The translations under genes were made by a program, and so were the position numbers. A stretch of DNA of 64,000 nt, from assembly GCA_947084965.1 (NCBI GenBank), contig CAMTUG010000003.1, forward strand, positions 64,360 through 128,359. Reading direction: 5' to 3'. This document shows positions 1 to 64,000 of the stretch, piece by piece. The notes beneath the pieces are model-generated. The model made no database searches. It saw only the letters and a list, made by a program, of their open reading frames with translations, and was not told the origin of the DNA. The DNA comes from an uncultured Parcubacteria group bacterium. GTDB lineage: Bacteria; Patescibacteriota; Patescibacteriia; UBA9934; CAMTUG01. The stretch's first letter is position 1. Each line of letters starts with the position of its first letter.

Positions 1-3000
1 GTTGTTATGAATGTGCCGTCTTCTTCAACCGACCAGTTGTTGCTGATCCCCGCGAGACGACCGACGTTCAATACGTCGTTACCGTTCAGGTAAATGTTTC
101 CACTCATGTTGAGCGTTGAGAGTTGGCCGGAGCTCGTGACGCGGGATGCGGTATTACTTGTGCCCGGCATTTGAGTTGTCCTGCTGCCGTCCCAATATCC
201 ACCTCGAACAAAGACCAAGATCGAATCGGTCGCGCTGCCCGATGCCTCCAAGGCGTACCCGATGATCTGGCCTGCGTTTGTCGCGCGCATGGCGTACCCT
301 GAGCGGGACGACGACGTGAGCGGATCTCCAACGGCGATCGCCCCGTTTTCATTGGTGACTTTCGTTGGAACGCGCCCGGCAAGGGCCACCGGGAAGGAGC
401 CGTCCGTATCTTCACCGGCGATGAATCCAGGATCTGTCGAGACGATACCGATCAGGTTGGCTTCATACGGCGCCGTTGACCGCTGGACGTTGGCACCATT
501 GAGCGCAAGCGACACAACGTCTCCTGGCTCAAGCTGCTGCGTTGATGGGAACATTTCAGCAAAGTCATACGAACCGACCTGCCAACCGGATGCGTTGGTC
601 TTCATGCGACCGTCCACCCCGGCGGTTGAATCGAAGAAGATATAGCGTTCTGTTTGCATCGTGCCGCGATCAGATGGATAGAGCCGGCCGCTGATCGCCA
701 GGTCACCGCCACTGCTGACATAGGCAACTTCGGTGCCATCGTTATTGGTAATTGAGAGACGTGCGTCGGTCGATCCGTCTTCCACCACGGTCTGTAAGTT
801 CATGCCAACGCCCATTGCGGAACCGGCATCCCAACCAGAACCGGCCAGCGTAAGGATATTACTGTCCGCGCTCGTTGTGGCAGTGGCCGTGCCGAGCGAA
901 GCGAGTCCCATAGCGTCGTTAATGATCGTGGCTACGCCGTCTGTCGTAATAATATTGCCTGCGAACCAACCCGGTTTGATGAGAACGGTGATTGATCCGA
1001 AGCCGGTCGTATGATTTTCGAGAGCGTACCCGATGATCACGCCCGGTTCTGTCGCCTTCATGGCGTAGCCGGTCGTAGAGGCAGAAGTGAGTGGATCCCC
1101 GATCGTGATCGCCCCGTTTTCTGCAGAGACAAAGGTCGGCACCTGACCGAGAAGGGCGATCGGATAGTAGTCTGGATCGTTACGGTAGTTCCCGACGAAC
1201 GCCGGAGCGGTCGAAACGACACCGATGACGTTGCTGTCATAGCTCGACGTAGATGCGATCACTCGCGCTGGATCAGCAGAATCAACCCGGACAACTTGTC
1301 CTGGAGCGAGTGACTCTGTGGAATAGAACATTTCCGCAAAGTCAGCCGGGGTGTTGTAGGTGGCGCCATCTCCAAAGACGTCCCCGTCAAGTTGGACGCG
1401 GAAGATGGTGTTCGGGGCGCCGTCGGCATCGGCACGAATGATGAAGACGTCCTCGTCATTTCCTTCGTCGGCTGCGGCCTCGTTCACATCAATCACCAGG
1501 GCCTGTTGGCCGATCGTGTCTCCGGCCTGGGCGTCAACACCGCTTTGAATAATGTAAACACCGACAGAGTCGCCGTTATTTGTTCCTGTACCACCCCCCA
1601 TGTTGCTGATCTTTAGTGCGTCGCCAGTTGTGGCCGTATTGTTGTTGGCCTGATCGATATACACCAGAGCGTCCGTTGCACCAGCGGTGAAGTCGGTACC
1701 GCTATCCGCACGATTGATTTTGATTCCACTGCCGGTGGTGAGGGCATCAACGGAGAGATCGATCCCGTCTCCGCTGGTGACAGTATTGTAGTCAAGGAGC
1801 ATCGCATCGATGACCGTTGAGTCGGTGATAAAGTTAAAGGAGCTCCCTGTCGAGCCGCCGGCGGTAATCCCCCCATCAAGCGTAAGGAACCCTCGGTTAT
1901 TGAGGTCAAAGATTTGATCGGGTGCACCAGTAACATTACTTCGAACGCGAATGACAGATTCAACGGACGTCGCTTGGTTGACATCGATAACAAGCGCTTG
2001 CTGCCCAACGTTATTCGCTCCCGGAGAGTCAACGTTATCTTGGATGATATAAACACCGGTTGCGGTTCCGCCACCGAGTTGACGAACCACCAACGCTTCG
2101 CCTGTGGTGCCGGCATTGTTGTTGGCTTGGTCAATGTAGACAAGGGCGTCTGAAGCGGTGTTGGCAGTGTAGTTTGTTCCGCTATCAGCCCGCTGGACGA
2201 AGATGCCTGAACCGGTTGTAAGAGCATCAACGCTCATGTTTAATCCGTCGTTGGTTGTTAAGGAGTCATACGTCATGGTCATGATATCAACACCAGCTGC
2301 TGCCGAAGTAAATTGGAAGCTGTCGTTGTTTGTGCCGTCTCCAAACACGACCCCCCCAATAGCCGTAAGGGTACCGATATCACTCAACGACATTTCAGCA
2401 GAACCACCTATGATGTTGAAATCAAGCTGTGAATTAGGCGCGGCCCCACCGGCGGTCAGGTTGTGGACAATCGTCGCGTCTCGGCTGGTCACAGTCACCG
2501 GCCCAACGGCCGCGTTCGAATCGAAGGATCCACGGAATGTCATGATCGGAGAGTCCAAAAATACGTTATCTGCAGCGTTGGACGACAAGAGCATTAAGGC
2601 GTCGTCGCTTCCCCCAGCAATCGTACCTGCGCCCGCATTAGGGTTAATTGTGTAGGTAGCTCCGGTATAGATAATGCTGCCGTCCGTATACGAGCTCGAT
2701 GTACCACCGCTTGATGTAATGATGACCGATCCGTTGGCCTCCACTCGGAAAACGTTTGTATTGGCACCGCCAAAATCTGTTTGAATGAGGAAGATATCGG
2801 CAGTACCGGTGTTTTCCGTCGTATCAATAAAGAAGGCCCGGCCGCTGTCATCGGTGAAGTTTCCAGCAGTAATCTGTAACGACTGTCCGGTTGTCATGAC
2901 CGACGTGTCGATCGTTACCCCGTTTGTTCCGGTGGCTTCTGAATCAATATTGATCGCGGTGTTATTGCCATTTTGATCGATAAATACTCCACTGCCGTTA

Positions 3001-6000
3001 CCTGCATTCGTGATTGTAAGCGGGGTTCCATTAGAAGCACCGAAGTTTTGGCTAATACTGACGACCGATGCGTTGTCATTAACTGCGCCACCGCCCGCCG
3101 TAGCCATTTGCGAGCTTACGTTCAAAACCGCACCGGTTGTAGTGAGGGTTGTTCCTCCGCCATTTGAGGTGAGGGAGCGGGTTAAATTGAGGAGGTTTCC
3201 CGAATCCGTTGCGTTCGCGTTATACGTGGCGGTGTGGTTGAGGTCGAGAAGGATACCGCTCGTGATGGCTGAGGTCGAACTAATGCTGCGGGCCGTACCG
3301 GTTGTCAACGAATTGACGGTAAACGCCTGGGCTGTGCCACCCGATCCGGTATAGCTTTGGTTCATGCTGAAACCCGTTTGGTTCCAGGTAAGCAAATTAT
3401 CAAAGTCCACGGTATCTTCGATGTCATCAAAGTCAATACAATCAGAACAGTTGAAACTTGTTGTCGATGTGGCGGCGATCGTTGTTCCAGTGACGGTGAG
3501 GTCATCAGCGACGGTGACCGCACCGGAGTCGTCAGATATATCCCCATTTCCGCTAATATCAAGAGATGAGTTTAAAATCGTGTCCCAGCCGGTCCCCACG
3601 TTGATAGCTGTCGAGTTTGTTACTCCGCCCCCAGCCTCCGTTAGTGGGCCAAAGGCGAGCCCGAAAACGGTATTTGTTCCGGCGGTAGATGTGGCGGTAA
3701 AACCAACAGCATTTAAGATGGTATACGTATCTCCTCCGTCTCCAGTAAAGCCCGGAGTCAAGCTGACAATGCTTCCAGACGCGTTACTGACATCAAAGGT
3801 TAGGGACAGGGCATCCGTATTATTTGTTGTTGATGCCTGCCCAGTGTTGGTGAGGGTGAGCATGTCTGCGGTTGGAGCGCCGGTTGCAATGATCTGTATG
3901 TTTGTGTCCGTGTCTGGATTAAAGATAACGTCTCCGGCTCCGGTGCCGACAAACGAAAGGTTAAAGCCGGCAACGTTAATGGCGGTTGCTGCGTCAAGGA
4001 TGGGGGTGTCGGCAAAATCATCAAAATCAATACAATCGGCACAGTTCAACGAGGTGACCGACGCCGCTGAAATCGTCGTGCCGGTGGTGATGGTGAGGTT
4101 GTCGTCGATCTGCACGGTGCCCCCGGCGTTAATAAGGAGAGTTGCCCCGTCTGAAGTAATATCATCTCCGTTCACGGCCAAGTCGCCGGCAAGGTTTAGG
4201 CCGCCTCCAGCCACAAAGTCCGTTCCAGCATCCCCAATGTTAAGGACGAAGTTATTATTCATGTCCAGGTTACCGGTCAAAGAAAGAGATCCGGCAGAAA
4301 CGGCACCACTGAAATCTCCAGCGACCCCATAAATCGTATCCCAGCGTGTTCCCGCCGCACCGATTTCTGCAGACCCCGCCCCCAGTTGCGGCAAAAAGTC
4401 ATCATCCGTGCCGAGCTGGACGGTGCCAGAAGAGTCGATCGTCATGGTGCCAGTCGAGGTGATCGATCCGTCATAATAGTTAGTGGAGAACGCTCCGGCT
4501 GTGAACCCGATATCAGAAAATGCTTCCCCATCCGCTTCGATACGGAAGACAGGATCATCGGCTCCGGCAAAATCCGATTCGATGATCACCAGGTCGTCGC
4601 CTTCCGTTGCCCCGTCGTAGTCGATGTACAGGCCCGCCCCGGTCGTGTCGCTGTTGATCGAGCCGTCAATATTAATCTCAACCGCATGACCGCTCGTCAT
4701 CGCGTTTGCTGTTATCACGATGCCGTTACTGATCGTCGCGGACGAAACAATGGAAATACTCTCCCCCTCTCCGGTATGGGTGAGCGAAACAGCTCCCGCG
4801 TCAGCTGCCTGATCAATTCGCAGGGCAGTTCCCCCGTTGCTGATCGTCCCCCCGGCAGCCGTTGTAATGGTGTTGCTGATGTGCAGAATCGGTTCAAGGA
4901 TTTCGAGGTCTGTGCCTGCCCCTGAGGCGACCAACGTGCGGCGCAAATTGGCGATCGCCCCCTCCAGCGTCACTGGCACGCCACCGGCATAGGTTGCTGT
5001 GTGATCAACATCTAGGAGAATGGCATCTGTGGTCGCGCTGGACGTTGATGTCAGGTCAAGGAGAATACCGTCGACAAGGCTTGAGCTTGTCAGATTCATC
5101 GCCCGCCCGCTGGTCAGAGAGTTGGCGGTGTAGGTAAATCCAGTGGTGGTGTCGCCCGTGAAAGTTTGAGACCACGTTCCCGTGCCTTGGTTTAACGTCA
5201 GCGATTCGCCCGAAAAGTCGAGCGTGTCTTCCAAATCATCAAAATCAATACAATCGGCACAGTTCAACGAGGTGACCGACGCCGCTGAAATCGTCGTGCC
5301 GGTGGTGATGGTGAGGTTATCATCGATCTGCACGGTGCCCCCGGCGTTAATAAGGAGGATTGCCCCGTCTGAAGTGATATCATCTCCGTTCACGGCCAAG
5401 TCGCCGGCAAGATTTAGGCCGCCTCCAGCCACAAAGTCCGTTCCTGCGTCCCCAATGTTAAGGACGAAGTTATTATTCATGTCCAGGTTACCGGTCAAAG
5501 AAAGAGATCCGGCAGAAACGGCACCACTAAAATCTCCAGCGACCCCATAAATCGTATCCCAACGTGTTCCGGCTGCACCGATTTCTGCAGACCCCGCCCC
5601 CAGTTGCGGCAAAAAGTCATCATCCGTGCCGAGCTGGACGGTGCCCGAAGAGTCGATCGTCATGGTGACGATACTTGTGATGCTTCCACTATCGATCGCG
5701 ATAGGATTGGTAAATGTTGTTGAACCGTCGTCGGCAAATGTTACAAAGGCCGCTCCCCCGTCGGCGATGCTGAACGTACCAGCTCCATCAAGGTCAATGA
5801 TCAAATCGAACAAGGATGGATTGATGGTCGTTGCCGCATCAAGAACAAGGGAGTCAGAAAGCTCTGTGAAATCAAGAGCGTCATCCGTAATGTCGATAGT
5901 TACGGCCGCGGACTCAGAACCCGAGCCGGCAACAGTGATGTCTCCGGACCCAGCATCCGCCACGGTGGCGACGTAGTTTCCCGTTGTATCTGCTCCAAGG

Positions 6001-6731
6001 CCGACAGCATTGGCTTGAATCGTGGTCACGCCAGCCGAGGAAATGTCGATATCGCCACTGAGGTCGACGGGGTTGTAGTTTGTGCCATCGGCGACCAAAA
6101 CGAATCCAGAGGTATTGGTGGCCATGAACAGGTCATCGCCGGTGATGGTGATATCGCCGGTGATGGTCAAGCCACCCAAGGCATCTGTGACTGGAACAAT
6201 TTCATTTCCACCGACCTGTGAGGAATCAAAGCCATCCAGGAAATCGGTGTTTAAGGCGAATCCTTGTGCGGTGATCTGTTTGCGGGGGGTCAGGAGTTCT
6301 CCGTTAATCGTGACTTCCAACCACAATTCGTCGTTGTCGGCGAACAACGAATCAGGGATGGCAGCGTAGCCATCTGCCACGTAGCCGAGGTTTTCGGAAA
6401 AAAGCCCGTCGGTCAGATCAACCGTTTGATCCGCTGCAGAGCCGGCACCGGCATTACAGGTGGTACTGTCGTTCGACCATTCACACTGGTCGAGGGCTTC
6501 GTCAGAATGAATTTCGAAATTCATGTCTGCCGTCGCGTCCCCGATCGGTACGCCCGCATCGGTTAAGATACGTCCTTGATAGCTAATGACGTTTGGTGGT
6601 GAAGCGGCAAACGCTTTTGGTATGACAGAGAGCAGCGGCCCAAACACGACGCCGAACGAAAGCAGCATCACAAAGAAGAGGGTGGTGAGCCGCTTGTGCA
6701 AGGGGTGGATGTTGTGGGTGCCGGTCGTCAT
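1..6731 (-). CDS. Giant secreted surface protein, partial. The N-terminus is the ATG at 6731-6729; the C-terminus lies beyond the window start, so more than 2243 aa are in the window. It has a signal peptide, Thr/Gly/Asp-rich beta-repeat modules, three NC(A/S)DCIDFDD cysteine motifs, and tandem ~260-aa modules carrying DFAEMF and GYAM(K/R)AT...IIGYALE motifs.
   Basis: My manual reverse-strand translation from 6731 is open all the way to position 1 (MTTGTHNIHPLHKRLTTLFFVMLLSFGVVFGPLLSVIPKAFA|ASPPNV...). The ORF track omits it because no stop codon falls inside the window. Its start lies 1 nt from the stop of the upstream 1102-aa gene, so they are probably co-transcribed. Confidence 0.7.
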   Translation of the reverse strand, partial: MTTGTHNIHPLHKRLTTLFFVMLLSFGVVFGPLLSVIPKAFAASPPNVISYQGRILTDAGVPIGDATADMNFEIHSDEALDQCEWSNDSTTCNAGAGSAADQTVDLTDGLFSENLGYVADGYAAIPDSLFADNDELWLEVTINGELLTPRKQITAQGFALNTDFLDGFDSSQVGGNEIVPVTDALGGLTITGDITITGDDLFMATNTSGFVLVADGTNYNPVDLSGDIDISSAGVTTIQANAVGLGADTTGNYVATVADAGSGDITVAGSGSESAAVTIDITDDALDFTELSDSLVLDAATTINPSLFDLIIDLDGAGTFSIADGGAAFVTFADDGSTTFTNPIAIDSGSITSIVTMTIDSSGTVQLGTDDDFLPQLGAGSAEIGAAGTRWDTIYGVAGDFSGAVSAGSLSLTGNLDMNNNFVLNIGDAGTDFVAGGGLNLAGDLAVNGDDITSDGAILLINAGGTVQIDDNLTITTGTTISAASVTSLNCADCIDFDDLEDTLDFSGESLTLNQGTGTWSQTFTGDTTTGFTYTANSLTSGRAMNLTSSSLVDGILLDLTSTSSATTDAILLDVDHTATYAGGVPVTLEGAIANLRRTLVASGAGTDLEILEPILHISNTITTAAGGTISNGGTALRIDQAADAGAVSLTHTGEGESISIVSSATISNGIVITANAMTSGHAVEINIDGSINSDTTGAGLYIDYDGATEGDDLVIIESDFAGADDPVFRIEADGEAFSDIGFTAGAFSTNYYDGSITSTGTMTIDSSGTVQLGTDDDFLPQLGAGSAEIGAAGTRWDTIYGVAGDFSGAVSAGSLSLTGNLDMNNNFVLNIGDAGTDFVAGGGLNLAGDLAVNGDDITSDGATLLINAGGTVQIDDNLTITTGTTISAASVTSLNCADCIDFDDFADTPILDAATAINVAGFNLSFVGTGAGDVIFNPDTDTNIQIIATGAPTADMLTLTNTGQASTTNNTDALSLTFDVSNASGSIVSLTPGFTGDGGDTYTILNAVGFTATSTAGTNTVFGLAFGPLTEAGGGVTNSTAINVGTGWDTILNSSLDISGNGDISDDSGAVTVADDLTVTGTTIAATSTTSFNCSDCIDFDDIEDTVDFDNLLTWNQTGFSMNQSYTGSGGTAQAFTVNSLTTGTARSISSTSAITSGILLDLNHTATYNANATDSGNLLNLTRSLTSNGGGTTLTTTGAVLNVSSQMATAGGGAVNDNASVVSISQNFGASNGTPLTITNAGNGSGVFIDQNGNNTAINIDSEATGTNGVTIDTSVMTTGQSLQITAGNFTDDSGRAFFIDTTENTGTADIFLIQTDFGGANTNVFRVEANGSVIITSSGGTSSSYTDGSIIYTGATYTINPNAGAGTIAGGSDDALMLLSSNAADNVFLDSPIMTFRGSFDSNAAVGPVTVTSRDATIVHNLTAGGAAPNSQLDFNIIGGSAEMSLSDIGTLTAIGGVVFGDGTNNDSFQFTSAAAGVDIMTMTYDSLTTNDGLNMSVDALTTGSGIFVQRADSGTNYTANTASDALVYIDQANNNAGTTGEALVVRQLGGGTATGVYIIQDNVDSPGANNVGQQALVIDVNQATSVESVIRVRSNVTGAPDQIFDLNNRGFLTLDGGITAGGSTGSSFNFITDSTVIDAMLLDYNTVTSGDGIDLSVDALTTGSGIKINRADSGTDFTAGATDALVYIDQANNNTATTGDALKISNMGGGTGTNNGDSVGVYIIQSGVDAQAGDTIGQQALVIDVNEAAADEGNDEDVFIIRADADGAPNTIFRVQLDGDVFGDGATYNTPADFAEMFYSTESLAPGQVVRVDSADPARVIASTSSYDSNVIGVVSTAPAFVGNYRNDPDYYPIALLGQVPTFVSAENGAITIGDPLTSASTTGYAMKATEPGVIIGYALENHTTGFGSITVLIKPGWFAGNIITTDGVATIINDAMGLASLGTATATTSADSNILTLAGSGWDAGSAMGVGMNLQTVVEDGSTDARLSITNNDGTEVAYVSSGGDLAISGRLYPSDRGTMQTERYIFFDSTAGVDGRMKTNASGWQVGSYDFAEMFPSTQQLEPGDVVSLALNGANVQRSTAPYEANLIGIVSTDPGFIAGEDTDGSFPVALAGRVPTKVTNENGAIAVGDPLTSSSRSGYAMRATNAGQIIGYALEASGSATDSILVFVRGGYWDGSRTTQMPGTSNTASRVTSSGQLSTLNMSGNIYLNGNDVLNVGRLAGISNNWSVEEDGTFIT

Positions 6732-6732
6732 A

Positions 6733-9700
6733 TTATGATTTTTCTGGTTTGGGGGCGGCATCGAGCTCGACGTCGATCGCGATCTCCCCTGGTTCCTTGC
6801 TTGTCGTCGTGTCGATCGGGCGGATTTCGACTTTCTGATACCCAGGTTTTTCGTACGTTGTGAAGTATTGGCTCGGTCCGACAAGGAAGCTGTAGCGGCC
6901 TTTGGCATCGGTGATCGCCGTTTCAAGGAGCTTGTTATATTTCGGTTCGAAGATGCGCACCACGGCGTTGCTCAGCGGTTGAGCCGTTCCTTTGTCGTAG
7001 ACGATCCCCCAGCCCTTTGGTTTATGCGCCTTGGCGAGGCGCCGTGTTCCAAGGAGCAGGAGTACCTGGATGATTGCACCCGCCGCGGTAATCCAACCCG
7101 GTCGGATGATGAAGATAAAGAAGGCGAGGGTGCAACCGATAGCCGCAATCGTATTTTGCAATAGGCGCAGGATACGTCGGATCACCAGTTTGCGCGCTTC
7201 GTGATATTCGGCCTTCTTCGTTGGATCGAGAGGGATGTTGACGGCGATTGTGGCATCGTTACTTTCTACCCGGATCGATTCTCCGTGGTAGACATCGAGG
7301 TAATTTCCGTCCTCTTTTGCCCCGTTCAAGATTTGCGATGGGAAGACGAATCCTGGCTTCAAAGCGATGATGCGATAGTCCCCTTCCTTCACAAGGAAGA
7401 AGAAGCGCCCTTCCTTATCTGTGACACGCGTCATGACCAGCTTGTTTTCCGGGAGTTTGTACAAGCGGACGATCGCCAGGTCGATCGGGGTTTTGAGGCC
7501 GGCGTGATAGACAACCCCCCAGGCTTTGCGTTTTTTGCGCCAGAGGAAGAGCACTGGCCAAGTCATCACGTACTGCAGGAGCGGGGCGAGCCCGAACAGG
7601 CTCCACAGCAGCCCAACAGAGGCGATACCGATCACGATGGCAGCAGGGACGGCGATGTCTGTCGCGACCTGGATTTCCGGTATGTTGCGAAGATCGTCGA
7701 AGATCGTTTTGATCGCCGAGATCACGGCGTCGGCTACAGCGACGGCGGTTTCCAGGGACGGTTCCCCTTCGGCGATAATCTCTGGGATCGTCATCGGAAC
7801 GCGAGAAATCTCGACGGTCAGGGTGGCGATGTTATTACTGACGACGAACGTGCTCGAGGTCGCGTCTTCGTAGCCAGACTTACTGACCTCTACGCGGTAC
7901 GTTCCGTTCTCTACGTACCAGGCGTAAGTGCCGTCTGAGCTCGTGGCGTCTGGGTTCGACTGTCCACCAAATTGGTAGACATCCATCAGTTCCCACGTGC
8001 CGAACTGACTTTGCATCAAAGAGACGATCGCTCCTGGGACACGCATCACGGCCCCCTCATACACTTCATAGACATAGCCGAGGTCGACGACGTTTAACGT
8101 GTAGTCGAACACCTGGCCCGTACCGTCTGTATAAAGGAAGGTCAGGGTAAGGTTGTATGAACCGGAGTCGTCCGGCGCCTGGATATACGCTCGGTATCCA
8201 TCGCCAGAAGATTCAAGGGACACGATGTAGGTATCTCCGTTTAGAGTCACCGTTACTGAGGCAACGTCTACGCCGCTAATGGCGTCTGCTGGAATGAAGA
8301 TCGAGAAGATCGTACTTGGGATGACATCGACCATGCCTTCGTCCGCTGAGAGTAAAATCGTGTCCTCAGCTGAATAAAACTCGGTGGCACTGCTCGTGGT
8401 CCCCGTACCTGTTGCAGGTGGGGTGATTTCCTCCGACGCTGTCTCTTCGTCGTCGGGAGTTTCTCCTCCTGGAGTTTCGGTAGTTGTCTCTCCATCGGGA
8501 GTCTCTTCGGTTTCCCCGCCCGGGATTTCGTCTTCTGGCACTTCCTCCTCATCGGTTGGTGGCACATCGGTCGCTTGTGGCGTGCAAGCCTTGGTCGTGC
8601 CTGAAGAGTAGTTCCCCCCGTCGTCAAAGACAAAGTGGGTACAGAAGTAGGTCGTGCTGTTCGTCAGACCGCTTACCGTTGTTGATTGCGTTGAGGCGCT
8701 GCCGCTGAAGTGGGTCGTGCCTTCGCTTTCGTCTTGCGGGTAACCGCTTGTCGAACAGGTGATCATCGATCCAGCGAGATCGTCTTCGCTTGGCATCGTC
8801 CAGTCAAAGTCGATCGCGGCGTCAGCGGCGGTACAGCTGAAGCCGGTGGCATTGGCTGGTGGAGTGTCTTCGGTCGTTGTAAAGGACGCGTTTCCGGACT
8901 CGGCTGCATCTCCATCATCGCCATCGCAGACGATGTTGAATTGATACTCCGTGCCCGAGTCGAGGCCTGAGATCGTTACGGTGTGTGACGTACCAGAACT
9001 CGACCCGGTCACTGAGCCATAGCTTTCGGTCAGACCGTATTCGATAGAACAGGTCGCCTCTTCGTTCGTATCAAATGTGACGGTCGCGGACGACGTTGTT
9101 TCGTCCATCACAGCAACATCACTGATCGCGAGCGCGGTGCTCGTATCGGTTGTGCAGGTTTCGTCGCTGCCGAATTCTTCGTCGCCTTCGGCGTCGGTAG
9201 AGCGCACGCGGTAATGGTAGGTCGTCCCGCTTGAAAGACCGGCGAGGACGATTTCGTGGCTGGTATCCAGCGTGGCGTCCGTTTCTGTTCCGGAAGCGTA
9301 GGACGACGTCAGACCGTAGTCGACGCTACTGTCGGCTGCGATGTTCGTATTCCAGGTGATCGAGAGGGTGGTGTCGCTGGCGGAACACGCGACGTTTGAG
9401 ATTGCAGGCGCGCTGGAAGCTCCCTCGCCACCTGGGTCTCCTCCTCCATCCCCACCAACGTCACCAACGGTCGCTGTGACGCCGATCGCGCTATCATCAA
9501 TGATCGGCAGAGCGATCGTTCCAAAGTCGCCGAACGTTCCTCCGATCGTAATGAAGTACGTTCCGGCAGATCCTGGATTGGTCACCTGTTCAGCACCGAC
9601 CCCTGACGCCGCTGCTTGATCGCCGATTTCGATCACGACTTCGCTCCCCGCCGCAATCGCCCCGCCATCCCCCGCACAGATCGTGATGGTCAGGATGTCG

Positions 9701-10041
9701 GCGGCAATGGCGACGGAGGCTTGTTCCGCGGCGGCACAGTTGGCGGCTGTGGTGAGATCAAGGCCGTCGTCGCTCACATCGACGTCGTCTTCATCAATCA
9801 GCGCCGTGTTAAAGGACGAGGCAAAACTAACGGTAATCGTCTCTCCTTCCGCCGCCCCGGATGGGGTTGTGAAGGTAATCGTGTGATTGCTCGCTTCCCC
9901 TGCTGTTTGGTCACTCATCAGGTCGCTTGCATCGGTCACGGTAGCTGCGTTGGCTACAGGAGCAAACCCCAACGACGGGAAGCCGAGGAGCATGCTGAGC
10001 GTGAAGATGCAGAAGCGTTTGATGATGAAGTGATGGGACAC
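6733..10041 (-). CDS. Large cell-surface protein of 1102 aa. Domain order is signal peptide, three fibronectin-III-like repeats, an acidic PT/E-rich linker, then three carboxypeptidase-regulatory-like (CarboxypepD_reg) beta-sandwich domains interleaved with transmembrane segments.
   Basis: ORF track entry. The FN3-like repeats show (SVDYGLTSSYASG...TTYHYRV; SIEYGLTESYG...TEYQFNIV). The CarboxypepD_reg-like stretches read (GTYRVEVSKSGYED; EGDYRIIALKPGF; KGRYSFLVGPSQYFTTYEKPGYQ). Hydrophobic helices fall around aa 795-830 and 950-990. Confidence 0.7.
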   Translation of the reverse strand: MSHHFIIKRFCIFTLSMLLGFPSLGFAPVANAATVTDASDLMSDQTAGEASNHTITFTTPSGAAEGETITVSFASSFNTALIDEDDVDVSDDGLDLTTAANCAAAEQASVAIAADILTITICAGDGGAIAAGSEVVIEIGDQAAASGVGAEQVTNPGSAGTYFITIGGTFGDFGTIALPIIDDSAIGVTATVGDVGGDGGGDPGGEGASSAPAISNVACSASDTTLSITWNTNIAADSSVDYGLTSSYASGTETDATLDTSHEIVLAGLSSGTTYHYRVRSTDAEGDEEFGSDETCTTDTSTALAISDVAVMDETTSSATVTFDTNEEATCSIEYGLTESYGSVTGSSSGTSHTVTISGLDSGTEYQFNIVCDGDDGDAAESGNASFTTTEDTPPANATGFSCTAADAAIDFDWTMPSEDDLAGSMITCSTSGYPQDESEGTTHFSGSASTQSTTVSGLTNSTTYFCTHFVFDDGGNYSSGTTKACTPQATDVPPTDEEEVPEDEIPGGETEETPDGETTTETPGGETPDDEETASEEITPPATGTGTTSSATEFYSAEDTILLSADEGMVDVIPSTIFSIFIPADAISGVDVASVTVTLNGDTYIVSLESSGDGYRAYIQAPDDSGSYNLTLTFLYTDGTGQVFDYTLNVVDLGYVYEVYEGAVMRVPGAIVSLMQSQFGTWELMDVYQFGGQSNPDATSSDGTYAWYVENGTYRVEVSKSGYEDATSSTFVVSNNIATLTVEISRVPMTIPEIIAEGEPSLETAVAVADAVISAIKTIFDDLRNIPEIQVATDIAVPAAIVIGIASVGLLWSLFGLAPLLQYVMTWPVLFLWRKKRKAWGVVYHAGLKTPIDLAIVRLYKLPENKLVMTRVTDKEGRFFFLVKEGDYRIIALKPGFVFPSQILNGAKEDGNYLDVYHGESIRVESNDATIAVNIPLDPTKKAEYHEARKLVIRRILRLLQNTIAAIGCTLAFFIFIIRPGWITAAGAIIQVLLLLGTRRLAKAHKPKGWGIVYDKGTAQPLSNAVVRIFEPKYNKLLETAITDAKGRYSFLVGPSQYFTTYEKPGYQKVEIRPIDTTTSKEPGEIAIDVELDAAPKPEKS

Positions 10042-10071
10042 ACAGAGAAAGGTCTGGTCGTTACGAAGGAC

Positions 10072-11115
10072 TTACTTCGGCGGACACTCCTCACGAATGA
10101 TCGTCTGTCTGTACGACTTCATGAGTAGAATGAGAGCGACGATCGCGATCATGACGAGGATCAGGAGCTGCCAAGGGATAACCCAGAAGTTCGTTGATGC
10201 TGTTGTGATCGTGTCGCCGGTGCCGTAGCTCATGACGAGCGTTGCTTGGTATAGGCCTAGGCCGAAGTTGCGCCATTCGTCGACGAGTTCGATGGCATCG
10301 GCCGGGACTTCGTTCTTTTGCCAATGCACAGTGAATTGGCGAGTGGAGTTTGGGAGGACGTATCCGCCCTCGGCGTTGACGGGGATCGTAGCGCTTTCGT
10401 TCCCGAGCATGTTCGTAATATGGATCTCTCCAAACGGGGCGAGATGAGTGGTACCCGCATTTTGGAAGCGAACATCAAAGGTGATAGGGAGCGATGACGT
10501 CGTTTTTGGAGTGGCGGTGAATTCCAGGATCGCTCCTGATTCCGTCGCAGCTCCTTCGACCGAGATGAGAACGAGCGTTCCTATCTTTACCACTGTTGCC
10601 AGTTCGTCCTGTATCCGTGGCAAGGCGGTACTCATGAGGAGACCACCAAAGTAGCTCCCCGGCGTCGTTCCTTCGGGAACACGAATGGTGAAGGCGACGT
10701 AGCGCGTCTCGTCTGGCGCAAGGGTCACAGTCGAACTTTCAAACTCGACCCACGAAGCGATCGATCGTTCGGATTGAACCCCCTCCGATAAAAAGTGAGG
10801 AGTTCCGGTTTCGTCGTCGGCCGCGATGAAGTCCTGTACGGTCGGGTAGAGCGTTTCTGCGACCTCCGTCTCATTGTGTAGTCGTACTGTGCCAGCGATC
10901 TCTTCGCCTGGCTTGACGCTATACTCCATGATCAACGGAGACACAGATAAGGCCTGCGCGGATTGTGTGCCGGCAAAGCAGAGGGCAAGGATCGCCAGAA
11001 CGATAAGTCCGCGTTGTTTTGAGTGGGCTTCGGACATACTGTGGACTTGGGCGGCAGGGAGAAAACGTACAAGCATGTGGCGTCTTCTTCCTGCTTTATG
11101 AAGTCCACGGCTCAA
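10072..11115 (-). CDS. Secreted protein with a C-terminal membrane anchor, 347 aa as listed. The likely true start is the ATG at 11037, which gives a canonical signal peptide. Its architecture resembles DUF916/CscA-type surface-complex proteins.
   Basis: ORF track. The N-region SEAHSKQRG plus LIVLAILALCFAG and an AQA|LS cleavage site make a signal peptide. The C-terminal WQLLILVMIAIVALILLM helix is followed by basic residues. It is adjacent to, and co-oriented with, the other surface-protein genes. Confidence 0.55.
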   Translation of the reverse strand: MSRGLHKAGRRRHMLVRFLPAAQVHSMSEAHSKQRGLIVLAILALCFAGTQSAQALSVSPLIMEYSVKPGEEIAGTVRLHNETEVAETLYPTVQDFIAADDETGTPHFLSEGVQSERSIASWVEFESSTVTLAPDETRYVAFTIRVPEGTTPGSYFGGLLMSTALPRIQDELATVVKIGTLVLISVEGAATESGAILEFTATPKTTSSLPITFDVRFQNAGTTHLAPFGEIHITNMLGNESATIPVNAEGGYVLPNSTRQFTVHWQKNEVPADAIELVDEWRNFGLGLYQATLVMSYGTGDTITTASTNFWVIPWQLLILVMIAIVALILLMKSYRQTIIREECPPK

Positions 11116-11148
11116 TGTTCGTCTCTTTGAACGCTGAGCCGTACCCTC

Positions 11149-12087
11149 CTAATAGTTACCGGTGACGACAAAGGTTAGGACGTGCGAGTAAGCACCGCTC
11201 GCTGTGGTGACGCTCGCTGCTGCTTTTAGCGTAAGGAAATCTCGCGAGTCGTAGGATGTATCATTCCTTGTCCCGATCGCCTGGAATGACCCCGTGATCG
11301 CGGTGTCCTCTGTGTCAAAGGTCGAGGTCGCGAGTGAGCCGTCTGACGAGATCGCTCCGTACTCCTCGTTTCCAATATCCACGCTTCCTCCCACCACATC
11401 ATCAATATCGTTCGCTCCAGAAGTGAGATTTTCATCCTCCTGAAGCTGAATTGTGTAGCCGTTTGGACTATCAGCGGTGATGTTCCACCCGATCACTCCG
11501 GTTGAGACTTCGGTTGTTGTGATTTCTCCAAGAGAGACGGATGTTCCGTCAAGAAGGTAGACAGCGTCGTTTGTACCATCGATGACTGGGGCGGTGCCGC
11601 TGTCTGTAAGGGAATCAACGGTCAGTGTATCTGCGTCCTTGGACACAAGCTGTCCGATAGCAGAGACCTGGGCCGCGCCTTCGTCCTGGATGAGGACGAT
11701 GTAGTCACCAACGGTAAAGGCCCCGGTCGCTCCAACTTCGATCGCTGTTCCTGCGTATGAATTGGCAGTTGTCGTCGTCGCAGCCACCTGGGGGAGCAGG
11801 GAATAGGTAAGGACCTGATCCTGAACTCCTTGTCGGTAACCGGCACGCAGGGCGTAGCTGGCGCTGGTTGATGATCCGATCGCGGTGTTACCGATCGTGT
11901 CACGGAGCTGGTAAGAGGCTGAGGAAGAGTCATCGCTTCCGCCAGAGCTAATCGTGTCCCACTCGATCGTGTAGCTGGCTGACGACATGGCGGCAGATAC
12001 GGAACCGGTATTGAAAAGGAGCGCAAGCAAGAGAATGCTGGCGGATAGTGCAAAAAAGGCGTTCTTTTTGTTTTTCCTTACCTGCAT
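11149..12087 (-). CDS. Small secreted Ser/Thr-rich beta protein of 312 aa, the first gene of the surface-protein locus.
   Basis: ORF track. The signal peptide reads MQVRKNKKNAFFALSASILLLALLFNTGSVSA|A. It has repeated SASY-x-L/I motifs and no transmembrane segment. It is followed within 33 nt by the next gene. Confidence 0.55.
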   Translation of the reverse strand: MQVRKNKKNAFFALSASILLLALLFNTGSVSAAMSSASYTIEWDTISSGGSDDSSSASYQLRDTIGNTAIGSSTSASYALRAGYRQGVQDQVLTYSLLPQVAATTTTANSYAGTAIEVGATGAFTVGDYIVLIQDEGAAQVSAIGQLVSKDADTLTVDSLTDSGTAPVIDGTNDAVYLLDGTSVSLGEITTTEVSTGVIGWNITADSPNGYTIQLQEDENLTSGANDIDDVVGGSVDIGNEEYGAISSDGSLATSTFDTEDTAITGSFQAIGTRNDTSYDSRDFLTLKAAASVTTASGAYSHVLTFVVTGNY

Positions 12088-12346
12088 ACAATTTACCTAG
12101 AACAAATTGTACCATTTTAAGGCGCACAAGTCAATGATTTTTGCTGCTAACTTTAGCTAAAATTTTGGGCTGATCTATAATTGTGTACACCAATTATGTG
12201 GATATCTTGAGTAAATCTTATTAACCACAGGTATTACAGGAGATATCCACTCACGTTATATGTTTGTCTATACTAGTGTTGACAAATATTGATTTTAACT
12301 GTGGACATCTGTCATCGAAGTGTGGAGAAGTCACACTGTGTGCAAA

Positions 12347-12362
12347 TGTTTCACGTGAAACA
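12347..12362. promoter_or_regulatory. Perfect 16-bp palindrome TGTTTCACGTGAAACA, copy 1.
   Basis: Read directly in the sequence; it has a CACGTG core. Confidence 0.6.
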
Positions 12363-12817
12363 CTCTACGTATCTTTCGGTCTCGCGCCTTGATATTGTTA
12401 ACGGCACCTCCATTGCTCAACATCATGCGCTCAACATACCCTTCACGAATGGTCAGCACGTCACCGGACGAATGCGCTCCGGAAATCTTTCGAAAGGACT
12501 GACGGATTGAGCGTCGACTCTCTTTTTTCGTCGGGATTCGTTACTCCTTCAAGTCGGGTTGGAAGTTAGTGTCCTTTTGTCTGGCTCCCTCCGTCTGCAT
12601 AAATATCTGATGAGAATGGCGGTGCTCCGCGATTCGGATTGTTATACCCAAATGGATTAAGCCGCGGAGCAGGATCATGTCGCGACATTTAAGGCTAAGA
12701 ATCTATCTCACGACGGGATTCTACGAAGCGGTGAGAGGCGACCGCATCACCGATATGAAAATTGCGGATGGCAGATTATATAAAACAAAAATCACCAGGA
12801 TGCCCTGATGAATTTTG

Positions 12818-12893
12818 TGGTGGACTTGAGGGGAGTCGAACCCCTGACCTCTGCAATGCGAATGCAGCGCTCTACCAACTGAGCTACAAGCCC
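12818..12893 (-). tRNA. tRNA-Ala (anticodon CGC), with CCA encoded.
   Basis: The reverse complement folds as a cloverleaf with a G3:U70 acceptor pair, the anticodon loop tt-CGC-at, and a GGTTCGACTCC T-arm. Confidence 0.8.
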
Positions 12894-12907
12894 ATTATGG
12901 ATCAGCA

Positions 12908-12927
12908 AATGTTTCACGTGAAACATT
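12908..12927. promoter_or_regulatory. Perfect 20-bp palindrome AATGTTTCACGTGAAACATT, copy 2, in the spacer between tRNA-Ala and tRNA-Arg.
   Basis: Read directly. It shares the 16-bp core of copy 1, and a half-site GTTTCACGTGG recurs at 13038-13048. Confidence 0.6.
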
Positions 12928-12933
12928 ACTATG

Positions 12934-13009
12934 TGGTGTCCCCGCCACGACTCGAACGTGGATTAGGGGATTAGGAATCCCCGGTTTTATCCCGTTAAAC
13001 TACAGGGAC
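12934..13009 (-). tRNA. tRNA-Arg (anticodon CCT), with CCA encoded.
   Basis: The reverse complement reads GTCCCTG...GGGGA-TTCCTAA-TCCCC...GTTCGAGTC...CGGGGAC-A-CCA. Confidence 0.75.
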
Positions 13010-13116
13010 AAGTGTCGTAAAATGTACAAGTCAAGTAGTTTCACGTGGTATACTAGGGCTGTGGTCTGTGAACGAGCGCTCGAATTGTAATGGATTGAAG
13101 TACTCAAGTCAACGTT

Positions 13117-14205
13117 ATGAATGAAACATTTCTCAGTGGAATTGTGATCGTCGGGCTCATTGCTGTCATTGCAACAGTCCTTGTTACCCGCAAAAAGAAT
13201 TCGGGGTCTTCAGATGGTTCGCAAAATGTAATGTTGGAGGTGATCGAGGCGTTGCGCAGGGAGTTGCGCGAGGCACAGCAGCACCAGCAGACGCAAACGC
13301 GCGAGCAGCTTGATCATCTCAATGATCAGATGATGCGTTCGCTCACCGGATCACAAAAGATCATCGCCGAAGTAACCGAAAAGTTAACGGCTATCGATCA
13401 GACCAATAAGCAGGTTCTTGATTTTTCCGGCCAGCTGAAAAATCTGCAGAGCATTTTGCAAAATCCAAAGCATCGCGGTGTGCTTGGGGAGTATTGGCTT
13501 GAGACGCTGCTTGGAAATGTTTTGCCACCAGACGCGTACAAGATGCAGTACAAAATTGGTGCTGATGAAGACACGGGCTCACCGCTCATCGCTGACGCAG
13601 CGATCTTTGTGCGCGATCAGATCATTCCGATCGACGCCAAGTTCTCGCTCGAGAACTACAATCGTATGATGGCCGAAGAGGGAAAGGAGGCGCGGGAGCG
13701 ATTTGAAAAAGAACTGAAAGCCGACGTAAAGAAGCGGATCGATGAAACCTCTAAATACATCCGTCCGCAGGACGGCACACTCGGCTTTGCCTTCATGTTT
13801 ATTCCGGCCGAAGGCGTTTACTATAATTTGCTGAACGCCGAAGTTGGCTCATCGATCAACAGCATGAACTTGATTGAGTATGCCTTTGGAAAGCACGTGC
13901 TGATCGTTTCGCCAACGTCATTTTTTGCGTACCTCCAAACCGTGCTGTTGGGACTGCGCGAATTGCAGTTGGAAAAGTCGACGCAAGAAATTTTGAAACG
14001 CGTCACTCTTTTGGGTCGACACATCCATCAGTATTCAGATCTGCACGATCGTATTGGAAAGAATTTAACGACCGTGGTCAATCAATATAATCTGAGTTCC
14101 AAGGAGCTCGAGAAGATCGACGGCGACATTCACAAAATCACGAGTGGGGAGGTTGGTGGGGCGATGATGATCGAAAGTGTTTCCAAGCCTGATGAACAGA
14201 GTTGA
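13117..14205 (+). CDS. rmuC: DNA recombination protein RmuC.
   Basis: It has an N-terminal transmembrane segment, a coiled-coil, and RmuC nuclease-like motifs (IPIDAKFSLENY; FMFIPAEGVYY). Confidence 0.75.
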   Translation: MNETFLSGIVIVGLIAVIATVLVTRKKNSGSSDGSQNVMLEVIEALRRELREAQQHQQTQTREQLDHLNDQMMRSLTGSQKIIAEVTEKLTAIDQTNKQVLDFSGQLKNLQSILQNPKHRGVLGEYWLETLLGNVLPPDAYKMQYKIGADEDTGSPLIADAAIFVRDQIIPIDAKFSLENYNRMMAEEGKEARERFEKELKADVKKRIDETSKYIRPQDGTLGFAFMFIPAEGVYYNLLNAEVGSSINSMNLIEYAFGKHVLIVSPTSFFAYLQTVLLGLRELQLEKSTQEILKRVTLLGRHIHQYSDLHDRIGKNLTTVVNQYNLSSKELEKIDGDIHKITSGEVGGAMMIESVSKPDEQS

Positions 14206-14220
14206 TCCCACTCCTGCCCC

Positions 14221-15189
14221 GTGATAGTCTCCGCTCTGGAGGCTTACATGACCCAGCCCTTTAACCTGCAGCGACTGTGTGTCCCGTCGGACGAAGCTCG
14301 CCGGACGGCGAGGCACGAGCTGACCCTCTCGATGATTCGGGTGGGGTTCACTCGCCTCGTCGATCATGGCGTTGATTCGGCGCTCGTCGAGCGCGTGCGA
14401 TGGATCACGTCTCAACTCTACACCCTGCCCGAAGCGGTGCTTCTCGCCTGTGATGGCCGGCCATTCGACGTCCAGCGCGGCTACGGACCCATCGGCACCG
14501 AAGCCTACGAAGGACAGAAGCTCGAGCTGAAGCGGATGTTCTCGGTCGGCGACTACCCGGGTGAGCACCCGCTCTACGGGAGCTACCCACTCTTCTGGCC
14601 GCTCGATCCTGCCGATCTCGTGGAGGTCATGCGTCTCTACGATGCGCTTCTCGAGATCGCCATCCTGCTGACCCGGGCGATCGTCATCGATCTCGGGCTC
14701 CCTCCGGACGACTTCATGCGTCCCTCGGAACGGACCGACTCGGTCTTCCGCCTGCTCGAGAATCCGGCGCTTCCCGAGGACGCTACCACAGCATCGTTCT
14801 GTCGCAACAACCGACACGTCGATTCCGGGATGCTGACCGTGATGGTTCCGGCGACCGTCCCCGGACTGGTGGTCGAAGGATCTGACGGCGTGGCTCGGCA
14901 GTTCGGCTGCGAAGGGGGCGAACTCGTGGTGAACACGGGGCGACTCCTCGAGCTGATGCTCGCGGCTCGGCGCGCGGAGATCGACCGTGAACGCTTCCCG
15001 GTTCTCCCGACCGCCCGCCCGCACTGGGTCGAGATCGTCCCGGGCCACACCGGTGCCCGCAACTCTTTCCCGTTCTTCCTTTGGCCCGACCCGCACCGCC
15101 CGATCGGTGACGGTCGGTGCGCCTGGGAACACCTGCGGGACGAACTCACCCGCCACAAGACCCGCCAGCAGGTTCGCGTCTCCTCATGA
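14221..15189 (+). CDS. Isopenicillin-N-synthase-family 2-oxoglutarate/Fe(II)-dependent oxygenase (oxygenase A). GC is about 64%.
   Basis: It has a DIOX_N-like N-terminus, an HVDSGMLTV (HxD) motif, and a C-terminal H...RxS pattern (HTGARNSFPFFLWP). It starts with GTG at 14221, with an ATG alternative at 14248. Confidence 0.6.
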   Translation: MIVSALEAYMTQPFNLQRLCVPSDEARRTARHELTLSMIRVGFTRLVDHGVDSALVERVRWITSQLYTLPEAVLLACDGRPFDVQRGYGPIGTEAYEGQKLELKRMFSVGDYPGEHPLYGSYPLFWPLDPADLVEVMRLYDALLEIAILLTRAIVIDLGLPPDDFMRPSERTDSVFRLLENPALPEDATTASFCRNNRHVDSGMLTVMVPATVPGLVVEGSDGVARQFGCEGGELVVNTGRLLELMLAARRAEIDRERFPVLPTARPHWVEIVPGHTGARNSFPFFLWPDPHRPIGDGRCAWEHLRDELTRHKTRQQVRVSS

Positions 15190-15289
15190 TCCTGCTCCCT
15201 AAGACCGCGCCTCCCACTTCTCGGGCGGCGCGGAGTCTGTTTATTGACAGACCGATAGTTGGGCACTAGTCTCTGTTTGGGAGGTACTT

Positions 15290-15916
15290 ATGTTTGGATG
15301 GAAGCCAGAAGTTCCGCAACTGGTCATCGCGGGTGGGCCCGGTTCGGGGAAGGACAAGGTGATCGCTCGCATCCTCGCTACCTACCCGGGGGCGTTCCAC
15401 GTCCTCGGGGAGACCGCCGGGATGTTCATCCGCGCCCACGCTCTCGAGCCGCCGTTCCTCGGCGAAGACCTGAGCGTCTGGCAGAAGGCGATCGCCGCCG
15501 CCCAGCACGCCGCCGAAGAGATGGGGCAGATCATGGCCCGCCGCAAGAACGCGCTCGTTCTCTGCAACCGCGGTCGGCCGGACGGCGCTGGCTACATCGA
15601 CGGAGGGATCGATCACTTCCTGACCTTCGTCGGTGGAACCCTCTCGGACCACCTCGATCCCTACGACATGGTCATCTTCCTCGACACCCCGGACGAGGAG
15701 ATCTACGTCTCGACCACTGCGCCCGGGGCGGATGGGTACAATCCCGACCGCTTCGAGACGCACGAACAGGCTGTCCACCGTGCTCTTCGCCTGAAGGCGA
15801 TCTGGACGCTCCACCCGGACTGTCGTGTCGTTCCGGCGATGCCGACGATCGAACGGAAGTTCGAGGGAGTCGCCGGCCACATCGATGAGTTCCTGCGTCG
15901 TCACGGCAGGAACTGA
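15290..15916 (+). CDS. P-loop NTPase, a putative small-molecule or nucleoside kinase-like protein of 208 aa. GC is about 66%.
   Basis: It carries a Walker A motif GGPGSGKD near the N-terminus and has an RBS (GGGAGG) upstream. Confidence 0.55.
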   Translation: MFGWKPEVPQLVIAGGPGSGKDKVIARILATYPGAFHVLGETAGMFIRAHALEPPFLGEDLSVWQKAIAAAQHAAEEMGQIMARRKNALVLCNRGRPDGAGYIDGGIDHFLTFVGGTLSDHLDPYDMVIFLDTPDEEIYVSTTAPGADGYNPDRFETHEQAVHRALRLKAIWTLHPDCRVVPAMPTIERKFEGVAGHIDEFLRRHGRN

Positions 15917-16037
15917 CCTCACAGATCACGCGTTGGCCGCTCTGGTACTCAGGGCGGCTTCGACGTTAGTGGGCCCAGCATTTGCAGAGATTTTTGATCA
16001 TTGCTAGGGTGGACGCGTCCCCAACCCGGAGCCTTTC

Positions 16038-17093
16038 ATGTCCACCCTCCGCCTGCGCAACATCGACCTCACGCCGATCACGCTCTCCGCGCACAGCGGG
16101 GAGGCCAGCGACAGGGTTGCTCACCGCGTCGTCGATTCCCTCGTCGAGACCGGGGCCGTCGTCGTCCGGAGCCCATTTGTCCAAGACGGCGACAATACGA
16201 GCTACCTCAAGATGCTCGAAGGCTACTGCGGCCGCTCCCAGGAAGAGCTCCGTGCTGACGAGCGCCCCGAAGCCTTCCGTCAGGTGGGGATCACCCTTCC
16301 CGGCGGCGAGGACTTCCACCTGAGCCAGCACTTCCGTGATCAGCTCGGCTGTCGGATGCTGACCGGCGATCGGGCGCCCTACCCCTGTGACGGAGCGAAT
16401 CTCCACATGCGCTTCTTCTGGCGCCACGGCGAGCGTCGTCACAGCCGCCTCTTCCCGCAGTCGCACGCGGACCCCGTGATCCCCGCCGGGATCCCTGAGT
16501 GGGAAGCGACGATGACCGGCTGGGGCAACAAGATGTACGCTTCGGGCGAGCTTCTGATGCGCCACGTCGAGCGCGGACTGGGTGTCACTCCCGGCTCCCT
16601 CGTCGAGATGCTCCGCTTCGGCCCGCATCTCGTCGCCCCGACCGCGATCGATCTCGCCGGCCTGCCTCTCGGGACGGTCACGAGCGATGTGCACACCGAC
16701 TTCAACCCGCTGACCCTCCACGGAGCTGCGGCGTACTCGACGCTCGTCTGCTGGACCAAGGGCGGGCTTCCGTTCCTGGTCCGCGTCCCGCCCGGATGTC
16801 TGCTCGTCCAAGCCGGCGTCGGTCTCGAGTGGATGACCGGTGGGGCGATCAAGGCCGGCTACCACCAGACGGTCGTCCTGCCCGAGACGATCCGGCAGAT
16901 CGAGACGCTCGCTCCCGGGCGCTCGACCATTCGCGCGTCGAGCACCTTCTTCCTTCACTTCGACTGGGAGGCGACGCTCCAGGTTCTCCCCGAGCTTCGC
17001 TACCCCGGCTGCGACGATCTCTACACGTCGATGCTCGTCGGCGACCACGCCCTCCAGGTCATCCGGGCGATCGGTCTGGCCAAGCAACGCTGA
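16038..17093 (+). CDS. Isopenicillin-N-synthase-family 2OG/Fe(II) oxygenase (oxygenase B). GC is about 65%.
   Basis: It has a DIOX_N-like N-terminus (ITLSAHSGEASDRVAHRVVDSLVETGAVVVRSPF), an HTDFNPLTLH facial-triad HxD motif, and a downstream His/Arg. Confidence 0.65.
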   Translation: MSTLRLRNIDLTPITLSAHSGEASDRVAHRVVDSLVETGAVVVRSPFVQDGDNTSYLKMLEGYCGRSQEELRADERPEAFRQVGITLPGGEDFHLSQHFRDQLGCRMLTGDRAPYPCDGANLHMRFFWRHGERRHSRLFPQSHADPVIPAGIPEWEATMTGWGNKMYASGELLMRHVERGLGVTPGSLVEMLRFGPHLVAPTAIDLAGLPLGTVTSDVHTDFNPLTLHGAAAYSTLVCWTKGGLPFLVRVPPGCLLVQAGVGLEWMTGGAIKAGYHQTVVLPETIRQIETLAPGRSTIRASSTFFLHFDWEATLQVLPELRYPGCDDLYTSMLVGDHALQVIRAIGLAKQR

Positions 17094-17152
17094 GAGTTCT
17101 CATCATCAATCGAAAACCGCGCCTCTCGTTACTCGAGTGGCGCGGCTTCGTT

Positions 17153-17419
17153 TTATTTTCCGAGTTTGTTGACCGCGATCATCATGCGGGATTTGAGGCG
17201 GGCAGCGGTGTTTTTCTTCATCACCTTTTTGCCGGCCGCTTTGTCCATCTTGGTTGCGAGGGACTGAGCGAGCTTTTTTGCTTCCTCAATCTTCTTGTCT
17301 TTGATCGCTACCTTCAGGTGGCGGCGGAGCGAGGTGATCTCGTCCTTGACCGTTTTGTTGCGGAGAGCGCGTTTGACGCTCTGGCGCAACGCTTTTTTGG
17401 CGTTTGCTAGATTTGGCAT
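17153..17419 (-). CDS. rpsT: 30S ribosomal protein bS20.
   Basis: The N-terminus MPNLANAKKALRQSVKRALRNK... is the typical bS20 N-terminus. Confidence 0.85.
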   Translation of the reverse strand: MPNLANAKKALRQSVKRALRNKTVKDEITSLRRHLKVAIKDKKIEEAKKLAQSLATKMDKAAGKKVMKKNTAARLKSRMMIAVNKLGK

Positions 17420-17437
17420 ATAGAAAGTGCTGGAAGA

Positions 17438-18412
17438 TTACACGAGAAGTCGGCTGACCGTCAAGTCCACCGCCGTTTCCGGGTCGATTTGTCCGAGTTT
17501 TAGGCTCCGGTCGAACTGATAGAGCGTTTCATGGGCCGTTTTGAGGTTTTCTGCGGTGAATCGACGGGCCTGCTCCAGCGACTTCTGGGCGACGAACGGA
17601 TGAAGGCCCATGGCATCGGCCAAGTCCTGTTTTGATGCTTGTGGATTTTCGTCGAGCAGCGATCGGGCTCCGAGGAGGATACGGACCTGGCGGGTGAGCA
17701 TGCTAAACAGATACATCTCTTCGGCACCGCTCTGACGTTCTTCATCTAAAAGACGAAGGGCGCCCTTCACATCCTTCCGACTGACGGCGTCGACAAACAC
17801 AAAGATCTGATCTTCAAAGTTGGCCGAGACCATTTCAGAAATGAGCTTCTTAGAAATTGCCTCTCGAGAGGCAGATGTTCGAGCGACGAGTTTTTCGAGT
17901 TCCCCACTCATTCTCCATAAATCTCCCCCAACCCGCATCACCAATTCCTGCACCGCATCACGATCAATCGTACCACCGAGTGATTTTACGCGATCTTCAA
18001 TCCATTTTGAAAGCGCAGACCCTGTAAGTGCAGGGAACGGATAGTGATGGACGTCGCTCACGCCCTTTAGCGCTTTAAACAATTCTGCTTTCTCCACTTT
18101 TTCCGGCTCTGCCGATTCCCAAAAAATAACGATCGTTGATTCTGGCGTAGAAGAAAATCCTTCAACCCATGCCTTGGCGTCTGCCTTCTTCGTGGTCGCC
18201 ACCAAATCGCGCACCACAGCCATGCGCTTCTCGCCCATGAACGGCGCGGACGTCACTGCCTCCATTACGTCGCCGATTGCGGCCTTCGCATCAAACCGAA
18301 CCATGTTCATCCCCGCCGGGTCGAACTTGTCTTTGAATCGCGCCTCCATCTCGCGCACTTTCTCCTGCACCCGAAAGGTGTCGTTGCCGTAAACGAAGAT
18401 TAACATATACAA
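17438..18412 (-). CDS. holA: DNA polymerase III delta subunit.
   Basis: Length and sequence pattern fit holA (FVYGNDTF; the C-terminal helical domain). Confidence 0.7.
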   Translation of the reverse strand: MYMLIFVYGNDTFRVQEKVREMEARFKDKFDPAGMNMVRFDAKAAIGDVMEAVTSAPFMGEKRMAVVRDLVATTKKADAKAWVEGFSSTPESTIVIFWESAEPEKVEKAELFKALKGVSDVHHYPFPALTGSALSKWIEDRVKSLGGTIDRDAVQELVMRVGGDLWRMSGELEKLVARTSASREAISKKLISEMVSANFEDQIFVFVDAVSRKDVKGALRLLDEERQSGAEEMYLFSMLTRQVRILLGARSLLDENPQASKQDLADAMGLHPFVAQKSLEQARRFTAENLKTAHETLYQFDRSLKLGQIDPETAVDLTVSRLLV

Positions 18413-18423
18413 TCAACAGAATT

Positions 18424-18744
18424 ATGACAGAGCTTCAACGAAAAGTCATCGAAGTTGTGCGGAAGATTCCCACAGGCAAGGTCATGAGCTACGGCCAAGT
18501 GGCCCGGGTGATTGGGATGCCGCGCGGGGCGAGGCAGGTGGGTTGGGTGTTGCGGTCGATGGGAGAAGCCTCGGAATGTCCATGGTGGCGAGTGGTCAAC
18601 AACGAAGGAAGGATCACCATCAAAGGAAACAAGCACCACGGCCCACTTGAACAAAGACGCCGGCTCGTTGCCGAGGGCGTCCTTGTCTCCGATCAGTTCA
18701 GTTTTGATATTGAAGCGTACCGTCATCTTTCCTCTAACCTCTAA
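18424..18744 (+). CDS. MGMT-family DNA-binding protein, alkyltransferase-like (ATL). The active-site Cys is replaced (PWWRVV in place of PCHRV).
   Basis: It has YGQVARVIGMPRGARQVGWVL with PWWRVV. Confidence 0.6.
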   Translation: MTELQRKVIEVVRKIPTGKVMSYGQVARVIGMPRGARQVGWVLRSMGEASECPWWRVVNNEGRITIKGNKHHGPLEQRRRLVAEGVLVSDQFSFDIEAYRHLSSNL

Positions 18745-18751
18745 CCTTTTT

Positions 18752-21361
18752 CTATCCTTCCATCTCACCCCAGTTTTTACCGATCTTTACTTCGGCGATG
18801 ATTGGGACGTCGAAGGTGGCGGCGTGCTCCATGATCGATTTAATTTTCTGGCCCAGTGCTTCTGCATCCGTTTTTGGAACTTCGAAAACAAGTTCGTCGT
18901 GCACTTGTAACAGCATCTTTGCGTCGACCTGTTCTTTCTCCATCCATGCACCGATATCGACCATCGCCATTTTGATGAGGTCTGCCTGGGTCCCCTGGAT
19001 CGGCATATTAACCGCCATGCGCTCGGCTTGGGCGATCAACACCGGCACCCCTGAGTTGATTTCTGGAAAGTAGCGCTTGCGACCAAATAAGGTTTGCACA
19101 AATCCGTCGGTGTGTGCCTTGGTTTTGGTTTCATCGATGTAGTCTTTGATCGCGTGATGGATCTCGAAATACTTTTCAATGAACTGTTTCGCTTCTTGCA
19201 GAGTAAGCCCAGTCGACTTGGCCAAGTTGCGCGCGCCCATGCCGTAGAGAATCCCGAAGTTAACCGCCTTAGCCGCGCGGCGTTGATCTTTTGTCACCTG
19301 ATCTTCAGGCAGATCCCACACTTCGGCCGCGGTGCGCGTGTGAATGTCGGCTCCGTCTTTGAACGCTTGGAGGAACGGTTTGTCTTTGGCGAGCATGGCG
19401 GCGATGCGCAGTTCGATCTGCGAATAGTCGAGAGCCAAGAGGACGTTGCCTTTCTCGGCAATGAACGCTTTGCGGATGGCACGGCCCTGTTCGGTGCGGA
19501 TCGGAATGTTCTGCAAGTTTGGATTGGTCGAGGACAGGCGACCGGTTGAGGCGATCGTTTGATTGAACGTGGTGTGCAAACGGCCGTCGCGCGCCACTAA
19601 GCTCGGGAGCGCGTCGACATACGTCCCGATCAACTTCGCCAGCTCGCGGTATTCCGAAATCATCGGGACGATCGGATGTAAGTCTGTAATTTTTTCGAGT
19701 TCGTCCGCCGCGGTGGAGTAACCGGTCTTGGTGCGTTTGATGCCGATGTTCGGGATCTGCAGATCCTCGAAAAGGACTTCTGCAAGTTGCGACGGGGAAT
19801 TGACGTTGAATTCGCGACCCGCTTCTTTGATAATCTTTTTGGTGAGCTTCGTGAGATCAGCGTTCATTGTTTTAGAGAGCTCGCTGAGAAAGTCGGTGTC
19901 GAGTTTCACGCCGGCGACTTCCATGTCGTAGAGAATCGGCAGGAGCGGCATCTCGATCTCTTCCATGATTTTGGTGAGTTCTTCCTTGGCAAGCTCAGTG
20001 CCAAGTTTTTTGTGAAGCAACAAGAGCGCACCGACGTCGGTGCGTGACTGACCAAACGCTTGCTGGGTAATCATCGAAAGCTCGTATCCGCGCGCGGCTG
20101 GATTTAACAAGTACGCCGCGATCATCGTGTCAAACAGTTTTCCGGAGTGACGGACGTGCGAAGCAAAGTCCGTTACAGGCATCTTAAGCGCATGCATCAT
20201 CGCCTTTATGTCGTGGCCGATAATGAGTTTTGCTTTTGCTAGTTTCTGCTTGATCGCTTCGAGATCATCTGCTTTTGGAAGATCGATTGTGCATGTGGAT
20301 TCGCCGTCGGCGAGTGAAACGGAACGGAGCGTTGCTCCAAACAGATCCTCAGCTTGTGATTCAAGGACGATCGCGAGTTTGTCGGTGCCGAGATCTTTAA
20401 GAGCAACGTTCGAGATTGCTTCGCTCGAGGCCATACTGCGTCCTTCTTGTTCGCGTGGCGTCGGAGCGTCATCCAAGTCGTGTTCATATTTTTTCAGAAG
20501 CGTTCGGAACTCAAGCGCACGAAACTTTTTCACAAGCTTTGCTGGGTCGCGTGGTTTTACTTCTGCATCAAACTTTGGCAATTTCACGTCACGCACGATC
20601 GTCACCAACCGCTTCATTTGCATGGCGTGTTTTTTCTGCCCCGCTAGCTTTTTAAGGAGCGCTGGCTTCAACATCTCCGGATGTTTTTCAACGGCCTCAT
20701 AAATCCCTTCGATCGTTCCAAATTGGGCGATCAATTCTTTCGCACCTTTCTCACCGATCCCGGCAATGCCTGGAATATTATCCGATGAATCGCCAGCGAT
20801 CGCTTTGTAATCAATCAACTGCAACGGATCAAAGCCGTAGCGCTCACGAACAGCGGCCGGGTCATACGTTTTCGTTTCTGAAATTCCTTTTACAAAATAC
20901 AACCCGTGTGTCGTGTCATCGACCAACTGCAAGGCGTCCATGTCACCGGTGACAATCATCGTTTTGATCCCGTGCTTTTTATTCAGCTCCGCAATTGTGC
21001 CCAAGATGTCATCCGCCTCATAGCCCGGAACAGAAAGCGATGGAATGCCGTAGTCAGTCAAAATACTTTGGATGATCGGGATCTGATCGTAAAGTTCCTG
21101 TTCCTTTTTTACGCGCGTCGCTTTGTACGCTTCGAATTCGTCGTGGCGGAACGTTTTGCCTGGCAAATCCCAAGCGACCGCCATTTCATCTGGCTTCACC
21201 AAATCGAGCATGCGCTCGAGGATGTTGGTGAATCCATAGGCGGCGTTGATGACCGTGCCGTCGCTCGTAGTCATTGTCTGTGGAACGGCGTGCCAGGCGC
21301 GGTGCAACAACGCGTTGCCGTCCAGGATCAAGAATGTTTTTTGTTTGCTCATAACGAGCAT
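18752..21361 (-). CDS. polA: DNA polymerase I.
   Basis: 869 aa. It has a 5'-3' exonuclease N-terminus and a family-A polymerase C-terminus (RRAAKAVNFGILYG; QVHDELVFE). Confidence 0.9.
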   Translation of the reverse strand: MLVMSKQKTFLILDGNALLHRAWHAVPQTMTTSDGTVINAAYGFTNILERMLDLVKPDEMAVAWDLPGKTFRHDEFEAYKATRVKKEQELYDQIPIIQSILTDYGIPSLSVPGYEADDILGTIAELNKKHGIKTMIVTGDMDALQLVDDTTHGLYFVKGISETKTYDPAAVRERYGFDPLQLIDYKAIAGDSSDNIPGIAGIGEKGAKELIAQFGTIEGIYEAVEKHPEMLKPALLKKLAGQKKHAMQMKRLVTIVRDVKLPKFDAEVKPRDPAKLVKKFRALEFRTLLKKYEHDLDDAPTPREQEGRSMASSEAISNVALKDLGTDKLAIVLESQAEDLFGATLRSVSLADGESTCTIDLPKADDLEAIKQKLAKAKLIIGHDIKAMMHALKMPVTDFASHVRHSGKLFDTMIAAYLLNPAARGYELSMITQQAFGQSRTDVGALLLLHKKLGTELAKEELTKIMEEIEMPLLPILYDMEVAGVKLDTDFLSELSKTMNADLTKLTKKIIKEAGREFNVNSPSQLAEVLFEDLQIPNIGIKRTKTGYSTAADELEKITDLHPIVPMISEYRELAKLIGTYVDALPSLVARDGRLHTTFNQTIASTGRLSSTNPNLQNIPIRTEQGRAIRKAFIAEKGNVLLALDYSQIELRIAAMLAKDKPFLQAFKDGADIHTRTAAEVWDLPEDQVTKDQRRAAKAVNFGILYGMGARNLAKSTGLTLQEAKQFIEKYFEIHHAIKDYIDETKTKAHTDGFVQTLFGRKRYFPEINSGVPVLIAQAERMAVNMPIQGTQADLIKMAMVDIGAWMEKEQVDAKMLLQVHDELVFEVPKTDAEALGQKIKSIMEHAATFDVPIIAEVKIGKNWGEMEG

Positions 21362-21432
21362 ATCTTAGCACAAATGGTTGACAAATGGCCGTTTTTGATA
21401 TACTTTGTTCGCTCACAACGGGAGGTGAGGTG

Positions 21433-21828
21433 ATCGGGAATGTGTATCGTCTGATGCGGGCAGCGCTCGCGGAGGCGGCTGCGGGGGACCTCGTCGTGAT
21501 CGGGGAGTACGAACTTTTCTTGGCATACGTCCAGGAACAGGGGGGAACTGATCGTCCGTCGATCGAGCAAGCGATTCGTAGCTGGCGTCCGCGAAGGGCC
21601 CTGTCTCTCGCCGAGGACCTGTCCGAGGAGTTCGCTGACATCGCGGATCTTCTCGCTGAGGTCTGTGACGGGGTCGAGCTCGACGAAGTCGAGATCCCGG
21701 ATCCGCGACCGATCGCCTTCGGAGCTCTCTGGGCTCACTGGGTCGAACACCCCTTCCTGCCGTGCGCCCGACCGGTCGCGCTTCTGACCGATCGACGAGC
21801 ATCGCTCCTTCTCACCGGACCCCGCTAG
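21433..21828 (+). CDS. Hypothetical protein, high GC. I propose a GTG start after the GGGAGGTGA RBS; the ORF track places the start at 21385.
   Basis: ORF track and RBS. No recognisable domain. Confidence 0.35.
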   Translation: MGNVYRLMRAALAEAAAGDLVVIGEYELFLAYVQEQGGTDRPSIEQAIRSWRPRRALSLAEDLSEEFADIADLLAEVCDGVELDEVEIPDPRPIAFGALWAHWVEHPFLPCARPVALLTDRRASLLLTGPR

Positions 21829-21935
21829 TCCCAGCTCTACGCGCTCGCCATACACTCTGGCGAGCGTCGTTCGTTTTCAAACGAAGACCGGGCCCGCGAG
21901 TAGATGCGGTGCCCGGTCGGAAGGAGGCGGAGGCG

Positions 21936-22244
21936 CTAGTTGGCAGCTGCCGCGGGGAGGAGTGTCGCGAGGTCGTGATTGACCCATCGGTCGTGAGGGG
22001 ACATCGTCGCGATGCGTCCCGCGGAGCACGTCGAGATGCCATGCACGTCGGTCCCGTGCGGGAGCTGGTCCGAGAGTTCGCTCATCGATGTGCCCTTCTT
22101 TGGCAGGGCGACGATTCGTACGAGCGTACTCGGGGATGATCCAACAGCGTGGATCTCCACACCGAGTGACGCCACGCGATTGACGACTTCTTGGAGGGGG
22201 ACACTGCCGCGGACGATGTAGATCAGGAGATAATACAGCTGCAC
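21936..22244 (-). CDS. Hypothetical small protein of 102 aa.
   Basis: ORF track. It lies between two hairpin terminators. Confidence 0.3.
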   Translation of the reverse strand: MQLYYLLIYIVRGSVPLQEVVNRVASLGVEIHAVGSSPSTLVRIVALPKKGTSMSELSDQLPHGTDVHGISTCSAGRIATMSPHDRWVNHDLATLLPAAAAN

Positions 22245-22435
22245 TGTGGGTTTTCTCGTTGGTGATGCGGTGGCCCAGCTGTTAAATTAGGATTAAACAG
22301 CTAGGGCATCGCGCGACCTGTTAGGCCGGGAAAAAGGGGACGGGCCACGAACCGTGAGTTCGTGGCCCGGTGGAGCCCCGCGGAAGGCGCGGGGGAGAAG
22401 CGAATCTCGAGCGGCGATCTACGCCGCGAGACTCG

Positions 22436-23272
22436 CTACATCGCGGCCTGCTGCTCGTAGCCGAGCTTGTTGCCGGCGATCGGCTTGTAGGTGAGCTCGG
22501 TCACGGGGCCGTCGGAGGTGTCGCGGGACTTGCCCATGACCAGCGTGTCGTCCTTGCCGGCGACCGGGCCGACGATCTGGAACTTCGCCTTCTTCTGGCT
22601 GAGGACCGCGAAGTTGCCGTTCCAGGCGACCTTGTAGCTGGTCTTGGGGCCCGAGACGTAGTAGACGTCCTCGTTGGCCGGGCGGGAGATGGTGGTCACC
22701 ACGTCGTCGAAGGTGCCGACCTGCTCGGCCTTGAACTCGGCGTCGTCCTTGAGCCAGGCGATGAGGTCGTCCTTCTTCATGAAGTGGGCGGCGTTCTTGG
22801 TGACGATCCGCAGCCCGTCCTTCCCGTCGTTGAGGTCCTGGATGTCCGCGAGCGGGATCTCCTTCATCTTCATGCCGGCGATGCCGACCTTGGCGACCTT
22901 GTCGGTGAGCGCCAGGCCGAAGCCGGTCGAGAAGTTGGGGGTGGAGGTGGAGGAGAGGAGCTTGCCGTCGAACTCGTCGCGCGCGACCGAGTCGTTGATC
23001 TTGGCGTCCGCGACGTAGCCGACGACCTTGGTGTTGGTGTCGAAGTCGATCGCGAAGACGTGGCCGATCTGGGCCTTGGTGTCGATGTCGAACTGCACGG
23101 CGACGGACGGCTTCACGTCGAGCTCGTCCTTGGCGTTGGGGGTCTGCTGGACCTGGAACTGGTAGGTCGGGTTCTCCAGGTCGAGGCTGAACCCGACGAT
23201 GTTGGCGCGGTTGATGGTGACGGCGGTGTCGCCGAGGGTGTCGATGTTGCCGGTGAGGATCAGGAGGTGCAC
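22436..23272 (-). CDS. Hypothetical protein of 278 aa, GC about 64%, starting with GTG.
   Basis: Its amino-acid composition looks like a real protein. It is followed on the minus strand by a hairpin plus T-run terminator (22333-22371). Confidence 0.5.
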   Translation of the reverse strand: MHLLILTGNIDTLGDTAVTINRANIVGFSLDLENPTYQFQVQQTPNAKDELDVKPSVAVQFDIDTKAQIGHVFAIDFDTNTKVVGYVADAKINDSVARDEFDGKLLSSTSTPNFSTGFGLALTDKVAKVGIAGMKMKEIPLADIQDLNDGKDGLRIVTKNAAHFMKKDDLIAWLKDDAEFKAEQVGTFDDVVTTISRPANEDVYYVSGPKTSYKVAWNGNFAVLSQKKAKFQIVGPVAGKDDTLVMGKSRDTSDGPVTELTYKPIAGNKLGYEQQAAM

Positions 23273-23579
23273 TGGACTTTCCGTGTGAGAATGTCGGATC
23301 GCGTCTGCGCCGACGTTGTTGTTGGGGATCGGGGGATTGGACCCCGAGCTACGGTCACTTGGGTCAACCGGAGCGCTGACCTGAACAGATTTCTGCTCAA
23401 TTCAGCGCTCAAATCGACCTAAGCCCATCAACCTCCTCAGACCGAGCGGAATACTACCCAAACGCTCGTAAGGCGTCAAGTCTTTGTTGGGTATAAGTTC
23501 GGTGTCTGTTAGATTGTCCACTGAAGTCTTACTCCCATTGGACTTGCCCAAATAAAAAGTGTTTTGGTAAACTATCACT

Positions 23580-24053
23580 ATGCCAAGTACAAAATGTGCA
23601 ATTTGTGCCAAGGAATTTTACGTTAAGCCCTACTTATTAGGACGCGGCTGGGGAATCTTCTGTTCAAAGGTTTGTCAGTTTAAAGGGCAGCATAAAGGGA
23701 AGGTGTTTAAATGCTCGTACTGTGACAAGGATGTCTATCGTCTTCCACGAGATATTAAAAAAACGCCAAGCGGGAATTTTTTCTGTGACAAGTCCTGTTT
23801 TGCAAAATTTAAGAATAAGCTTTGGTCATTTGGTGAAGAGCATTTTAATTGGCGGGGTGGTGAGAGTGTGTACCGTGAATTAATGCTACGAAATGACAAG
23901 AAAGCCCATGAATGTGAAAGATGTCATATTGACGATCTCCGTGTTCTCGTGGTACATCATATCGACCATAACAGGAAAAATAACGTACTATCCAACCTGA
24001 AATGGCTCTGCCGGAACTGTCACTACATTGAACACAACGGCAAAACATATTGA
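23580..24053 (+). CDS. HNH endonuclease with two N-terminal CxxC zinc ribbons, in a low-GC gene (about 42%).
   Basis: It has the pairs CAICAK...CSKVC and CSYCDK...CDKSC, plus an HNH core (HECERCH...VHHIDHNRKNN...LCRNCH). Confidence 0.7.
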   Translation: MPSTKCAICAKEFYVKPYLLGRGWGIFCSKVCQFKGQHKGKVFKCSYCDKDVYRLPRDIKKTPSGNFFCDKSCFAKFKNKLWSFGEEHFNWRGGESVYRELMLRNDKKAHECERCHIDDLRVLVVHHIDHNRKNNVLSNLKWLCRNCHYIEHNGKTY

Positions 24054-24054
24054 T

Positions 24055-24130
24055 GGCGACTATGGTGTAATGGCTAGCACAGGGGATTGTGGATCCCCTG
24101 GACAGGGTTCGAATCCCTGTAGTCGCCCCA
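24055..24130 (+). tRNA. tRNA-His (anticodon GTG), with G-1 and CCA encoded.
   Basis: It folds as G-1 + GCGACTA...GGGGA-TTGTGGA-TCCCC...GGTTCGAATCC...TAGTCGC-C-CCA. Confidence 0.8.
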
Positions 24131-24177
24131 CGAACGCATCTCCCTTTGGGAGGTGTTTTCGTTTATACTTCGGCTGT

Positions 24178-24675
24178 ATGGAAATGATGGACTACGTTGA
24201 TGAGAACGATCAGGTTGCGGGACAGGCGAGTAAGAAGGAGATCTACAAACGCCAGCTGACGCATCGTATCGTTCACGTCTGGATCTTTAATGATGCCGGA
24301 GAATTAGCGCTGCAAAGGCGCAGTGCGAGCTGTAATTTTTGCCCGTTGCATTGGGCGATGTCCGCGGCGGGACACGTCGATGCGGGGGAATCGTATGAAG
24401 TTGCGGCCCATCGGGAGTTAGTTGAAGAGATGGGTGTTGATCTGCCGCTGACGTTTGTTGGAAAGGAGATCTTTGCCGATCCGCGTGGGATGAAAAAGTT
24501 CATTGGGATTTTTCGCACCACGTTTAACGGGGAGTTTGTAACGAATCCGGATGAAGTTGATCGTGTTGAGTGGGTTGCACGTGCAGAGTTGGCCCGACGC
24601 ATCGATGCGGGAGAGCCGTGCCACCCACAACTTACCTTAATGTTCCAGAAATATTTTGCAAACGAAAAATCCTGA
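24178..24675 (+). CDS. NUDIX hydrolase.
   Basis: Nudix box GHVDAGESYEVAAHRELVEEMGV. The ORF-track start at 24028 runs into the tRNA-His gene, so I chose the ATG at 24178. Confidence 0.7.
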   Translation: MEMMDYVDENDQVAGQASKKEIYKRQLTHRIVHVWIFNDAGELALQRRSASCNFCPLHWAMSAAGHVDAGESYEVAAHRELVEEMGVDLPLTFVGKEIFADPRGMKKFIGIFRTTFNGEFVTNPDEVDRVEWVARAELARRIDAGEPCHPQLTLMFQKYFANEKS

Positions 24676-24696
24676 GCAAATGACTCAGGATTTTTC
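24670..24696 (+). terminator. Rho-independent terminator.
   Basis: Hairpin TCCTGAGcaaatgaCTCAGGA followed by TTTTT. Confidence 0.7.
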
Positions 24697-24773
24697 TGGT
24701 GCCTCGGGAGGGACTCGAACCCCCAACCTAATGGTTAGAACCCACTTGCTCTATCCAGTTGAGCTACCGAGGC
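24697..24773 (-). tRNA. tRNA-Arg (anticodon TCT).
   Basis: The reverse complement reads GCCTCGG...anticodon loop gt-TCT-aa...GGGGGTTCGAGTCCC...CCGAGGC-A-CCA. Confidence 0.8.
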
Positions 24774-24952
24774 TTGGAGATCATCCAAAACTTGCGAGCT
24801 GTTGGCTTGCGGGGCCCCGCCACTTCGTCGACGTACATTTTGAGTACGTCTCCGAAGATGGCCGCCCCGCGCACCAACATCTCATCAAGTTTTGAACGAT
24901 CTCTGGAGCAAAGGAGCGTACAGGAAAAGTAAATCTGCTACAATAGTGCCAT

Positions 24953-25792
24953 ATGAGGAGGAAGACGTCGAAGGAGGCGGCGCGTGCAGAGAACTTTTGG
25001 CCGGTATTTTTGGTTTGGACGTTGCCGTGGGCGGTCGGAATTCCGCTCGCCGCGCATCTTGGGCAGTTTTTACCGGCGACACCACCGGCATCTCCTGAGG
25101 AAGCGACATCAGCCGCGATACAGTTTGTGTTAACGCTCGCAGTTTTTATCGCCCTCATTCGATTGTTCGGTACGCGACTGCTCGTCATTGGATCGATCAT
25201 CACGGTCGGTGTTGGAACAATGGTTTTCTTCAATGCTGTCGTCGGGATTGATGCGGTCAGTAGTTTTCTTGCGGCCGTCCTTCTTGTCGTTTTTGCACAG
25301 ACGATACGTGCGCTGTGGTACCACAACGGCCTGATTGTCCTCGGCTTGCTCGGTCTTGGGCTGGCGCTCGGGAGCATGTTCTCAGCGGAGGTTTTTCTTG
25401 GGTTGCTCGTCATCCTCTCGATCTATGATCTGATCGCTGTGCGTTCTGGGTTTATTCCAAACCTCGTTCACGACATGGCGAAGAAGCACGAACCGATCTA
25501 CGTTTTACTGTTGATCCCACAAACGTGGCCTGAATGGATTTCACTCAACAAAAAATCACGCCTACGGGTGATCGGGACGGGCGATATTTTTGCTCCGCTG
25601 CTGTTGCTGGCTGCCCTTGCTGGGAGTGGTCAGGTCACGGCCGCCTGGATCTGTTTTTTCGGCGCCGTTTTCGGCGTCATCGGCAATATTGCCTTGATCC
25701 ATTCCGAACATTTCAAGCGCGGGATCCCCGCACTCCCGTTAGTAACGATTGGCGTGTTGATCGCTTACGTACTTGCCGCGCTGCTTCACTAG
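24953..25792 (+). CDS. Presenilin/signal-peptide-peptidase-like (A22 family) intramembrane aspartyl protease homolog.
   Basis: It is polytopic and carries a YD motif (LSIYDLIAV), a GxGD motif (VIGTGDIFAP) and a PAL motif (RGIPALPL). Confidence 0.5.
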   Translation: MRRKTSKEAARAENFWPVFLVWTLPWAVGIPLAAHLGQFLPATPPASPEEATSAAIQFVLTLAVFIALIRLFGTRLLVIGSIITVGVGTMVFFNAVVGIDAVSSFLAAVLLVVFAQTIRALWYHNGLIVLGLLGLGLALGSMFSAEVFLGLLVILSIYDLIAVRSGFIPNLVHDMAKKHEPIYVLLLIPQTWPEWISLNKKSRLRVIGTGDIFAPLLLLAALAGSGQVTAAWICFFGAVFGVIGNIALIHSEHFKRGIPALPLVTIGVLIAYVLAALLH

Positions 25793-26961
25793 ATTTTTTG
25801 TGTTTGGTACAGGCGAATGAGTGGCACGATCGCGCACAGGATAATCAGCATACCGAGCACAGCATAAAGTTGCGGCAGGGGTAGATGCAAGGAACCGAAG
25901 AGGAGAGCGGATCCGATCCCGACCGCCGACGTGGCGAAGTTGGCAACGGAGATCGTTGTTGCTCGCGACAACGATGGGATCGCTTTGTTCAGCGAATCGT
26001 TAAAGAACACTTCGAGCAATCCGTAAATGGCACTGGCGATCAAAACGACGGCACCGTAGAGCCAGAATGATGAAATAAACGGGGTCAAAAAGGCATACGC
26101 CGCGAGCATCACGGTGCAGACCGTCATGATCCGGACCGCTCCGAACGTAGCCAGACGATGGGCGTACGAATTTAAGATCATCGAAACAACACGCTTTATG
26201 GCGTATACAGCGCCAATAAAAATGGTTGTCGCACCGAGATGATCGAAGATAAGCTGCTGGAAGTCGTTGGTGCCAGAAATCGAGCCGATCAACAAGGCGT
26301 TCATAACAACGAGCCAGAACACAAACGCCACGGACCAGATCGACTTTAAGGCACGCGGGAAGTGACGCAAGAGCTGCATGAAGCCTTCCTCCTGCGTAAC
26401 GGAGATGCTTTTTGGTGGTGAGGGAAATCCGTTGATGCAGATGGCTGCAGCGATAAATTGAGCGGCGCAAATGAGAAAGGGAAGCGATGGAGAAAGGGCA
26501 TAACTCGCGCCACCGATAAAGACTGCGACGAGATTGAGCAGGCGGCTCATGGACTTGCCCTCACCCCAGAGCTTCAAGTGATCGGTTTCACGGCCGATCG
26601 ACTTTATGTATTCAAAGAAGAGCGCTTCGCCGGTGCCGGTTAGTAACGTACCAGCGAGGAAATAGAGTACGGTGCCGGCCATGATCCACGGAAGTGTACC
26701 GGGTAAAAAGAGCAAGGCAGCGAGGGCCTGGCCGAGGAGCGAAATAACGAGTGCTCGGCGGTGACCGATCGTGTCCGCGATGGCCCCGCTCGGAATTTCA
26801 AAAATTAATGAAACAACTTTTCCAGCGACGGTCACGAGAGCGATCTGCCCGAGATCAAGGCCCTGATCGGCCATGAAGATGACGAGGATCGGCAGAAAGA
26901 CGCGCGAGAGCAGGCCGCGGAAGATGAAATAGCGGCGAATAGCAGGGTTCCAACTAGCCAT
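25789..26961 (-). CDS. MFS transporter.
   Basis: About 12 predicted transmembrane segments, with typical MFS loop motifs. Confidence 0.65.
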   Translation of the reverse strand: MASWNPAIRRYFIFRGLLSRVFLPILVIFMADQGLDLGQIALVTVAGKVVSLIFEIPSGAIADTIGHRRALVISLLGQALAALLFLPGTLPWIMAGTVLYFLAGTLLTGTGEALFFEYIKSIGRETDHLKLWGEGKSMSRLLNLVAVFIGGASYALSPSLPFLICAAQFIAAAICINGFPSPPKSISVTQEEGFMQLLRHFPRALKSIWSVAFVFWLVVMNALLIGSISGTNDFQQLIFDHLGATTIFIGAVYAIKRVVSMILNSYAHRLATFGAVRIMTVCTVMLAAYAFLTPFISSFWLYGAVVLIASAIYGLLEVFFNDSLNKAIPSLSRATTISVANFATSAVGIGSALLFGSLHLPLPQLYAVLGMLIILCAIVPLIRLYQTQKI

Positions 26962-26963
26962 AA

Positions 26964-27881
26964 TTACGCCGCTGAGCCGTGGAACTTTTTGTGCACGTCG
27001 CGGAGTGTTTTGTCGGTGATGTGGGTGTAGACCTGAGTAGTGGTGATCGAAGAGTGTCCGAGCATCGACTGCACAGCGCGGATGTCGGCGCCGTTGCGCA
27101 GCAAGTCGGTGGCGAAGGTGTGACGGAGTGTGTGCGGAGTGATCGTTTTGGTGATTCCGGCGGCCACGGCGCAGCGTTCAATCATCCGTTGCACAGAACG
27201 TGGGGAGAGCGGGCTTGTGGAATTACGCCCCTTTTTGGCGCGATCATGCGACACAAACAGGTACGGGGAGATGTCCATCCGTTTTTCAAGATAGGATTTG
27301 ACGTGTTTGCGCGCCTCATCCGAAAGAAAGACGATGCGTGTTTTGCCGCCCTTGCCGCGAATCGTAAATTCATCGCGCTCCAGGTTAATATTTTCGATCT
27401 TGAGGTTGGTGAGTTCGGAGACGCGGAGGCCGGCGGAGAAGAGCAGTTCAATAATCGCTCGATCACGCAGACCGACGATCCCGGGCTTGGCGCAAGCTTG
27501 GCCGATTATGCGTTTTAATTCTTCTGCCTCGAGGAACTCGACCTGTCGTGATGGTTGCTTGGCGAGCTCGATCTTTTCTGGAGCTAAGCAGTCCATGTCG
27601 CGTTTGGCGCAATACTTCAAAAAAGATCGCAAAGCGATCAGGTGGTAGTTTTGGGTGTTCGCCTTGACCATTCCGTCCTGTCGTCCGATGACGTTGCGAT
27701 TCAGCCACAAGCGAAATTGTCGGACTTTGTCTGCAGTCACTTCGCTCAGTGTTTTGCATTGCGACCACTCCGTAAAACGTTGGAGATAAAACTTATAGTT
27801 GTCGATCGTTTTCAACGAGCGCCCCTTTTCAACCTCCAAATGTTCTAAAAACTCCCTCACCAATGTATCGAGCTGTGTCAT
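26964..27881 (-). CDS. Tyrosine recombinase XerC/XerD family.
   Basis: The C-terminal catalytic motifs read RHTFATDLL...LGHSSITTTQVYTH. Confidence 0.8.
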   Translation of the reverse strand: MTQLDTLVREFLEHLEVEKGRSLKTIDNYKFYLQRFTEWSQCKTLSEVTADKVRQFRLWLNRNVIGRQDGMVKANTQNYHLIALRSFLKYCAKRDMDCLAPEKIELAKQPSRQVEFLEAEELKRIIGQACAKPGIVGLRDRAIIELLFSAGLRVSELTNLKIENINLERDEFTIRGKGGKTRIVFLSDEARKHVKSYLEKRMDISPYLFVSHDRAKKGRNSTSPLSPRSVQRMIERCAVAAGITKTITPHTLRHTFATDLLRNGADIRAVQSMLGHSSITTTQVYTHITDKTLRDVHKKFHGSAA

Positions 27882-28072
27882 ACGCTCGATATTTTACGAT
27901 ACAACCACCGAATGCACTAGCAGTGTTATCCACGCGAGATTACTTGCATCCCTGTGTCTATGGGATATTCATGAGTATTCGCTTGGTATTCTTGTGGTAT
28001 GTGACGCAAAGCGTGCATTCTATTCAGATCCGGGCATCTTCTCGGTTTGAGGTGTTCAAAAGTTGATGTTGC

Positions 28073-28146
28073 GCAAAGTGGAAGTACAGAAGTCAGTTTT
28101 ATATCTCAACTTAGCAATAAAAGTAACTTCTGTACTTCCACTTTGC
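28073..28146. repeat. Perfect 21-bp inverted repeat (22 bp including one flanking pair) with a 32-nt loop.
   Basis: GCAAAGTGGAAGTACAGAAGT ... ACTTCTGTACTTCCACTTTGC. Confidence 0.7.
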
Positions 28147-28338
28147 GGGCGTTGTCTATTTGAGACACCGAACACCCGGGAGGCGTGCGCACGGTGACAG
28201 GGCGAAATCCATCAATGAACCCGATTAATTGACAATTCCGGCCAAATTTAGTAAGATTGTACCATTCAATATTAATCGACGATCGCCTGGGATTCTGGCT
28301 TTGACCTGATTCTCGGACGTTCGTGACAACCCATCCTT

Positions 28339-28602
28339 ATGCTCGACCCGAAGAAGAAGCAGAAGCTCATTGAAGAGTTTCGCACCCATGCCAGCGATAC
28401 CGGGAGCCCGCAGGTCCAGATCGCCATTTTGACCGAAGAGGTCAAGGATCTGACTAAGCACTTGAAAGACCACAAGAAGGACTTTTCATCCCGCCGTGGT
28501 TTGATCAAGAAGGTCAGTGAACGCCGCCGCCTCCTCAAATATTTGGAGCGCGAAGACAAAAAGGCTTGGACCAAATTGAAGGAAGCCCTCAACCTGAAAT
28601 AA
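28339..28602 (+). CDS. rpsO: 30S ribosomal protein uS15.
   Basis: MLDPKKKQKLIEEFRTHASDTGSPQVQIAILT... Confidence 0.9.
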   Translation: MLDPKKKQKLIEEFRTHASDTGSPQVQIAILTEEVKDLTKHLKDHKKDFSSRRGLIKKVSERRRLLKYLEREDKKAWTKLKEALNLK

Positions 28603-28642
28603 TTTTCGAGGGGCACTGCGGTGCCCCTCATAACCGTTTTTT

Positions 28643-29290
28643 ATGATCCAGTATCCAGACCAACGCGTCGGCATTTTTATCGACGTCCAGAACTTGTACT
28701 ACAGTGCCCGTCATTTGTTCCAGCGCAAAGTGAACTTCGGAGCGATCGTCGAAGAATCGACGAGCGGCCGCAAACTGATCCGGGCCATTGCGTACGTGGT
28801 ACGCACCAAGACAGGTGAAGAAGCGCCGTTCATTGAAGCGCTGCAAAGCAAGGGGCTCGAAACGCGCGAACGCGAACTGCTTGAATACACGAGCGGCCAG
28901 AAAAAAGCGGATTGGGATGTGGGCATGACCGTGGACATTGTGAAGATGCTCGACATGCTCGATGTCATCATTATCGTCAGTGGCGACGGTGACTTTGTTC
29001 CGCTCGTGGAATATTGTCAGAGCCGTGGCCGCCAGGTCGAGGCTTGGTCGTTCCGCGAATCGTCGTCAGGAAAGTTAGTCGAAGCGGTCGATCGTTATCT
29101 CGATCTCTCGAGCAATCAGAAAAAGTTCCTGATCGGTGCACCGACGCGTACGACGACCCCAAAGAACGGAGTGAAACAACGGGTGGAAGATGATGTGGTC
29201 AGCGAGATCGGCGAATTCGAAGTCGCTGGACATGACGATGAACCAGAGGAAAAGATCGAAGAACGACGCGGCCGTAAAATGACATTTTAA
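28643..29290 (+). CDS. NYN/LabA-like nuclease-domain protein with an acidic C-terminal tail.
   Basis: VGIFIDVQNLYYS ... IIIVSGDGDFVPLV. Confidence 0.6.
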   Translation: MIQYPDQRVGIFIDVQNLYYSARHLFQRKVNFGAIVEESTSGRKLIRAIAYVVRTKTGEEAPFIEALQSKGLETRERELLEYTSGQKKADWDVGMTVDIVKMLDMLDVIIIVSGDGDFVPLVEYCQSRGRQVEAWSFRESSSGKLVEAVDRYLDLSSNQKKFLIGAPTRTTTPKNGVKQRVEDDVVSEIGEFEVAGHDDEPEEKIEERRGRKMTF

Positions 29291-29320
29291 TTGACCCGGG
29301 AAACTGGAAATACACGAAGT

Positions 29321-31498
29321 ATGCAAAAGGTACAGACGTTCACGCGCGAGTGGGGAGGAAAAGAATTAAAGATTGAAACAGGTCGTTACGCGTCTGCTGC
29401 CGGCGGAGCGTGTGTGGTGCAATACGGCGACACGGTCGTGCTTTGTACGGCAACGATGTCGCGCGAACCGCAGCGTGAAGGGATGGATTTTTTCCCCTTG
29501 ATGGTTGAATACGAAGAAAAGTTGTATGCCGCTGGTCGCATCAAAGGCTCCCGTTTTATTAAAAAAGAAGGCCGTCCGACTGATGAAGCGGTGCTAGTAG
29601 CTCGCTACATCGATCGCGCTATTCGTCCGCTTTTCAATCAGAAGATGCGCAACGATGTGCAGGTGATCACGACTGTTCTGGCCTTCGACGGCGAAAATGA
29701 CCCTGACATTTTGGCGTTGATCGGTGCGTCGTGTGCACTGACGATTTCGGATGTGCCATGGAACGGTCCGATCGCGGTTTGCCGCGCCGGCCAGATCGAT
29801 GGAGAGATGAAGTTGAATCCAACGTACGCTGATCGTTTGCTCTCGAAACTCGATCTGTCTGTTGCTGGTACAACCGATCGCGTGCTCATGGTCGAAGCGG
29901 GATGTGACGAAGTCACCGAAGAGGTGATGCTCGAAGCGTTTCCGTTCTGTCAGAAAAATTTGGCCGCCCCGATTGAATTGATTTTGGAAGTGCAGAAAGC
30001 GGTCGGAAAGAAAAAACTCGACGTGATGACACCGAAGAACGACGCAGAAAAAGCAAAAGCAGAAATGCAATCGCGCGTGCACGCCCTCGTTCGTCCGTTT
30101 GCCATGAAGCGCATCGAAGAATTGTTTTTCGCCGCGCCGCTCGCTACCAAAGTTGAACGCGCCCTCGCTAAGTCGCAGTTGAAAAACGAGATCAAAGCTG
30201 AATTGACTGCGCAAGGTTTAACGGAAGATGAAGTGAAGTTCGGTGGATCGCTCGCTTCTGACTTTGTGGAAGAAGCGGTCACGGAACAGATTTTGGAAAA
30301 GGGCCGCCGTGTCGACGGTCGTGGTCTTGATGAGATTCGCGAACTGTCGAGCGAAGTCGCGGTCTTGCCGCGCGTGCACGGTACGGGACATTTCAACCGC
30401 GGAGAAACGCAGGTGCTCTCCGTTGTCACGCTCGGTGCGCCAGGGGACGAACAGACGCTCGATGGGATGGAGATCACCGGCGCTCGCCGCTTCATGCATC
30501 ACTACAACTTCCCTCCGTATTCGGTCGGTGAAGTGAAGCCGATGCGCGGCCCAGGTCGTCGCGAAGTCGGACATGGTGCGTTGGCCGAAAAGGCGCTCGA
30601 TCCGATGATGCCGAAGAAGGAAGTGTTCCCCTACACCATTCGCGTGGTGTCCGAAGTCTTTTCGTCAAACGGCTCATCCTCGATGGGATCAACGTGTGCC
30701 GCATCTCTCGCTCTTATGGATGCAGGCGTGCCGATTAAAGCTCCGGTTGCTGGTATCGCCATGGGTCTTGCCTCCACTCCAGACATGAAAAACTGGAAAG
30801 TGCTGACCGACTTGCAGGACTTGGAAGACGGCGAAGGTGGAATGGACTTTAAAATCACGGGAACCCGCAACGGGATCACGGCTATTCAGCTCGACACCAA
30901 GACGATCGGGCTCTCGAGTGACATTGTGGTTGAAACGATCACCCGTTCGAAGAAAGCACGCATGCAGGTCCTCGACGTGATGGCCAAGGCGATCGCTGAA
31001 CCTCGCGCAGATCTGTCGCCGTACGCCCCACGCATTACCACTTTGAACATCAACCCAGCCAAAATCGGTGAAGTGATCGGCCCAGGCGGTAAGGTGATTA
31101 ATGAAATCATCGACACAACCGGTGTCACTTCGATCGATATCGACGATGACGGCTTGGTCTGTATCACATCGCTTAACGCCGAAGCGGCACTTAAGGCCCT
31201 TGAATGGGTCAAGACGATCGTCGCTGAACCAGAAGTCGGCAAGATTTACGATGGTAAAGTGACCCGTTTGATGGATTTCGGTGCGTTCGTCGAGATCATG
31301 CCGAAGAAGGAAGGGCTTGTGCACGTTTCAGAAATGGCCCCCTACCGCGTTGGGAAGCCGTCTGATATCGTCAAAGTAGGCGATCGCGTGAAGGTTAAAC
31401 TGTTTGAAATTGATGATCAGGGCCGTGTAAATCTCTCGATGAAGCAAGCGCCAGGTAACGTCTACCCAGATCAGCCAGGAGTAGCAAAGGCTAAATAA
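29321..31498 (+). CDS. pnp: Polynucleotide phosphorylase.
   Basis: It has two RNase PH domains plus KH and S1 domains. The start was moved to the ATG at 29321. Confidence 0.9.
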   Translation: MQKVQTFTREWGGKELKIETGRYASAAGGACVVQYGDTVVLCTATMSREPQREGMDFFPLMVEYEEKLYAAGRIKGSRFIKKEGRPTDEAVLVARYIDRAIRPLFNQKMRNDVQVITTVLAFDGENDPDILALIGASCALTISDVPWNGPIAVCRAGQIDGEMKLNPTYADRLLSKLDLSVAGTTDRVLMVEAGCDEVTEEVMLEAFPFCQKNLAAPIELILEVQKAVGKKKLDVMTPKNDAEKAKAEMQSRVHALVRPFAMKRIEELFFAAPLATKVERALAKSQLKNEIKAELTAQGLTEDEVKFGGSLASDFVEEAVTEQILEKGRRVDGRGLDEIRELSSEVAVLPRVHGTGHFNRGETQVLSVVTLGAPGDEQTLDGMEITGARRFMHHYNFPPYSVGEVKPMRGPGRREVGHGALAEKALDPMMPKKEVFPYTIRVVSEVFSSNGSSSMGSTCAASLALMDAGVPIKAPVAGIAMGLASTPDMKNWKVLTDLQDLEDGEGGMDFKITGTRNGITAIQLDTKTIGLSSDIVVETITRSKKARMQVLDVMAKAIAEPRADLSPYAPRITTLNINPAKIGEVIGPGGKVINEIIDTTGVTSIDIDDDGLVCITSLNAEAALKALEWVKTIVAEPEVGKIYDGKVTRLMDFGAFVEIMPKKEGLVHVSEMAPYRVGKPSDIVKVGDRVKVKLFEIDDQGRVNLSMKQAPGNVYPDQPGVAKAK

Positions 31499-31508
31499 GA
31501 GCAATTCG

Positions 31509-32702
31509 ATGGAACGCCTGCACATTCCACTTCGATCCGGCCATTCAACAACCCGCCCCGTGAGGCGGGTTGTTTGGCAGTATCTTGTGTTTATGGTGCT
31601 GCTCAGCGCCTGTTTTTACGCAGCTGCGCGTTCGATGATTTCGGCGACGCACCTGACAAACGCCTTTCCGGGTGCGCAAACAGTCATTGATCTCGTCGGG
31701 CACCGTGGAATTGCAGAGGTCGCTCTGCACACTGGCGATCTCCCATTGCTTACCAAACGTCCACTCACCCTGAATGATTTAACCCCGTTCATCCGCGGGG
31801 AGGTCGCTCTAGCGATCTACCCGGATCATACACGCGCAGTAGCGTTCAAGGGGGGTGTCGACGAGATAACCAAAGCTAGGTGGAAGGAAATTGGGGTGTT
31901 TGTGCATGAAAAGGAAGGTTACAGCTTCATTTTTGGCGAATCTTCTGTAGAACTTGGGGAGATGGATCGCACATGGTCTTTGTTCGCCTTCCTGCCATCT
32001 TATGCCGGTCGGGTACTGGGAAACGGGGAGGATGGACCGATCTATTTGATGCAGGACGGAGTGGACTTGACACTCACTTTTGACGACACATACAGCAAAA
32101 AGCGCGAGGATCTTGCGTTAAATACGATTGCCTGGATCCCGTTCGGTGCACTTCAGATCCCCCAATCGCTTCAAACATTCTTTCCGTCGGAGGCGCTTCA
32201 GGGTACAGGCACGCTCCTCGTGGTAAAGGATGATACGGGCGTGGCGTTCCAAATCGACCTGGATCGCGCTCTTGACAGCACTATTTTGGCTGAGATTATT
32301 CAAAAGTCTGCTTTACGCGTCGTGCCGAGTACCGCTACGCTCACTTTGTTAGATGGAACACTGGTTGATGAGCTTCGTTCAAGCACAGATACGATTAAAA
32401 CGAGTATTGTTGAGGATGGAGATCAGGTCCGCTTGATCGCCGAAGTCGACGGGGAGGTACTTATTGCCGAGAAAACAGAAAATCACACCAAGATCCGGAA
32501 TCGCACAGCCGATCTGTATACCCTGAACGACGCTGAGCCGCTCGGTAACCTCTGCCAAAAGTCCTCTGGGGCGCTGATCGTCACCAGTAAACTCCTCGAG
32601 AGCGGGTTACTCACCTATACCGTTTACGATCCAACGTTTGAGCTTGTGCAATTTGCGAAGATCATCAATATTTCTGGTAAATCCACCAGGCTGTGTTGGT
32701 AA
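31509..32702 (+). CDS. Hypothetical membrane-anchored protein of 397 aa.
   Basis: ORF track. It has an N-terminal hydrophobic segment. Confidence 0.45.
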   Translation: MERLHIPLRSGHSTTRPVRRVVWQYLVFMVLLSACFYAAARSMISATHLTNAFPGAQTVIDLVGHRGIAEVALHTGDLPLLTKRPLTLNDLTPFIRGEVALAIYPDHTRAVAFKGGVDEITKARWKEIGVFVHEKEGYSFIFGESSVELGEMDRTWSLFAFLPSYAGRVLGNGEDGPIYLMQDGVDLTLTFDDTYSKKREDLALNTIAWIPFGALQIPQSLQTFFPSEALQGTGTLLVVKDDTGVAFQIDLDRALDSTILAEIIQKSALRVVPSTATLTLLDGTLVDELRSSTDTIKTSIVEDGDQVRLIAEVDGEVLIAEKTENHTKIRNRTADLYTLNDAEPLGNLCQKSSGALIVTSKLLESGLLTYTVYDPTFELVQFAKIINISGKSTRLCW

Positions 32703-32834
32703 GGTGTGTATAACAGACATGAATTGTGGATAACAATTTTTGTGTTCATCAAAAATTGCTTCAACGTGGTAGTTTGTAAAGACTCTGATGTGAATAAATC
32801 GTTTTTTTTACTAAGCTGAGCGACTATCTACGTG

Positions 32835-32863
32835 TTGACTTTTTGTGTTCAACGACGTATAAT
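32835..32863 (+). promoter_or_regulatory. Consensus sigma70 promoter TTGACT-17-TATAAT.
   Basis: Read directly from the sequence. Confidence 0.6.
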
Positions 32864-32869
32864 GGAGTT

Positions 32870-33300
32870 ATCGAGATTGCTCCTTCAAATACCCGTGGAC
32901 TCACGGGAAGGTTTCCGAAGTACCCCACAGGTCCAACCTGTTATGGGTTGGAATACTTCGGGGACTATCCCACTTTTCTACTCGTCCGTTCCCAAACACA
33001 CCGATCGGGCCCAGGAGAACGAACGAAACAAAAACCAATCAATATTGGGACTAGGTTAGCCTCAACAATGTTCCTGCGCCATTAGCGGGAACCCGAGGTA
33101 AAACCACTGACATGGTAGAAAAGGTAGTTCATTAGGCGATTCTGGTTGAGTCGTCGTTGTACATAATGGTGCCGAGACGTGTGGTTCAACACTGGACCCC
33201 ACATCCCGGTATCATTCACACCGACAATTCCCAAAATTGCCCACCCTCTCTACAAGGGCACACCCGATTCATTCTCGACAATGCGGGCCTCGTGCCCTTG
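32870..33300 (+). ncRNA. Candidate structured non-coding RNA of unknown identity, downstream of the consensus promoter.
   Basis: The stretch is ORF-free. It has nested helices, for example CCGAAGTA...TACTTCGG enclosing CCAACC-tgttatg-GGTTGG. Confidence 0.25.
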
Positions 33301-33307
33301 TTTCTAT

Positions 33308-33432
33308 TAAATCATAAAATACGGGCGATCTGCTCGTCCTTCGGCTTTGAAATCACTCGATGTAGGTCTGACTACACCTCGTGATTTCTGCGCCTCCAGG
33401 ACTTCGCATCTCATCCCGTATTTTATGATTTA
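33308..33432. repeat. Conserved ~89-nt element, copy A, enclosed by a perfect 18-bp inverted repeat.
   Basis: Arms TAAATCATAAAATACGGG / CCCGTATTTTATGATTTA. The core cgatctgctcg...ccaggacttcgcatctcatc is shared with copies B and C. Confidence 0.7.
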
Positions 33433-33483
33433 CTTACGCTATTGCGGATCCGTACTTTTCCTGTATACTTTGATAATTAGCTA

Positions 33484-33879
33484 GTGTTTGTTCAAATTGA
33501 GTTTATGGATGAAGGATTTGTGAGCGCCATGAAACTTGCCCTCCTGGACGAGAAGTCAAAACTTGAAGGGGAGCTTTCGAAGTTTGCCCACCGTAACCCA
33601 AAGGCGACGGACGAAGATTTTGATACAAATTTTCCGAATCTTGGGGATAAAGAGGACGAAAATGCCGCCGAGGTCGCTGCGTACAGCGACAATCTTTCGC
33701 TCGAGGGGGAGCTTGAAAAGCAACTTCGCGATGTGATAGGTGCTCTGAAGATGGTTGAAGATGGAGTGTATGGGATTTGCAAGTACTGCAAGCAGGAGAT
33801 TGGTCAGGCCCGATTGACCGCTCGTCCGACCTCCTCTTCCTGTATCGACTGTAAAAAGACGCTGACGCAGGAGGCGTAG
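33484..33879 (+). CDS. DksA/TraR-family C4 zinc-finger protein.
   Basis: CKYCKQEIGQARLTARPTSSSCIDCKK. Confidence 0.55.
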   Translation: MFVQIEFMDEGFVSAMKLALLDEKSKLEGELSKFAHRNPKATDEDFDTNFPNLGDKEDENAAEVAAYSDNLSLEGELEKQLRDVIGALKMVEDGVYGICKYCKQEIGQARLTARPTSSSCIDCKKTLTQEA

Positions 33880-33881
33880 TT

Positions 33882-34292
33882 ATGAAATGGGGGGCGATCG
33901 CCGTTTTGACGGTCGTGATCGATCAGATGTGTAAATGGATGGCTTTGCGCAATGCGTGGGCCATCCATAAAAATTTTGGGATCGCCTTTGATCTCCCTGT
34001 TCCGTCCTGGATTGTCACCCCCGTTATCGTTGCGGTCATCCTTGCGGCTGGATGGTACGCTTGGAACCAACGCAGACACGTTCGTGTAAGTGCCGCGCTC
34101 ATGTTCATTTCCTTGGGAGGGACAGGAAATCTCATTGATCGACTCGTGCACGGGTACATTATCGATTACATCATCATCGGAATCAGCGCGATCAACATCG
34201 CCGATCTGATGATCATCGCTGGAGTCGTCTCTCTGCTTTTGGCTCAACGTCATTCATCCACAACCTTGGTTGACAAAACTGAAATTTCTTGA
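33882..34292 (+). CDS. lspA: Lipoprotein signal peptidase II.
   Basis: Four transmembrane segments, plus the GNLIDR and NIAD motifs. Confidence 0.75.
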   Translation: MKWGAIAVLTVVIDQMCKWMALRNAWAIHKNFGIAFDLPVPSWIVTPVIVAVILAAGWYAWNQRRHVRVSAALMFISLGGTGNLIDRLVHGYIIDYIIIGISAINIADLMIIAGVVSLLLAQRHSSTTLVDKTEIS

Positions 34293-34355
34293 TAGATTGT
34301 CTGTATGAATCTGCTTAGTACCAATAGGTGCTGGGCGAATTTTATTTTAGGAGCT

Positions 34356-35861
34356 ATGGCGGCAACGATTTTTTCTGGGACCGTGCAGGGTCTTGACGGA
34401 CATGTCGTTACTGTTGAGGCGGCACACACATTCGGGCTTCGCAACTTTCTCGTCGTCGGCTTACCAGATGCGGCTGTGAAGGAGGCACGCGAACGCGTGC
34501 ATGCGGCGCTCAAGTTTGCTGGGTATGATCTTCCGCGTGGAAGAATCGCTGTAAATCTTGCTCCAGCAGATGTAAAAAAGCAGGGCACGGCGCACGATCT
34601 ACCAATTGCGCTGTCGATTCTTTCGGTGGTCGGGATTATTGAGGACGCATCGACACAGGGTGCGATGTTTGTCGGTGAATTGGCGCTGGACGGCGCGGTC
34701 AGGCCGGTTGGCTGTGTTCTTCTGATGACGCTCGCCGCGCGCGATGCTGGACTGCTGCGCGTTTTTGTTCCTAAAGACAACGTAGATGAGGCACTTCTGG
34801 TACGTGGGGTCGCCGTTTTTCCGGTTGAGAGTTTGGCACAGGTGATTCGACACTTGCGCCAGGAACAGACGATCAATCCGGCGGTCGCCCAGCCATTTGT
34901 CCATCAGAAACAGGACGATCCGCTGCATGATATGGCTTATGTGCGCGGGCAGGATCGGGTGAAACGGGCGCTCGAAATTGCTGCGGTCGGACGCCATAAC
35001 ATTTTGATGTACGGACCGCCAGGAACGGGAAAGACCCTTCTCGCCCGAACGTTGCCAACAATTCTTCCGGCCCTCAGTGAGGAGGAAGCGCTCGAAGTGA
35101 CTAAAGTTTATTCCGTGGCTGGAGCGCTGCCGCACGAAACAAGGCTCGTTGTTGAGCGGCCGTTTCGCTCGCCGCACCACACCACCTCCGGAATAGCCTT
35201 GGTCGGTGGCGGGAGCCATCCGCGGCCGGGTGAAGTTTCCTTGGCACATCACGGAGTGTTGTTTCTTGATGAGTTTCCAGAGTTTCAAACGTCTGCCCTC
35301 GAAAATTTGCGCCAGCCGCTTGAAGATGGTGCGGTAACGGTTTCTCGCGCGAGCAATTCTGTGCGTTATCCGGCAAAGTTCATGCTCGTCGCGGCGATGA
35401 ATCCTTGTCCTTGTGGATTTTCTGGAGATCCAAAAGCCCGGTGTATCTGTACGATGATTGCGCTTCAACGCTATCGTAAAAAAATTTCTGGACCGCTTCT
35501 CGATCGTATTGATCTAATGATCGAAGTCCCGAAGTTGCATTTTGATGAACTGACAGATGCGAAGGATGCTGAGTCATCGACTGTCATTCGGGCCCGTGTA
35601 CAAGCAGCCAGAGATCTCGCCGATGCCCGTGGGGCGTTGAACGCAAAAAATATTCAAGCAGTCTGTGCCTTAGATGCGGAAGGAAAATCTTTTTTGCGTG
35701 GGGCTGTAGAAAAGCTGGGGCTTTCGGCACGGGCCTATACTCGGATTTTAAAGGTTGCAAGAACGATCGCTGATCTCGCGCAGGCTGAGCAGATCACTGT
35801 GCATCATCTCGCCGAGGCGATGCAGTATCGTCCGCGGTTTGAGTTTTTAACGAAAACGTAG
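34356..35861 (+). CDS. comM: YifB/ComM-family Mg-chelatase-like AAA+ ATPase.
   Basis: It has a Lon-like N-terminus, a Walker A motif GPPGTGKT, and a C-terminal Mg-chelatase domain. The start was moved to the ATG at 34356, which has an AGGAG RBS. Confidence 0.8.
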   Translation: MAATIFSGTVQGLDGHVVTVEAAHTFGLRNFLVVGLPDAAVKEARERVHAALKFAGYDLPRGRIAVNLAPADVKKQGTAHDLPIALSILSVVGIIEDASTQGAMFVGELALDGAVRPVGCVLLMTLAARDAGLLRVFVPKDNVDEALLVRGVAVFPVESLAQVIRHLRQEQTINPAVAQPFVHQKQDDPLHDMAYVRGQDRVKRALEIAAVGRHNILMYGPPGTGKTLLARTLPTILPALSEEEALEVTKVYSVAGALPHETRLVVERPFRSPHHTTSGIALVGGGSHPRPGEVSLAHHGVLFLDEFPEFQTSALENLRQPLEDGAVTVSRASNSVRYPAKFMLVAAMNPCPCGFSGDPKARCICTMIALQRYRKKISGPLLDRIDLMIEVPKLHFDELTDAKDAESSTVIRARVQAARDLADARGALNAKNIQAVCALDAEGKSFLRGAVEKLGLSARAYTRILKVARTIADLAQAEQITVHHLAEAMQYRPRFEFLTKT

Positions 35862-35863
35862 CG

Positions 35864-37162
35864 CTACTTTTTGTAGCTGACGTAGTTGAGCGGATTGACC
35901 GCCTGACCGTTGACGCGCACTTCAAAGTGCAAGTGCGTCCCGGTTGATCGCCCGGTCGTCCCGCAAAGTCCGATCGGTTGACCTTGGGTGACAGAATCAC
36001 CTTTAGAAACGTACAGTTTGGCGTGGTGACCGTAAGCGGTGACCAGTCCGTTCCCGTGGTCGATCTGTACAAAGTAACCGTAACCGCCGCGATTCCAGCC
36101 AGAGAAGGTGACGATCCCATCGGCCGCTGCGTAGTTGTTATTGTTGTAGTTGCAATCAATGTCGAGACCGTAGTGACGGCCGTAAACGTAGTATTGTCCG
36201 TAATAGGTGTTGATTTTGGAGAGGTCGGTCGGCCAAATCATGTTTGCACTCCCCGCCAGTGGAGAAGGTGAAGCAGATGTCTGCTCTGGGGTGAACAAAT
36301 TACGCACAGAAGCGACGCTCCGCGATGGGGTCGGAGCCTGTTTTTCTCCCCCCGGAACGAGCAAAGACTCACCGATCGTTAGATCGTTGGCGTCGGCGAG
36401 GTTGTTGAAATCAACGATTTCAGCCGAAGTGACCCCGTAGGTACTGGCGATTCTTGAAAGGGTGTCCCCGCTTTTGACGGTGTGCGTAATGCCGTCAACA
36501 GGGAGGATCGTCAGCGTGTCGCCCGGACGGATAATGCTCCGCACGGAGAGATTGTTTGACCACAGAATCGTTGTGATCGACAGATCAAACTGTTCGGCGA
36601 TCGTTCCGATCGTATCCCCTTCGGCAACGACATATTCTTCAATCGTCGTACGTTTCGCGGACGACGGTTTGGTTGTTGTCGGGGAAGCTGTGAGTTCGTC
36701 AAACGCGAGGATCGATTCCAAATCCGGAGCGACGGTCGATTCCAAGGCGACGGACTCGCGATAAAAGACGGGCGGCAACAACGGTTCGTTAGAAGCAGCC
36801 ACTTCAATCACCACATCTGGTGAGTCAGCGCCAAGGATCGTCACGAGTACACTCCGTCCACCCAGGGCATCGGTCTGAATCTGCCCGGCACGGACGTTCG
36901 TAGAAACGGAGAAGATAGAAACGAGAATGATCGCTCCGTGGATGGCATAGCGATTGGTGAACAGAAAGAGCAGCTTATTTTTGGCCGGGAGATAGAGCCG
37001 GCGGATTCCGCGACGAGCGAGGAGGATTCCATGGAAGGTGGGGACTAAGATGAAGGTAAACAAAAACCGACCAACCGCCCGAAGGGGCGTGGTCAGAAAG
37101 GTCAGGAATCGTCCTAAAATCGGTTTCAATGTTGTCGCCCCGCGGTATGCGCCGATGATCAA
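35864..37162 (-). CDS. LysM-domain M23 metallopeptidase.
   Basis: N-terminal transmembrane segment, two LysM domains, and an M23 core (GLDID...HLHFEV). Confidence 0.75.
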   Translation of the reverse strand: MIIGAYRGATTLKPILGRFLTFLTTPLRAVGRFLFTFILVPTFHGILLARRGIRRLYLPAKNKLLFLFTNRYAIHGAIILVSIFSVSTNVRAGQIQTDALGGRSVLVTILGADSPDVVIEVAASNEPLLPPVFYRESVALESTVAPDLESILAFDELTASPTTTKPSSAKRTTIEEYVVAEGDTIGTIAEQFDLSITTILWSNNLSVRSIIRPGDTLTILPVDGITHTVKSGDTLSRIASTYGVTSAEIVDFNNLADANDLTIGESLLVPGGEKQAPTPSRSVASVRNLFTPEQTSASPSPLAGSANMIWPTDLSKINTYYGQYYVYGRHYGLDIDCNYNNNNYAAADGIVTFSGWNRGGYGYFVQIDHGNGLVTAYGHHAKLYVSKGDSVTQGQPIGLCGTTGRSTGTHLHFEVRVNGQAVNPLNYVSYKK

Positions 37163-37277
37163 TCCAAGCGCGAAGCGTTTGAGAGGATTCGGGATAGACG
37201 TTGCGGTTAAGCAACGGGGTTATGCTACCCGATTTGACGCTCGCGGTCAATCAACTTTTCTACTCTTTTCGCTTATA

Positions 37278-37781
37278 TTAGCGCATTTCATCGCGCATGA
37301 TCTTCGCGATCAACGGCTCGTCTTCCAGACGGACCTTGAAGGTTTGGTGGATCACGGCGTCGTAGGTAGTGTGGTGCGGGCGGACGACTTTTTCAAACGC
37401 TTGGCCTGCCGCTTCAAGCGAGTGGGCGAGTTCCTCCATCGTGCCTGATGTTGGATAGATTTCAATATGGTCAAATCCACTCGATTGGCTCCCATCAGGC
37501 TTTTGGTCTGAGAGTTCGAGAAACCAGATTTCTCCAAGTGGCGTTTCGATCGGTACGGCGAGCTTTACAAAAGCAATTGGTCGCCCGGCGATCATCGACT
37601 GATAGAAAAAGGGTGCCCACGGTTCAAGCAGGGCTCGCAGCGCCACGAACTCTTCCCGCGACCCACATTTGTAACAGAGGTGATCCGCTTTGGCGGTCGG
37701 CTGCATCCGTTCCGCCCAGGCATTAAATCCCGCCACATCTGCCGAGCATCTCGAGAAAAATTGTTCCACCGTTTCATACAT
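37278..37781 (-). CDS. Hypothetical protein of 167 aa.
   Basis: ORF track only. Confidence 0.4.
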   Translation of the reverse strand: MYETVEQFFSRCSADVAGFNAWAERMQPTAKADHLCYKCGSREEFVALRALLEPWAPFFYQSMIAGRPIAFVKLAVPIETPLGEIWFLELSDQKPDGSQSSGFDHIEIYPTSGTMEELAHSLEAAGQAFEKVVRPHHTTYDAVIHQTFKVRLEDEPLIAKIMRDEMR

Positions 37782-37798
37782 AGTGCAGCTATGATAGC

Positions 37799-38329
37799 AT
37801 GGAATTATTCTCTATGGATCAAAATGATTTCGCGATTAAGATATTAAACGAAGCGGGCGAGGTGATCGGATCAAAGCCGCGCGCGGAGATCAATAAGAAG
37901 TCGGATATCGTCCATTGCGCGGATGTATTGATCGTGCAGGGCGGAAAGATCGTCCTCGCAAAAATTCCTGTGGACGGCAAAGCGCTGTACGGCGGGATGT
38001 GGGCGGTGCCAACCGCGACGATGGTGCGGGTCGACGAATCAGCAGAGCAAGCGGCGCACCGATCGTTGCAAAAAGAACTCGGCGTGACCGGTGCCGCGCT
38101 CGTGTTCCTTGGCGATCATTTCTTTTCCTATCCCGACGGCGTGAAGCGCCTGAAGTCCACCTTCACGACAACGTTCGCGGGGGCGCTTCATCCAAATCCA
38201 GCTGACGTGGCTGAACTTCATTCGTTTACTCGAGACGAACTCGAGTCAGCAATCCATCGAACCCCAGAGATTTTTGCTCCGACTTTTCTCGGCATTTGGG
38301 AGGTCTACCACACAGAGTTTGCCGGTTGA
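37799..38329 (+). CDS. NUDIX-family hydrolase, divergent.
   Basis: Degenerate Nudix box AEQAAHRSLQKELGV. Confidence 0.5.
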   Translation: MELFSMDQNDFAIKILNEAGEVIGSKPRAEINKKSDIVHCADVLIVQGGKIVLAKIPVDGKALYGGMWAVPTATMVRVDESAEQAAHRSLQKELGVTGAALVFLGDHFFSYPDGVKRLKSTFTTTFAGALHPNPADVAELHSFTRDELESAIHRTPEIFAPTFLGIWEVYHTEFAG

Positions 38330-38372
38330 CAACCGGCCACTTTTTTTATAGGTTCGGCCCGGGAGAAAAACC

Positions 38373-39258
38373 ATGCCTGATTACCGTGCAGAGGCTTTGA
38401 AGTTCCTGGGGGAAGAGGTGACTCGTGTTGCGCCTGTGCGCGTTGGTCGCCGTAGCGGAGACGAGGTGTCGGGGATCGCGCGAGCCGTGACGGACGCAGA
38501 AGCAGCGTTCGATCGGGAGGCGGTCGTCCGGGCCTACGACGCAATGGCCGCACTCTACCCGACCCACATCCTCGCGGACCCCCTCGAGCTACGCTGAACA
38601 GCTCGTTGTCATTTGCAGCCACCTCGAACGGCTTCGCCCCTCGCGGGTGGTCGATGCCGGATGCGGGGTCGGGATCGGTACGACCTTCCTCGCCCGGGTC
38701 TTCCCGAGGCTCTCCTTTTCCGCCTACGACTTTTCGCCAGCAGCAGTCAGGGATGCTCAGGCGAGGGCGCTCCACCACAAGCTCACGAATCTCCGGTTCA
38801 ACGTCCTTCACCACGAGGAGGCGACGGCGACGCTCGGGCTCGGGTCGGCGGACTTCGTGATCGCTCGCGGATCGATCGGGTACCTGCCCGGAAAGATCCT
38901 GCGGTTCGACAAGATGCAGGATCCGGCGCAGGAGATCACTCGCCTCATCTACGCCAACGATCCGGTGATTGCCGAGTGGTGCATGCAGATGCAGGGGGTC
39001 ACGGATCTCGTGCGTCCGGGCGGGGCGATCCTCGACATCCACGTCTGGTCTGATCCGGCCATCGTCCTTCGGCACTTCCTCTACAAGAAGCTGGGGCTCT
39101 TCCCGCAGGTGGGTGTGCGCCAGCGGATCATCGATGGCGGGGCCTACCGTGCCCTCGACCGCGCGCTGCCCGGTTGGGATCAACTCGTTCCGCTCCCGGG
39201 AGAGATCGCGGAGATTCTCCTCCGTCGTTCGGAACTCGTGAACCTCTACACACGGTAG
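38373..39258 (+). pseudogene. Class I SAM-dependent methyltransferase interrupted by a +1/-1 frameshift near 38570-38600. The listed ORFs are 38373-38597 and 38647-39258. GC is about 66%.
   Basis: The upstream frame ends ...AYDAMAALYPTHILADPLELR*. The downstream frame, read back without a stop, gives ...YAEQLVVICSHLERLRPSRVVDAGCGVGIG (motif I). Confidence 0.45.
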
Positions 39259-39300
39259 AGACCGGCGCGCGGTCAGTACTTGATCGCGCGTCTGCTGTTT

Positions 39301-39963
39301 TTATAAAGCGATCGTTTTAAAGCATCCCCAAGATGTGCGGTGAATTTCGCATGGGCCGAGAGATTTGATGCGAGATGTGTGGAGCGCTGTCCCGTACCCT
39401 TTGTGTTGATTGAATGCGTAGTCGGGAAACTGTTCATGCAGAGCGAGCATCGTGCGATCGCGAGTGACTTTAGCCAGGATCGACGCAGCGGCGATTGACT
39501 TTACGAGATGGTCACCATGAATGATCCCGCGTTGAGGAATTGCGAGATTCGGAATCGTCCAGGCGTCGACGAGGGCAAAGTCTGCTGAGGGGATCTGTTC
39601 AATCGCCCTGCGCATCGCTAAGTAGTTTGCTGGACGTAATCCGATGGTGTTGATTTCATCGACCGATGCTTCGCCAATCCCAAACGCCGTCGCTCGCGTG
39701 CAGATCAGATCAAATAACCGTTCACGTGCGCGCTCTGTTTTTGTCTTGGAATCGTCTAGTTCGCCGAGGCGGCTGGAAATGGGCAGGACGACGGCGGCAG
39801 CAACTAACGGCCCGGCGAGCGCTCCGGCGCCCGCTTCATCAACCCCAACCACAGCCAAAAAACCCTGGCTAGCCAAAGAGCGTTCACGGAAAAAGTTTGG
39901 GTATTTAGATGACATATCCCCTAGGAAAGGGGTAATTGGTAAGTGGAACGTAGAGACGCGCAT
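39301..39963 (-). CDS. rnhB: Ribonuclease HII.
   Basis: [23 protein letters not shown]. Confidence 0.8.
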
Positions 39964-40065
39964 GTCTCTGTTTACCGCTTACTCCTTACCACTTTCCCTT
40001 GCCAATCAGACTATTTCTTACTAGTATACCCCCGTCTTCAAATAACCACCGTTTTAAGTATTTCT

Positions 40066-42042
40066 ATGCAAATCGTGTATCTCGCGATCGCCGCGTCCGT
40101 GCTCGCCCTCCTGTATGGGGCGTATCTTACTCGATGGATCCTGAAGTTGCCGGCCGGGGAGGGAAAGATGATCGGAATCGCCAAAGCGATTCAGGAAGGC
40201 GCGGCCGCCTACATGGCCCGCCAGTACAAGACGATCGCTGTGATCGGCATCGTTGTTTTTGCACTTATCGGCCTCTTCCTTGATTGGAAGATCGCGGCCG
40301 GATTCGCGGTCGGTGCGATCCTTTCTTCGATCGCTGGCTTCGTCGGCATGAGCGTTTCGGTCCGTGCTAACGTGCGCACGACCGAAGCGGCTAAGGCAGG
40401 GATGAAGGAAGCGATGAAGGTCGCGGTTAAAGGAGGTGAAGTGACCGGTCTCTTCGTCGTCGGTCTCGGTTTGCTCGGTGTCGCTGGGTTTTACTGGGCG
40501 ATTGGCGGGGACGCTTCGGCTGTGCCAGCACTTATCGGACTTGGATTTGGTGGATCATTGATTTCGGTCTTCGCCCGTTTGGGGGGAGGGATTTTCACTA
40601 AAGCGGCAGACGTCGGTGCGGACTTGGTTGGAAAAGTGGAAGCCGGAATTCCAGAAGATGATCCACGCAACCCAGCCGTGATCGCCGACAACGTCGGGGA
40701 CAACGTCGGAGACTGTGCCGGAATGGCCGCGGACCTGTTTGAAACGTACGCCGTGACCTTGGTCGCTGCGATGTTTTTGGGAGCGATTACGATGGAAGCG
40801 CACATTGTCTATCCGCTCGCCTTGGGTGCCGTCGGAATCGTCGCCTCGATCCTTGGTGGGTTTTTCATCAAGCTCGGCAAATCAGAAAACATCATGGGTG
40901 CCTTGTACAAAGGTCTCGTCGCTGCTGGGGGACTTTCTCTCATCGGATTTTATTTCGTTACCGAAAAGATGCTCGCTGACATGAACTTGTTCTGGTGCAC
41001 GGTGATCGGTCTTGCCGTCACCGGGCTCCTTATCATGATCACCGAATACTACACCGGCACCCAGTACAAGCCGGTCAAAAAGTTAGCTGAAGCGTCGCAA
41101 ACAGGTCATGGCACCAACATCATCGCTGGTCTTGCCTTGTCGATGCGCGCAACCGCCCTTCCCGTGATCGCTATCGTTCTCGGGGTGCTCATCGCCTTCG
41201 CTCTTTCTGGGTTGTACGGTGTGGCCATTGCGGCCGTGGCGATGCTTTCGCTCACCGGAATCATTGTGGCGATCGATGCCTTCGGTCCGATCACGGACAA
41301 CGCCGGCGGGATTGCGGAAATGTCTGAACTTCCAGAATCTGTGCGCGATGTGACCGATCCGCTCGATGCCGTTGGCAACACTACCAAAGCGGTGACCAAA
41401 GCGTACGCCATCGGTTCGGCCGGTCTCGCCGCCCTCGTGCTCTTCGGAGACTACGTTCATGCCTTGAGCGAAGCAGGAGTCAGTGCAATTTTTGATCTCG
41501 CTGATCCAAACGTCATCGCTGGGCTATTCCTTGGTGGACTCGTCACGTATCTCTTTGCCTCGATGGGTCTTGAGTCTGTCGGTCGTGCCGCCGGTGCGGT
41601 GGTCGAAGAGGTCCGCCGTCAGTTCCGCGAAATCAAAGGGATCATGGACGGTACGGGCAAGCCAGACTACGGTCGTGCGGTCGACATCGTGACCAAAGCG
41701 GCGATCAAAGAGATGATCGCTCCGGCTTTGCTCGCGGTCCTCGCTCCGATCGTTGTCGGATTCTTGCTCGGTCCGATCGCTCTTGGTGGACTCTTGATCG
41801 GCTCGATTATCACCGGGCTCTTCGTCGCCATCTCGATGACGACTGGTGGCGGAGCCTGGGACAACGCTAAGAAGTTTATTGAAAAGGGAAACTACGGTGG
41901 CAAAGGATCGTTTGCGCACCAGGCCGCTGTGACTGGTGACACCGTCGGTGATCCATACAAAGACACCGCCGGTCCAGCGATCAACCCGATGATTAAAATC
42001 CTGAACATCGTCGCGCTTCTGATCGTCGCACTTATCGTTTAA
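40066..42042 (+). CDS. hppA: K+-insensitive or K+-stimulated H+-translocating pyrophosphatase.
   Basis: [20 protein letters not shown]; DNVGDNVGD; polytopic membrane protein. Confidence 0.85.
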
Positions 42043-42165
42043 ACAGATTCGATGCACTTAGCGGGGCCTCCGGGCCCCGCTTTGTGTTGGGATGAAGCGG
42101 ACACCCTCTCGTAGTGGCTATCGAGCCTGCCAAGATCACGGACCACTTCCGGGCCGGCTTTCATT

Positions 42166-44517
42166 TCACCCTTTGCCGATCGCTCCCCGCGCATCCAAGA
42201 TTCCTTGCAAGCGCGCGTTCAAGTCTGCCATCTGTTTTTTGAGAATCTCATTTTCGTGCGACTCCTCGGCGAGCTGTCCCTCGAGGCGAGTAATACGTTC
42301 GCGCAAATGTCCTTCGCGCACGAAACTTTCGATGACGAGATCAGTGATTTCGCGCTGGTCCTTATTCGCTTCTTGCTTTGCCTCAATCTTTTGACTCACA
42401 AATTCGCGCAGGTCTACCCGCCCTGCTTTTACCTGTTCGTGGAGGGTGATGAGTTCTTCCACGTTCATTCCGAACACCGCTTTTTTTGAATACTTCACGA
42501 GCATCTCGGTTTGCGCTCTCTCGATGGAATGTGTTTGCTGGAAGGCCGGTTCCGCCAGTTTCGAAAAGAGGAAATCAAACCGGGTGAACGCTTTATCTGC
42601 CGTGATACTCAGGTCGGCCAGTTTGGTTTGAATATCGACGAGCTGATCGATGCGATACCTCTCATCGCTTTCGAATTTTGTTTTGTCGACGACTCCGAGC
42701 CTGATCAGCTCTGCAATCACGTTTTGACTGTCGGTGCGGTCGGCTGACCCGGTGTTGAATTGCAAAGCCTCTGGTCGATAGAGGTCGGTCGACTTTTCTG
42801 ATCGCTCGATTCCACCCCGGGCGCGGCGCACCGTTTCGACCGCTTCAGAGAGCGTCTGTTCTTCCTGTTCTGTCCCGTTAAATAAAATCGTAAACTCGTC
42901 GCCGGCGTAGCGGTACGCCTGGGCCCGCCCCTCGAGTCCTGCACGTTTGATCGCCTCTTCCATCAACTCCGCCGCATTCTGAATGGCAACGTTACCGACC
43001 TCGCGTCCGCCTTGCTGATTGAAGTATTTCAAAAATGCCAAGTCAATGAAGAACATGCGGACTTCGCCCCCGTTTTTTTCTGCTTCACGGTGCATCTCTT
43101 TGATGCGGCCATAGAACTCCCCGCGGTTGGGCAGACCGGTCAGGCGGTCGTATCTGTTTTGCTCAACGCGGAACTTGCGCTCCACAAGTCCGAGCGCTTT
43201 TTGCACCTCAGCTGGGTTTTGATAATCAACAACTACTCCTTTTGGAAGTTCTCCGTAGCGTTCGACGACCTGTCGCGCTTTGTCTGTTTGTGTCGGATCC
43301 GTCGTTGCAGATTCCAGCTGACGTTTAAAGGCATTCAGTTCGTTGTTCCCTTGGGTGCGCGCCTGGCGCTTGGCAAGTTCAGCCGACGAAACGGTCGGGA
43401 GTTCTTTGAGCTTGGCGCGTTCTGTTTCGCTAAAGCGTTCTGGCAAGGTAAGTTCACGGCCTACGACCGCATCGAGCATTGCCCCTTCGGCTGCGTCGGC
43501 GGTTTGGCGCTCACGGGCAAATTGATCGACGACCAGCGCGAACGCAATGTCAGCCGCCTTGTTTTCAAATCTTTCGCGTGATTCAGTGGGATCGAAGTCT
43601 TCAAAGTTGGCAAGCGCGGTCCCTTCGAACCCTTTGGCAATATACTTTGCGAAAAACGGCTCAGCCTCAGCATCTCCCCGCGCTTTTTTCTCAAAGACCC
43701 GTGTCGCATTGGTGAGAAGGCGAGAAACTTCTGATTGAAACTCCGGGGCACGCTTGGTGATGTCAATCAGCATGCGCGTAGCGTCTTTGCCGGCAACACG
43801 GTGGTCAGGGGCTAGGTGGCTTTGAATGCGGTTGAACATCTCGATCGCTCGATCTTGGCGAATTGACACCGCGGTCAACGGCGGGCGTTCCTTTCCTTTA
43901 ACGACTTCAGGCGCTCCGTCGATGACTTTCTGTGTGATCTGTTCAGCTATGCGATCGCTTTCAGACCCTCCGGTGGGTGTTTTAAGCCGGACGATGAAGT
44001 CGCTTCCGCGCAGGCGATAGATATCATAGGCGGCAGAGAGCGCATCCGGCTCCGTGATGCCCGCGTCGAGCAGTCGGTTGCGCACAGCCTGTTCAACGGC
44101 CTTTACCGTTTCAGAGAGCGCCTTGTTTCCTGCTTCGTGTCCTCCTTCGTCGTTGATGCGATCAAGTTCGGTGATGGAAATCATGAACACGTGTGAGCGC
44201 TCATCTTGTTCTGTCGGAATGAGCACACCGTGTGCGTTGAGTTCGAGCCCCCCGTCGCGTTCCTCAAGGGCACGGGCGAGGTCAGCGCCTAGGCGTTCGG
44301 ATTTATACGCTCCGGCATTGTCGTGCTCCCCGCCGAATTCACGCAGCTGTTCTTCGGCATCAAGAACGTCAAGGGCGCTCAGTTCCCCGGCAGCGTGTTG
44401 TCGGCGCGCTTCGGCCAGGTTGGCCTGCAGCGCTTCGAGACGCCCGGTAAATTTCGGACCTTGATATTCAATGCCGGTGAAAAAGTCTTCCTCTATTCCA
44501 GATTCATTCTCCATCAT
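42166..44517 (-). CDS. Cytoplasmic coiled-coil protein with two degenerate GGDEF-like domains (diguanylate-cyclase fold).
   Basis: DRLTGLPNRGEF ... RYAGDEF; an earlier copy has RLRGSDF. Confidence 0.6.
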   Translation of the reverse strand: MMENESGIEEDFFTGIEYQGPKFTGRLEALQANLAEARRQHAAGELSALDVLDAEEQLREFGGEHDNAGAYKSERLGADLARALEERDGGLELNAHGVLIPTEQDERSHVFMISITELDRINDEGGHEAGNKALSETVKAVEQAVRNRLLDAGITEPDALSAAYDIYRLRGSDFIVRLKTPTGGSESDRIAEQITQKVIDGAPEVVKGKERPPLTAVSIRQDRAIEMFNRIQSHLAPDHRVAGKDATRMLIDITKRAPEFQSEVSRLLTNATRVFEKKARGDAEAEPFFAKYIAKGFEGTALANFEDFDPTESRERFENKAADIAFALVVDQFARERQTADAAEGAMLDAVVGRELTLPERFSETERAKLKELPTVSSAELAKRQARTQGNNELNAFKRQLESATTDPTQTDKARQVVERYGELPKGVVVDYQNPAEVQKALGLVERKFRVEQNRYDRLTGLPNRGEFYGRIKEMHREAEKNGGEVRMFFIDLAFLKYFNQQGGREVGNVAIQNAAELMEEAIKRAGLEGRAQAYRYAGDEFTILFNGTEQEEQTLSEAVETVRRARGGIERSEKSTDLYRPEALQFNTGSADRTDSQNVIAELIRLGVVDKTKFESDERYRIDQLVDIQTKLADLSITADKAFTRFDFLFSKLAEPAFQQTHSIERAQTEMLVKYSKKAVFGMNVEELITLHEQVKAGRVDLREFVSQKIEAKQEANKDQREITDLVIESFVREGHLRERITRLEGQLAEESHENEILKKQMADLNARLQGILDARGAIGKG

Positions 44518-44571
44518 AGTGCTCACATAGTACCGTAAATGCGAAGAGGAGCACACCGTCTTGTGTACTCC

Positions 44572-44802
44572 TCATTTGGGGACGATCCTGTTGATCGCGG
44601 ATGGGGTGTTGCGCACCGGGAAGGTGCGCTCGAGGACTTCCAGAGCTGCCTCGCCTTCTGTCTGCGACATCTGCCGCCAGTTCTCGACATGCACCTCGCG
44701 TCCGAGTCGCCGTGTAATGGTGTTGAACGCGGCTTGTGGCGCCCCGCACCGCTTGGCGGAGAAGATGATCGCCTGGATGGCTGTAAGGGTCTGTTCGTTC
44801 AT
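44572..44802 (-). CDS. Small hypothetical protein of 76 aa.
   Basis: ORF track. Its composition looks plausible. Confidence 0.3.
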   Translation of the reverse strand: MNEQTLTAIQAIIFSAKRCGAPQAAFNTITRRLGREVHVENWRQMSQTEGEAALEVLERTFPVRNTPSAINRIVPK

Positions 44803-44920
44803 AGGACTCCTTTGGCTGGGAGGCGATAAGATCCTCCTGACAACGACTCAAGCTAGCAAGACCATCGCTGTCCGTCAAGCGGTTGACGCTCCGGGGGTTT
44901 TTGGTTAATCTTCCGACACT

Positions 44921-46210
44921 ATGGCAACTATTAAACGCGAAGATGTAAAGGACCGGAGCGTGAAATTAACGATCGAAGTGCCGCTTTCCGAGATGCAACC
45001 GTTCTTGGACGAAGCCGCGAAGAAGATTTCCGAGGTGGCGACGATCCCGGGATTTCGCCCGGGGCACGCCTCGTATGAAGCGGTCAAAGGAAATGTTGGG
45101 GAGATGAAGATTTACGAAGAAGCGCTCGAGGGCATTGTGCGCAAGACGTATGTGGAAGCGATTGAGAGCGAAAAACTCGAGTCGGTCGGTGCGCCAGAAA
45201 TCAATGTTGAAAAAATGGCTCCCGGGAACGCCTTGGTGTACACGGCCACAGTTGGGTTGATGCCGACCGTTGAGAAGCTCGCCGACTTCACCACGTTGAA
45301 GGTCGAGAAAAAGGATGTCTCGATGCAGCCATCAGATTTGGAAGGGGCGTTGAAGGAACTGCAAAAGATGCAGACCAAAGAGGTGCGCGCTAAAGCCGAC
45401 GAAGCCGCGACCAAAGCAGACAAAGCGGTCGTTGACATGCACATGTTCCACCAGAAGGTGGCGCTTGAAGGCGGCGACGCGCACGGCTACCACGTCTTCT
45501 TGAACGAACCACATTACATCCCGGGATTTAGCGAGCAGTTGGTTGGGATGAAGGAAGGGGAAGAAAAGAAGTTTGCTTTGCCGTTCCCTAAAGACCATTA
45601 CCAAAAGCATTTGGCTGGTAAAGATGTGGACTTTGAAGTGAAGCTGGCCGAACTGTATCACCTTGATCACCCAGATCTGGATGATGCGTTCGGTGTTTCT
45701 CTTGGATTCAAAAATTTGGCCGAGTTGAAAGATCGTTTGCAGACGAATATCCAGGATGAAAAGTTGACCGAAGAAAATATGCGCTTGGAGCGCGCGGTGC
45801 TGGATGCGGTTGCTGACGGCTCGCGCTTCAGCGAAATTCCGGAGTTGTTGGTCAATGACGAAGTGAATAAAATGGTGCACGAGATTGAACATAATGTGAC
45901 CGAACAAGGGATGGACTTCAACCAGTACTTGAAGTCGATCAACAAAACAATCGGCCAGCTGAAGATGGATTTTGTTCCGCAGGCGATTCAGCGCATCAAA
46001 GTGATGCTCGTCTTGCGTGAAGTGGCCAAGCAGCAGAACGTGACGGTCGATCCAAAGGATCTCGATCACGAAATCGACACTGTTGCCGCACGCTACGAAG
46101 ACAAGGAATCAAAAGATCGGATCTACTCTCCGATGTACCGCGAATATATGGAGGGTGTCATGCGCAATAAGAAGGTCGTTGACCTGTTGAAAGCAGCGAT
46201 GGTCAAGTAG
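44921..46210 (+). CDS. tig: Trigger factor.
   Basis: Ribosome-binding N-terminus GFRPGH, PPIase-like middle domain, and C-terminal domain. Confidence 0.85.
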   Translation: MATIKREDVKDRSVKLTIEVPLSEMQPFLDEAAKKISEVATIPGFRPGHASYEAVKGNVGEMKIYEEALEGIVRKTYVEAIESEKLESVGAPEINVEKMAPGNALVYTATVGLMPTVEKLADFTTLKVEKKDVSMQPSDLEGALKELQKMQTKEVRAKADEAATKADKAVVDMHMFHQKVALEGGDAHGYHVFLNEPHYIPGFSEQLVGMKEGEEKKFALPFPKDHYQKHLAGKDVDFEVKLAELYHLDHPDLDDAFGVSLGFKNLAELKDRLQTNIQDEKLTEENMRLERAVLDAVADGSRFSEIPELLVNDEVNKMVHEIEHNVTEQGMDFNQYLKSINKTIGQLKMDFVPQAIQRIKVMLVLREVAKQQNVTVDPKDLDHEIDTVAARYEDKESKDRIYSPMYREYMEGVMRNKKVVDLLKAAMVK

Positions 46211-46298
46211 ACAAAAGCAAGGAGAAAGGAGAAAATGGTGAGCGGAGACGCAAAGAGTGTCTCCGCTTTCTGATTACGGCTAACTGATTTCTAGCATT

Positions 46299-47138
46299 AT
46301 GCGTTTTGGAGCTCATGTCAGTGCGGCCGGAGGATTATTTAACGCCCCAGTGAACGGGGGTAATTTAGGGTGCGAAGTGATCCAGATTTTTTCGCGCCCG
46401 CCTCAATCTTGGGCGGTGAAGCCGATCAGCGACGAAGATGCGGCCAAGTATCGTGCAGCGACCAAGGAGTATAAGATCGAGGCGACGTATATTCATGCGC
46501 CGTACTTGATTAATCTTGCGAGCTCGACTCCGCGCACGCGCCACGGATCGGTGACGATGTTGCGACAAGAATTAGAACGCGGGTCGCAGATCGGCGCCAA
46601 GGCGATGATGTTTCACCCGGGATCAGCCAAAGATGTTGGACAAGAAGCGGGCGTCAAAATGGTGATCGAAGGACTGAATCGCATCATGGATAAGTACGAT
46701 GGATCCTGTCAGTTGTTGATTGAGATCTCCGCCGGTGCAGGAGCAGTGATGGGTGACAGCTTTGAAGAGATCGCCGCGTTCATCGACGGCGCGGAGCGCG
46801 GAAAAGAGATTGGGGTCTGTTTTGACACCCAACACGCCTTTGCTTCCGGTTATGACCTGCGCACCAAAGCGGACGTGGATGCGACATTTAAAAAGTTCGA
46901 TAAGTTGATCGGGCTCAAAAAGCTCGTCGCTTCACATTGTAATGATTCAAAGATTGAACTGGGCGGGCACAAAGATCGCCATGAACATTTGGGTGATGGA
47001 TTTATTGGGCTCAAAGGATTCGAAGCGATCGTTGCGCACCCCAAACTCCAGCATATCGACTTGATTCTCGAAACGCCAATCGACGACGGAGTCAAAAAAG
47101 ATTTGGCCTTCCTGAAAAAGTTTCGTGGTAAGAAATAA
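46299..47138 (+). CDS. nfo: Endonuclease IV (AP endonuclease, TIM barrel).
   Basis: MRFGAHVS...IHAPYLINLAS...HCNDSK. Confidence 0.85.
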   Translation: MRFGAHVSAAGGLFNAPVNGGNLGCEVIQIFSRPPQSWAVKPISDEDAAKYRAATKEYKIEATYIHAPYLINLASSTPRTRHGSVTMLRQELERGSQIGAKAMMFHPGSAKDVGQEAGVKMVIEGLNRIMDKYDGSCQLLIEISAGAGAVMGDSFEEIAAFIDGAERGKEIGVCFDTQHAFASGYDLRTKADVDATFKKFDKLIGLKKLVASHCNDSKIELGGHKDRHEHLGDGFIGLKGFEAIVAHPKLQHIDLILETPIDDGVKKDLAFLKKFRGKK

Positions 47139-47556
47139 TATGGATCCGAAAATTTCTGAACAACGTCCAAAAGTAGGTCTTGCGGTTATTGTCCGTCGTG
47201 AAGGGAAATACTTGCTCGGAAAACGCATTAACTCTCATGGGCATCAGACCTGGTGTATGCCTGGAGGTCATCTGGAGTTCGGTGAGTCATTTGAAGAAAC
47301 AGCCAGACGTGAAGCAATGGAAGAGGCAGGGGTCGCATTAATCGATGTAAAGTTTCTTCACGCAACGAATGACATCTTTGAACCAGAAGGGAAACACTAC
47401 GTCACTATTTTTATGAGCGCCTTGACGACGGATGATCCAGAAGTGCGTGAGCCGGATAAGATGATCGAATGGGGATGGTTTTCTTGGGATGCTTTGCCGG
47501 AGCCACTATTTTTACCGATCGTAAATTTGATGCGCGATCAGATTCGTCCGGAATAG
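47125..47556 (+). CDS. NUDIX hydrolase (MutT-like).
   Basis: Nudix box GGHLEFGESFEETARREAMEEAGV. Confidence 0.7.
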   Translation: MVRNNMDPKISEQRPKVGLAVIVRREGKYLLGKRINSHGHQTWCMPGGHLEFGESFEETARREAMEEAGVALIDVKFLHATNDIFEPEGKHYVTIFMSALTTDDPEVREPDKMIEWGWFSWDALPEPLFLPIVNLMRDQIRPE

Positions 47557-47564
47557 TTTTAATT

Positions 47565-47789
47565 ATGCTCCTCACCGTTCATGTTCAACCGAACGCTAAG
47601 AAGGCAGAGATTGTTAAATGGCTTGATGAAGACACGGTAAAGATCAAAATCTCTGCACCAGCGGTTGATGGCAAGGCAAACGCAGCTTTAGTGGATTTAC
47701 TTGCAGATTATTACGACATACCACGCTCCAGCGTTCAGATCGTCCGCGGCCTAACGGCAAGGATGAAGCAGGTGGAAATTCGGAAATAA
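47565..47789 (+). CDS. DUF167/YggU-family protein.
   Basis: MLLTVHVQPNAKKAEIV...DGKANAALVDLLA. Confidence 0.55.
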   Translation: MLLTVHVQPNAKKAEIVKWLDEDTVKIKISAPAVDGKANAALVDLLADYYDIPRSSVQIVRGLTARMKQVEIRK

Positions 47790-47948
47790 AAAATCCCCTT
47801 GCGGGGGCTGCGAGAGACGCGATGTTACGAGGTCGAGTATATCTGTTGCAAGTGCGAGGAGAGAGATTTTGCTCACCCGAAGGCAAGCGAGCTCTTGCGG
47901 GACATATCCGACACCATCGGACTCTCACAGCCCTCGGGAGGGGATCTT

Positions 47949-48072
47949 GTGGATTTCCCAAAATCGCGATCTGCTCGGGCTTCGGCTTCGCTCCGGCTCA
48001 CCGTAGATTTGACTACGCCTCGCCGTCGCTTGCCTCCAGCCCTTCGCATCTCATCGATTTTTTGAAATCCAC
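47949..48072. repeat. Conserved ~89-nt element, copy B, enclosed by an 18-bp inverted repeat (16/18 pairs).
   Basis: Arms GTGGATTTCCCAAAATCG / CGATTTTTTGAAATCCAC. The core is 80-85% identical to copies A and C. Confidence 0.7.
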
Positions 48073-48250
48073 TCGGACTAGGATCTCATTATAAGTTGGC
48101 AATTCGGTCCTGACAAGCTCCTTGGAAGGTTGGAGAAAGAGAAATTGGACAGTGGGTAGAAACCGTATCCAACCAGAGAAGCGATCGGTGCGAAGAAAGC
48201 CGGAGCCTTGTTTGCATCAATCTGTTCCCCCTCTCTCCCTCCAACCTTAC

Positions 48251-48376
48251 AAGGAACGTCTGAAAATGGCGACCTGCTCGTGCTTCGGCATCACTCCGGC
48301 TCACCGTAGGGTTCGCTACGCCTCGCCGTCGTTCGCCTCCAGCCCTTCGCATCTCATCCATTTTCAGAAGTTCCTT
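48251..48376. repeat. Conserved ~89-nt element, copy C, enclosed by a 19-bp inverted repeat (18/19 pairs).
   Basis: Arms AAGGAACGTCTGAAAATGG / CCATTTTCAGAAGTTCCTT. Confidence 0.7.
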
Positions 48377-48572
48377 CCGTTTAAGGAACAGACGTGATGC
48401 CAACAAAAAACGAGCGGGGTTCTCCATAATTCCGGTTCGGAGAGCTCCCCAGCTCGTCAGGCAACGGAGCAAGATACCAGAAAACGGTGATTTTGTCAAT
48501 GGGGTCAGTTTGTGCGAAAGTAAGCCAAAATCCAAGATTTTCTTGACAAATTTCCTCAAAGTGACCCTGAGC

Positions 48573-48601
48573 TTGACATCGGTTTTGGCCGGTGGTACTA
48601 T
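48573..48601 (+). promoter_or_regulatory. Putative rpoB promoter TTGACA-17-TACTAT.
   Basis: Read directly from the sequence. Confidence 0.5.
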
Positions 48602-48673
48602 CACAGCGCTTTTTTTCGCTAACTCCTCGGTGTGATCCATGAGCTGGCGGCCGTTACAATCAAATAAATTCAG

Positions 48674-48713
48674 CGCCTTACCCCACCACTGCAATGGTGG
48701 GTAGGGCGTTTTT
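48674..48713 (+). terminator. Intrinsic-terminator-like hairpin plus T-run, 12 nt upstream of the rpoB ATG. A candidate attenuator.
   Basis: CGCCTTAcCCCACCACtgcaaTGGTGGGtAGGGCG followed by TTTTT. Confidence 0.55.
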
Positions 48714-48724
48714 GCATCTTTATT

Positions 48725-51979
<3,255 letters not shown>

Positions 51980-52000
51980 TCTTCATACAGATCAAACATT

Positions 52001-55000
52001 ATGTTGTTCAAACAAGACATCCTGAAGACGACCGACTTTGACTCGATCCGCATGCGCGTGGCTTCGCCAGAAGCGATTCGCCGCTGGTCGTACGGGGAAG
52101 TCGACAAGCCGGAGACGATCAACTATCGCACCCAAAAACCAGAAAAGGGTGGGCTCTTTGCTGAAGAGATTTTCGGGCCGTCCAAGGACTGGGAATGTTA
52201 CTGTGGAAAGTACAAGAAGATCCGCTATAAAGGGATCGTTTGTGACAAGTGTGGCGTGGAAGTCACCCACTCGATCGTTCGCCGCGAACGCATGGGTCAC
52301 ATCGACCTTTGCGCTCCGGTGACCCACATCTGGTTCCTGCGCGGGTTGCCGTCGAAGATCGGAACGATCCTCGACATGTCGGTCATGGCGCTTGAGAAGG
52401 TCGTCTATTTTGCCAACTTCATTATTACGGACGTCGACGAGCCAGCACGTGAACAGTCGATCGAACAGCTGAAGAGTGAATACAAAGCCAAGAAGAAGAT
52501 GATCGAAGGGGAATTCACCCGCGACGTCGGGCGTTTGGATGAACGCTTTAAAGGCGATGCGGCCAAGATTTCGGAAGAGACGGAGCACCTGGCCCAGATC
52601 CGCGACCGCAAGATGGAAGAACTGGAAGAAGAGTTTGTGGTCGTTGACCGCGAGCTCAAAGACTTGCGTCCGATGAAGATTATCTCGGAAGCGACGTACC
52701 GCGACTGGTCACTCAAGTACGGACATATTTTCGACGCCGGTATCGGTGCCGACGCGGTCTTGAAGTTGCTCTCGCGCGTCAACTTAGAAGCGACGCTCAC
52801 CATGCTGAACGAACAACTCGAAGAAGCATCAGGTGCTAAGCGCGATCGTTTGATTCGCCGCATGAAGTTGCTCAAGTCGTTGCATTTGAACGGAATCAAC
52901 CCAGCCTGGATGATTCTTCAGGCGCTCCCGGTCATTCCACCAGATATTCGTCCGATGGTTCCGCTTGATGGTGGTCGTTTTGCTACGTCGGACTTGAACG
53001 ACTTGTATCGCCGTGTCATCAACCGCAACAATCGCTTGAAGCGCTTGTTTGAACTGACGGCGCCAGAAGTGATCGTGCGTAACGAAAAGCGCATGTTGCA
53101 AGAAGCGGTCGACGCCCTGATCGACAACTCCGCGCGTCGCTCAAAAACCGTCATCGCCGCTACGGGGAAGAAGCGTCAGTTGAAATCCCTCGCGGACTCT
53201 TTGCGTGGAAAGCAAGGTCGCTTCCGTCAGAACTTGCTCGGAAAGCGCATCGACTACTCCGGTCGTTCGGTGATCGTTGTCGGTCCCCACTTGAAACTCA
53301 ATCAATGCGGTCTGCCGAAGATGATGGCGCTTGAACTTTTCAAGCCGTTCGTCATTAGCAAATTGATCGAACGCGAATACGTCCACAACATCCGCTCGGC
53401 CAACCGCTTCATCGAATCGGATCGTGCTGAGGTCTGGGATATTCTGGAAGAGGTGACCCGTGATGCCTTCGTCCTCCTGAACCGTGCTCCGACCCTCCAC
53501 CGTCTTGGTATTCAAGCGTTCCAACCGACATTGATCGAAGGAAAAGCGATTCAAATCCACCCACTCGTTTGTGACGCCTACAACGCGGACTTCGACGGTG
53601 ACCAGATGGCCGTTCACGTTCCGCTTACCACCGAAGCGCGCAAGGAAGCGTCTGAATTGATGCTCTCCACCCGCAACCTTCTGAAGCCAGCGCACGGTTC
53701 GCCGGTGGCGACCCCGGGTAAAGACATCGCCTGGGCCTGCTTCTATCTAACGATGGTTGAAAGCGAACCAGATCCAAAAACGACGCGTTCGTTCCCGGAT
53801 GAACTTTCGGCAATCTACGCCTACGAAAGCAAGAAGCTTGGCATGCACGACTGGATTCGGGTGCGCATCACCAAGTCCGGTGAGTTGGTGACCACGACCC
53901 CGGGTCGGTTGATCGTCAACCGTTCGATGCCAGAAGCGATCCCGTACATGAACAAGACGATCGGCAAGAAAGAAATTGGAGCCATCGTTCGTGACTCGAT
54001 TGAAATTTACGGTTCGCAAGAAACGGCTAAGTTGCTCGATGAATTGAAAGAGCTCGGGTTCAAGCAGATCACTCTCTCTGGGTTCAGTTACGGTATGGCC
54101 GTTCTCCCGGAGATCCCAGAAAAGAGCGAGATTATGGCCGAAGGGGAACGCCGGGTGCAGGAAGTCGAAGATTTCTTTGAGCAAGGGCTGTTGACGCAGG
54201 CAGAACGCCACAGTCAGGTGATTAAGATCTGGACCGAAGTCAAAGATCGTGTGGCAGAATTGGTCAAAAAGGCTCTTCCAAAATCTGGCCCAGCCTACAC
54301 CATGATCGAATCTGGTGCGCGTGGTCAGTGGGGTCAGATGACCCAGACGATCGGTATGATCGGTTTGAAGTCCAATCCAACCGGTGACATCATCGAACTT
54401 CCGGTGAAGTCCTCCTTTAAAGAGGGGGTCAGCGTGCTTGAATACTTCATCTCTTCCCACGGTGTGCGCAAAGGGTTGACCGACACCGCTCTGCGTACAG
54501 CGAACGCTGGGTATCTGACCCGCCGCTTGGTCGACGTGTCGCAAGACATTGTTGTGAAGGAAGATGATTGCGGGGAAGATCAGGGTGTGGTCCTGACCAA
54601 AGCAGAATCCGACGAAATCGGTGAACCGCTCAATGTGCGTATTCTCGGTCGCTATGCCTTGTCAGACATCAAAAAGCCGGGCGGCCGCAAGGTGCTTGTT
54701 CCTGCTGGAGAGTTGATTACAGAAGACGCCATTCGTGAAATCGAAGCGTCGGGTGAAGCTCTTGAAGAAGCTCATGTGCGCTCGGTTATGACCTGTCGCA
54801 TCCGCCGTGGGGTCTGCCAGAAGTGTTATGGCTACGACTTGGCTTACAACAAACTGGTGAAGAACGGTACGGCTGTCGGGATCATGGCCGCCCAGTCGAT
54901 CGGTGAACCGGGTACACAGCTGACCATGCGTACATTCCATACAGGTGGTGTGGCTGGTAAAGACATTACCCAAGGGTTGCCGCGCGTGGAAGAATTGTTT

Positions 55001-55954
55001 GAAGCGCGTCCACCGAAACAGAAGTCGATCATGGCCGAAGTTTCTGGCTCGATTGAAATTGAAAAGGTTGAACGCGAAACGGTCCAGGCCAAGACCGGCC
55101 GCAAGATTATCGACGCCACTCCGGGTCAAAAGATCGTCAAGATCAAGCACGTCGGCGTTGACGAAAAGACGTACGAGCTTGGGAAGAAAGCGGACGTCAA
55201 CGTTAAAGATGGTGCGAGCGTTGTGGCTGGTGAGTTGCTGGCGACCGACGGCGACGAAAAGATCGTTTCTGAAGTTGCTGGTACGGTCAAGATGAGCAAG
55301 AAGAATCTGATCACCGTCATCTTTGAAGGGGAAAAGATTCGTGAATATGTCATTCCACCGGGCACAGCCTTGATCGTCAAGGACGGCGATGAAGTGCAGG
55401 CCGGTGACCCGTTGACCGAAGGGAACCTCGACTTGCAGGTCCTCTTTAAGCACAAAGGTGCGTCCGCTGTGCAGCGCTACTTGTCCAAGGAAATGCAGTT
55501 CATCTACACCTCGCAAGGGCAGAAGGTGAACAACAAGCATATCGAAGTCATCATCCGTCAGATGTTCAGCCGCGTGCTTGTTCTTGATCCGGGAGAAACG
55601 AGCTTGCTCCCGGGTGAAATCATCTCCAAGGCACAGTTCTTGGATGAAAACGACATCGCCCGCGAAAAGGGTGGCAAAGAAGGGACGGCCGAGGACTTGT
55701 GTCTCGGGATCACCAAGGTTGCCCTCTCTACGGACTCCTGGTTGTCGAGCGCGTCCTTCCAAGAAACCGCTCGCGTCTTGATCAACGCTGCAGTAACGGG
55801 CAAGGTAGACAAGCTTGAAGGCCTGAAGGAAAACGTGATCATCGGTCGTCTGATCCCTGCGGGGACCGGCTTTGGCCACGAACATGAACATGAAGAGGAG
55901 CCAACGATTACTGCCGAAGACGTGGAATCGATTGTTACCGAACCGGCCGCGTAA
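52001..55954 (+). CDS. rpoC: DNA-directed RNA polymerase subunit beta'.
   Basis: Zn finger CYCGKYKK...CDKCG, plus the NADFDGDQM active site. Confidence 0.95.
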
Positions 55955-55973
55955 ACGAAAGATTTACAGAGAA

Positions 55974-56000
55974 AAGACGGGGCTATTGCCTCGTCTTTTC
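55974..56000 (+). terminator. Rho-independent terminator after rpoC.
   Basis: AAGACGGggctattgCCTCGTCTT followed by TTC. Confidence 0.65.
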
Positions 56001-56026
56001 GGTTCCTGTGTTAGAATGTTGGCACT

Positions 56027-57403
56027 ATGTTTGATGTAGGAAATAATCCAGAAGTAGAGTCTTCGATCGATGGTCCTGAGGTCGAAGCAGACGGTGTTGA
56101 GACTACGGAATTAAACTCGACTGAGCACAATGCGGAGCAGCTCAAGCGGGTAGAGGAATCTTTGCAGCTATTGGTGCCGGTGATGGAAACGTTTAAGGAC
56201 GCCAGTAAGGACGTCCTTGAGGAAAATTTTGTTGTTCAAGTTACAGCGATTGAGCAGCAATTAGGGGAAGTGCTCAGTGCCGAGAGTCGTCAGATGATTC
56301 ACGAAAGGCTCGTTGGCGAGGTATTGGCTCAAAAAAATACTGTTGTAACGATGACGGAGAATCTGACGGCAGAGCGTGAGAAACTTTCTGAAACAGCCGA
56401 GCGAAAGTTCAGTTATATTCTGTTGCGTTGGCAGCAGATAGACCGTACCCCGGAGCTCATTCAGGCATTTCAGGAGTTTGGTCGCTCAAAGCCGACAGAT
56501 GAACAGTATGACGCTGTGGCGAGGCAACTGAATGAGTTATACAAGGAGTACATGAAAGATCCTCGGGTACCGAGTGACAAGATTCCAGAGTTCGCAGCAC
56601 GAGTAAAAGAGGTGGCTGCGGAGCTCAAGGGGCAATCCGTTTCAGTGTCTGAGGGCAACCCAGGTGCGGTTGCGGTTGATCAAGCGCCGTCTTCAGAAGC
56701 GTTTGTACAAGCGCGTGAGGCCGATGTTCTTGAGCGTGCGACTGATATTGTCCCGACAGAAGAATCAAATGAGGAGATGGTCGCACAGTTCGCTGACGGG
56801 ACACTTCCCCCGGACAAAGCATCGTTTGTTGCAAAGGCCATCGAGTTAGACGACGATGATGACGAACAAGGAGGAGAAGCATCTGCTGCACCAGCCGGGA
56901 TGCAGGGCGGGACAGATACGGAGTTCGGAGGCGCGGTGCCAGGTCACGAAACGGAGGCAGATGGGAAGGCTGTTGTGGTAGAGACGATCACAAATTTGGT
57001 GAAGTCACCGGAATCTGTTCTTGGAAATCCAACAGCAGAGGAGGAAAAGAATTCTCGAGAACGAGCCGTTGCTGTACTTCTTGATGCGATGCGTAAACGC
57101 TATCCAAATGAAGATGAACTGATTAAGCGGCTGACGGAAGTTTTTCAAGGTTACAAGTTGGCCTGGGCGCTGGACCGCAAGTCGCGGCCAGGGCTCGATG
57201 AAGCTGCACATAAGAAAGCGGCGATGGAAGAGGTGACACGGGATTTGCCGGAAAAGGACGGTGTCGTTATTGACCAATCGATCAATCAAACCCCTGGGCT
57301 GACCCGGGAAAAGGTGATGAGCCAATTCTTTGAACTTATCGAGGCGGAGAGCAATCTGGTCTCCCCAGATACGTCCTCGTTGGAACCTACACCAGCCGAA
57401 TAG
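56027..57403 (+). CDS. Highly acidic hypothetical protein of 458 aa.
   Basis: ORF track. It has D/E-rich stretches and no transmembrane segment. Confidence 0.5.
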   Translation: MFDVGNNPEVESSIDGPEVEADGVETTELNSTEHNAEQLKRVEESLQLLVPVMETFKDASKDVLEENFVVQVTAIEQQLGEVLSAESRQMIHERLVGEVLAQKNTVVTMTENLTAEREKLSETAERKFSYILLRWQQIDRTPELIQAFQEFGRSKPTDEQYDAVARQLNELYKEYMKDPRVPSDKIPEFAARVKEVAAELKGQSVSVSEGNPGAVAVDQAPSSEAFVQAREADVLERATDIVPTEESNEEMVAQFADGTLPPDKASFVAKAIELDDDDDEQGGEASAAPAGMQGGTDTEFGGAVPGHETEADGKAVVVETITNLVKSPESVLGNPTAEEEKNSRERAVAVLLDAMRKRYPNEDELIKRLTEVFQGYKLAWALDRKSRPGLDEAAHKKAAMEEVTRDLPEKDGVVIDQSINQTPGLTREKVMSQFFELIEAESNLVSPDTSSLEPTPAE

Positions 57404-57426
57404 TTGTCTTCGGTCTAGGATGTGAG

Positions 57427-57455
57427 AAGGCGGGACCCAGTTTGGGCCCCGCCTT
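57427..57455. terminator. GC-rich hairpin between convergent genes, a probable bidirectional terminator.
   Basis: AAGGCGGGaCCCagtttGGGcCCCGCCTT. Confidence 0.5.
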
Positions 57456-57460
57456 TGAAG

Positions 57461-58363
57461 TTAGCACAGACGAACAACCGGCGGAATCGGTGCTGTCGGA
57501 TCCGACTTCCAGAAGAAGACGCACGGCTCGAAGATGATGTCGATGATCCCTCCGGCATCGGTGAAGTGAGCGGCGAGCGCGTCGTAGACGATTCGGCCCT
57601 CGGTCCGATCGAGGAATTGCGCCGTGTAGACGCGGTGTCCGGCTTCGGTCAGGACCGGGTAGAAGCCCATGTTGAGGAGGCTGGCGCGTAGGAGGGTCAT
57701 GGTCGCGCCGTCCGTTTTCTCGAGCGGGATTCCGCGAGCCGGAGTCGGCGTTTTCACATGAATGTCCGCCCGCTTGAATTCGCCATCGCTTGCTTCGTCT
57801 ACCGAGCGCAAGGTCCCAGCGGTGAACGGGAGCACGCCTCCGTCCTTCCACGGCCTCCACCAGTCCACCGTCGTACGATAAGACGTGGGGTAGATTTCGA
57901 GTTCCAGATACCCGCGTACTTCGCTGTAGCTCTTCCAGACCGTGATCAGATCCTCGCAGGCCTTCCGAACGAGACGGAAGATTCCTGATCGGTGCCCGGC
58001 ATCCGTCACGAATTTGAGGGTGTAGTGATCCGGGTAGCAGTTGGGTACGAACTCAACGAAGTGATCCGGCTCGAACCCGAGGGCAACGATCGTGTTCACG
58101 AAGTCGACGGGGAGGGTGGTGCAGTCGAGGTGAGCCTCGATGACCGTTCCCGACGTGGGAGGGTTGGGCAGTAGGCACTCCTCCCGGATGGCGGCGGCGA
58201 GCCTTCCTACCTTGCCGGGGTGCTTGTTCGTGAGCGCGATGAGCTCAGCGATCGATGGTTCGCAGATCCCGTCGAACGGCTGGCGAGATCGGGCGAGCGG
58301 CAGGATGCCTGCCGGGAGCGTGTAGGAAGTCAAGCGGTGAGCCAGGTGGTCGTAGATGTGCAT
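57461..58363 (-). CDS. Hypothetical protein of 300 aa, GC about 63%.
   Basis: ORF track. It is divergent from a TrmB-family regulator across an AT-rich 144-nt gap. Confidence 0.5.
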   Translation of the reverse strand: MHIYDHLAHRLTSYTLPAGILPLARSRQPFDGICEPSIAELIALTNKHPGKVGRLAAAIREECLLPNPPTSGTVIEAHLDCTTLPVDFVNTIVALGFEPDHFVEFVPNCYPDHYTLKFVTDAGHRSGIFRLVRKACEDLITVWKSYSEVRGYLELEIYPTSYRTTVDWWRPWKDGGVLPFTAGTLRSVDEASDGEFKRADIHVKTPTPARGIPLEKTDGATMTLLRASLLNMGFYPVLTEAGHRVYTAQFLDRTEGRIVYDALAAHFTDAGGIIDIIFEPCVFFWKSDPTAPIPPVVRLC

Positions 58364-58507
58364 GTAAACCTCCTTTTAGAGAGTACTAGACGCGCATAAA
58401 GTTGACAGAAAGTACGACAACGAATAGATTTACTATTAGCTTTATGTTGTAAATGTTGATGGTCGTTAATTTAAGATTCGACGGAAATTTCGTCATTTTA
58501 AAACTCT

Positions 58508-59245
58508 ATGATGAAAAAAGTCCTTCAGGATGCGGGACTGAACGGTAACGAAGCCACGGTGTACCTGGCTATTCTTGAGCTTGGTTCGACCAATATCGCC
58601 ATGCTTACAAAGGAGACAAAGCTCCCGCGCTCAACGGTCTATAGTGTCCTGGCTACGCTCGAGCCGACGGGATTAGTGTTTACATATCTCAGGAAAAAGA
58701 CGCGGATGTACACGGCCCATGATCCGAGTATCATCCTTAAGAAAGCAAAGGAAAGAGTGGCTTTGATTGAAGAGGCTCTGCCTGAGCTTAACGATCTCTA
58801 TCGCTCATCACAAAGTCATCCGCAAATTCGGTACTTTCAGGGACGATCGGAGATTCGAGAAATGTATGATGGGATTTTAAAAATGCGCGGACTAAAAATG
58901 TACGACATCATTTGCTCTGAAGAGGCGTGGTTAGAGATGGGTCAGTCGTTTGCGGAACGGTTCAAGTCCAAAAGAGCTGAAAAGAAAATCATGACCCGTT
59001 TGATTCTGGGTCATTCCCCTCCTGCACTGGCTCGCAAGAGGGCAGAAGAGGAAACGTATTCTGAAGTGAAAATCATTCCGCCAGGACTTCACTGGTCTGC
59101 GACCGCCGGTTGCTATATCTTCGAGGATCGAGTAATTTTCTTGGGCTACAAGAAGGAGCACATCGCGGTGGAGATTCAATCAAAGGAGATTGCTCAGTTG
59201 ATGCAGATGAACTTCGAGTTCATGTGGCGGTTTCTGGCGAGATAA
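58508..59245 (+). CDS. TrmB-family transcriptional regulator (regulator 1).
   Basis: N-terminal wHTH (ATVYLAILELGSTNIAMLTKETKLPRSTVYSVL) plus a TrmB C-terminal domain. Confidence 0.6.
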   Translation: MMKKVLQDAGLNGNEATVYLAILELGSTNIAMLTKETKLPRSTVYSVLATLEPTGLVFTYLRKKTRMYTAHDPSIILKKAKERVALIEEALPELNDLYRSSQSHPQIRYFQGRSEIREMYDGILKMRGLKMYDIICSEEAWLEMGQSFAERFKSKRAEKKIMTRLILGHSPPALARKRAEEETYSEVKIIPPGLHWSATAGCYIFEDRVIFLGYKKEHIAVEIQSKEIAQLMQMNFEFMWRFLAR

Positions 59246-59255
59246 CATTAACGTT

Positions 59256-59978
59256 ATGGCACGACATTCGCACTGGCATAATATTCAGGTGAAAAAAGGG
59301 AAGGCGGACGCGGTGAAGGCCAAGGCGTTCACTAAGTTGGCGATTGCGGTGACGCTTGCGGCCAAAGAAGGCGGCGGGGATCCGACGTTCAACTTTAAGT
59401 TGCGCATGGCGATTGATGCCGCTCGGGCGGCGAACATGACCAACGATAAAATCGAGCGCGCTGTTGCCCGTGGACTTGGTACCGGCGAAGGTGGGCAGGT
59501 CGAGGAAGTGTTGTACGAAGGGTTTGGTCCAGGCGGTGCGGCAGTTTTGATTGAAGGAGTTACCGACAATCGCGCGCGCACCGTGGCTGAGGTAAAAATG
59601 ATCGTTTCGAAAAACGGTGGATCGATCGGGGCTTCCGGTTCGGTGAAGTGGATGTTTGATCGCAAAGCGGTGGTGCGGATTGAGGCCGATCAGTTGCCGC
59701 AGGATCGTGATGCGTTCGAGCTGACGTTGATCGAAGCGGGCGCGGATGATATTCAATCAGCCGAAGAAGGAGTCACGGTCCTCGGGAACGTGAAGTCACT
59801 CCAGATGATCAAAGAAGCGGCCGAAGCGCAGGGGTGCATAATCGCCTCTGCCGGGTTTGAGTACATCCCAAATCAAACGGTCGCGCTTTCAGACGCGGAT
59901 TCTGGGGCGCTCGAGGCTCTTGTAGGGGTGATCGAAGAGAATGATGATGTGGTTAGTGTGTATACAAACGAGGCTTAA
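59256..59978 (+). CDS. yebC: YebC/PmpR-family transcriptional regulatory protein.
   Basis: MARHSHWHNIQVKKGKADAVKAKAFTKL... Confidence 0.85.
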   Translation: MARHSHWHNIQVKKGKADAVKAKAFTKLAIAVTLAAKEGGGDPTFNFKLRMAIDAARAANMTNDKIERAVARGLGTGEGGQVEEVLYEGFGPGGAAVLIEGVTDNRARTVAEVKMIVSKNGGSIGASGSVKWMFDRKAVVRIEADQLPQDRDAFELTLIEAGADDIQSAEEGVTVLGNVKSLQMIKEAAEAQGCIIASAGFEYIPNQTVALSDADSGALEALVGVIEENDDVVSVYTNEA

Positions 59979-59979
59979 T

Positions 59980-60465
59980 ATGAAAACGATCCTCGGCATC
60001 GACCCAGGGATCGGTCGTACCGGCTACGGTGTGATTCGGGTTGATGGGTTGAAGATAGAAGTAGTGACGTTTGGGTGCATTTCAACGCCGGTGAATACAC
60101 CGGTTGGGGCTCGGCTGGTGGAACTTGAACGGGATCTGACCGAGTTGATCCAGACGTACAAACCGGATCGTGTTTCTGTTGAGCAGCTCTTGTTTACAAA
60201 AAACGTTTCAACCGGAATCGTCGTTGGCGAGGCGCGTGGAGTTGTTCTTCTTGTTGCGGAGAAAGCACACCTGCCTGTCGTGGAATTCACACCATCGCAA
60301 ATTAAACTTGCCGTCACTGGTGATGGCAACGCAGACAAAGGTCAAGTTCAAGACATGGTCATGCGACTTTTGAATCTCGCCAAGCGTCCTACACCCGACG
60401 ACGCCGCTGATGCACTGGCGATTGCGATCTGCGGCTCAACGGTTAACGAAAAAGCTCTCCGGTAA
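59980..60465 (+). CDS. ruvC: Holliday junction resolvase RuvC.
   Basis: MKTILGIDPGIGRTGYGVI..., with the start at the ATG at 59980. It lies immediately after yebC, the conserved yebC-ruvC order. Confidence 0.85.
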   Translation: MKTILGIDPGIGRTGYGVIRVDGLKIEVVTFGCISTPVNTPVGARLVELERDLTELIQTYKPDRVSVEQLLFTKNVSTGIVVGEARGVVLLVAEKAHLPVVEFTPSQIKLAVTGDGNADKGQVQDMVMRLLNLAKRPTPDDAADALAIAICGSTVNEKALR

Positions 60466-60479
60466 AGGAGAGTTTTTTC
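60455..60479 (+). terminator. Rho-independent terminator after ruvC.
   Basis: CTCTCCggtaaaGGAGAG followed by TTTTTT. Confidence 0.7.
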
Positions 60480-60480
60480 A

Positions 60481-60555
60481 TGGAGCGGGTAGGGGGAGTC
60501 GAACCCCCATCATCAGTTTGGAAAACTGAGATAATAACCGCTATACGATACCCGC
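60481..60555 (-). tRNA. tRNA-Gly (anticodon TCC).
   Basis: The reverse complement reads GCGGGTA...TCAGT-TTTCCAA-ACTGA...GGGGGTTCGACTCCCCC-TACCCGC-T-CCA. Confidence 0.8.
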
Positions 60556-60556
60556 A

Positions 60557-60634
60557 TGGTCGGGCCGGCGAGGCTCGAACTCGCGGCCTCCTGGTCCCAA
60601 ACCAGGCGCGCTACCAACTGCGCCACGGCCCGAC
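60557..60634 (-). tRNA. tRNA-Pro (anticodon TGG).
   Basis: The reverse complement reads GTCGGGC...CCTGG-TTTGGGA-CCAGG...GCGAGTTCGAGCCTCGC...GCCCGAC-CA. Confidence 0.8.
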
Positions 60635-60712
60635 GTGTGCTCGAGTGAAGCTCGGTGCCACGCAAATATAGCGGAATTGAGTGGGTTTGTAAAGGCTCAA
60701 GGGAGGCCCATA

Positions 60713-60752
60713 AAACGCAGCGCCGCCCCGGGAGTGTCCCAGGGCGGGCGTG
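60713..60752. repeat. 40-bp GC-rich hairpin repeat, copy 1.
   Basis: The sequence aaacgcagcgccgccccgggagtgtcccagggcgggcgtg is identical to copy 2. Confidence 0.7.
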
Positions 60753-60793
60753 GTGCTATCCTAGCTTGGGCGCGGGGAGGCAGGCGGCTTGTG

Positions 60794-61609
60794 TCACCTT
60801 CCGCGAGCGAGGATCAGGGCGACCGAAGCGATAGCGTCCGCTTCGGTGCGGCTGATCGCTCCGTCGCGGGTGATGATCGAGAATGCTCCGATGAGATCGG
60901 GGCACAGAGTGCGCATGTTCTCCATGCTGTCCCCCACCTCGACTTCGATCCAGCGGGTCGGTTCCATGATGATGCGGAGGGCCTCGCCGACCTCGGTGGC
61001 ATTGTTGAGCCGGGTCCAGTCGGAGAGACGATACGGACCGGGTTCCATCTCCACCTTCTGGGCCAAGTCCTTGGAGGCTGGCCAGAGCCCGACCCCGAAT
61101 CCCGCGTTCTCGATCGAACCACAGCGGAATCCGGCATCTGCGCAGGTCTGGACGAACCAGCGCCACCAGCGATCGAGGTGCTCCCGGGTAGCCGATCGCG
61201 GCGGGATCCCTTCCTGCTCCAGCCAGAAGGAGAAGGGGTAGCTTTGTGCCGCCGTCACAACGATCGCCCGTTGGGCTTCGTTTGCCACGTGAGACTGGGT
61301 GGTGCGCATCACCATGATGCCGATGATGCCGATGAGTGCATTGGCGTGTCCGTTCGCCGCCGCATCCCGCAGGGCGAGGACGACATCGGGACGATCCAGG
61401 AGGTATCCAGTGAGTCCCGCCAGGCGCGCAGGGGTGATCTCCCCGCCATCCCTGCGGGTCAGACGGTATTCATCCCTTCCATCGGGGCCCGGTGCGATTT
61501 CCAGAACGAAGGACTCAATTGCGGGGGCGGGATGTTCCATCTTCTTCTCCGATGCGTGGTGATTCTCGCCATGTTGTGCTGCGAGTGACAACTGTAAAAA
61601 AATAATCAA
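60794..61609 (-). CDS. Hypothetical protein of 271 aa, GC about 64%.
   Basis: ORF track. It is divergent from TrmB regulator 2. The + strand ORF 60635-61588 runs over tRNA genes and is rejected. Confidence 0.5.
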   Translation of the reverse strand: MIIFLQLSLAAQHGENHHASEKKMEHPAPAIESFVLEIAPGPDGRDEYRLTRRDGGEITPARLAGLTGYLLDRPDVVLALRDAAANGHANALIGIIGIMVMRTTQSHVANEAQRAIVVTAAQSYPFSFWLEQEGIPPRSATREHLDRWWRWFVQTCADAGFRCGSIENAGFGVGLWPASKDLAQKVEMEPGPYRLSDWTRLNNATEVGEALRIIMEPTRWIEVEVGDSMENMRTLCPDLIGAFSIITRDGAISRTEADAIASVALILARGR

Positions 61610-61737
61610 AGTACGTCAATAACTCTGTCTATTTATGTGTTTAGTTAATAAAGAGTCCAGTAAAGTCAAATATTCATCTACTTTTAGTCGTCAAGAAAGT
61701 TGACAGAAGTTCCTAACCGCGAGATGATATTAACCCT

Positions 61738-62496
61738 ATGGACCTACGAAAAGGACTTCAACAAACAGGGCTCACAGACAAGCAAACGGATGTGTATTTG
61801 GCCTGTCTTCAGCTCGGGGTGGCTACGGTTTTTGAGATCGCAAAATACGCGGCACAAAAGCGGCCGACGACGTATTTGATTTTAGATCAACTCGAAGAAA
61901 TGGGATTGGTCAGTCGAGTTCGAAAAGAGACTAAGGTTTTTTATAAAGCCGAAGAGCCAGAGCTGTTGCTTACTCAGATCCAATCAAAAGAAAAGTTGGT
62001 ACAGGATTTACTTCCCTCACTGAAAGCGATCTACAACGTTGATCCGGAAAAGCCGGTTATCAAAATTCACGAAGGTATTTCTGGGGTCCGTAATGTATAC
62101 ACGGAGATCTTTACTTACTTAGCGAATCATCCAGAAGAGGAGCTCCTCATTTTTGGATCACTGAAAGATGCTCTAGAGCACTTCGAGACAGAAGTCGTTG
62201 ATTACTTTTATACATCGATCGGTCGAGCGAAGACGCGTGTGCGCGAGATCGGTAATGATGATCATGAAACGCGAAAGTACTATCGGGCGTCTGCACGATT
62301 GAACGAGAATCATCAGATTCGCCTCATTCGTCACGAAGGGGAGTTCGTCCAAACGGATAACTTGTTGTACGGCAATCGTCTGGCGACCTTTTCTGTTAAA
62401 GAACATCTGTTTGTCACAACAACAGAATCAGCTACGATTACCGAAACGTATCGCACCTTATTTAACATGGCGTGGAAAAGTGGAAAGCCAATTTAA
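61738..62496 (+). CDS. TrmB-family transcriptional regulator (regulator 2).
   Basis: wHTH KQTDVYLACLQLGVATVFEIAKYAAQKRPTTYLILDQL. Confidence 0.6.
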   Translation: MDLRKGLQQTGLTDKQTDVYLACLQLGVATVFEIAKYAAQKRPTTYLILDQLEEMGLVSRVRKETKVFYKAEEPELLLTQIQSKEKLVQDLLPSLKAIYNVDPEKPVIKIHEGISGVRNVYTEIFTYLANHPEEELLIFGSLKDALEHFETEVVDYFYTSIGRAKTRVREIGNDDHETRKYYRASARLNENHQIRLIRHEGEFVQTDNLLYGNRLATFSVKEHLFVTTTESATITETYRTLFNMAWKSGKPI

Positions 62497-62534
62497 ACGC
62501 AGCGCCGCCCCGGGAGTGTCCCAGGGCGGGCGTG
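62495..62534. repeat. 40-bp GC-rich hairpin repeat, copy 2.
   Basis: Identical to 60713-60752; it overlaps the stop codon of TrmB regulator 2. Confidence 0.7.
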
Positions 62535-62541
62535 AGCGCAC

Positions 62542-63123
62542 CTAGCGGCCGGAGCCGTCCGTGTGCGGGAAGCGGTAGTTGTAGCGGTGATTGCTGGCGC
62601 GTTCGAGCGCCAGGCGGAAGTAGTTGGCGCCGCGGCGCGAGCTGCGGCGGATCTGGCGCTGGATGCGCCGGGTGGCGGAGACGTCGAGCTTGAACGGGAG
62701 GGTGAACTCCCGGGTGCTCGAGTTCCAGAGGAGGTCGATCATGGCGAGCACGAGCGATTCCTTGCTGTCGCGCCGACGGCTGTAGCGTGCGAGGAGGATG
62801 TACATCTCCTCCGTGTCGTACGGCGTGCCGTGGGCCGGCATCATGTACGACTTGAAGGCGACGAAGGCGAATCCCCGCCGGCGCAGGCGCCGCGTGATCA
62901 CCACCTGGTCGCACTTCGAGCCAGCTCCCTCGGTGAACTCGTCGATGTTGATCGACAGCGCCGTGATCGGCTGGCCGCTCGCGACCGCCTCCTGTTCCTT
63001 CATGCGGAGAAGGCGGTTGAGGAAGCGGCTGACCGCCCCCGTGGCCTCGGGGTTCTTGACTGGGATCTTCGACTTGGGCACGGTCCTCCTTCCGTCGGGC
63101 ATCGACGGCGCCTCAGAATTCAT
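62542..63123 (-). CDS. Hypothetical protein of 193 aa, high GC.
   Basis: ORF track. It is preferred over the Arg-rich alternative frames. Confidence 0.4.
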   Translation of the reverse strand: MNSEAPSMPDGRRTVPKSKIPVKNPEATGAVSRFLNRLLRMKEQEAVASGQPITALSINIDEFTEGAGSKCDQVVITRRLRRRGFAFVAFKSYMMPAHGTPYDTEEMYILLARYSRRRDSKESLVLAMIDLLWNSSTREFTLPFKLDVSATRRIQRQIRRSSRRGANYFRLALERASNHRYNYRFPHTDGSGR

Positions 63124-63191
63124 CGGACGATGAATGCTCAGGTGCCGGGCGCGAGGGAGTGTCCCTCGCGCACGTTCACGTAGTCGGGGAC

Positions 63192-63998
63192 CTAGTAGTC
63201 GAAGCCCTTGAGCATCTCGGCGATGCGGTGGGCGAAGGCCCGGCCCGACTCGGTCGTCGGGTAGCGCGGGTCGGTCGAGACGAGGTCGCCGAGGGTGTCG
63301 AGGATCCGGGTGCGGTACGGCCTGGTGCGATCGGCGTAGGCCTCGAGCATCCGCATGCTGACCGTGATGATCGTCTGGTCGAAGCCGATCGTCACGTCGC
63401 TCTTCTCACCGTCGGGGCGCATCGCTTCCTTGATGATCGGCCCACCGATCTTCGAGTTCATCGCCGACAGCACGTCGGAGACGGTCACGAGCGAGAGCAC
63501 CGCCTGGTCGAAGTCGGTCTTCGGCATCGGCAGGCGCCCCCACTTCAGGTAGTAGGCGATCTGCTGCGGCCAGCGCGTCCACTTGTTGCCGAGCTCGCGC
63601 GAGATCACGCTCCTGCCGATCGACTCCGCCTTGCGCTGGAAGTGCTCGGCCGTGTCGGCGAAGGTCGTGAAGGAGCCGGCGACGTCCGAGCTGGCGATCG
63701 CCTCGAAGAGGCGCTTCCAGAGACCGAAGCCGAAGTGGCTGCCGACGATCGGGCCTTCGAGGTCCACGTACCAGACGTAGACCTTGCCGGTGTTGCCGGA
63801 GAGGAGCTCGCGCAGGCGATCGATCACCGCCGTCAGGTTCTCGTCGGTCGGGAAGCGCTGGAAGGTGAACCAGGCGCCGTTGACCTTGTCGAGCCCGGAG
63901 AGCGGCACGAGGACGTTGCCGTTGAAGGCGATCGCCTCGCGCTTCATGAGGGCGTGTTCGTTGTCCGAGTCGCCCACGTCGCACTCGGAGTAGAGCAC
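63192..63998 (-). CDS. Hypothetical protein of at least 268 aa, high GC. It may extend past the window end.
   Basis: ORF track. The alternative frame 63406-63984 is Arg-rich antisense noise. Confidence 0.4.
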   Translation of the reverse strand: MLYSECDVGDSDNEHALMKREAIAFNGNVLVPLSGLDKVNGAWFTFQRFPTDENLTAVIDRLRELLSGNTGKVYVWYVDLEGPIVGSHFGFGLWKRLFEAIASSDVAGSFTTFADTAEHFQRKAESIGRSVISRELGNKWTRWPQQIAYYLKWGRLPMPKTDFDQAVLSLVTVSDVLSAMNSKIGGPIIKEAMRPDGEKSDVTIGFDQTIITVSMRMLEAYADRTRPYRTRILDTLGDLVSTDPRYPTTESGRAFAHRIAEMLKGFDY

Positions 63999-64000
63999 GG

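What the first reader, a model, noticed from the sequence alone, without database searches (positions are those of the whole stretch)
1..6731. Unlisted giant surface-protein gene running off the window, with a 97%-identical internal 436-nt duplication
My reverse translation from the ATG at 6731 gives an uninterrupted reading frame of more than 2243 codons down to position 1. It starts with a textbook signal peptide and has a highly repetitive Thr/Gly/Asp/Asn-rich beta-type composition. The supplied ORF track shows only short antisense ORFs over this span.

Inside the gene, 4014-4449 and 5234-5669 are about 97% identical at the DNA level, and a diverged third copy sits near 3400-3480. Each copy encodes an NC(A/S)DCIDFDD Cys-pair motif.

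The C-proximal part (nt about 1350 to 100) holds two tandem ~260-aa modules that share (A/Y)DFAEMF, NLIG(I/V)VST, GYAM(K/R)AT and IIGYALE motifs. I cannot assign these to a named family.

Giant secreted repeat proteins like this are candidate adhesins or cell-cell contact factors, and near-identical internal repeats suggest ongoing recombination or size variation.
Basis: seen in the sequence. Interest (0 to 1): 0.6.

Follow-up and report, generated by a model that had tools for sequence, protein, structure and literature searches.

The report
Giant tail-fibre-like surface protein gene
The window's left end holds most of a real 2,456-residue secreted protein of an ultra-small (CPR, probably Uhrbacteria) bacterium that ends in two copies of the self-cleaving folding domain of phage tail spikes and lies in a conserved pilus-like surface operon, so it is probably a phage-style fibre the cell uses on its own surface.

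Summary
The minus strand is open from 6731 (or 6761) to position 3. The full protein is on record as an unnamed 2,456-aa product (P0001), so the window lacks the last 203 residues.

The duplication is 4013-4449 versus 5231-5667. It is in frame and 96.8% identical, with dN/dS about 0.05.

The two ~259-aa C-terminal modules can now be named. They are relatives of the Peptidase_G2 autochaperone domain of phage phi29 tail-spike protein gp12. Their D-x-A-E motif aligns with gp12 Asp692 and Glu695, which flank the autocleavage site.

The cassette of module, linker, module, neck and beta-sandwich recurs at full length in all 150 listed cluster representatives. It was found in 523 stretches of species-representative genomes; nearly all of the best 80 with informative labels are Ca. 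Uhrbacteria or Patescibacteria. Viral contigs carry single modules only.

The gene is the last of a syntenic four-gene surface operon: a distant Pam-type pilin, a membrane-anchored Ig-fold protein, an fn3/transmembrane protein, then the fibre. Fibre length varies from about 1,000 to 3,200 aa between species.

Best reading: a Sec-exported, phage-tail-fibre-like surface fibre matured by tandem autochaperones. Trimerisation, cleavage and adhesion are inferred, not shown.

The parts
1..6731 (-). Giant gene, 5' 91% of the coding sequence. An alternative start lies at 6761. The last 203 codons lie beyond window position 1.
   Evidence: Open frame of 2,243 codons. 100% identical to P0001, 2,456 aa. 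68 homologues.
6606..6731 (-). Predicted Sec signal peptide: a basic n-region, a ~24-residue hydrophobic core, then KAFA|AS.
   Evidence: Read from the sequence. An A-x-A site directly before the conserved domain recurs in homologues. No predictor was run.
6222..6605 (-). Conserved N-terminal beta-sandwich domain with two invariant cysteines.
   Evidence: Found at the N-terminus of 36 homologues. Invariant Y-Q-G-R, C49 and C58. AF2 pLDDT 80-95 over model residues 12-120. No significant PDB fold match.
5802..6179 (-). First 'GDDLFMATNTSG...DDALDFTEL' stalk repeat. This unit recurs in variable copy number in relatives.
5231..5667 (-). Near-identical repeat, N-proximal copy, ending in NCADCIDFDD.
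4013..4449 (-). Near-identical repeat, second copy: 96.8% identical, offset 1218 nt.
3402..3492 (-). Diverged third copy of the end of the unit (NCSDCIDFDD).
1359..2387 (-). Two tandem ~160-aa repeats, 53-55% identical, ending in the 'IFRVQLDGDVF' strand that precedes module 1.
933..1349 (-). Module 1: Peptidase_G2-like autochaperone domain. The ADFAEMF motif is at 1326-1346, with its Asp codon at 1341-1343.
597..932 (-). Conserved inter-module linker (LxLxGSxWxG ... YPSDRG ... MxTNAxGW).
   Evidence: many invariant positions. AF2 confidence is low here.
138..596 (-). Module 2: Peptidase_G2-like autochaperone domain. The YDFAEMF motif has its Asp codon at 564-566.
3..137 (-). Start of the conserved 'neck' (LNMSGNIY...WSVEEDGT). 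The beta-sandwich end domain and the acidic Pro/Glu tail lie outside the window.
6733..10041 (-). Upstream operon gene, 1,102 aa: signal peptide, fn3 domains, acidic linker, transmembrane segments and CarboxypepD_reg domains.
   Evidence: A same-strand homologue lies immediately upstream of the fibre gene in 51-52 of 80 related loci.
10072..11115 (-). Operon gene, 347 aa: signal peptide, Ig-like domain (WxLIP_PGBD / fn3_5) and a C-terminal transmembrane helix.
   Evidence: Syntenic in 29 loci.
11149..12087 (-). Operon gene, 312 aa: secreted, distant Pam-type pilin.
   Evidence: NCBIfam CPR_pilus_PamT E 2.4e-10 and CPR_Pam_pilin_C E 0.006, both below the curated cut-offs. All 17 family members tested (this protein and 16 orthologues) hit PamT. 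Syntenic in 38 loci.

Best explanation
The gene encodes a Sec-exported, phage-tail-fibre-like surface fibre of a CPR bacterium, probably Ca. Uhrbacteria.

Shown:
- The protein has this order: signal peptide, a conserved N-terminal beta-sandwich, a hypervariable Thr/Gly/Asp/Asn-rich repeat region built by intragenic duplication and shuffling, then a conserved C-terminal cassette.
- The cassette has two tandem domains homologous to the Peptidase_G2 autochaperone (D4) domain of phi29 tail-spike gp12. Each opens with the D-x-A-E motif that aligns with gp12 Asp692 and Glu695.
- A neck, a small beta-sandwich and an acidic tail follow.
- The gene is the last of a syntenic four-gene surface operon that also encodes a distant Pam-type pilin, a membrane-anchored Ig-fold protein and an fn3/multi-transmembrane protein.

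Inferred:
- After export the C-terminal modules trimerise and nucleate C-to-N folding of the long fibre, as in phage spikes.
- The chain then cuts itself before each Asp. This would give a mature fibre of about 1,750 residues plus fragments of 259 and 391 residues.
- The conserved N-domain docks the fibre to the operon-encoded envelope proteins.
- The variable middle contacts host cells or surfaces and changes length and sequence by recombination between repeats.
For: Gene reality: open frame, exact database match, and dN/dS 0.05 between the duplicated tracts.

G2 homology:
- PF11962 scores 29.8 bits against a cut-off of 25 on the two-module fragment. 12 of 31 single modules hit it.
- A profile of 31 modules hits phi29 gp12 D4 (3gqh, E 4e-5) and full-length gp12 (6qz9). 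The D of D-x-A-E aligns on residue 1 of the released domain, and D and E align on 692 and 695. It also hits the Dpo31 chaperone domain (28nb, E 7e-4).
- The Glu is invariant and the Asp is present in at least 90% of modules. D-x-A-E occurs in 317 of about 334 modules from 176 proteins.

Fold:
- The AF2 modules have pLDDT 75-95.
- The top PDB Foldseek hit is pre-mature gp12 (3suc, probability 1.0).
- 66 viral models match at E<=1e-3. The best reach E 1e-9 and include 'Preneck appendage protein' and tail-fibre proteins.

Literature: gp12 D4 and Dpo31 D4 are cleaved autochaperones (PMC3357383, PMC13317679).

Cellular rather than phage origin:
- Neighbours are polA, holA, rpoBC, pnp, tig and tRNAs.
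- The operon is syntenic in 51 of 80 loci from different species.
- The full cassette is found in 523 genome stretches. Nearly all of the best 80 with informative labels are Uhrbacteria or Patescibacteria.
- Viral contigs carry single modules only, and cultured phages give only 30% coverage.

Conservation pattern: conserved N, variable middle, conserved C.

Pam link. The preprint 10.64898/2026.03.03.709456 notes a 'tail fibre-like protein' co-localising with pam operons.
Against: - No cleavage, trimerisation or surface location has been observed.
- Single modules fall below the Pfam cut-off. The PDB fold E-value is weak (3.7e-3), and the same fold is shared with non-cleaving phage cement proteins (PF09956 at 23.5 bits; Pam3, TW1 and XM1 hits).
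- From my recollection of Xiang et al. 2009, not checked here, release of the cleaved gp12 domain needs ATP. ATP is absent outside the cell.
- Two tandem autochaperones followed by further conserved domains have no characterised precedent, so the C-terminal cassette may stay on as a functional part.
- No anchor motif is present: no LPXTG and no C-terminal transmembrane segment.
- No enzymatic or lectin domain was detected in the middle region.
- The Pam hits of the neighbour are far below the curated cut-offs (40 versus 240 bits).
- The linkers of the AF2 model are unreliable (pLDDT <50), and the monomer model cannot show a trimer.
Confidence: 0.6

Rival explanations
1. It is a phage or prophage tail-fibre or tail-spike gene (or a tailocin fibre) that happens to sit in this contig, not a cellular surface protein.
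For: The only named relatives of the C-terminal modules are phage proteins. A tyrosine recombinase lies at 26964-27881.
Against: The protein has an N-terminal hydrophobic stretch followed by an A-x-A site, read as a Sec signal peptide; from general knowledge, phage tail fibres are not Sec-exported. No capsid, portal, terminase or tail genes lie nearby; the neighbours are housekeeping genes. The same four-gene arrangement, often with divergent rmuC, recurs in dozens of species. No viral contig carries the full cassette. The recombinase is 20 kb away and has a XerC/D-type domain make-up.
Confidence: 0.05
2. The two modules are degenerate, non-catalytic structural domains of the beta-tulip / phage-cement type. 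They stay in the mature protein as an oligomerisation knob and no autoproteolysis occurs.
For: PF09956 Phage_cement_2 scores almost as well as G2. Foldseek also hits capsid cement proteins, and PHROG 673 scores E 2e-14. Conserved domains follow the modules, which is unlike released phage autochaperones. No extracellular ATP is available for release. A few family members have lost the Asp or the Glu.
Against: The D-x-A-E motif at the exact N-terminal boundary is the most conserved feature of the module: Glu is invariant in 31 of 31, and the motif is present in 317 of about 334 modules. It aligns residue for residue with the gp12 cleavage site. From what I know of them, cement proteins lack this motif; I did not check that here.
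Confidence: 0.2
3. It is an S-layer or matrix protein, or a passive coat, whose variability reflects phage or predator evasion rather than host adhesion.
For: The composition is acidic, Thr/Gly/Asp-rich and beta-rich with very few Lys. It is secreted, hypervariable in the middle, and a single copy in the window.
Against: From general knowledge, S-layer proteins are usually much shorter and lack autochaperone cassettes. The architecture (conserved N, variable stalk, C-terminal autochaperones) is that of receptor-binding fibres. The operon partners resemble pilus components.
Confidence: 0.1
4. The near-identical 437-nt repeat is a metagenome assembly artefact, such as a chimeric join or a collapsed or expanded repeat, rather than a true feature of one genome.
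For: The contig appears to be from a metagenome assembly, since every related locus found comes from a MAG. Repeats of this length exceed short-read length, so copy number could be misassembled.
Against: The copies differ at 14 sites, nearly all synonymous. They are in frame and have different flanks. Similar high-identity internal repeats occur in 25 of 68 relatives from independent assemblies.
Confidence: 0.05

Closest known systems
Bacillus phage phi29 pre-neck appendage (tail-spike) protein gp12, C-terminal autochaperone domain D4 (MEROPS/Pfam Peptidase_G2, PF11962; PDB 3gqh, 3suc, 6qz9)
   Same: Sequence-profile and fold similarity of each module. The D-F-A-E-x-F motif is identical at the domain's first residue (gp12 WS|DFAEYFES versus Y|DFAEMFPS and A|DFAEMFYS). 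It lies C-terminal to a long beta-rich fibre region.
   Different: gp12 is 854 aa, cytoplasmic and virion-bound, with one D4 domain at the very C-terminus and a pectate-lyase-type beta-helix. Here the protein is 2,456 aa and Sec-exported, with two tandem modules separated by a conserved linker and followed by a neck, a beta-sandwich and an acidic tail. No enzyme domain was detected. ATP-dependent release cannot apply outside the cell.
Marine podovirus tail-spike Dpo31, chaperone domain D4 (PDB 28nb; PMC13317679)
   Same: Second-best PDB profile hit (E 7e-4). It has an SDYAEYFE start and is reported as a cleaved, trimeric autochaperone.
   Different: It is a phage depolymerase with a single domain.
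Peptidase_S74 intramolecular chaperone domains (K1F endosialidase, T5 pb1, MYRF)
   Same: The same functional logic: a C-terminal, self-cleaving trimerisation chaperone. Some relatives that share this protein's N-domain (for example P0046) end in S74 instead of G2.
   Different: It is a different fold and catalytic type (a Ser-Lys dyad). This protein has no S74 hit.
'Tail fibre-like protein' co-localising with the pam (CPR pilus) operon; Pam pili of Ca. Mycosynbacter amalyticus (bioRxiv 10.64898/2026.03.03.709456)
   Same: CPR-specific. A fibre-like gene lies next to genes for a Pam-type pilin, a membrane-anchored Ig-fold protein (PamC/D-like architecture) and an fn3 + transmembrane protein (PamR-like architecture).
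   Different: The preprint gives one sentence and no analysis of the fibre. Pam pilins are reported mainly in Saccharimonadia and Microgenomatia. Here the pilin-like protein scores far below the NCBIfam cut-offs, only one pilin-like gene is present, and homology of this fibre to the Mycosynbacter one was not tested.

Membership tests
Peptidase_G2 / IMC autoproteolytic cleavage domain (PF11962) | Sequence match to the family model above its gathering score | tested here: met
   29.8 bits against a cut-off of 25 for the two-module fragment. Single modules score 15.7-16.2 bits and would not pass alone. 12 of 31 family modules match at E<=0.01, best 9.5e-8.
Peptidase_G2 / IMC autoproteolytic cleavage domain (PF11962) | Asp and Glu of the D-x-x-E motif at the scissile site (gp12 Asp692, Glu695) | tested here: met
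   The profile alignment puts the module's D and E on gp12 residues 692 and 695, and on residue 1 of the released domain 3gqh. Glu is invariant, Asp is present in at least 90%, and the motif occurs in 317 of about 334 modules. The catalytic assignment of these residues is from my knowledge of Xiang et al. 2009 and MEROPS.
Peptidase_G2 / IMC autoproteolytic cleavage domain (PF11962) | Fold of the gp12 D4 domain | tested here: inconclusive
Peptidase_G2 / IMC autoproteolytic cleavage domain (PF11962) | Trimerisation-dependent self-cleavage and release of the domain | not testable with these tools
   Needs biochemistry or proteomics.
Peptidase_G2 / IMC autoproteolytic cleavage domain (PF11962) | Single domain at the extreme C-terminus of a phage spike or fibre | tested here: not met
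   There are two tandem modules, followed by about 250 further residues, in a cellular, signal-peptide-bearing protein.
Pam pilus system (NCBIfam NF058579 PamT, NF058581 Pam_pilin_C) | Operon pilin reaching the curated model cut-off | tested here: not met
   The 312-aa neighbour scores 40.2 bits against 240, and 16.6 against 55. All 17 family members tested hit PamT, but below the cut-off. It is a distant relative, not an equivalog.
Pam pilus system (NCBIfam NF058579 PamT, NF058581 Pam_pilin_C) | PapD-like chaperone with a C-terminal transmembrane helix; FnIII anchor protein with a transmembrane segment | tested here: inconclusive
   The 347-aa protein has a signal peptide, an Ig-like domain and a C-terminal transmembrane helix. 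The 1,102-aa protein has fn3 domains and transmembrane segments.
Peptidase_S74 (PF13884) | Match to the model; Ser-Lys dyad | tested here: not met
   This protein has no hit. The domain is present only in some relatives.
WxL / Csc cell-surface complex of Firmicutes | WxL-domain protein plus a DUF916/DUF3324 protein | tested here: not met
   Only a borderline WxLIP_PGBD hit (27.8 against 27.3 bits) in the 347-aa protein. No WxL domain was found in any operon protein.

The most novel reading that the evidence does not exclude
Uhrbacteria, and other CPR lineages, have domesticated the phage receptor-binding-fibre design as a cellular organelle. In this reading a giant, recombining fibre is exported by Sec. 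It is folded outside the cell by two tandem self-cleaving G2 autochaperones that work without ATP. It is mounted on a minimal Pam-like pilus base (one pilin-like adaptor, a membrane-anchored chaperone and an fn3/transmembrane anchor). It then serves as the species-specific host-recognition device of these episymbionts, in effect a 'tail fibre without a phage' that replaces the polymeric pilus shaft.
Probability: 0.3. Interest if true: 0.8.

Novelty: new variant of a known kind. Interest (0 to 1): 0.6.

Why it matters
How CPR/Patescibacteria recognise and hold on to their hosts is largely unknown outside a few cultured Saccharibacteria.

This locus defines a large, uncharacterised family. 2,384 cluster representatives match at E<=1e-30, and 523 stretches were found in species-representative genomes. 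It has a clear, testable anatomy: a conserved anchor end, a recombining variable stalk, and a tandem self-processing cassette borrowed from phage spikes. It is also linked by synteny to a distant version of the newly described Pam pilus operon.

The work gives concrete cleavage sites to look for in metaproteomes. It offers a candidate determinant of host range. It also provides a natural case of G2 autochaperones that would have to work extracellularly and in tandem.

Tried and rejected
- Whole-protein Pfam and NCBIfam scans gave nothing. Only fragment scans revealed G2.
- A single-sequence PDB search gave nothing. The profile search was needed.
- Exact look-ups to extend the contig failed for the neighbour and for P0001. 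So did a 50-nt exact search of genome contigs. The C-terminus was therefore taken from P0001, and what lies downstream of the gene in this genome is unknown.
- A combined alignment of the N-domain and first repeat was misaligned by MAFFT and discarded (A3).
- The N-domain fold search found only generic Ig-like sandwiches.
- The pilin-like and Ig/transmembrane neighbours have no sequence relatives in the PDB.
- The WxL/Csc reading of the operon was rejected because no WxL domain is present.
- A polymorphic-toxin or Rhs-like reading was rejected because the C-terminus is the conserved part, not the variable part, and no toxin domain is present.
- The prophage reading was rejected on gene context and synteny.
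- Papers on CPR giant genes and CPR adhesion were searched. None describes this family.

Full report
**1. The observation**

Translating the minus strand from 6731 to 3 gives 2,243 codons without a stop. The ORF lister omits it only because it skips ORFs that run off the source.

A database search returned an exact match, P0001. It is an unnamed 2,456-aa NCBI protein on a 134,912-nt contig, and the window's PolA is recorded on a contig of that same length. P0001 begins 10 codons upstream at an ATG at 6761, which overlaps the preceding gene by 29 nt. I cannot decide between the two starts. The window lacks the last 203 residues.

The internal duplication is real, but its register is 1218 nt (406 codons). 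The tracts are 4013-4449 and 5231-5667, 437 nt with 14 mismatches (96.8%). Of 13 changed codons, 11 are synonymous. Nei-Gojobori gives dS 0.118, dN 0.006 and dN/dS 0.05. Both copies are therefore translated and under purifying selection, and the event is not brand new.

A third, diverged copy of the unit's end lies at 3402-3492. It carries NCSDCIDFDD.

The two C-terminal modules repeat with a 259-aa period. DFAEMF occurs at P0001 residues 1807 and 2066, and the cores are 52-54% identical.

**2. Anatomy**

A BLAST coverage map against 66 relatives shows a conserved N-terminus (about residues 50-330), a poorly conserved middle, and a conserved C-terminus (about residues 1790-2370).

- *N-terminus.* There is a basic stretch, a ~24-residue hydrophobic core, then KAFA|AS directly before the conserved domain. 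I read this as a Sec signal peptide from the sequence; no predictor was run.
- *N-domain.* The next ~125 residues are found at the N-terminus of 36 relatives. They carry invariant YQGR and two invariant cysteines. The AF2 model is a beta-sandwich with pLDDT 80-95. It has no significant PDB neighbour.
- *Middle.* It is rich in Thr, Gly, Ala, Asp, Ser and Asn, with only 2 Lys in 1,450 residues. It is a mosaic of repeats:
  - a 'GDDLFMATNTSG...DDALDFTEL' unit;
  - the 155-aa near-identical unit;
  - an older super-repeat (475-790 versus 1080-1390, 36-55% identical);
  - two tandem 160-aa units (1459-1638 versus 1620-1801).
- *Junction motif.* The Cys-pair motif NC(A/S)DCIDFDD is a variant of the DDALDFTEL junction seen at the end of stalk units in relatives.
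- *Recurring strand.* A strand 'FR(I/V)(E/Q)xDG' recurs at about residues 750, 1370 and 1787. The last occurrence directly precedes the first DFAEMF.

**3. The modules can be named**

Whole-protein Pfam and NCBIfam scans were empty. The 466-aa C-terminal fragment hits PF11962 (Peptidase_G2, IMC autoproteolytic cleavage domain) at 29.8 bits against a cut-off of 25. It also hits PF09956 (Phage_cement_2) at 23.5 bits, just under that model's cut-off.

I extracted 89 modules from the relatives and aligned 31 non-redundant ones (A1). The Glu of D-x-A-E is invariant and the Asp is present in at least 90%.

A profile of A1 hits three relevant sets of PDB entries:
- the released autochaperone domain of phi29 gp12 (3gqh, E 4e-5);
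- full-length gp12 (6qz9, 3suc);
- the 'chaperon domain D4' of tail-spike Dpo31 (28nb, E 7e-4).

In these alignments the module's Asp falls on residue 1 of the released domain. In the full-length chain the Asp and Glu fall on residues 692 and 695. The gp12 sequence is ...NTWS|DFAEYFES; ours are ...VGSY|DFAEMFPS and ...NTPA|DFAEMFYS.

The literature confirms that these phage domains are trimeric autochaperones that are cut off after folding (PMC3357383, PMC13317679).

An AF2 model of residues 1775-2386 has confident modules (pLDDT 75-95) and a confident C-terminal sandwich, but unreliable linkers. Its best PDB Foldseek hit is pre-mature gp12 (3suc, probability 1.0, E 3.7e-3). Phage spikes and capsid cement proteins follow. 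Against viral models there are 66 hits at E<=1e-3. The best, at about E 1e-9, include 'Preneck appendage protein' and tail-fibre proteins.

**4. The family**

A profile of the whole C-terminal cassette (A2) was searched against 1.84 billion cluster representatives. It finds 2,384 at E<=1e-30. All 150 listed hits have E<1e-138, and most match nearly the whole 620-position profile. Their lengths run from 399 to 5,509 aa, the shortest being fragments.

D-x-A-E is present in 317 of about 334 modules, and the last module reads YDFAEMF in 126 proteins.

In species-representative genomes the cassette was found in 523 stretches. The best 80 loci are almost all labelled Ca. Uhrbacteria, Patescibacteria or Parcubacteria. 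A set of TPA MAGs is labelled 'uncultured Gammaproteobacteria'. I suspect those labels are placeholders, because the loci are syntenic with the others.

IMG/VR viral contigs contain only single modules, at 32-41% identity. Cultured phages give only a 30%-coverage hit, in Pseudomonas jumbo phages.

So the module is shared with phages, but the tandem cassette is a cellular feature of CPR bacteria.

**5. Context**

The window is ordinary chromosome. It carries polA, holA, pnp, rpoB, rpoC, tig, H+-PPase, six tRNAs and a XerC/D-type recombinase.

Upstream of the giant gene, on the same strand, lie three genes:
- a 312-aa secreted protein;
- a 347-aa protein with a signal peptide, an Ig-like domain (WxLIP_PGBD / fn3_5) and a C-terminal transmembrane helix;
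- a 1,102-aa protein with fn3 domains, an acidic linker, transmembrane segments and CarboxypepD_reg domains.

tblastn shows the same order in related loci. The fn3/transmembrane gene ends 85-300 nt (rarely up to 660 nt) before the fibre's N-domain in all 51 loci where both features were located. That spacing is about the length of a signal-peptide coding region. The other two genes, and often a divergent rmuC, lie further upstream. Fibre length at this syntenic position ranges from about 1,018 to 3,232 aa.

NCBIfam links the 312-aa protein to the recently described CPR 'Pam' pilus. It scores E 2.4e-10 on CPR_pilus_PamT and E 0.006 on CPR_Pam_pilin_C, both far below the curated cut-offs. All 17 family members tested hit PamT, and 10 of 17 hit Pam_pilin_C.

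The preprint 10.64898/2026.03.03.709456 describes the Pam system in Ca. Mycosynbacter amalyticus. Its components are:
- pilins assembled by donor-strand exchange;
- membrane-anchored PapD-like chaperones with a C-terminal transmembrane helix (PamC and PamD);
- an FnIII anchor with a transmembrane segment (PamR).

In one sentence it notes that 'a tail fibre-like protein' consistently co-localises with pam operons. The architectures of the 347-aa and 1,102-aa proteins fit PamC/D and PamR loosely. I could not test their folds.

**6. Mechanism**

Shown: the domain order, the G2 homology with a conserved catalytic-site motif, the cellular syntenic operon, and the hypervariable, recombining stalk. 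On the last point, 25 of 68 relatives have at least 100 aa in internal repeats that are at least 90% identical.

Inferred, by analogy with gp12 and other fibres that carry intramolecular chaperones:
- The chain is exported unfolded.
- The C-terminal modules, which emerge last, trimerise and template C-to-N folding of the stalk.
- Each module then cleaves before its Asp.
- The conserved N-domain docks to the operon's envelope proteins.
- The variable stalk mediates contact with hosts or surfaces.

Open problems:
- From my recollection of Xiang et al. 2009, release of cleaved gp12 D4 is ATP-dependent, which cannot hold outside the cell.
- It is unclear why there are two modules and what the conserved linker, neck, end sandwich and acidic tail do.
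- It is unknown whether the cassette is discarded or kept as a distal cap.
- The same fold occurs in non-cleaving cement proteins, so a purely structural role is the main rival (about 0.2).

**7. The duplication**

The 97% tract has sharp borders. The two copies are followed by different sequences: the downstream of copy 1 resembles that of the diverged third copy, not that of copy 2. With dS of 0.12, this fits gene conversion or segmental duplication within an older repeat mosaic better than a fresh tandem duplication. Copy number in a short-read metagenome assembly should be confirmed with long reads.

**8. Verdict**

It is a new, large, CPR-restricted variant of the phage-type fibre with a self-cleaving chaperone, embedded in a distant Pam-like operon. 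The protein itself is already deposited as a hypothetical protein. The family and its architecture appear to be undescribed in the literature I could search.

Noticed in passing
window 6733-12087 (minus strand): [quoted passage not shown] It is syntenic with the fibre gene in dozens of Uhrbacteria and Patescibacteria species. It looks like a minimal, divergent Pam-like pilus operon in a lineage where the Pam preprint did not report Pam pilins as prevalent.
   Followed up: partly
P0046, P0052, P0055, P0056, P0059, P0063: Several relatives carry a Peptidase_S74 domain instead of G2. For P0046 I confirmed that it shares this protein's N-terminal domain. That suggests swapping of autochaperone type, as seen in phage fibres.
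   Followed up: no
P0001 residues ~750, ~1370, ~1787 (window nt ~4510, ~2650, ~1400): The strand 'FR(I/V)(E/Q)xDG..F' that precedes the first cleavage motif also ends two internal super-repeats. This hints that the stalk was built by concatenating spike-like units that once ended in an autochaperone.
   Followed up: no
L010 6419-8167 and 8381-12091: In this related locus the fibre gene is split into two ORFs. This is a possible frameshift, pseudogene or assembly error. A TPR protein follows the fibre gene there.
   Followed up: no
L001, L006-L008, L014, L015 and others: Many TPA MAGs titled 'uncultured Gammaproteobacteria bacterium' (binchicken and SRP co-assemblies) carry the same Uhrbacteria-type syntenic locus. 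The organism label is probably a placeholder or an error.
   Followed up: no
P0034, P0030, P0038, P0095, P0155, P0165, P0183: A few family members have lost the Asp or the Glu of the motif in one module (for example SNFAESF, YGFAEMF, YDFAQMF). They are natural candidates for non-cleaving variants.
   Followed up: no
window 6729-6761: Two candidate start codons exist. The ATG at 6761 overlaps the upstream gene by 29 nt and is the one used in the database record. The ATG at 6731 lies 1 nt after the upstream stop. No clear Shine-Dalgarno sequence precedes either.
   Followed up: partly
window 42166-44556 (minus strand): A 796-aa GGDEF-domain protein is encoded here. I did not look at it further.
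   Followed up: no

What the first reader, a model, noticed from the sequence alone, without database searches (positions are those of the whole stretch)
14221..17093. High-GC three-gene cassette: two IPNS-family 2OG/Fe(II) oxygenases flanking a P-loop kinase-like gene
This stretch is about 64-66% GC against roughly 50-55% for the flanking rmuC, rpsT, holA and polA. Codon third positions are strongly G/C-biased, which is consistent with horizontal acquisition.

The outer genes both carry the DIOX_N-like N-terminus and the HxD...H facial triad of the isopenicillin-N-synthase/2OG oxygenase family (HVDSGML in A; HTDFNPL in B). The middle gene has a Walker A motif GGPGSGKD.

An oxygenase-kinase-oxygenase set looks like a small-molecule tailoring or hydroxylation-then-phosphorylation module, and I do not recognise it as a described pathway. 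Long Arg-rich ORFs on the opposite strand are typical high-GC antisense shadows.
Basis: partly seen in the sequence, partly recalled or inferred. Interest (0 to 1): 0.65.

Follow-up and report, generated by a model that had tools for sequence, protein, structure and literature searches.

The report
Foreign oxygenase–kinase island in a Patescibacterium
About 2.9 kb of GC-rich foreign DNA, carrying two oxygen-dependent iron enzymes and an unusual ATP-binding protein, sits between two housekeeping genes of a small-genome (Patescibacteria) bacterium; the three genes are real and intact, but they are not a known or conserved pathway.

Summary
Three + strand genes lie at 14248-15189 (A), 15290-15916 (B) and 16038-17093 (C). 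GC is 65.3%, against 53.8±2.1% for the rest of the window, and GC3 is 79-86%.

A and C are catalytically complete Fe(II)/2-oxoglutarate oxygenases (His-x-Asp…His plus Arg-x-Ser) and are not paralogs of each other. B is an AAA_28 P-loop protein with an atypical Walker A (GKD) and NRG in place of the family's DRG.

Horizontal acquisition now has direct support. A relative's contig (L011) has rmuC and rpsT 49 nt apart, where the window has 2952 nt. The host is a Patescibacterium.

The island looks composite. A diverged copy of the host rmuC/rpsT terminator separates A from B-C.

The "oxygenase-kinase-oxygenase pathway" reading is not supported:
- B's only close homolog sits alone at another chromosomal site in a relative.
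- C's family (fungi, giant viruses, a few bacteria; uncharacterised) never has A- or B-like neighbours in the 10 contexts checked.

C is not nested within fungi, so a fungal donor is not indicated. Substrates remain unknown. This is an ordinary kind of thing (an accessory island) carrying unusual, uncharacterised enzymes.

The parts
14212..17106 (.). Inserted island (about 2.9 kb, GC 65%), absent from a relative. Boundaries are accurate to about ±8 nt.
   Evidence: blastn of L011 against the window: L011 33-1019 matches window 13212-14198, and L011 1069-1338 matches window 17151-17420. The gap is 49 nt in L011 and 2952 nt in the window. Junction alignment. GC z-score is about 5.
13117..14205 (+). 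rmuC, the host gene at the left flank. Its stop codon lies 6 nt before homology with the relative is lost.
   Evidence: Pfam RmuC 8e-50. 94% aa identity to P0286 on L011.
14248..15189 (+). Gene A: a 313-aa Fe(II)/2OG oxygenase from a near-orphan branch. Catalytic residues are H190-x-D192, H259 and R271-x-S273, with a 12-aa insert before the distal His. SD GGAGG at 14238-14242.
   Evidence: DIOX_N 5.7e-13. PDB 3oox 8e-13. BLASTP to Cupriavidus and Klebsiella 2OG oxygenases, 7e-16 and 6e-18, aligns H259 and R271xS273 with their distal His and RYS. Only one relative above 40% identity was found, in a word-index search of 5.8 billion proteins. dN/dS 0.26 against it.
15201..15245 (+). T1: a terminator-like hairpin after A. 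It is a diverged copy (34 of 45 nt) of the native rmuC/rpsT terminator T2.
   Evidence: the repeat finder family D1. RNA fold -24.5 kcal/mol, z -3.9. The motif CCGCGCC..GGCGCGG occurs only twice in 64 kb, expected 0.03. T1 is similar to T2 (p<0.0005) but not to the relative's terminator (p 0.46).
15244..15284 (+). Promoter-like TTGACA (15244-15249), a 17-nt spacer, TAGTCT (15267-15272), and SD GGGAGG (15279-15284) ahead of B.
   Evidence: Read directly from the sequence. The consensus scan did not call it because the -10 hexamer matches only 3 of 6. This is an inference.
15290..15916 (+). Gene B: a 208-aa AAA_28 P-loop protein, nucleoside/nucleotide-kinase-like. It has Walker A GGPGSGKD, GETAG and NRG where the family has GK[ST], PE.AT and DRG.
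   Evidence: AAA_28 4.5e-8 at 33.9 bits, cut-off 27. Exhaustive HMMER: 565 hits, only one above 40% identity. Family alignment. Family profile against PDB: thymidylate kinase 1.5e-4, adenylate kinase. dN/dS 0.20.
16038..17093 (+). Gene C: a 351-aa Fe(II)/2OG oxygenase of an uncharacterised family found in fungi, giant viruses and a few bacteria. Catalytic residues are H219-x-D221, H276 and R299-x-S301. SD GGAG at 16028-16031.
   Evidence: 203 homologs, of which the best 120 are fungal or metagenomic at 33-39% identity. Catalytic columns are invariant. AF2 pLDDT 90.7. Foldseek 3oox 1.9e-20, T7H, EFE. Tree.
17113..17157 (.). T2: the native bidirectional terminator shared by C and the convergent rpsT. 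It is orthologous to the single hairpin in the relative's empty site.
   Evidence: RNA fold -24.5 kcal/mol, z -4.2. Similar to the hairpin of L011, p about 0.003. Alignment.
17153..17419 (-). rpsT (ribosomal protein S20), the host gene at the right flank.
   Evidence: Pfam Ribosomal_S20p 1e-15. 85.9% nt identity to L011 1069-1338.

Best explanation
This is a composite, horizontally acquired accessory island of about 2.9 kb in the chromosome of a Patescibacteria (CPR) bacterium. It sits exactly between the rmuC stop codon and the rmuC/rpsT bidirectional terminator.

Shown:
- The island is absent from a relative.
- It has foreign composition and codon usage.
- It carries three intact genes under purifying selection.
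- A and C are mutually unrelated Fe(II)/2OG oxygenases with complete His-x-Asp…His and Arg-x-Ser motifs.
- B is a divergent AAA_28 P-loop protein.

Inferred:
- The island was built in at least two steps, A on one side and B-C on the other, because a copy of the host terminator lies between A and B.
- A is its own transcription unit. B and C are co-transcribed from a promoter in the A-B spacer and end at the native terminator.
- Each oxygenase binds Fe(II) and 2-oxoglutarate and uses O2 to hydroxylate, or otherwise oxidise, a small-molecule substrate.
- B binds an NTP and most likely phosphorylates a nucleoside- or nucleotide-like acceptor.

The genes are best seen as individually useful cargo enzymes, gathered at an insertion-prone intergenic site, that convert scavenged metabolites under oxic conditions. 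They are not an obligate three-step pathway. The substrates are unknown.
For: Host assignment. The RpoC 90% cluster holds 'Patescibacteria group bacterium' MEK9131126.1.

Empty site. L011 has rmuC (83.5% nt identity) and rpsT (85.9%) separated by 49 nt, against 2952 nt in the window.

Composition. GC 65.3% against 53.8±2.1%. GC3 0.79-0.86. RSCU correlation is 0.82-0.90 among A, B and C, but 0.31-0.72 with host genes.

Real genes.
- Family hits occur on the + strand only.
- SD motifs lie 5-6 nt upstream of each ATG.
- dN/dS is 0.26 for A and 0.20 for B.

Catalytic completeness. C. A.

A and C are not paralogs: BLASTP E 0.01, hhalign probability 42%.

Composite origin. The T1 hairpin is a copy of native T2. 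The motif occurs only twice in 64 kb. T2, but not T1, resembles the relative's terminator.

Not a conserved module.
- B's homolog sits alone between a small ORF and tig in a syntenic relative.
- C homologs in L004-L009 and L013-L017 have no A or B neighbour.

Not a chimera. The A(3' part)-B-C-rpsT-holA-polA join is reproduced in a Logan assembly. The island also contains host-derived sequence (T1).
Against: - No biochemical data exist, and the substrates are pure inference.
- Similar codon usage, and equal divergence of A and B from their only relatives (67% aa, dN 0.27 each), would also fit a single donor and a shared function.
- Adjacency of three foreign enzyme genes could itself reflect selection for co-function.
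- The context evidence is thin: one short contig for B, none usable for A.
- Only one empty-site relative is available and it is not close (dS about 1.6), so deletion in that lineage is not formally excluded.
- The left junction (rmuC-A) is seen only in the NCBI contig. The Logan contig starts inside A and may come from the same reads.
- B's Walker A Asp and NRG may mean it is not a conventional kinase.
- The B-C promoter is a weak consensus match.
Confidence: 0.55

Rival explanations
1. One reading: the three genes are one co-functional oxygenase-kinase-oxygenase pathway. For example, they hydroxylate a small molecule and phosphorylate the new hydroxyl, or salvage a nucleoside. They were acquired together from one donor.
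For: - The three genes are adjacent, on the same strand, inside one insertion.
- They share codon usage, r 0.82-0.90.
- A and B are equally diverged from their single relatives, dN 0.27 each.
- B-C look co-transcribed.
- B's family resembles nucleotide kinases.
- The best characterised fold match of C is thymine-7-hydroxylase.
Against: - A host-derived terminator copy lies between A and B.
- B's homolog occurs without A or C, followed by a terminator and tig.
- C homologs never have A- or B-like neighbours in 10 contexts.
- No riboswitch or shared regulator was found.
- Five other genes in the window share the same codon usage, so shared usage does not tie A, B and C to each other specifically.
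Confidence: 0.22
2. The genes are neutral or decaying cargo. They are a recent acquisition with no role in the host. B is catalytically dead (Walker A Asp, NRG), and the oxygenases are idle in an organism that is expected to lack a 2-oxoglutarate supply and to live mostly without oxygen.
For: - B has atypical P-loop and DRG positions.
- A's only relative is truncated before the distal His.
- Composition is un-ameliorated.
- No conserved context was found.
Against: - All three ORFs are intact, with SD sites.
- The catalytic residues of A and C are complete.
- dN/dS is 0.2-0.26.
- B's unusual residues are conserved in P0124 at 67% identity.
Confidence: 0.13
3. The island is ancestral at this locus and was deleted in the lineage of L011. 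On this view it is a loss there, not a gain here.
For: Only one comparison genome is available, and it is diverged (dS about 1.6).
Against: - GC and GC3 are far from the host's, and codon usage differs.
- A and B have almost no relatives anywhere.
- B sits at a different site in another relative.
- The terminator is duplicated at the insertion.
Confidence: 0.06
4. The island is an assembly or binning artefact: a piece of a high-GC organism joined by mistake into a Patescibacteria contig.
For: There is an abrupt GC step at both ends. The Logan contig breaks inside A.
Against: - The C-rpsT-holA-polA join is reproduced in a second assembly.
- The junctions fall precisely at a stop codon and at the native terminator.
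- A copy of the host terminator lies inside the island.
- The window holds other single genes of the same compositional class.
Confidence: 0.04

Closest known systems
CC_0200 of Caulobacter crescentus (PDB 3oox), a putative 2OG-Fe(II) oxygenase of unknown function
   Same: It is the best solved-structure match for both A (8e-13) and C (1e-6 for the single sequence; family profile 3e-17; Foldseek 1.9e-20, TM 0.73/0.83). It has the same DIOX_N plus double-stranded beta-helix architecture, and the same HxD…H and RxS motifs.
   Different: Identity is only 18-30%. Its own function is unknown, so it gives no substrate. A has a 12-aa insert before the distal His. C has extra segments of about 40 residues.
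Thymine-7-hydroxylase (T7H) of Neurospora crassa (PDB 5c3p), from the fungal thymidine salvage pathway (PMC4787775)
   Same: It is the closest characterised fold match of C (Foldseek 1.1e-18, TM 0.73; profile 1.2e-7), and a weak sequence match of A (1.5e-4). It is an Fe(II)/2OG oxygenase that acts on a free nucleobase.
   Different: Identity is 13-16%. The substrate-binding residues were not compared. Neither A nor C is an ortholog. Nothing here shows a pyrimidine substrate.
Fungal 'isopenicillin N synthase-like Fe(2+) 2OG dioxygenase domain-containing protein' family, e.g. Cryptococcus neoformans CNAG_04968 and Thermothelomyces MYCTH_2315449
   Same: C aligns over its full length at 33-39% identity (E down to 1e-57). 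There are 34 invariant columns, including all catalytic residues.
   Different: In the tree C lies outside the fungal clade. It pairs with fungi in 3 of 100 bootstraps and with the low-GC prokaryote-like contig L004 in 59 of 100. The family has no published function: no paper mentions CNAG_04968. Members also occur in giant viruses and a few bacteria.
AAA_28 (PF13521) P-loop proteins, including CYTH/TTM-AAA_28 fusion proteins, with distant resemblance to thymidylate and adenylate kinases
   Same: B scores above the Pfam cut-off. It shares the family's P-loop, the invariant Glu41, Arg94, Asp98 and the NP.R.E motif. The family profile hits thymidylate kinase across the DR motif. Many relatives carry a CYTH triphosphate-tunnel domain, 5e-21 to 3typ/2fbl.
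   Different: B and P0124 alone have GKD, GETAG and NRG where the family has GK[ST], PE.AT and DRG, plus an 8-residue insert (TTAPGADG). B has no CYTH domain. No member of the family is characterised, and no NadR-type model matches.
Isopenicillin N synthase proper
   Same: Same structural superfamily and same HxD…H motif.
   Different: IPNS structures are not among the top sequence or fold matches. The exception is the mis-named P. aeruginosa 'IPNS' 6jyv, which the sequence file describes as 'probable iron/ascorbate oxidoreductase'. From my own knowledge, IPNS does not use 2OG. The label 'IPNS family' should be read as the DIOX_N/2OG-FeII_Oxy class.

Membership tests
Fe(II)/2-oxoglutarate oxygenase, DIOX_N + 2OG-FeII_Oxy class | N-terminal DIOX_N domain followed by a double-stranded beta-helix fold | tested here: met
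   C: AF2 pLDDT 90.7; Foldseek 1.9e-20 to 3oox, then T7H, EFE and ANS. A: Pfam DIOX_N at 50 bits, cut-off 27.3; PDB 3oox 8e-13 over residues 32-246.
Fe(II)/2-oxoglutarate oxygenase, DIOX_N + 2OG-FeII_Oxy class | His-x-Asp…His iron-binding facial triad | tested here: met
   C: H219, D221 and H276 are invariant in a 28-sequence family alignment. A: H190, D192 and H259 align with the triad of the Cupriavidus and Klebsiella enzymes. MAFFT alone misplaced A's distal His because of a 12-aa insert.
Fe(II)/2-oxoglutarate oxygenase, DIOX_N + 2OG-FeII_Oxy class | Arg-x-Ser that binds the C5 carboxylate of 2OG, 10-25 residues after the distal His | tested here: met
   C: R299-x-S301, invariant. A: R271-x-S273 aligned with RYS.
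Fe(II)/2-oxoglutarate oxygenase, DIOX_N + 2OG-FeII_Oxy class | Pfam PF03171 score above the gathering threshold (23 bits) | tested here: not met
   A scores 16.7 bits and C scores 17.4 bits. Both are too divergent for the single-domain model. Membership rests on the structure- and profile-level evidence above.
Fe(II)/2-oxoglutarate oxygenase, DIOX_N + 2OG-FeII_Oxy class | 2OG- and O2-dependent turnover | not testable with these tools
   Needs purified protein.
Isopenicillin N synthase (sensu stricto) | Closest relatives are IPNS orthologs | tested here: not met
   The top PDB and Foldseek matches are 3oox, EFE, T7H and ANS, not bona fide IPNS.
Uncharacterised CNAG_04968-like oxygenase family (fungi, giant viruses, rare bacteria) | Full-length alignment with the family-specific invariant columns (e.g. 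Y63, R125, W162-G163, H228-G229, Q258-A259, S302) | tested here: met
   C shows 33-40% identity over 88-100% of its length and shares 34 invariant columns. Its tree position is a long branch beside L004, outside fungi.
AAA_28 P-loop family (PF13521) | Pfam score above the gathering threshold | tested here: met
   B scores 33.9 bits against a 27-bit cut-off. There are 109 relatives at E<=1e-10 in the exhaustive search.
AAA_28 P-loop family (PF13521) | Canonical Walker A, GxxxxGK[ST] | tested here: not met
   B and P0124 have G-G-P-G-S-G-K-D. The 18 other aligned relatives have S or T at this position.
AAA_28 P-loop family (PF13521) | Family-conserved acidic residue of the D-R-G motif (Walker B / DR-motif equivalent) | tested here: not met
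   B and P0124 have N-R-G. At least 90% of relatives have D. The following R94 and D98 are conserved.
AAA_28 P-loop family (PF13521) | Phosphotransfer (kinase) activity | not testable with these tools
   Only weak profile similarity to thymidylate and adenylate kinases is available. The AF2 model of B failed, pLDDT 40.
NadR-type ribosylnicotinamide kinase | Match to curated NadR/RNK models or structures | tested here: not met
   No NCBIfam hit. The PDB NMNAT/NadR-like entry 9x6f matches only at E 0.38, over the P-loop.
Horizontally acquired genomic island | Composition and codon usage deviating from the host | tested here: met
   GC 65.3% against 53.8±2.1%. RSCU correlation of 0.31-0.72 with host genes.
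Horizontally acquired genomic island | Empty site in a related genome | tested here: met
   L011 has 49 nt between rmuC and rpsT, against 2952 nt in the window. This rests on a single relative.
Horizontally acquired genomic island | Mobility genes (integrase, transposase) or att-like flanking repeats | tested here: inconclusive
   The island has no integrase or transposase; all its coding capacity is A, B and C. A 45-nt direct repeat (the terminator copies T1 and T2) flanks B-C only. tRNA genes lie about 1.2 kb upstream but are not at the junction.
Known anti-phage defence systems or phage gene families | Match to PADLOC or PHROG models | tested here: not met
   No PADLOC hit for any of the three proteins. 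The only PHROG hit is a weak unknown-function one for A, 8e-6. There are no A or B relatives in IMG/VR.

The most novel reading that the evidence does not exclude
The island is an oxygen-dependent salvage module for nucleosides or nucleobases in a nucleotide-auxotrophic Patescibacterium.

It would be a bacterial counterpart of the fungal thymidine salvage route. From my own knowledge, that route uses two 2OG oxygenases: a pyrimidine deoxyribonucleoside 2'-hydroxylase, whose gene I believe is still unassigned, and T7H. Here those would be joined to a nucleoside-kinase-like P-loop protein.

If so, gene C would also give a first function to an uncharacterised oxygenase family conserved across fungi and giant viruses.

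The evidence does not exclude this:
- T7H is the closest characterised fold of C.
- B's family resembles nucleotide kinases and fuses to triphosphate-tunnel domains.
- One C homolog lies two genes from a thymidine kinase (L004).

None of it tests the idea.
Probability: 0.07. Interest if true: 0.8.

Novelty: new member of a known kind. Interest (0 to 1): 0.35.

Why it matters
Patescibacteria (CPR) have minimal, largely fermentative metabolisms and depend on scavenging. From my own knowledge, they are not expected to make 2-oxoglutarate through a TCA cycle.

A cleanly delimited insertion that adds two O2/2OG-dependent oxygenases and a P-loop enzyme is a concrete example of how such cells gain accessory chemistry by gene transfer. 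It also hints at life in oxic settings.

The case gives three experimentally tractable orphan enzymes:
- a near-unique 2OG oxygenase (A);
- a P-loop protein with a conserved Ser/Thr-to-Asp and Asp-to-Asn swap at the presumed Mg2+ site (B);
- a bacterial member of a widespread but unstudied fungal and giant-virus oxygenase family (C).

Beyond that it is an ordinary accessory island. Nothing found here points to a new kind of system.

Tried and rejected
1. Fungal donor for C. The top 120 hits are fungal or metagenomic. However, an NJ tree puts C outside the fungal clade (3 of 100 bootstraps inside), and intact homologs exist in bacterial genome bins and in giant-virus contigs. Rejected as unsupported.

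2. A and C as duplicated paralogs. BLASTP E 0.01 and hhalign probability 42%. Rejected.

3. Minus-strand or alternative-frame ORFs as the real genes. No Pfam hits, and the wrong GC3 pattern. Rejected.

4. Defence system or phage cargo. No PADLOC hits. One weak PHROG hit. No A or B relatives in IMG/VR. Rejected.

5. Riboswitch or other known RNA in the spacers. No Rfam match at E<=1.

6. Structure of B. AF2 on the 2-sequence alignment gave pLDDT 40, which is unusable. Hits from the exhaustive search cannot be used for modelling.

7. Metagenome scan for B-family contexts. The tool chose the Walker A peptide as its pattern and returned one irrelevant locus, L010.

9. Conserved neighbours of C homologs. 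The five prokaryotic-bin contexts and the five viral contexts contain no A- or B-like gene. For the Myxococcales (L006) and Nannocystis (L008) contigs I only listed the flanking ORFs and did not annotate them.

10. Literature. No paper covers CNAG_04968, CYTH+AAA_28, or 2OG oxygenases in CPR.

11. L007, the 'Verrucomicrobiaceae' hit, was discarded as bacterial evidence. Its homolog is interrupted by intron-like segments with in-frame stops.

12. MAFFT placed a Glu of A at the distal-His column. Pairwise BLASTP to two closer enzymes shows this is an alignment artefact caused by a 12-aa insert.

Full report
OBSERVATION

They are A at 14221/14248-15189, B at 15290-15916 and C at 16038-17093.

The stretch 14221-17093 is 65.3% GC. 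All other windows of 2873 nt in the 64 kb average 53.8% (sd 2.1, maximum 59.1), and the flanking 5 kb are 52-54%.

On the + strand GC3 is 0.79, 0.82 and 0.86 for A, B and C. For the long antisense ORFs (363, 218 and 373 aa, 11-12% Arg) the richest position is codon position 1, which is the signature of a shadow frame. The three antisense ORFs and the two alternative-frame + strand ORFs that I scanned have no Pfam match.

A most likely starts at ATG 14248:
- GGAGG lies 5 nt upstream.
- The 313-aa product is the one on record.
- The only homolog starts at the equivalent position.

B (GGGAGG) and C (GGAG) also have Shine-Dalgarno motifs 5-6 nt upstream.

WHAT THE PROTEINS ARE

Protein A.
- It matches Pfam DIOX_N (5.7e-13) and solved 2OG oxygenases: 3oox 8e-13, an ancestral ethylene-forming enzyme 1e-12, ANS, and T7H at 1.5e-4.
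- Pairwise BLASTP to annotated 2OG oxygenases of Cupriavidus (7e-16) and Klebsiella (6e-18) aligns H190-x-D192, H259 and R271-x-S273 of A with their iron triad and 2OG-binding RxS. It shows a 12-residue insert in A just before the distal His.
- A multiple alignment had misplaced that His.

Protein C.
- It falls below the Pfam threshold (17.4 bits).
- It aligns over its full length with a family of about 200 proteins. H219, D221, H276, R299 and S301 are invariant there.
- The family profile hits 3oox at 3e-17 and T7H at 1e-7.
- An AlphaFold model (pLDDT 90.7) matches 3oox, T7H and EFE at E about 1e-20 to 1e-17, TM about 0.7.

A and C are not paralogs: BLASTP E 0.01, hhalign probability 42%.

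Protein B.
- It is an AAA_28 protein, 33.9 bits against a 27-bit cut-off.
- An exhaustive HMMER search of 1.84 billion representatives gave 565 relatives, but only one above 40% identity.
- Many relatives are proteins of about 365 aa that fuse this domain to an N- or C-terminal domain. That domain matches the CYTH/triphosphate-tunnel proteins 3typ and 2fbl at 5e-21.
- A profile of the B family weakly matches thymidylate kinase (1.5e-4, across the DR motif) and adenylate kinases.
- B and its one close relative differ from the rest of the family at three conserved active-site positions: Walker A G-K-D instead of G-K-S/T, GETAG instead of PE.AT, and N-R-G instead of D-R-G.
- These changes are conserved between the two proteins, whose dN/dS is 0.20.
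- 'Kinase' is therefore an inference.

No NCBIfam or PADLOC model matches any of the three proteins. The only PHROG match that reaches significance is one of unknown function for A, 8e-6.

WHERE IT SITS AND HOW IT GOT THERE

Host. The window's RpoC clusters at 90% identity or more with a protein named 'Patescibacteria group bacterium'. The host is therefore a CPR bacterium.

Empty site. The same look-up showed that RmuC has a 94%-identical relative on a 1404-bp NCBI contig (L011).
- L011 33-1019 aligns to window 13212-14198 (83.5% nt identity).
- L011 1069-1338 aligns to window 17151-17420 (85.9%).
- The two blocks are 49 nt apart in L011 and 2952 nt apart in the window.
- Homology is lost about 6 nt after the rmuC stop codon and resumes at the terminator hairpin next to rpsT.

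This is an empty site: the relative has rmuC, one hairpin and rpsT, with none of A, B or C.

Codon usage. RSCU of A, B and C correlates at 0.82-0.90 with each other and only 0.31-0.72 with host genes. Horizontal acquisition is thus supported by two independent lines of evidence.

Assembly. A Logan assembly of run ERR3478686 reproduces A(3' part)-B-C-rpsT-holA-polA exactly. It may derive from the same reads, and it starts inside A.

THE ISLAND IS COMPOSITE

A 45-nt direct repeat lies after A (T1, 15201-15245) and after C (T2, 17113-17157), with 34 of 45 positions identical.
- Both copies fold into strong hairpins followed by T-runs: -24.5 kcal/mol, z about -4.
- The stem motif CCGCGCC…GGCGCGG occurs only at these two places in 64 kb, where 0.03 are expected.
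- T2 resembles the single hairpin of the relative's empty site (p about 0.003). T1 does not (p 0.46), but T1 resembles T2 (p<0.0005).

So T2 is the native rmuC/rpsT terminator and T1 is a copy of it. This places host-derived sequence between A and B.

The simplest reading is at least two insertion events at this terminator, A on one side and B-C on the other. This is an inference.

T1 is followed by TTGACA, 17 nt, TAGTCT and the SD of B. That suggests two transcription units, A and B-C.

No integrase, transposase or known RNA element is present.

IS IT A PATHWAY?

Homologs.
- A has one relative: P0002, 67% identity, on an 814-bp contig of 64% GC, truncated before the distal His.
- B has one relative: P0124, 67% identity, on the 1777-bp contig L001.

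L001 is syntenic with another part of the window (43996-44960):
- a GGDEF-like gene (tblastx 3.6e-18);
- a small ORF (BLASTP 2e-11);
- the start of the next gene, MANIKRENL against MATIKREDV.

In that relative the B homolog sits alone between the small ORFs and that downstream gene, followed by its own terminator, with no A or C. The window has no insert at that site. B therefore occupies different chromosomal sites in related genomes.

C-family genes were found in the following contexts:
- a low-GC prokaryote-like contig (L004);
- a gammaproteobacterial MAG contig (L005);
- a Myxococcales MAG (L006);
- a Nannocystis MAG (L008);
- another Patescibacteria genome, next to prfA (L009);
- five viral contigs (L013-L017). 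Two are giant-virus MAGs by name, and a third (L014) carries Rpb1, the P11 capsid protein and YqaJ.

None of these has an A- or B-like neighbour. The three-gene set is thus unique to this locus and is not a conserved operon.

Points in favour of co-function:
- the genes are adjacent;
- they share codon usage, although five other genes in the window share it too;
- A and B are equally diverged from their relatives, dN 0.27 each.

I put the single-pathway model at about 0.2. I put the model of a composite island of individually useful cargo enzymes at about 0.55.

ORIGIN OF C

The fungal dominance of the hit list (Calcarisporiella, Geosiphon, Kwoniella/Cryptococcus, Agaricomycetes, Sordariales) suggested inter-domain transfer.

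An NJ tree does not support a fungal donor:
- The fungi form a clade that mirrors their taxonomy.
- C lies outside that clade on a long branch with L004 (59% bootstrap).
- C groups inside fungi in 3 of 100 replicates.

One 'bacterial' hit, L007, is interrupted by intron-like segments and is probably a eukaryotic contaminant.

The family is best described as an uncharacterised oxygenase family of fungi and giant viruses with sporadic bacterial members. The Cryptococcus ortholog CNAG_04968 is annotated as hypothetical, and no paper in the library mentions it.

MECHANISM

Shown: two complete Fe(II)/2OG catalytic centres and one P-loop.

Inferred from established knowledge of the superfamilies:
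- A and C each couple the decarboxylation of 2OG to hydroxylation, or a related oxidation, of a small molecule using O2.
- B binds an NTP and probably transfers phosphate to a nucleoside- or nucleotide-like acceptor.

The closest characterised fold of C is T7H, which oxidises free thymine in the fungal thymidine salvage pathway (PMC4787775). That, together with B's kinase-like family, makes nucleoside or nucleobase conversion my best guess for the substrate class. Nothing tests this, and I give the specific salvage-module reading about 0.07.

VERDICT

The horizontal-transfer inference is strongly supported. The 'oxygenase-kinase-oxygenase module' interpretation is not supported.

This is a new instance of a known kind of thing: a small accessory genomic island. 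It carries three uncharacterised and in part unusual enzymes in a Patescibacteria genome. Interest is moderate to low, at 0.35.

Noticed in passing
window 22436-23272 (-), 38491-39258 (+), 57461-58363 (-), 60794-61615 (-), 63192-63998 (-): At least five more genes have GC3 between 0.73 and 0.97, with codon usage like that of A, B and C (RSCU r 0.73-0.87) and unlike the core genes. One is a methyltransferase. The other four have no Pfam hit. The genome seems peppered with single-gene insertions of one compositional class.
   Followed up: partly
L001 994-1614, compared with window 44557-44920: The only close homolog of B is inserted between a small ORF and the gene starting MANIKRENL in a syntenic relative. 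The window's counterpart, at 44921, starts MATIKREDV and is probably trigger factor (my reading of the N-terminus only). The window has no insert at that site. That copy has GC3 0.63, against 0.82 here.
   Followed up: yes
L011 (JAUSMZ010000354.1, GCA_030645935.1): This contig is binned as 'Sedimentisphaerales bacterium' but is 84-86% identical in nucleotides to the window's rmuC and rpsT, so it is probably a mis-binned Patescibacteria contig. Its rmuC has TGT where the window has the stop TGA, and it reads on through the antisense of rpsT.
   Followed up: partly
L007 334-1362 (JAIYDP010000463.1, 'Verrucomicrobiaceae' MAG): The C-family homolog is broken by segments with in-frame stops that look like introns, and the contig GC is 46%. 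It is probably eukaryotic DNA in a bacterial bin.
   Followed up: partly
P0128-P0160 and others (relatives of B): A family of proteins of about 365 aa fuses a CYTH/triphosphate-tunnel domain to the AAA_28 domain, in either order. The CYTH domain matches 3typ and 2fbl at 5e-21 but is missed by Pfam at E<=1e-3. I found no literature on the fusion.
   Followed up: partly
L013-L017 (IMG/VR); L009 8001-9083: C-family oxygenases occur in viral contigs. Two are giant-virus MAGs by name, and L014 carries Rpb1, the P11 capsid protein and YqaJ. A divergent one (24% identity) lies next to prfA in another Patescibacteria genome. CPR genomes have therefore picked up this family more than once.
   Followed up: partly
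L002 21-785 (protein P0002): The only close homolog of A ends at residue 254, before the distal His, 29 nt from the contig end. It could be a pseudogene or an error at the contig end.
   Followed up: no
L004 223-807 and 2788-3921: On the low-GC contig that carries the nearest prokaryote-like relative of C, a thymidine kinase gene lies two genes away on the opposite strand. This is suggestive for a nucleoside link, but it is a single case.
   Followed up: no
window 1-6926 (-) and 6733-10041 (-): There are two very long ORFs on the minus strand: about 2300 aa, running off the window start, and 1102 aa. The two ORFs downstream of them (10072-11115 and 11149-12087) begin with hydrophobic, signal-peptide-like segments (my reading of the translations). 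I did not analyse any of these ORFs.
   Followed up: no
window 12818-13009: tRNA-Ala(CGC) and tRNA-Arg(CCT) lie about 110 nt upstream of rmuC, roughly 1.2 kb from the island's left edge. They are not at the junction, so they are probably unrelated to the insertion.
   Followed up: no

Follow-up and report, generated by a model that had tools for sequence, protein, structure and literature searches.

A dispersed, multi-copy hairpin element of CPR bacteria with strand-specific structure and four copies in a 64-kb window

The ERIC/IRU sequences of enterobacteria are imperfect palindromes of about 127 bp for which orientation-dependent effects have been reported. REPINs consist of two near-identical inverted REPs and are mobilised by RAYT transposases, and the Correia/NEMIS elements of Neisseria are RNase III-processed MITEs with conserved 26-bp terminal inverted repeats (TIRs) and TA duplications. 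Small RNAs linked to tRNAs include the tRNA-spacer RNAs, for example 3'ETS-leuZ of E. coli, and the tRNA-linked snoRNA and miRNA units of eukaryotes and herpesviruses. The CPR/Patescibacteria make up a large share of bacterial diversity, most of it uncultured; their genomes are tiny and encode few known regulators, and to our knowledge hardly any non-coding RNAs have been reported from them. The element analysed here belongs to a dispersed, multi-copy hairpin family that is restricted to CPR bacteria, previously uncatalogued and new to Rfam. It is most like ERIC/IRU, REPIN and Correia in size, location and patchiness, has neither the conserved TIRs with target-site duplication nor the two identical inverted REPs that define them, and adds features of its own; we therefore class it as a structured extragenic palindromic repeat.

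The window, by which we mean the whole 64,000-nt stretch of DNA that was analysed, carries four copies of the element, A, B, C and D. The better-folding strand of an element is called R and its complement P; R is the minus strand of the window in all four. Copy A (33308–33432, minus; 124.6 bits) has its core at 33325–33415, enclosed by a closing stem of 18/18 pairs (33308–33325 with 33415–33432), and lies antisense between an unannotated gene (31509–32702, plus) and a dksA-like gene (33484–33879, plus). Copy B (47949–48072, minus; 111 bits) has an imperfect closing stem of about 16 of 18–20 pairs, and copy C (48251–48376, minus; 108 bits) has one of 18/19. B and C are 303 nt apart in the same orientation. 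The coordinates of A, B and C are exactly those of the preliminary description, and the long flanking inverted repeats that it reported are confirmed. To its three copies the covariance model adds a divergent fourth, copy D (24777–24903, minus; 56.2 bits, E ~2e-11), with a 5' arm at 24903–24887, a 3' arm at 24793–24777 and no GAA/GA loop. A tRNA-Arg gene (24700–24773, minus; ARAGORN) follows directly downstream of copy D on the same strand, after a gap of 3 nt; with a promoter-like TACGCT box ~11 nt ahead of the hairpin, the two form an element-tRNA unit. Copies A, B and C are antisense to their plus-strand neighbours, and D is sense to its tRNA.

Two core blocks, GCGAYCTGCTCGNNCTTCGGC and GCCTCCAGNNCTTCGCATCTCATC, occur exactly three times each in the window, on the plus strand only, where 0.00–0.03 matches are expected from shuffles. 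The pairwise identity first proposed for A, B and C, ~80–85%, is slightly low for B against C (about 87–89%) and too high for A against B or C (only about 67–74% over the first 57 nt). Copy B lies in the DUF167-rpoB spacer, antisense to the flanking genes on both sides. The gene upstream of B and C is DUF167/YggU and had been mistaken for rplL. Both copies had also been placed in the rpoB leader; they lie upstream of the predicted rpoB promoter (48573–48601) and so are not necessarily within that leader. On the minus strand a putative sigma-70-like promoter (48088–48116; TTGTCA-17-TATAAT), recognised by an 11/12 consensus match only, has a −10 box that ends ~15 nt upstream of the 5' arm of copy B in the R orientation. 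This site is a candidate promoter for an independent transcript of copy B.

The element is about 122–126 nt long, with a core of 88–91 nt and a closing stem of 16–18 bp, and each copy folds as one rod-like hairpin. Read from the base on the R strand, the closing helix is followed by the invariant base and a GAA/GA loop; a 5-bp helix that covaries then leads to a GGA/GA loop, beyond which lie a helix of variable sequence, the fourth loop, also GA-rich, and an apical hairpin of 5–6 bp (CGUAS...SUACG). The invariant base, 5'-GAUGAGAUGC...GCAGAUCGC-3', contains a bulged A, a U-G pair and a tandem G-A (GA/GA) loop, and over its whole length the R strand carries three tandem G-A internal loops that are conserved and one U-G pair that never varies. 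The 5' half of the core (GATGAGATGCGAAG..TGGAG) pairs with the 3' half (CGAAG..CGAGCAGATCGC), leaving conserved G-A mismatches. Since the two halves are not inverted copies of one another and both arms are purine-rich on one strand, they do not constitute double-strand TIRs. The preliminary description had read the other strand. For A, B and C the minus strand folds with energies of −68.5, −69.0 and −63.4 kcal/mol, and the plus strand with −54.4, −49.5 and −47.3 kcal/mol, so that the minus strand is better by 13–20 kcal/mol. The cUUCGg tetraloop proposed from the plus strand does not survive this change, as CTTCGG is the complement of GCCGAAG, which forms a helix and a G-A internal loop on the better-folding strand.

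The closing stems had been described as completely different between copies. Their length is in fact constrained, with a sharp peak at 16–18 bp (43/80 elements), and the arms share a weak consensus: the 5' arm reads rGGAAC...yy..GAAAAyn, with rGGAAC distal and GAAAAyn beside the core, and the 3' arm mirrors it. An A-rich/U-rich tract adjoins the core within the closing helix. Closing stem and core base together make about two helical turns of duplex. Arms in general diverge faster than cores. In the orthologues L008, L010 and L099 the arms differ by compensatory and G-U changes, and at loci L075 and L068 the cores are 98% identical and the arms unrelated, a pattern that movement of the core alone could produce, as could gene conversion with its anchors in the invariant ends of the core. 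In an extended subfamily (seven copies in six loci) the hairpin is lengthened by a conserved outer inverted repeat of 27 nt, TATAGTCATCACACTATGAAACAGGACTT, and by a conserved asymmetric loop, giving hairpins of ~180 nt with energies of −95 to −115 kcal/mol. For the two ORFs that a pair of extended elements encloses at locus L053, neither a Pfam match nor a homologue at another locus was found.

The fold was assessed by RNAalifold on a MAFFT alignment of 34 members, where the seed members had been picked with a pattern in which part of the core was fixed; 38 pairs were predicted, 29 of them with double compensatory changes. For this structure 92.5% of cells were paired, against 68.5% in shuffles (0/500 shuffles reached the observed value) and 38–43% when the partners were slid. 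Members found by the covariance model only show compensatory changes even in the 'invariant' base, where A-U is replaced by C-G or G-C, as in GAUGCGCUGU...ACAGAGCGC and GAUGGGAUGC...GCAGACCGC. The proposal that the closing helix is kept by structure and not by sequence is well supported by the 29/38 pairs with compensatory changes. The covariation of the apical hairpin, first noticed in the window, extends to the whole family (alignment columns 69–77, with 15 CG, 9 GC and 5 UA pairs).

This conservation is specific to one strand. The R fold is more stable than its complement in 81/82 members, with mean energies in two context classes of about −63 and −70 kcal/mol for R and −48 and −57 kcal/mol for the complement. 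Across the family there are 248 G-U pairs in R folds vs 69 in P folds. The closing stems alone contain 499 Watson-Crick, 26 G-U and 5 A-C pairs; at alignment columns 27–120 the U-G pair is invariant, and at columns 63–83 the pairs are G-U (20), G-C (8) and A-U (5). Mutational bias was rejected by reasoning as the source of the G-U excess, because deamination of the coding or leading strand would put G-U on the opposite strand. The excess is therefore taken to suggest selection on the R strand. R-specific pairing is kept also at the many loci for which P is the only strand expected in RNA. Such loci may reflect antisense transcription, a single-stranded DNA intermediate or selection on propagation of the element.

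The extent of the family was determined by a pattern scan of one genome per GTDB species, which returned 43 loci; ~31 of these are true members, mostly of Uhrbacteria, Parcubacteria, Lloydbacteria and unclassified Patescibacteria, and the remainder equals the chance expectation. A scan of metagenomes gave 60 further loci. The pattern scans and covariance model R1 together yield 82 non-redundant elements, almost all from CPR MAGs or metagenomes, with up to 3–4 copies per locus or window. Hainich H41/H52 and Rifle-type groundwater samples are the source of L003/L062 and L008. Viral contigs gave two pattern matches, a chance level only, and both were rejected by the covariance model. The window belongs to a Uhrbacteria-like Patescibacteria genome. 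No exact match to its RpoB or RpoC is on record; its RpoB is 76–89% identical to RpoB of Uhrbacteria and Patescibacteria MAGs and 80% identical to RpoB of P0010; RpoB of member locus L040 is homologous to it, and member locus L010 is orthologous to a Patescibacteria contig. Some member records are labelled 'uncultured Gammaproteobacteria', and at least one such label is wrong.

Rfam 15 contains no family that accounts for the element. Rfam 15 at gathering score finds six tRNAs and nothing else in the whole window. At E-values up to 10, the three sites A, B and C gave one chance match (RAGATH-25, 13.6 bits vs a cutoff of 49), and the extended variant gave plant miRNA-precursor hairpins only, far below cutoffs. 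The opinion that this is not a known RNA family thus holds against Rfam 15, also at permissive E-values. Searches of the literature by topic and by sequence string returned no description of the element and no core sequence. Split or autonomous copies, with the core halves separated by a gene, were looked for and none was found. Arm sequences, searched for as copies of nearby DNA or as guides, occur at the element itself only.

The element is strictly intergenic, and its orientation depends on the neighbouring gene. Eight of the 82 members precede a tRNA gene by 2–9 nt (two Arg, two Gly, two Leu, one Val and one Ile), always R-sense and never reversed. These tRNA-linked copies have promoter-like boxes upstream of the hairpin, which would make the hairpin the 5' leader of the pre-tRNA. 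Between co-directional protein genes 20/24 copies are antisense, where the mRNA would carry P, and four are sense; the ORF calls around elements are crude, with key cases checked against recognisable genes. Copies upstream of rpoB are found in the window and at L030 and L040, and at the latter two an attenuator-like terminator of the rpoB leader stands immediately ahead of the element. Other copies neighbour tuf/fusA (EF-Tu/EF-G-family GTPase genes, which they precede or follow) or infA-rpmJ, or lie directly upstream of nusA, or upstream of rplK or rplL. Many adjoin a stop codon, 4–25 nt ahead of the next start codon. At L019 an R-sense copy stands before tRNA-Val and an antisense copy between an ORF (rimP by position) and nusA, both orientations occurring among genes of one strand within 1.2 kb. 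Orientation therefore follows transcript type and not replication direction, and an explanation by replication strand was rejected. A promoter common to the members was not found upstream in the R orientation; −10-like hexamers are in modest excess there, which may in part represent reverse-complemented start codons. When ORFs in the 4–15 kb around each match were clustered, only housekeeping genes recurred and no transposase-like neighbour was seen.

The family is gained or lost between close relatives. The loci of six relatives with 83–89% RpoB identity, about 68 kb in all, have no element, against four in the 64 kb of the window, and the element-free loci include the syntenic trigger factor-NUDIX-DUF167-rpoB region of L046. 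In the relative with 89% identity, L049, the 545 nt upstream of rpoB contain no element; its spacer aligns with the window until ~10 nt before copy C and is then unrelated, with neither core nor arms. L049 therefore defines no empty site at the rpoB locus, its spacer aligning in the flanks only. At two pairs of loci (L068/L083 and L041/L066) the element alone is common to otherwise unrelated contigs. Mobility or turnover of the whole element is supported. Orthologous copies are nevertheless well kept: between L008 and L010 the flanks are 72% identical over 3.3 kb, the core 96% and the arms 83%. Copies within one genome are fairly diverged, as B and C are, and so give no sign of a recent burst. 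Target-site duplications, sought as direct repeats of 3–8 nt, were observed about as often as expected, and repeats of 2 nt occurred 11 times vs 5 expected among 62 elements. A palindromic TA duplication would be hidden in the stem, but stems show no preference for starting with TA. Across about 600 kb of flanking sequence, ORF clustering found no transposase.

The fold is strongly conserved and strand-specific, the size is fixed, the link to tRNA 5' ends is in sense, and in operons there is an antisense bias. We read the element as a dispersed, probably mobile, structured-RNA element selected on its R strand, of which the four window copies are members, and give this reading a probability of about one half. 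The R strand would then act as an RNA, conceivably as a small RNA. Its conserved tandem G-A loops would form a putative protein-recognition surface, and the two-turn, sequence-free basal helix would serve as a clamp or as a double-strand-specific processing or protection site. At tRNA-linked copies, RNase P cleavage at tRNA +1 would free the hairpin as a stable RNA; other copies, for example B, may be driven by their own promoter. The whole unit would spread by transposition or duplication, with cores sometimes homogenised between copies, and copies would persist chiefly at sites where they do no damage, which are operon spacers for the antisense orientation and tRNA leaders for the sense orientation. 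The antisense position of most copies relative to their neighbours (20/24) and the absence of a consistent R-orientation promoter both count against an R-strand RNA. The lack of target-site duplications, of a transposase among the clustered flanking ORFs and of any sign of a recent burst also weakens this reading.

We consider it unlikely, though a possibility to be taken seriously, that the element is a selfish, non-autonomous DNA element of the REPIN/MITE/ERIC-like kind, without RNA function, mobilised in trans as a single-stranded R hairpin. The transposase would be encoded elsewhere, for example as an HUH/Y1 enzyme, and the conserved loops would be its recognition site. Such an origin fits a multi-copy, strictly intergenic element of fixed size (about 122–126 nt), its patchy occurrence (four in the window vs none in about 68 kb of six relatives) and the presence of the same element in unrelated flanks. 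It would also suit the near-identical cores and unrelated arms of L075/L068, the strand-specific G-T tolerance, which single-stranded DNA recognition could produce, and the 27-nt terminal inverted repeat of the extended subfamily. However, there is no target-site duplication, the core halves are not inverted copies and hence do not make double-strand TIRs, the diverged copies within a genome carry no burst signature, and ORF clustering shows no recurrent transposase-like neighbour. The dependence of orientation on transcript type (R-sense at 8/8 tRNA sites, antisense in 20/24 operon spacers) and an orthologous copy far better conserved than the genes that flank it likewise argue against purely selfish DNA.

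It is improbable that the element serves highly expressed operons as a cis-acting module for processing, attenuation or stability that works in whichever orientation it is transcribed, in the form of an RNase III-type double-stranded site or a protective hairpin like the intercistronic sites of r-protein and RNA-polymerase operons. The neighbours are those that such a module should have, namely rpoB, EF-Tu/EF-G-family GTPase genes, nusA, rplK, rplL, infA-rpmJ and tRNAs. The frequent position just after a stop codon and shortly before the next start, the attenuator-like terminators directly ahead of the elements of L040 and L030, and the two turns of duplex at the base are also in keeping with it. 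Yet the mRNAs carry the weaker-folding complement and selection is seen on the R strand, the same operon junctions have no element in close relatives, and a generic double-stranded site leaves the invariant purine loops unexplained. At the window copies, moreover, no terminator-like site was called.

Returning to an RNA function of the R strand, a more specific proposal is that the hairpin is a new class of protein-binding small RNA, produced as the 5' leader of a tRNA and released by RNase P, which targets the antisense copies in housekeeping mRNAs (rpoB, nusA, the elongation-factor GTPase genes and ribosomal-protein operons). Any sense copy is perfectly complementary to any antisense copy over invariant core segments of 12–14 nt. 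We regard this network as a long shot. If true, it would link how strongly the regulator-poor CPR bacteria express their transcription and translation machinery to the transcription of tRNAs.

Least credible of all is the suggestion of the preliminary description that an 89-nt mobile core drops into the loops of pre-existing hairpins such as terminators, for although the L075/L068 cores are 98% identical between unrelated arms, arms usually diverge faster than cores and some copies stand just after terminator-like hairpins, arm length is sharply peaked at 16–18 bp, the arm consensus with its A-tract/U-tract beside the core is the reverse of terminator geometry, the empty site would be a loop-less perfect palindrome, of which none was seen (the closest relative, L049, has neither core nor arms at the site), the arms of L008, L010 and L099 evolve by compensatory and G-U changes, and identity confined to the core could also come from gene conversion anchored on the core ends.

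Several known structures were considered and rejected. An intrinsic terminator, a short G+C-rich stem-loop with a U-tract immediately behind it at the end of a transcription unit, is ruled out by the terminator scan of the window, which called none at the window copies, by a U-tract that lies inside the closing stem, and by elements inside operons and between promoters and tRNAs. Inspection of the alignment showed no GTTRRRY at the ends and no regular cassette arrays, and the neighbours are housekeeping genes, which excludes an integron attC site, with its R''/R' core sites (RYYYAAC / GTTRRRY), cassette arrays and nearby integrase. A retron msr-msd, usually single-copy and adjacent to a reverse-transcriptase gene, also has a flanking inverted repeat (a1/a2); the present element is multi-copy and its neighbours are tRNAs, rpoB, elongation-factor GTPase genes, nusA and the like. 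No reverse transcriptase was found beside the window copies in a Pfam scan of their flanking genes, and ORF clustering gave no recurrent non-housekeeping neighbour at the other loci. K-turns and the base of T-box Stem I, in which a canonical stem is followed by a 3-nt bulge and tandem sheared G-A pairs, were rejected since on inspection the tandem G-A loops have 0–1-nt bulges or the extra base on the wrong side. There is a resemblance to the T-box words GAUGAGA and CGAGCA; cmscan gave no T-box match. Self-cleaving ribozyme, 6S RNA, SRP RNA, SECIS and small-ORF readings were dropped on anatomy.

The family is a searchable candidate for either a lineage-specific RNA-protein system or a new mobile element recognised as a single strand. 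With the covariance model and the element-tRNA units, what it does can be tested directly in groundwater metatranscriptomes that already exist. The elements also create spurious ORFs and are thus an annotation hazard in CPR MAGs.

Among described repeats, ERIC/IRU is similar in size, in its long imperfect hairpin, in its location in transcribed intergenic regions and operon spacers, and in a copy number that is very variable between related genomes. ERIC copies, however, share their whole sequence including the ends, whereas the closing stem of the CPR element is nearly sequence-free. The CPR element also has invariant purine loops, strand-specific selection and a specific association, in the sense orientation, with tRNA 5' ends; it has no sequence similarity to ERIC and is found in CPR only. 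REP/REPIN sequences are likewise extragenic, multi-copy and patchy, with long hairpins that show compensatory changes, and recognition as single strands is a putative further likeness. A build of two inverted REP units is ruled out, because the conserved halves of the CPR element pair with G-A mismatches; they are not inverted copies and have conserved G-A mismatched loops between them. No RAYT gene was seen by ORF clustering in the 4–15 kb around matches, and copies within a genome are much more diverged than in typical REPIN populations.

Correia/NEMIS elements are also inverted-repeat elements of 100–150 nt, co-transcribed with their neighbours and forming long double-stranded RNA stems, but the CPR element has no target-site duplication and a conserved outer inverted repeat in one subfamily only. 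With MITEs in general it shares a multi-copy, intergenic occurrence and presence or absence between relatives, and differs in lacking target-site duplications; as for terminal inverted repeats, the core family has a weak stem consensus only and seven copies have the 27-nt outer repeat. The likeness to small RNAs from tRNA precursors, where the tRNA promoter drives the neighbouring RNA and a tRNA-processing enzyme sets one of its ends, lies in the eight genomic arrangements described above. The CPR element differs in being a 5' leader and a dispersed repeat family that is mostly not tRNA-linked, and its processing is putative. Invariant asymmetric purine loops, strand-specific selection, element-tRNA units and a closing helix of fixed length but free sequence are not known for ERIC, REPIN and Correia. 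The element is best placed as a structured extragenic palindromic repeat with these new features, and may, with low probability, be an RNA regulatory system of a truly new sort.

Some members of the family belong to an extended subfamily, in which the ~125-nt element is nested inside a further conserved inverted repeat of 27 nt, TATAGTCATCACACTATGAAACAGGACTT, giving hairpins of ~180 nt. Extended elements are found at positions 3951–4133 of locus L031, 1647–1826 of L041, 3472–3654 of L064, 1329–1510 of L066 and 4080–4260 of L100, while L053 carries two copies (3508–3689 and 4496–4676). The two copies in L053 lie in opposite orientations on either side of ~800 bp encoding a 138-aa ORF, for which no Pfam match was found.

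The covariance model built from the family also matched a long intergenic hairpin at 28072–28147 of the window, with 94% complementarity between its 31-nt arms (CGCAAAGTGGAAGTACAGAAGTCAGTTTTAT / ATAAAAGTAACTTCTGTACTTCCACTTTGCG) and a loop of 14 nt. This match is due to the stem only, and the hairpin is unrelated to the element. A promoter-like motif, (T)ACTTTTCCTGTAYNCT, is common to window positions 24915–24935 (minus strand), upstream of copy D of the element and its tRNA gene, and 33452–33470 (plus strand), just past copy A and upstream of the dksA-like gene. The window contains other repeats as well. An exact 40-nt direct repeat (60713–60752 and 62495–62534, spaced 1.8 kb apart) lies near tRNA genes and a duplicated ORF of ~250 aa (58508–59242 and 61738–62493), and a 300-nt repeat with 96% identity (4006–4305 and 5224–5523, spacing 1.2 kb) falls within repetitive coding sequence.

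The spacer between the DUF167 gene and rpoB, which holds copies B and C, has further conserved features. Directly downstream of DUF167, ~90 nt of intergenic sequence (47854–47941) is conserved in two relatives, at about 5185–5210 of L046 and at 3638–3729 of L047. In both of them, however, it is inverted with respect to rpoB, which suggests that this stretch is a small independent gene; a search of Rfam gave no match to it. Between copies B and C is a second long-range hairpin (48119–48255), whose 24-nt arms are 88% complementary and enclose 89 nt. A counterpart with 25-nt arms separated by 114 nt, and with a different arm sequence, is present in the syntenic spacer of L046 (4892–5055), and the 3′ arm can be traced in L049 as well. 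Possibly, this hairpin represents a structured element in its own right, conserved upstream of rpoB.

CPR-type genes are carried by several MAG records that bear the title ‘uncultured Gammaproteobacteria’, and possibly by the ‘Methylomirabilis’ record L012. Among the former, L040 has an rpoB homologous to that of the window, and the orthologue of L010 is a Patescibacteria contig. The taxonomic assignment of these records appears unreliable.

In the rpoB leader (window 48573–48715), a predicted promoter, TTGACA-17-TACTAT, is followed by a conserved attenuator-like hairpin and U-tract (CGCCTTACCCCACCACTGCAATGGTGGGTAGGGCG TTTTTGC) directly ahead of the start codon. The corresponding regions are 630–850 of L040, 5140–5385 of L030 and about 500–540 of L049. 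In L040 and L030, a ~125-nt element directly follows the equivalent terminator-like hairpin.

Follow-up and report, generated by a model that had tools for sequence, protein, structure and literature searches.

Two TrmB-family regulator genes paired with divergent GC-rich partner genes, and repeated 3' hairpins, in a CPR bacterial genome

Genes and base composition at the locus

The DNA analysed here is a 64 kb stretch (hereafter the window) from an uncultured Parcubacteria group bacterium. Towards its end lie two pairs of divergently transcribed genes, X1 with TrmB1 (module 1) and X2 with TrmB2 (module 2), followed by two further GC-rich genes:

57461-58363, minus strand: X1, 300 aa, 62% GC, GC3 0.78
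58508-59245, plus strand: TrmB1, 245 aa, 48% GC
60481-60632, minus strand: tRNA-Gly(UCC) and tRNA-Pro(UGG), directly downstream of 40-mer copy A (see below) on that strand
60794-61609, minus strand: X2 open reading frame, long reading, 62% GC, GC3 0.74
60794-61540, minus strand: X2 with the preferred start, ATG at 61540, 248 aa
61738-62496, plus strand: TrmB2, 252 aa, 45% GC
62542-63123, minus strand: GC-rich gene, 193 aa, GC3 0.93
63192-63998, minus strand: GC-rich gene reaching the window end, at least 268 aa, GC3 0.97

An earlier, sequence-only reading had placed the four module genes correctly, and the contrast in composition on which it relied is real (about 62% GC for the partners, 45-48% for the regulators). 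The window's native genes have a median GC3 of 0.60 (MAD 0.043), which puts the partners about 3-4 MAD above and TrmB2 about 3 MAD below. High GC is, however, not peculiar to TrmB partners: at least four further GC-rich patches in the window, including those at 14.2-17.1, 21.3-23.4 and 38.3-39.3 kb, have no TrmB gene alongside; they sit between native genes on either side. The GC3 excess of X1 and X2 persists, and a local regulator-target model gives no account of it. No family match was found for 62542-63123 in Pfam, NCBIfam, PADLOC and PHROGs searches, and none among plasmids for 63192-63998. The 271-aa reading of X2 begins with TTG at 61609; a start at 61540 is most likely, because an independent gene call uses it and the family alignment agrees. 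The X2-TrmB2 gap is then 197 nt, not the roughly 130 nt given before.

Two TrmB-family regulators

Both plus-strand genes belong to the TrmB family, as had been proposed, matching Pfam PF01978 with 51.5 bits (TrmB1, E 8.9e-14) and 46.6 bits (TrmB2) against a cut-off of 25.6 bits. The proteins are 33% identical across their first 124 aa, and the description of the modules as paralogous therefore holds for the regulators; it fails for the partner halves, which had rightly been judged unlike each other (no BLASTP match between X1 and X2, hhalign probability 0.3%). TrmB2 is broadly kept across CPR bacteria, where Magasanikbacteria, Uhrbacteria and Kerfeldbacteria contribute 118 homologs, and is 87% identical between the window and locus L013. 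Orthologs of TrmB1 show 61% (L005/L007) and about 45% (L003) identity.

The solved structure closest to TrmB2 is TrmBL2, and the invariant recognition-helix tyrosine (Y46) aligns with the tyrosine of the TrmBL2 recognition helix. TrmB1 and TrmB2 resemble the TrmBL2/TrmBL3 type of Thermococcales in their N-terminal winged-helix PF01978 domain with this conserved tyrosine, in length (about 250 aa, TrmBL2 having 264 aa) and in the absence of the sugar-binding effector domain PF11495, which the Pfam search did not detect in either protein. The suggested link to sugar control thus finds no support; nor are sugar transport genes linked to TrmB1 or TrmB2. They differ from that type in being bacterial (CPR) rather than archaeal, and they align with solved TrmB proteins over the first 80-120 residues only.

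Two unrelated partner families

Homology and structure searches, which the sequence-only reading had pointed to as a way of characterising the partners, were run on both. X1 belongs to a rare, unannotated family of about 10 homologs, without a match in Pfam or NCBIfam. Its predicted structure is confident (pLDDT 88.9, alpha+beta), and the predicted fold is a tandem alpha+beta, ferredoxin-like one. Conserved residues (E76, H78, D80, K117, E154, E156, K197, D200, H202 and K204) alternate along beta strands, which we take to mean that they share one sheet face, in a charged pocket rather than a heme site. Fold searches gave weak matches only: the top Foldseek PDB matches, alpha+beta barrels of the aldoxime dehydratase and chlorite dismutase type, have a similar tandem ferredoxin-like arrangement, but TM-scores are only about 0.3, identity is 10-12%, and there is no relation at the sequence level. 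One homolog (L009) carries a fused HD_3/YfbR-like phosphohydrolase domain. X1 relatives also occur outside CPR, in Byssovorax, Acidobacteria and Deltaproteobacteria, where no TrmB match was detected at their loci; in Byssovorax and an Acidobacteria MAG they adjoin an SBP_bac_3-type ABC transporter. The confident model and the HD domain fusion in one genome make X1 enzyme-like, and its probable substrate would be a small molecule that is phosphorylated or resembles a nucleotide.

X2 is a helical protein and is not enzyme-like. A word-index search was empty, whereas a full phmmer search returned 31 matches, and Pfam had none. The family is unannotated, mostly helical and Trp-rich, with few invariant polar residues in the alignment; the single-sequence structure model was of poor quality. 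The sole named relative comes from another CPR bacterium.

Conserved adjacency and candidate operators

The pairing of regulator and partner recurs in other genomes, in agreement with the earlier idea of regulator-partner units. In each of the three CPR loci that carry X1, L005/L007 and L003 among them, a TrmB1 ortholog is its divergent neighbour, and the X1 tree agrees with the TrmB1 identities, indicating co-inheritance. All five loci examined for the X2 family (L013, L019, L021 and L023 included) have a TrmB gene divergent to the family member. Here the regulators come from at least three TrmB subfamilies, the non-orthologous ones being 22-32% identical, and the similarity pattern of X2 is at odds with that of the TrmB genes, a conflict more easily reconciled with an exchange of partners than with a stable pair that co-evolves. 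Two genomes whose TrmB2 is 87% identical have X2 proteins with only 34-35% identity. In L015 and L017 the partner slot of the TrmB2 ortholog is taken by a gene unrelated to X2, so TrmB2 is not restricted to X2 as a partner. Both flanks of TrmB2 differ among genomes; in L015 a transposase adjoins the slot and the tRNA-Gly/tRNA-Pro synteny with the TrmB2 ortholog is kept.

The intergenic regions hold the following predicted elements:

58402-58430, plus strand: promoter-like site for TrmB1 (TTGACA, 17 nt, TAGATT)
58479-58495, no strand: palindrome CGACGGAAATTTCGTCA, putative TrmB1 operator, 13 nt 5' of the TrmB1 start codon
61591-61619, minus strand: promoter-like site for X2 (TTGACG, 17 nt, TACAGT)
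61688-61706, no strand: palindrome TCGTCAAGAAAGTTGACAG, candidate operator of TrmB2 that overlaps its promoter -35
61700-61728, plus strand: predicted TrmB2 promoter, -10 ending 9 nt 5' of the ATG

A 13-mer of the TrmB1 promoter-like site, AAAGTTGACAGAA, is also present in module 2, and the -35 context of the X2 promoter, TTATTGAC, is kept in L013 and L023. The position of the TrmB2 -10 suggests a leaderless or near-leaderless mRNA. A palindrome (T/C)GTCA-N5/6-TTGACA spans the TrmB2 promoter -35 in five orthologous loci; its GTCA...TTGACA core is invariant in 5/5 while the flanks vary, and within the 64 kb window the TrmB2 palindrome has no second exact match. Its placement over the -35 points to autoregulation, which is known within the TrmB family (PMC4158304). 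The candidate operator has the 6-N5-6 geometry of the TGM site bound by TrmBL1, TATCAC-N5-GTGATA (PMC4158304), but differs in sequence; and unlike TrmBL2, a genome-wide chromatin protein, TrmB2 has a palindrome that is unique in 64 kb. For TrmB1, GAC/GTC-type palindromes stand directly 5' of the ATG in five loci: in the window (CGACGGAAATTTCGTCA) and, in comparable form, in L007 and L003, which carry TrmB1 orthologs, and in a pair of paralogous modules of L017. The X2 promoter has no palindrome, and the putative TrmB2 operator lies about 100 nt from the predicted X2 transcription start; control of X2 by TrmB2 is thus only a possibility. In module 1, direct reading of the sequence shows the divergent promoter regions to overlap.

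Adjacency might have no regulatory meaning, with the GC-rich islands acquired horizontally and placed by chance beside conserved regulators in variable regions, and each TrmB protein regulating itself or distant targets only. GC-rich patches without a TrmB neighbour, X1 relatives in other phyla with no TrmB match, variable TrmB2 flanks and palindromes confined to TrmB promoters would all fit. We consider this unlikely, however, because the X2 family keeps its divergent TrmB neighbour even where the regulators are non-orthologous, X1 and TrmB1 stay together over 45-61% protein divergence with matching trees, and the module 1 promoter regions overlap.

A repeated hairpin at gene 3' ends

The exact 40-bp repeat reported on either side of module 2 is present in two copies (0.00 expected in shuffles) that bracket 1782 bp, and other hairpins lie nearby:

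57426-57455, minus strand: GC-rich hairpin between X1 and a convergent 458-aa gene, unlike the 40-mer in sequence
60713-60752, minus strand: 40-mer copy A, 41 nt past the X2 stop codon and ahead of the tRNA promoter
62495-62534, minus strand: 40-mer copy B, 7 nt past the stop codon that ends 62542-63123
63149-63171, minus strand: third hairpin, 3' of gene 63192-63998

Copy B and the TrmB2 stop codon have 2 nt in common. Instead of the 8-bp hairpin described before, the minus strand folds into a continuous stem of about 12-13 pairs, one G-U included, at -32.4 kcal/mol, better than the plus strand, and this strand-specific G-U pairing suggests a function in RNA. The 11-mer core of the 40-mer, GGGAGTGTCCC, occurs three times in the window against 0 expected, the third time in the third hairpin, whose outer stem is different but compensated. 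The hairpin at 57426-57455 (13-bp stem, -25.9 kcal/mol, z -4.4) is the 3' hairpin or terminator of X1. No U-tract directly follows the 40-mer stem, and a simple terminator scan gave no call. L013 has hairpins at both equivalent positions, non-identical but with a similar GCGCTGC-TTT tail, indicating that the hairpin positions are ancestral. Minus-strand folding, location at gene 3' ends, the third hairpin and the L013 hairpins together argue for homogenised 3' hairpins rather than cassette ends; of the two options offered earlier, a shared terminator is thereby favoured over the boundary of an inserted cassette.

Imperfect, GC-rich palindromes about 35-40 nt long that lie between genes at 3' ends and recur near-identically are typical of REP-type extragenic palindromes and of 3' hairpins that serve as stabilisers or terminators. 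The 40-mer shares these features; it differs from REP elements in that its two identical and one related copies all lie inside 2.5 kb of the window, and in that no matching transposase was found in the window.

An alternative is a mobile or cassette-like unit, made up of X2 and TrmB2 or of the GC-rich genes and hairpins. Its direct repeats would be recombination sites or scars, arising when a circular piece integrated by recombination at the hairpin or when a transposase that recognises hairpins spread REP-like copies. In keeping with this, GC jumps upward exactly at each 40-mer copy, three successive GC-rich minus-strand genes end in hairpins of common core with compensated stems, and 40/40 identity at 1.8 kb distance is odd for independent terminators; the L015 and L017 slots hold unrelated genes, with the transposase alongside in L015, and a Y1-type transposase-like gene adjoins the X2 homolog in L019. 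A Logan contig (L001, an independent assembly of the same run) also ends at the repeat on both sides, implying alternative paths in the assembly graph. Yet L013, whose TrmB2 is closely similar, has the same pair with non-identical hairpins; no recombinase, integrase or transposase was detected among the genes neighbouring the TrmB2 module, and the L019 transposase has no relative in the window. The 40-mer lacks attC-like ends, is placed 5' of the tRNA genes rather than at a tRNA 3' end, and was not found in 185,579 species genomes or in viral contigs, while a k=31 graph breaks at any 40-bp repeat, as in L001. A cassette is therefore improbable.

Less probable still is that each pair is a two-gene conflict module (toxin-antitoxin or defence), with a TrmB-like autoregulating antitoxin or sensor and a fast-evolving effector. 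Regulator subfamilies and partner families do mix and match, X2 is much less alike than TrmB2 between two genomes, L017 carries three TrmB modules inside 10 kb, and in L019 an AbiEii toxin gene runs in the same direction as a further TrmB-like gene. However, PADLOC and PHROGs give no match for the partners and matches through the HTH domain only for the regulators, the genes are divergent and not in a single operon, the X1 neighbourhoods and HD hydrolase fusion in other phyla suggest metabolism, and invariant polar residues are few in X2. An assembly artefact (a chimeric join or collapsed strain variant at the repeat) is very improbable: although the Logan contig breaks and GC shifts abruptly at both copies, the reads exceed 40 bp and assemblers normally resolve a repeat of this size, GC-rich X2 joins low-GC TrmB2 with no repeat between them and does so in other samples, and native genes lie on either side of the other GC-rich patches.

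Two probable local regulator-target pairs

The reading we favour, with a probability of roughly 60%, is that of two independent local regulator-target pairs, with the 40-mer as a 3' hairpin, in a CPR genome akin to Magasanikbacteria/Uhrbacteria. Each TrmB protein would combine a winged-helix DNA-binding domain with a C-terminal domain unlike the known sugar-binding one and, by analogy with characterised family members, would form a dimer or higher oligomer. It would bind the palindrome at its own promoter in the shared intergenic region, TrmB2 at (T/C)GTCA-N5/6-TTGACA over its -35 element and TrmB1 at CGACG-N7-CGTCA directly 5' of its start codon, and so repress its own transcription; the divergent partner may also be controlled in response to a signal. 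X1 and X2 would be accessory genes. The 40-mer would act as an RNA 3' hairpin, terminator or stabiliser, of X2 and 62542-63123, and the identity of its copies would stem from gene conversion or local copying.

Local pairs of a regulator and its divergently transcribed target are classical for the LysR type. The TrmB modules share with these one intergenic region, an operator at the regulator's promoter and conserved adjacency; they differ in protein family, in a slot that takes X2 or a second, unrelated family, and in that control of the target is here a proposal. The overall architecture is an ordinary one; the partner families are new.

Two conserved regulator-partner pairs

Both modules are conserved local regulator-partner pairs, of known architecture, whose partner families are new and uncharacterised. 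In each, a GC-rich gene on the minus strand lies divergent to a TrmB-family regulator gene, and the positions, orientation and composition of the ORFs are as earlier described.

Features of the two modules
57461-58363, minus strand: X1, partner gene of module 1, 62% GC, GC3 0.78
58479-58495: putative TrmB1 operator CGACGGAAATTTCGTCA, a GAC/GTC-type palindrome before the start codon
58508-59245, plus strand: TrmB1, regulator gene, 48% GC
60713-60752: 40-mer copy A, 41 nt past the stop codon of X2, on the upstream side of a tRNA promoter
60794-61609, minus strand: X2, partner gene of module 2, 62% GC, GC3 0.74
61688-61706: putative TrmB2 operator (T/C)GTCA-N5/6-TTGACA, a palindrome from sequence comparison
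61738-62496, plus strand: TrmB2, regulator gene, 45% GC
62495-62534: 40-mer copy B, 7 nt past the stop codon of gene 62542-63123, with a 2-base overlap with the TrmB2 stop codon

That regulator and partner form units, as the sequence-only reading had proposed, is borne out by other loci: a TrmB1 ortholog is divergent to X1 in all three CPR loci with X1 (the window, L005/L007 and L003), and an X2-family gene is divergent to a TrmB gene in five of the five loci examined (the window, L013, L023, L019 and L021). The two partners had been judged not obviously homologous to each other. Indeed, we found no relation between X1 and X2, remote-homolog comparison included, and their being remote homologs of each other was rejected. 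Neither partner, nor either of the two downstream GC-rich genes, had a match in PADLOC. Homology and structure searches, as suggested earlier for the partners, yielded relatives of both, but the fold matches of X1 are weak and the single-sequence structure model of X2 (pLDDT 39) is unusable.

Short-type TrmB regulators and their candidate operators

Both plus-strand genes belong to the TrmB family, TrmB1 scoring 51.5 bits and TrmB2 46.6 bits with Pfam PF01978, whose cut-off is 25.6 (residues 6-73 and 7-75). Their first 124 residues are 33% identical, and the recognition-helix tyrosine Y46, invariant in 27 aligned sequences, lies opposite the Tyr of TrmBL2 in a PDB profile alignment; in Pyrococcus TrmB the conserved recognition-helix tyrosine is Y50 (PMC4158304). 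The sugar-binding effector domain PF11495, present in TrmB and TrmBL1, gave no match in either regulator at E <= 0.01, and against the NCBIfam TrmB and TrmBL1 equivalog models the regulators score 18-46 bits versus cut-offs of 500-650. Therefore, the regulators are of the short type, like TrmBL2 in being without PF11495, and the sugar-control link previously drawn from the classical role of the family finds no support. PADLOC defence profiles gave weak HTH-level matches only (Csa3, CasR). Of the 118 close relatives of TrmB2, those with a taxon name come from Candidatus Magasanikbacteria, Uhrbacteria, Kerfeldbacteria and other Patescibacteria, which places the window in a CPR bacterium. The gene content of the window includes rpoB, rpoC, yebC, ruvC and tRNA genes, and proteins encoded there recur in run ERR3478686. 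A full-text literature search for TrmB in Patescibacteria or the candidate phyla radiation found none.

Five orthologous loci share an unchanging core, GTCA...TTGACA, upstream of TrmB2, amid flanks that are not conserved. This putative operator is the sole exact match within the window, and its right arm doubles as the -35 hexamer of the promoter of TrmB2. The -10 element stops 8-9 nt short of the TrmB2 ATG in four of the five loci, so that the mRNA would be leaderless or near-leaderless. GAC/GTC-type palindromes lie 3-20 nt before the start codon of TrmB1 in the window and of its orthologs in L003 and L007, and likewise in two paralogous modules carried by L017, a locus with a TrmB2 ortholog. 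Archaeal TrmBL1 binds a TGM site of hexamer-N5-hexamer geometry (PMC4158304), the same geometry as that of the window candidate operator. No such palindrome is present at the X2 promoter, whose -35 element (61619-61614) lies in a context that L013 and L023 also conserve. Conserved palindromes at the TrmB promoters and none at the X2 promoter make autoregulation, known in the TrmB family (PMC4158304), probable here; it would act through the candidate operators. Control of the partner by the regulator would rest on conserved adjacency and, in module 1, also on overlapping divergent promoter regions.

Two further arrangements of TrmB genes were observed in related loci. In L017 (Candidatus Magasanikbacteria GW2011_GWA2_56_11), three TrmB paralogs lie inside 10 kb (2327-11745). 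Every one has its own palindrome before the start codon and is divergent to genes that match nothing in Pfam; one of them faces a three-gene operon whose last gene is DUF4202. In L019 (2497-4858), a second TrmB-like gene (251 aa) sits directly downstream of an AbiEii toxin gene, the expected place of the AbiEi antitoxin.

X1, a rare family inherited with TrmB1

The X1 family is very rare, with six members among 5.8 billion proteins and, beyond these, a few relatives in species genomes and one metagenome contig; a metagenome scan for additional X1 loci gave a single short contig and nothing else. Among the 29 residues invariant across nine members, many follow an alternating pattern along beta strands (E76/H78/D80, T115/K117, Y152/E154/E156, D200/H202/K204). 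The AlphaFold model is confident (pLDDT 88.9, pTM 0.88) and shows a predicted tandem alpha+beta arrangement. X1 had no match in Pfam (blank even at E <= 10), NCBIfam, PDB sequences, PADLOC or PHROGs. Among known structures, the best Foldseek matches were aldoxime dehydratase and chlorite dismutase (TM ~0.3, E 7e-4 at best), and uncharacterised phage proteins were also matched weakly. The likeness to aldoxime dehydratase and chlorite dismutase is thus weak and comes without the family sequence signature; with PDB and Pfam profile searches empty, membership of that superfamily is not supported, and the weak hits to PDB and viral folds led to the rejection of X1 as a known enzyme family. The alternating charged residues were also considered as a triphosphate tunnel (CYTH-like), a reading that no search result supported.

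The TrmB1 orthologs beside X1 are 61% (L005/L007) and ~45% (L003) identical to that of the window. In L003 (5095-5833) two ORFs (87 and 166 aa) make up the ortholog, which is frameshifted through loss of function or through an error in sequencing. In a neighbour-joining tree the X1 genes of the three CPR loci group as a single clade, with the same order of similarity as TrmB1, which argues that the X1-TrmB1 pair was inherited together. At the non-CPR X1 loci no TrmB match was detected. There, a Deltaproteobacteria MAG (L009, 5944-7614) encodes a fusion of the X1 domain with an HD_3/YfbR-like phosphohydrolase domain, and an SBP_bac_3-type ABC transporter adjoins X1 in Byssovorax (L004) as well as in an Acidobacteria MAG (L010). 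The HD fusion and the transporter neighbours suggest a metabolic role of X1 outside CPR.

X2, a partner not exclusive to TrmB2

X2 had been read as a protein of 271 aa; that ORF is present, but the start is probably the ATG at 61540, giving 248 aa. A word-index search found no relatives of X2 and a full phmmer search found 31, which rules out an orphan gene or a non-coding region and makes X2 a clear case of a word-index search falsely suggesting an orphan. Members of the family have 220-270 residues, motifs including YPFxxWL, ATRxxLxxWW and NLWKAT, and few invariant polar residues; the single relative with a taxon name is from Candidatus Gracilibacteria. A likeness of X2 to the 18-fold repeat of a 4669-aa SpaA-like pilin protein was judged spurious, being 25-30% identity over 50 residues, summed across repeats, and misfitting the conserved columns of the family.

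The L019 and L021 regulators are only 22-32% identical to TrmB2, and the X2-TrmB association therefore holds across TrmB subfamilies. Conversely, where L015 and L017 carry TrmB2 orthologs (80% and 67% identical), the partner slot is taken by small genes unrelated to X2; that these are diverged X2 genes was rejected by comparison. Between the window and L013, X2 is 34-35% identical and TrmB2 87%, whereas between L023 and L021, X2 is 59% identical and the regulators 23%. These conflicting similarities imply either partner exchange or very uneven evolutionary rates, and the relation of X2 to TrmB2 is non-exclusive, with histories in conflict.

Mobile-element genes were seen in two of these loci. 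L015 (3061-5790) has the same order as the window (tRNA-Gly, tRNA-Pro, partner slot, TrmB2), and its slot holds a DDE transposase beside the unrelated 135-aa partner. In L019 a Y1 transposase-like gene adjoins the X2 homolog.

Probably homogenised hairpins 3' of GC-rich genes

The two 40-mer copies are best read as 3' hairpins that have been homogenised. The exact repeat reported from the sequence does occur exactly twice in the window, with none expected by chance, and it does contain a GC hairpin, but the stem is 12-13 bp on the minus strand, not 8 bp. Both copies lie directly 3' of GC-rich minus-strand genes. On the minus strand the stem is continuous via a G-U pair, and the plus strand has a C-A mismatch there; this strand-specific pairing means that the element most likely acts in transcripts of the GC-rich genes. 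A GC-rich stem-loop 7-41 nt after minus-strand stop codons fits an intrinsic terminator and favours the shared-terminator reading, but the immediate U-tract is missing: the tail is CUGCGUUUU or CUGCGUUUAAA, and a U run begins 5 nt past the stem. A simple terminator scan did not call the hairpin, so a role as terminator or stabiliser is what we infer from its position.

A third hairpin (63149-63171), following gene 63192-63998, has the 11-mer GGGAGTGTCCC in common with the 40-mer; its outer stem differs and is fully compensated. In L013, the closest ortholog locus, GC-rich hairpins that differ from each other stand at both equivalent positions, the one after TrmB2 starting with the same AAACGC...GCCGCCCGGGA and the one after X2 ending in a similar GCGCTGC-TTT tail. 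The positions are thus ancestral, and the identity of the two 40-mers reflects homogenisation rather than a fresh insertion. The independently assembled Logan contig (L001) ends on each side in 30 nt of the repeat, as a k=31 assembly graph yields. The 31-nt core had no match in viral contigs or in 185,579 species genomes, among which the source genome is evidently not included, and Rfam at gathering and at E <= 1 returned tRNAs only. For comparison with REP/RAYT systems, the related hairpins number three within 64 kb, and the L019 Y1 transposase has no relative within the window.

The repeat had also been offered as the boundary of an inserted cassette. Apart from the non-identical hairpins of L013, no integrase, transposase or other recombinase domain was found among neighbouring genes, and inspection of the repeat ends found no RYYYAAC/GTTRRRY ends, in contrast to an integron or site-specific cassette. 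L013 and L023 both retain the X2-TrmB2 pair, and the 40-mer did not turn up in the genome and viral collections.

Next to the third hairpin, a 20-nt inverted repeat (63106-63147, 85% complementary) has its downstream arm over the start codon of 62542-63123, and the two fold together at -43.9 kcal/mol (z -5.4). The inverted repeat may serve to control translation or transcription.

GC-rich genes beyond the partners

Native window genes have a median GC3 of 0.60 (MAD 0.043). The high GC content is not peculiar to the TrmB partners; other GC-rich patches occur in the window.

Other GC-rich patches
14.2-17.1 kb: two 2OG-oxygenase-like genes and a P-loop protein
21.3-23.4 kb: GC-rich patch
38.3-39.3 kb: methyltransferase
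62.5 kb to the window end: GC-rich patch

No support was found for a special tie of TrmB to high GC, nor for the cassette or the sugar-regulation reading. Across genomes, however, the GC3 of the partner is above that of its TrmB gene in eight of nine pairs, and the excess of X1 over TrmB1 is kept in three genomes of 37-54% GC. Since X1 and TrmB1 have been inherited together down to a protein identity of 45-52%, a foreign composition that fades slowly does not suffice as an explanation; one idea is frequent recombination with GC-biased repair.

Several other GC-rich genes were recorded. The 278-codon ORF 22436-23272 (minus strand) has G or C at all third codon positions (69% C, 31% G) and a native-like amino-acid composition (GC1 0.58, GC2 0.35), with a GC hairpin 3' of it (22341-22369); it had no Pfam, PHROGs, PADLOC or phage match, and neither it nor 63192-63998 matched phage and plasmid records. 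Ordinary transfer from a donor of high GC could hardly account for so extreme a synonymous bias. A three-gene island (14221-17093, plus strand, 64-67% GC, GC3 0.79-0.86) is flanked by the native genes for RmuC and DNA polymerase III delta and encodes a DIOX_N/2OG-Fe(II) oxygenase-like, an AAA_28 P-loop and a second, weak 2OG-oxygenase-like protein. A class I methyltransferase gene (38647-39258, plus strand, 64% GC) has native genes on both sides. In a related CPR genome of ~37-47% GC, a pentapeptide-repeat gene (L005 2822-3223, L007 7598-7999; 62% GC, GC3 0.80) is another GC-rich accessory gene. Elsewhere in the window, the perfect 16-bp palindrome TGTTTCACGTGAAACA occurs twice (12347-12362 and 12910-12925; 0.01 expected), one copy in a ~730-nt AT-rich stretch (12088-12817) with no convincing ORF or Rfam match, the other between tRNA-Ala and tRNA-Arg.

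Implications

There is a small chance that partner exchange, the hairpin family and the GC3 excess reflect something more unusual. As a long shot, the TrmB-side slot would be a regulated docking place for exchangeable GC-rich genes, the common 3' hairpin (core GGGACACUCCC) of the incoming genes aiding their capture or copying. Partners may then have been swapped between lineages and between regulator subfamilies, a view that draws on the conflict between X2 and regulator similarities and on the unrelated partners beside orthologous TrmB2 genes. If true, this would be hairpin-guided gene exchange, a process so far undescribed in CPR bacteria, and via frequent recombination it could explain the lasting GC3 excess.

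To conclude, the reading as conserved regulator-partner pairs ties two unannotated protein families each to a regulator and leaves two candidate operators open to testing. The GC3-rich partners, with the other GC3-extreme genes in a genome of 54% GC, may in turn hold a hint on gene flow into symbionts.
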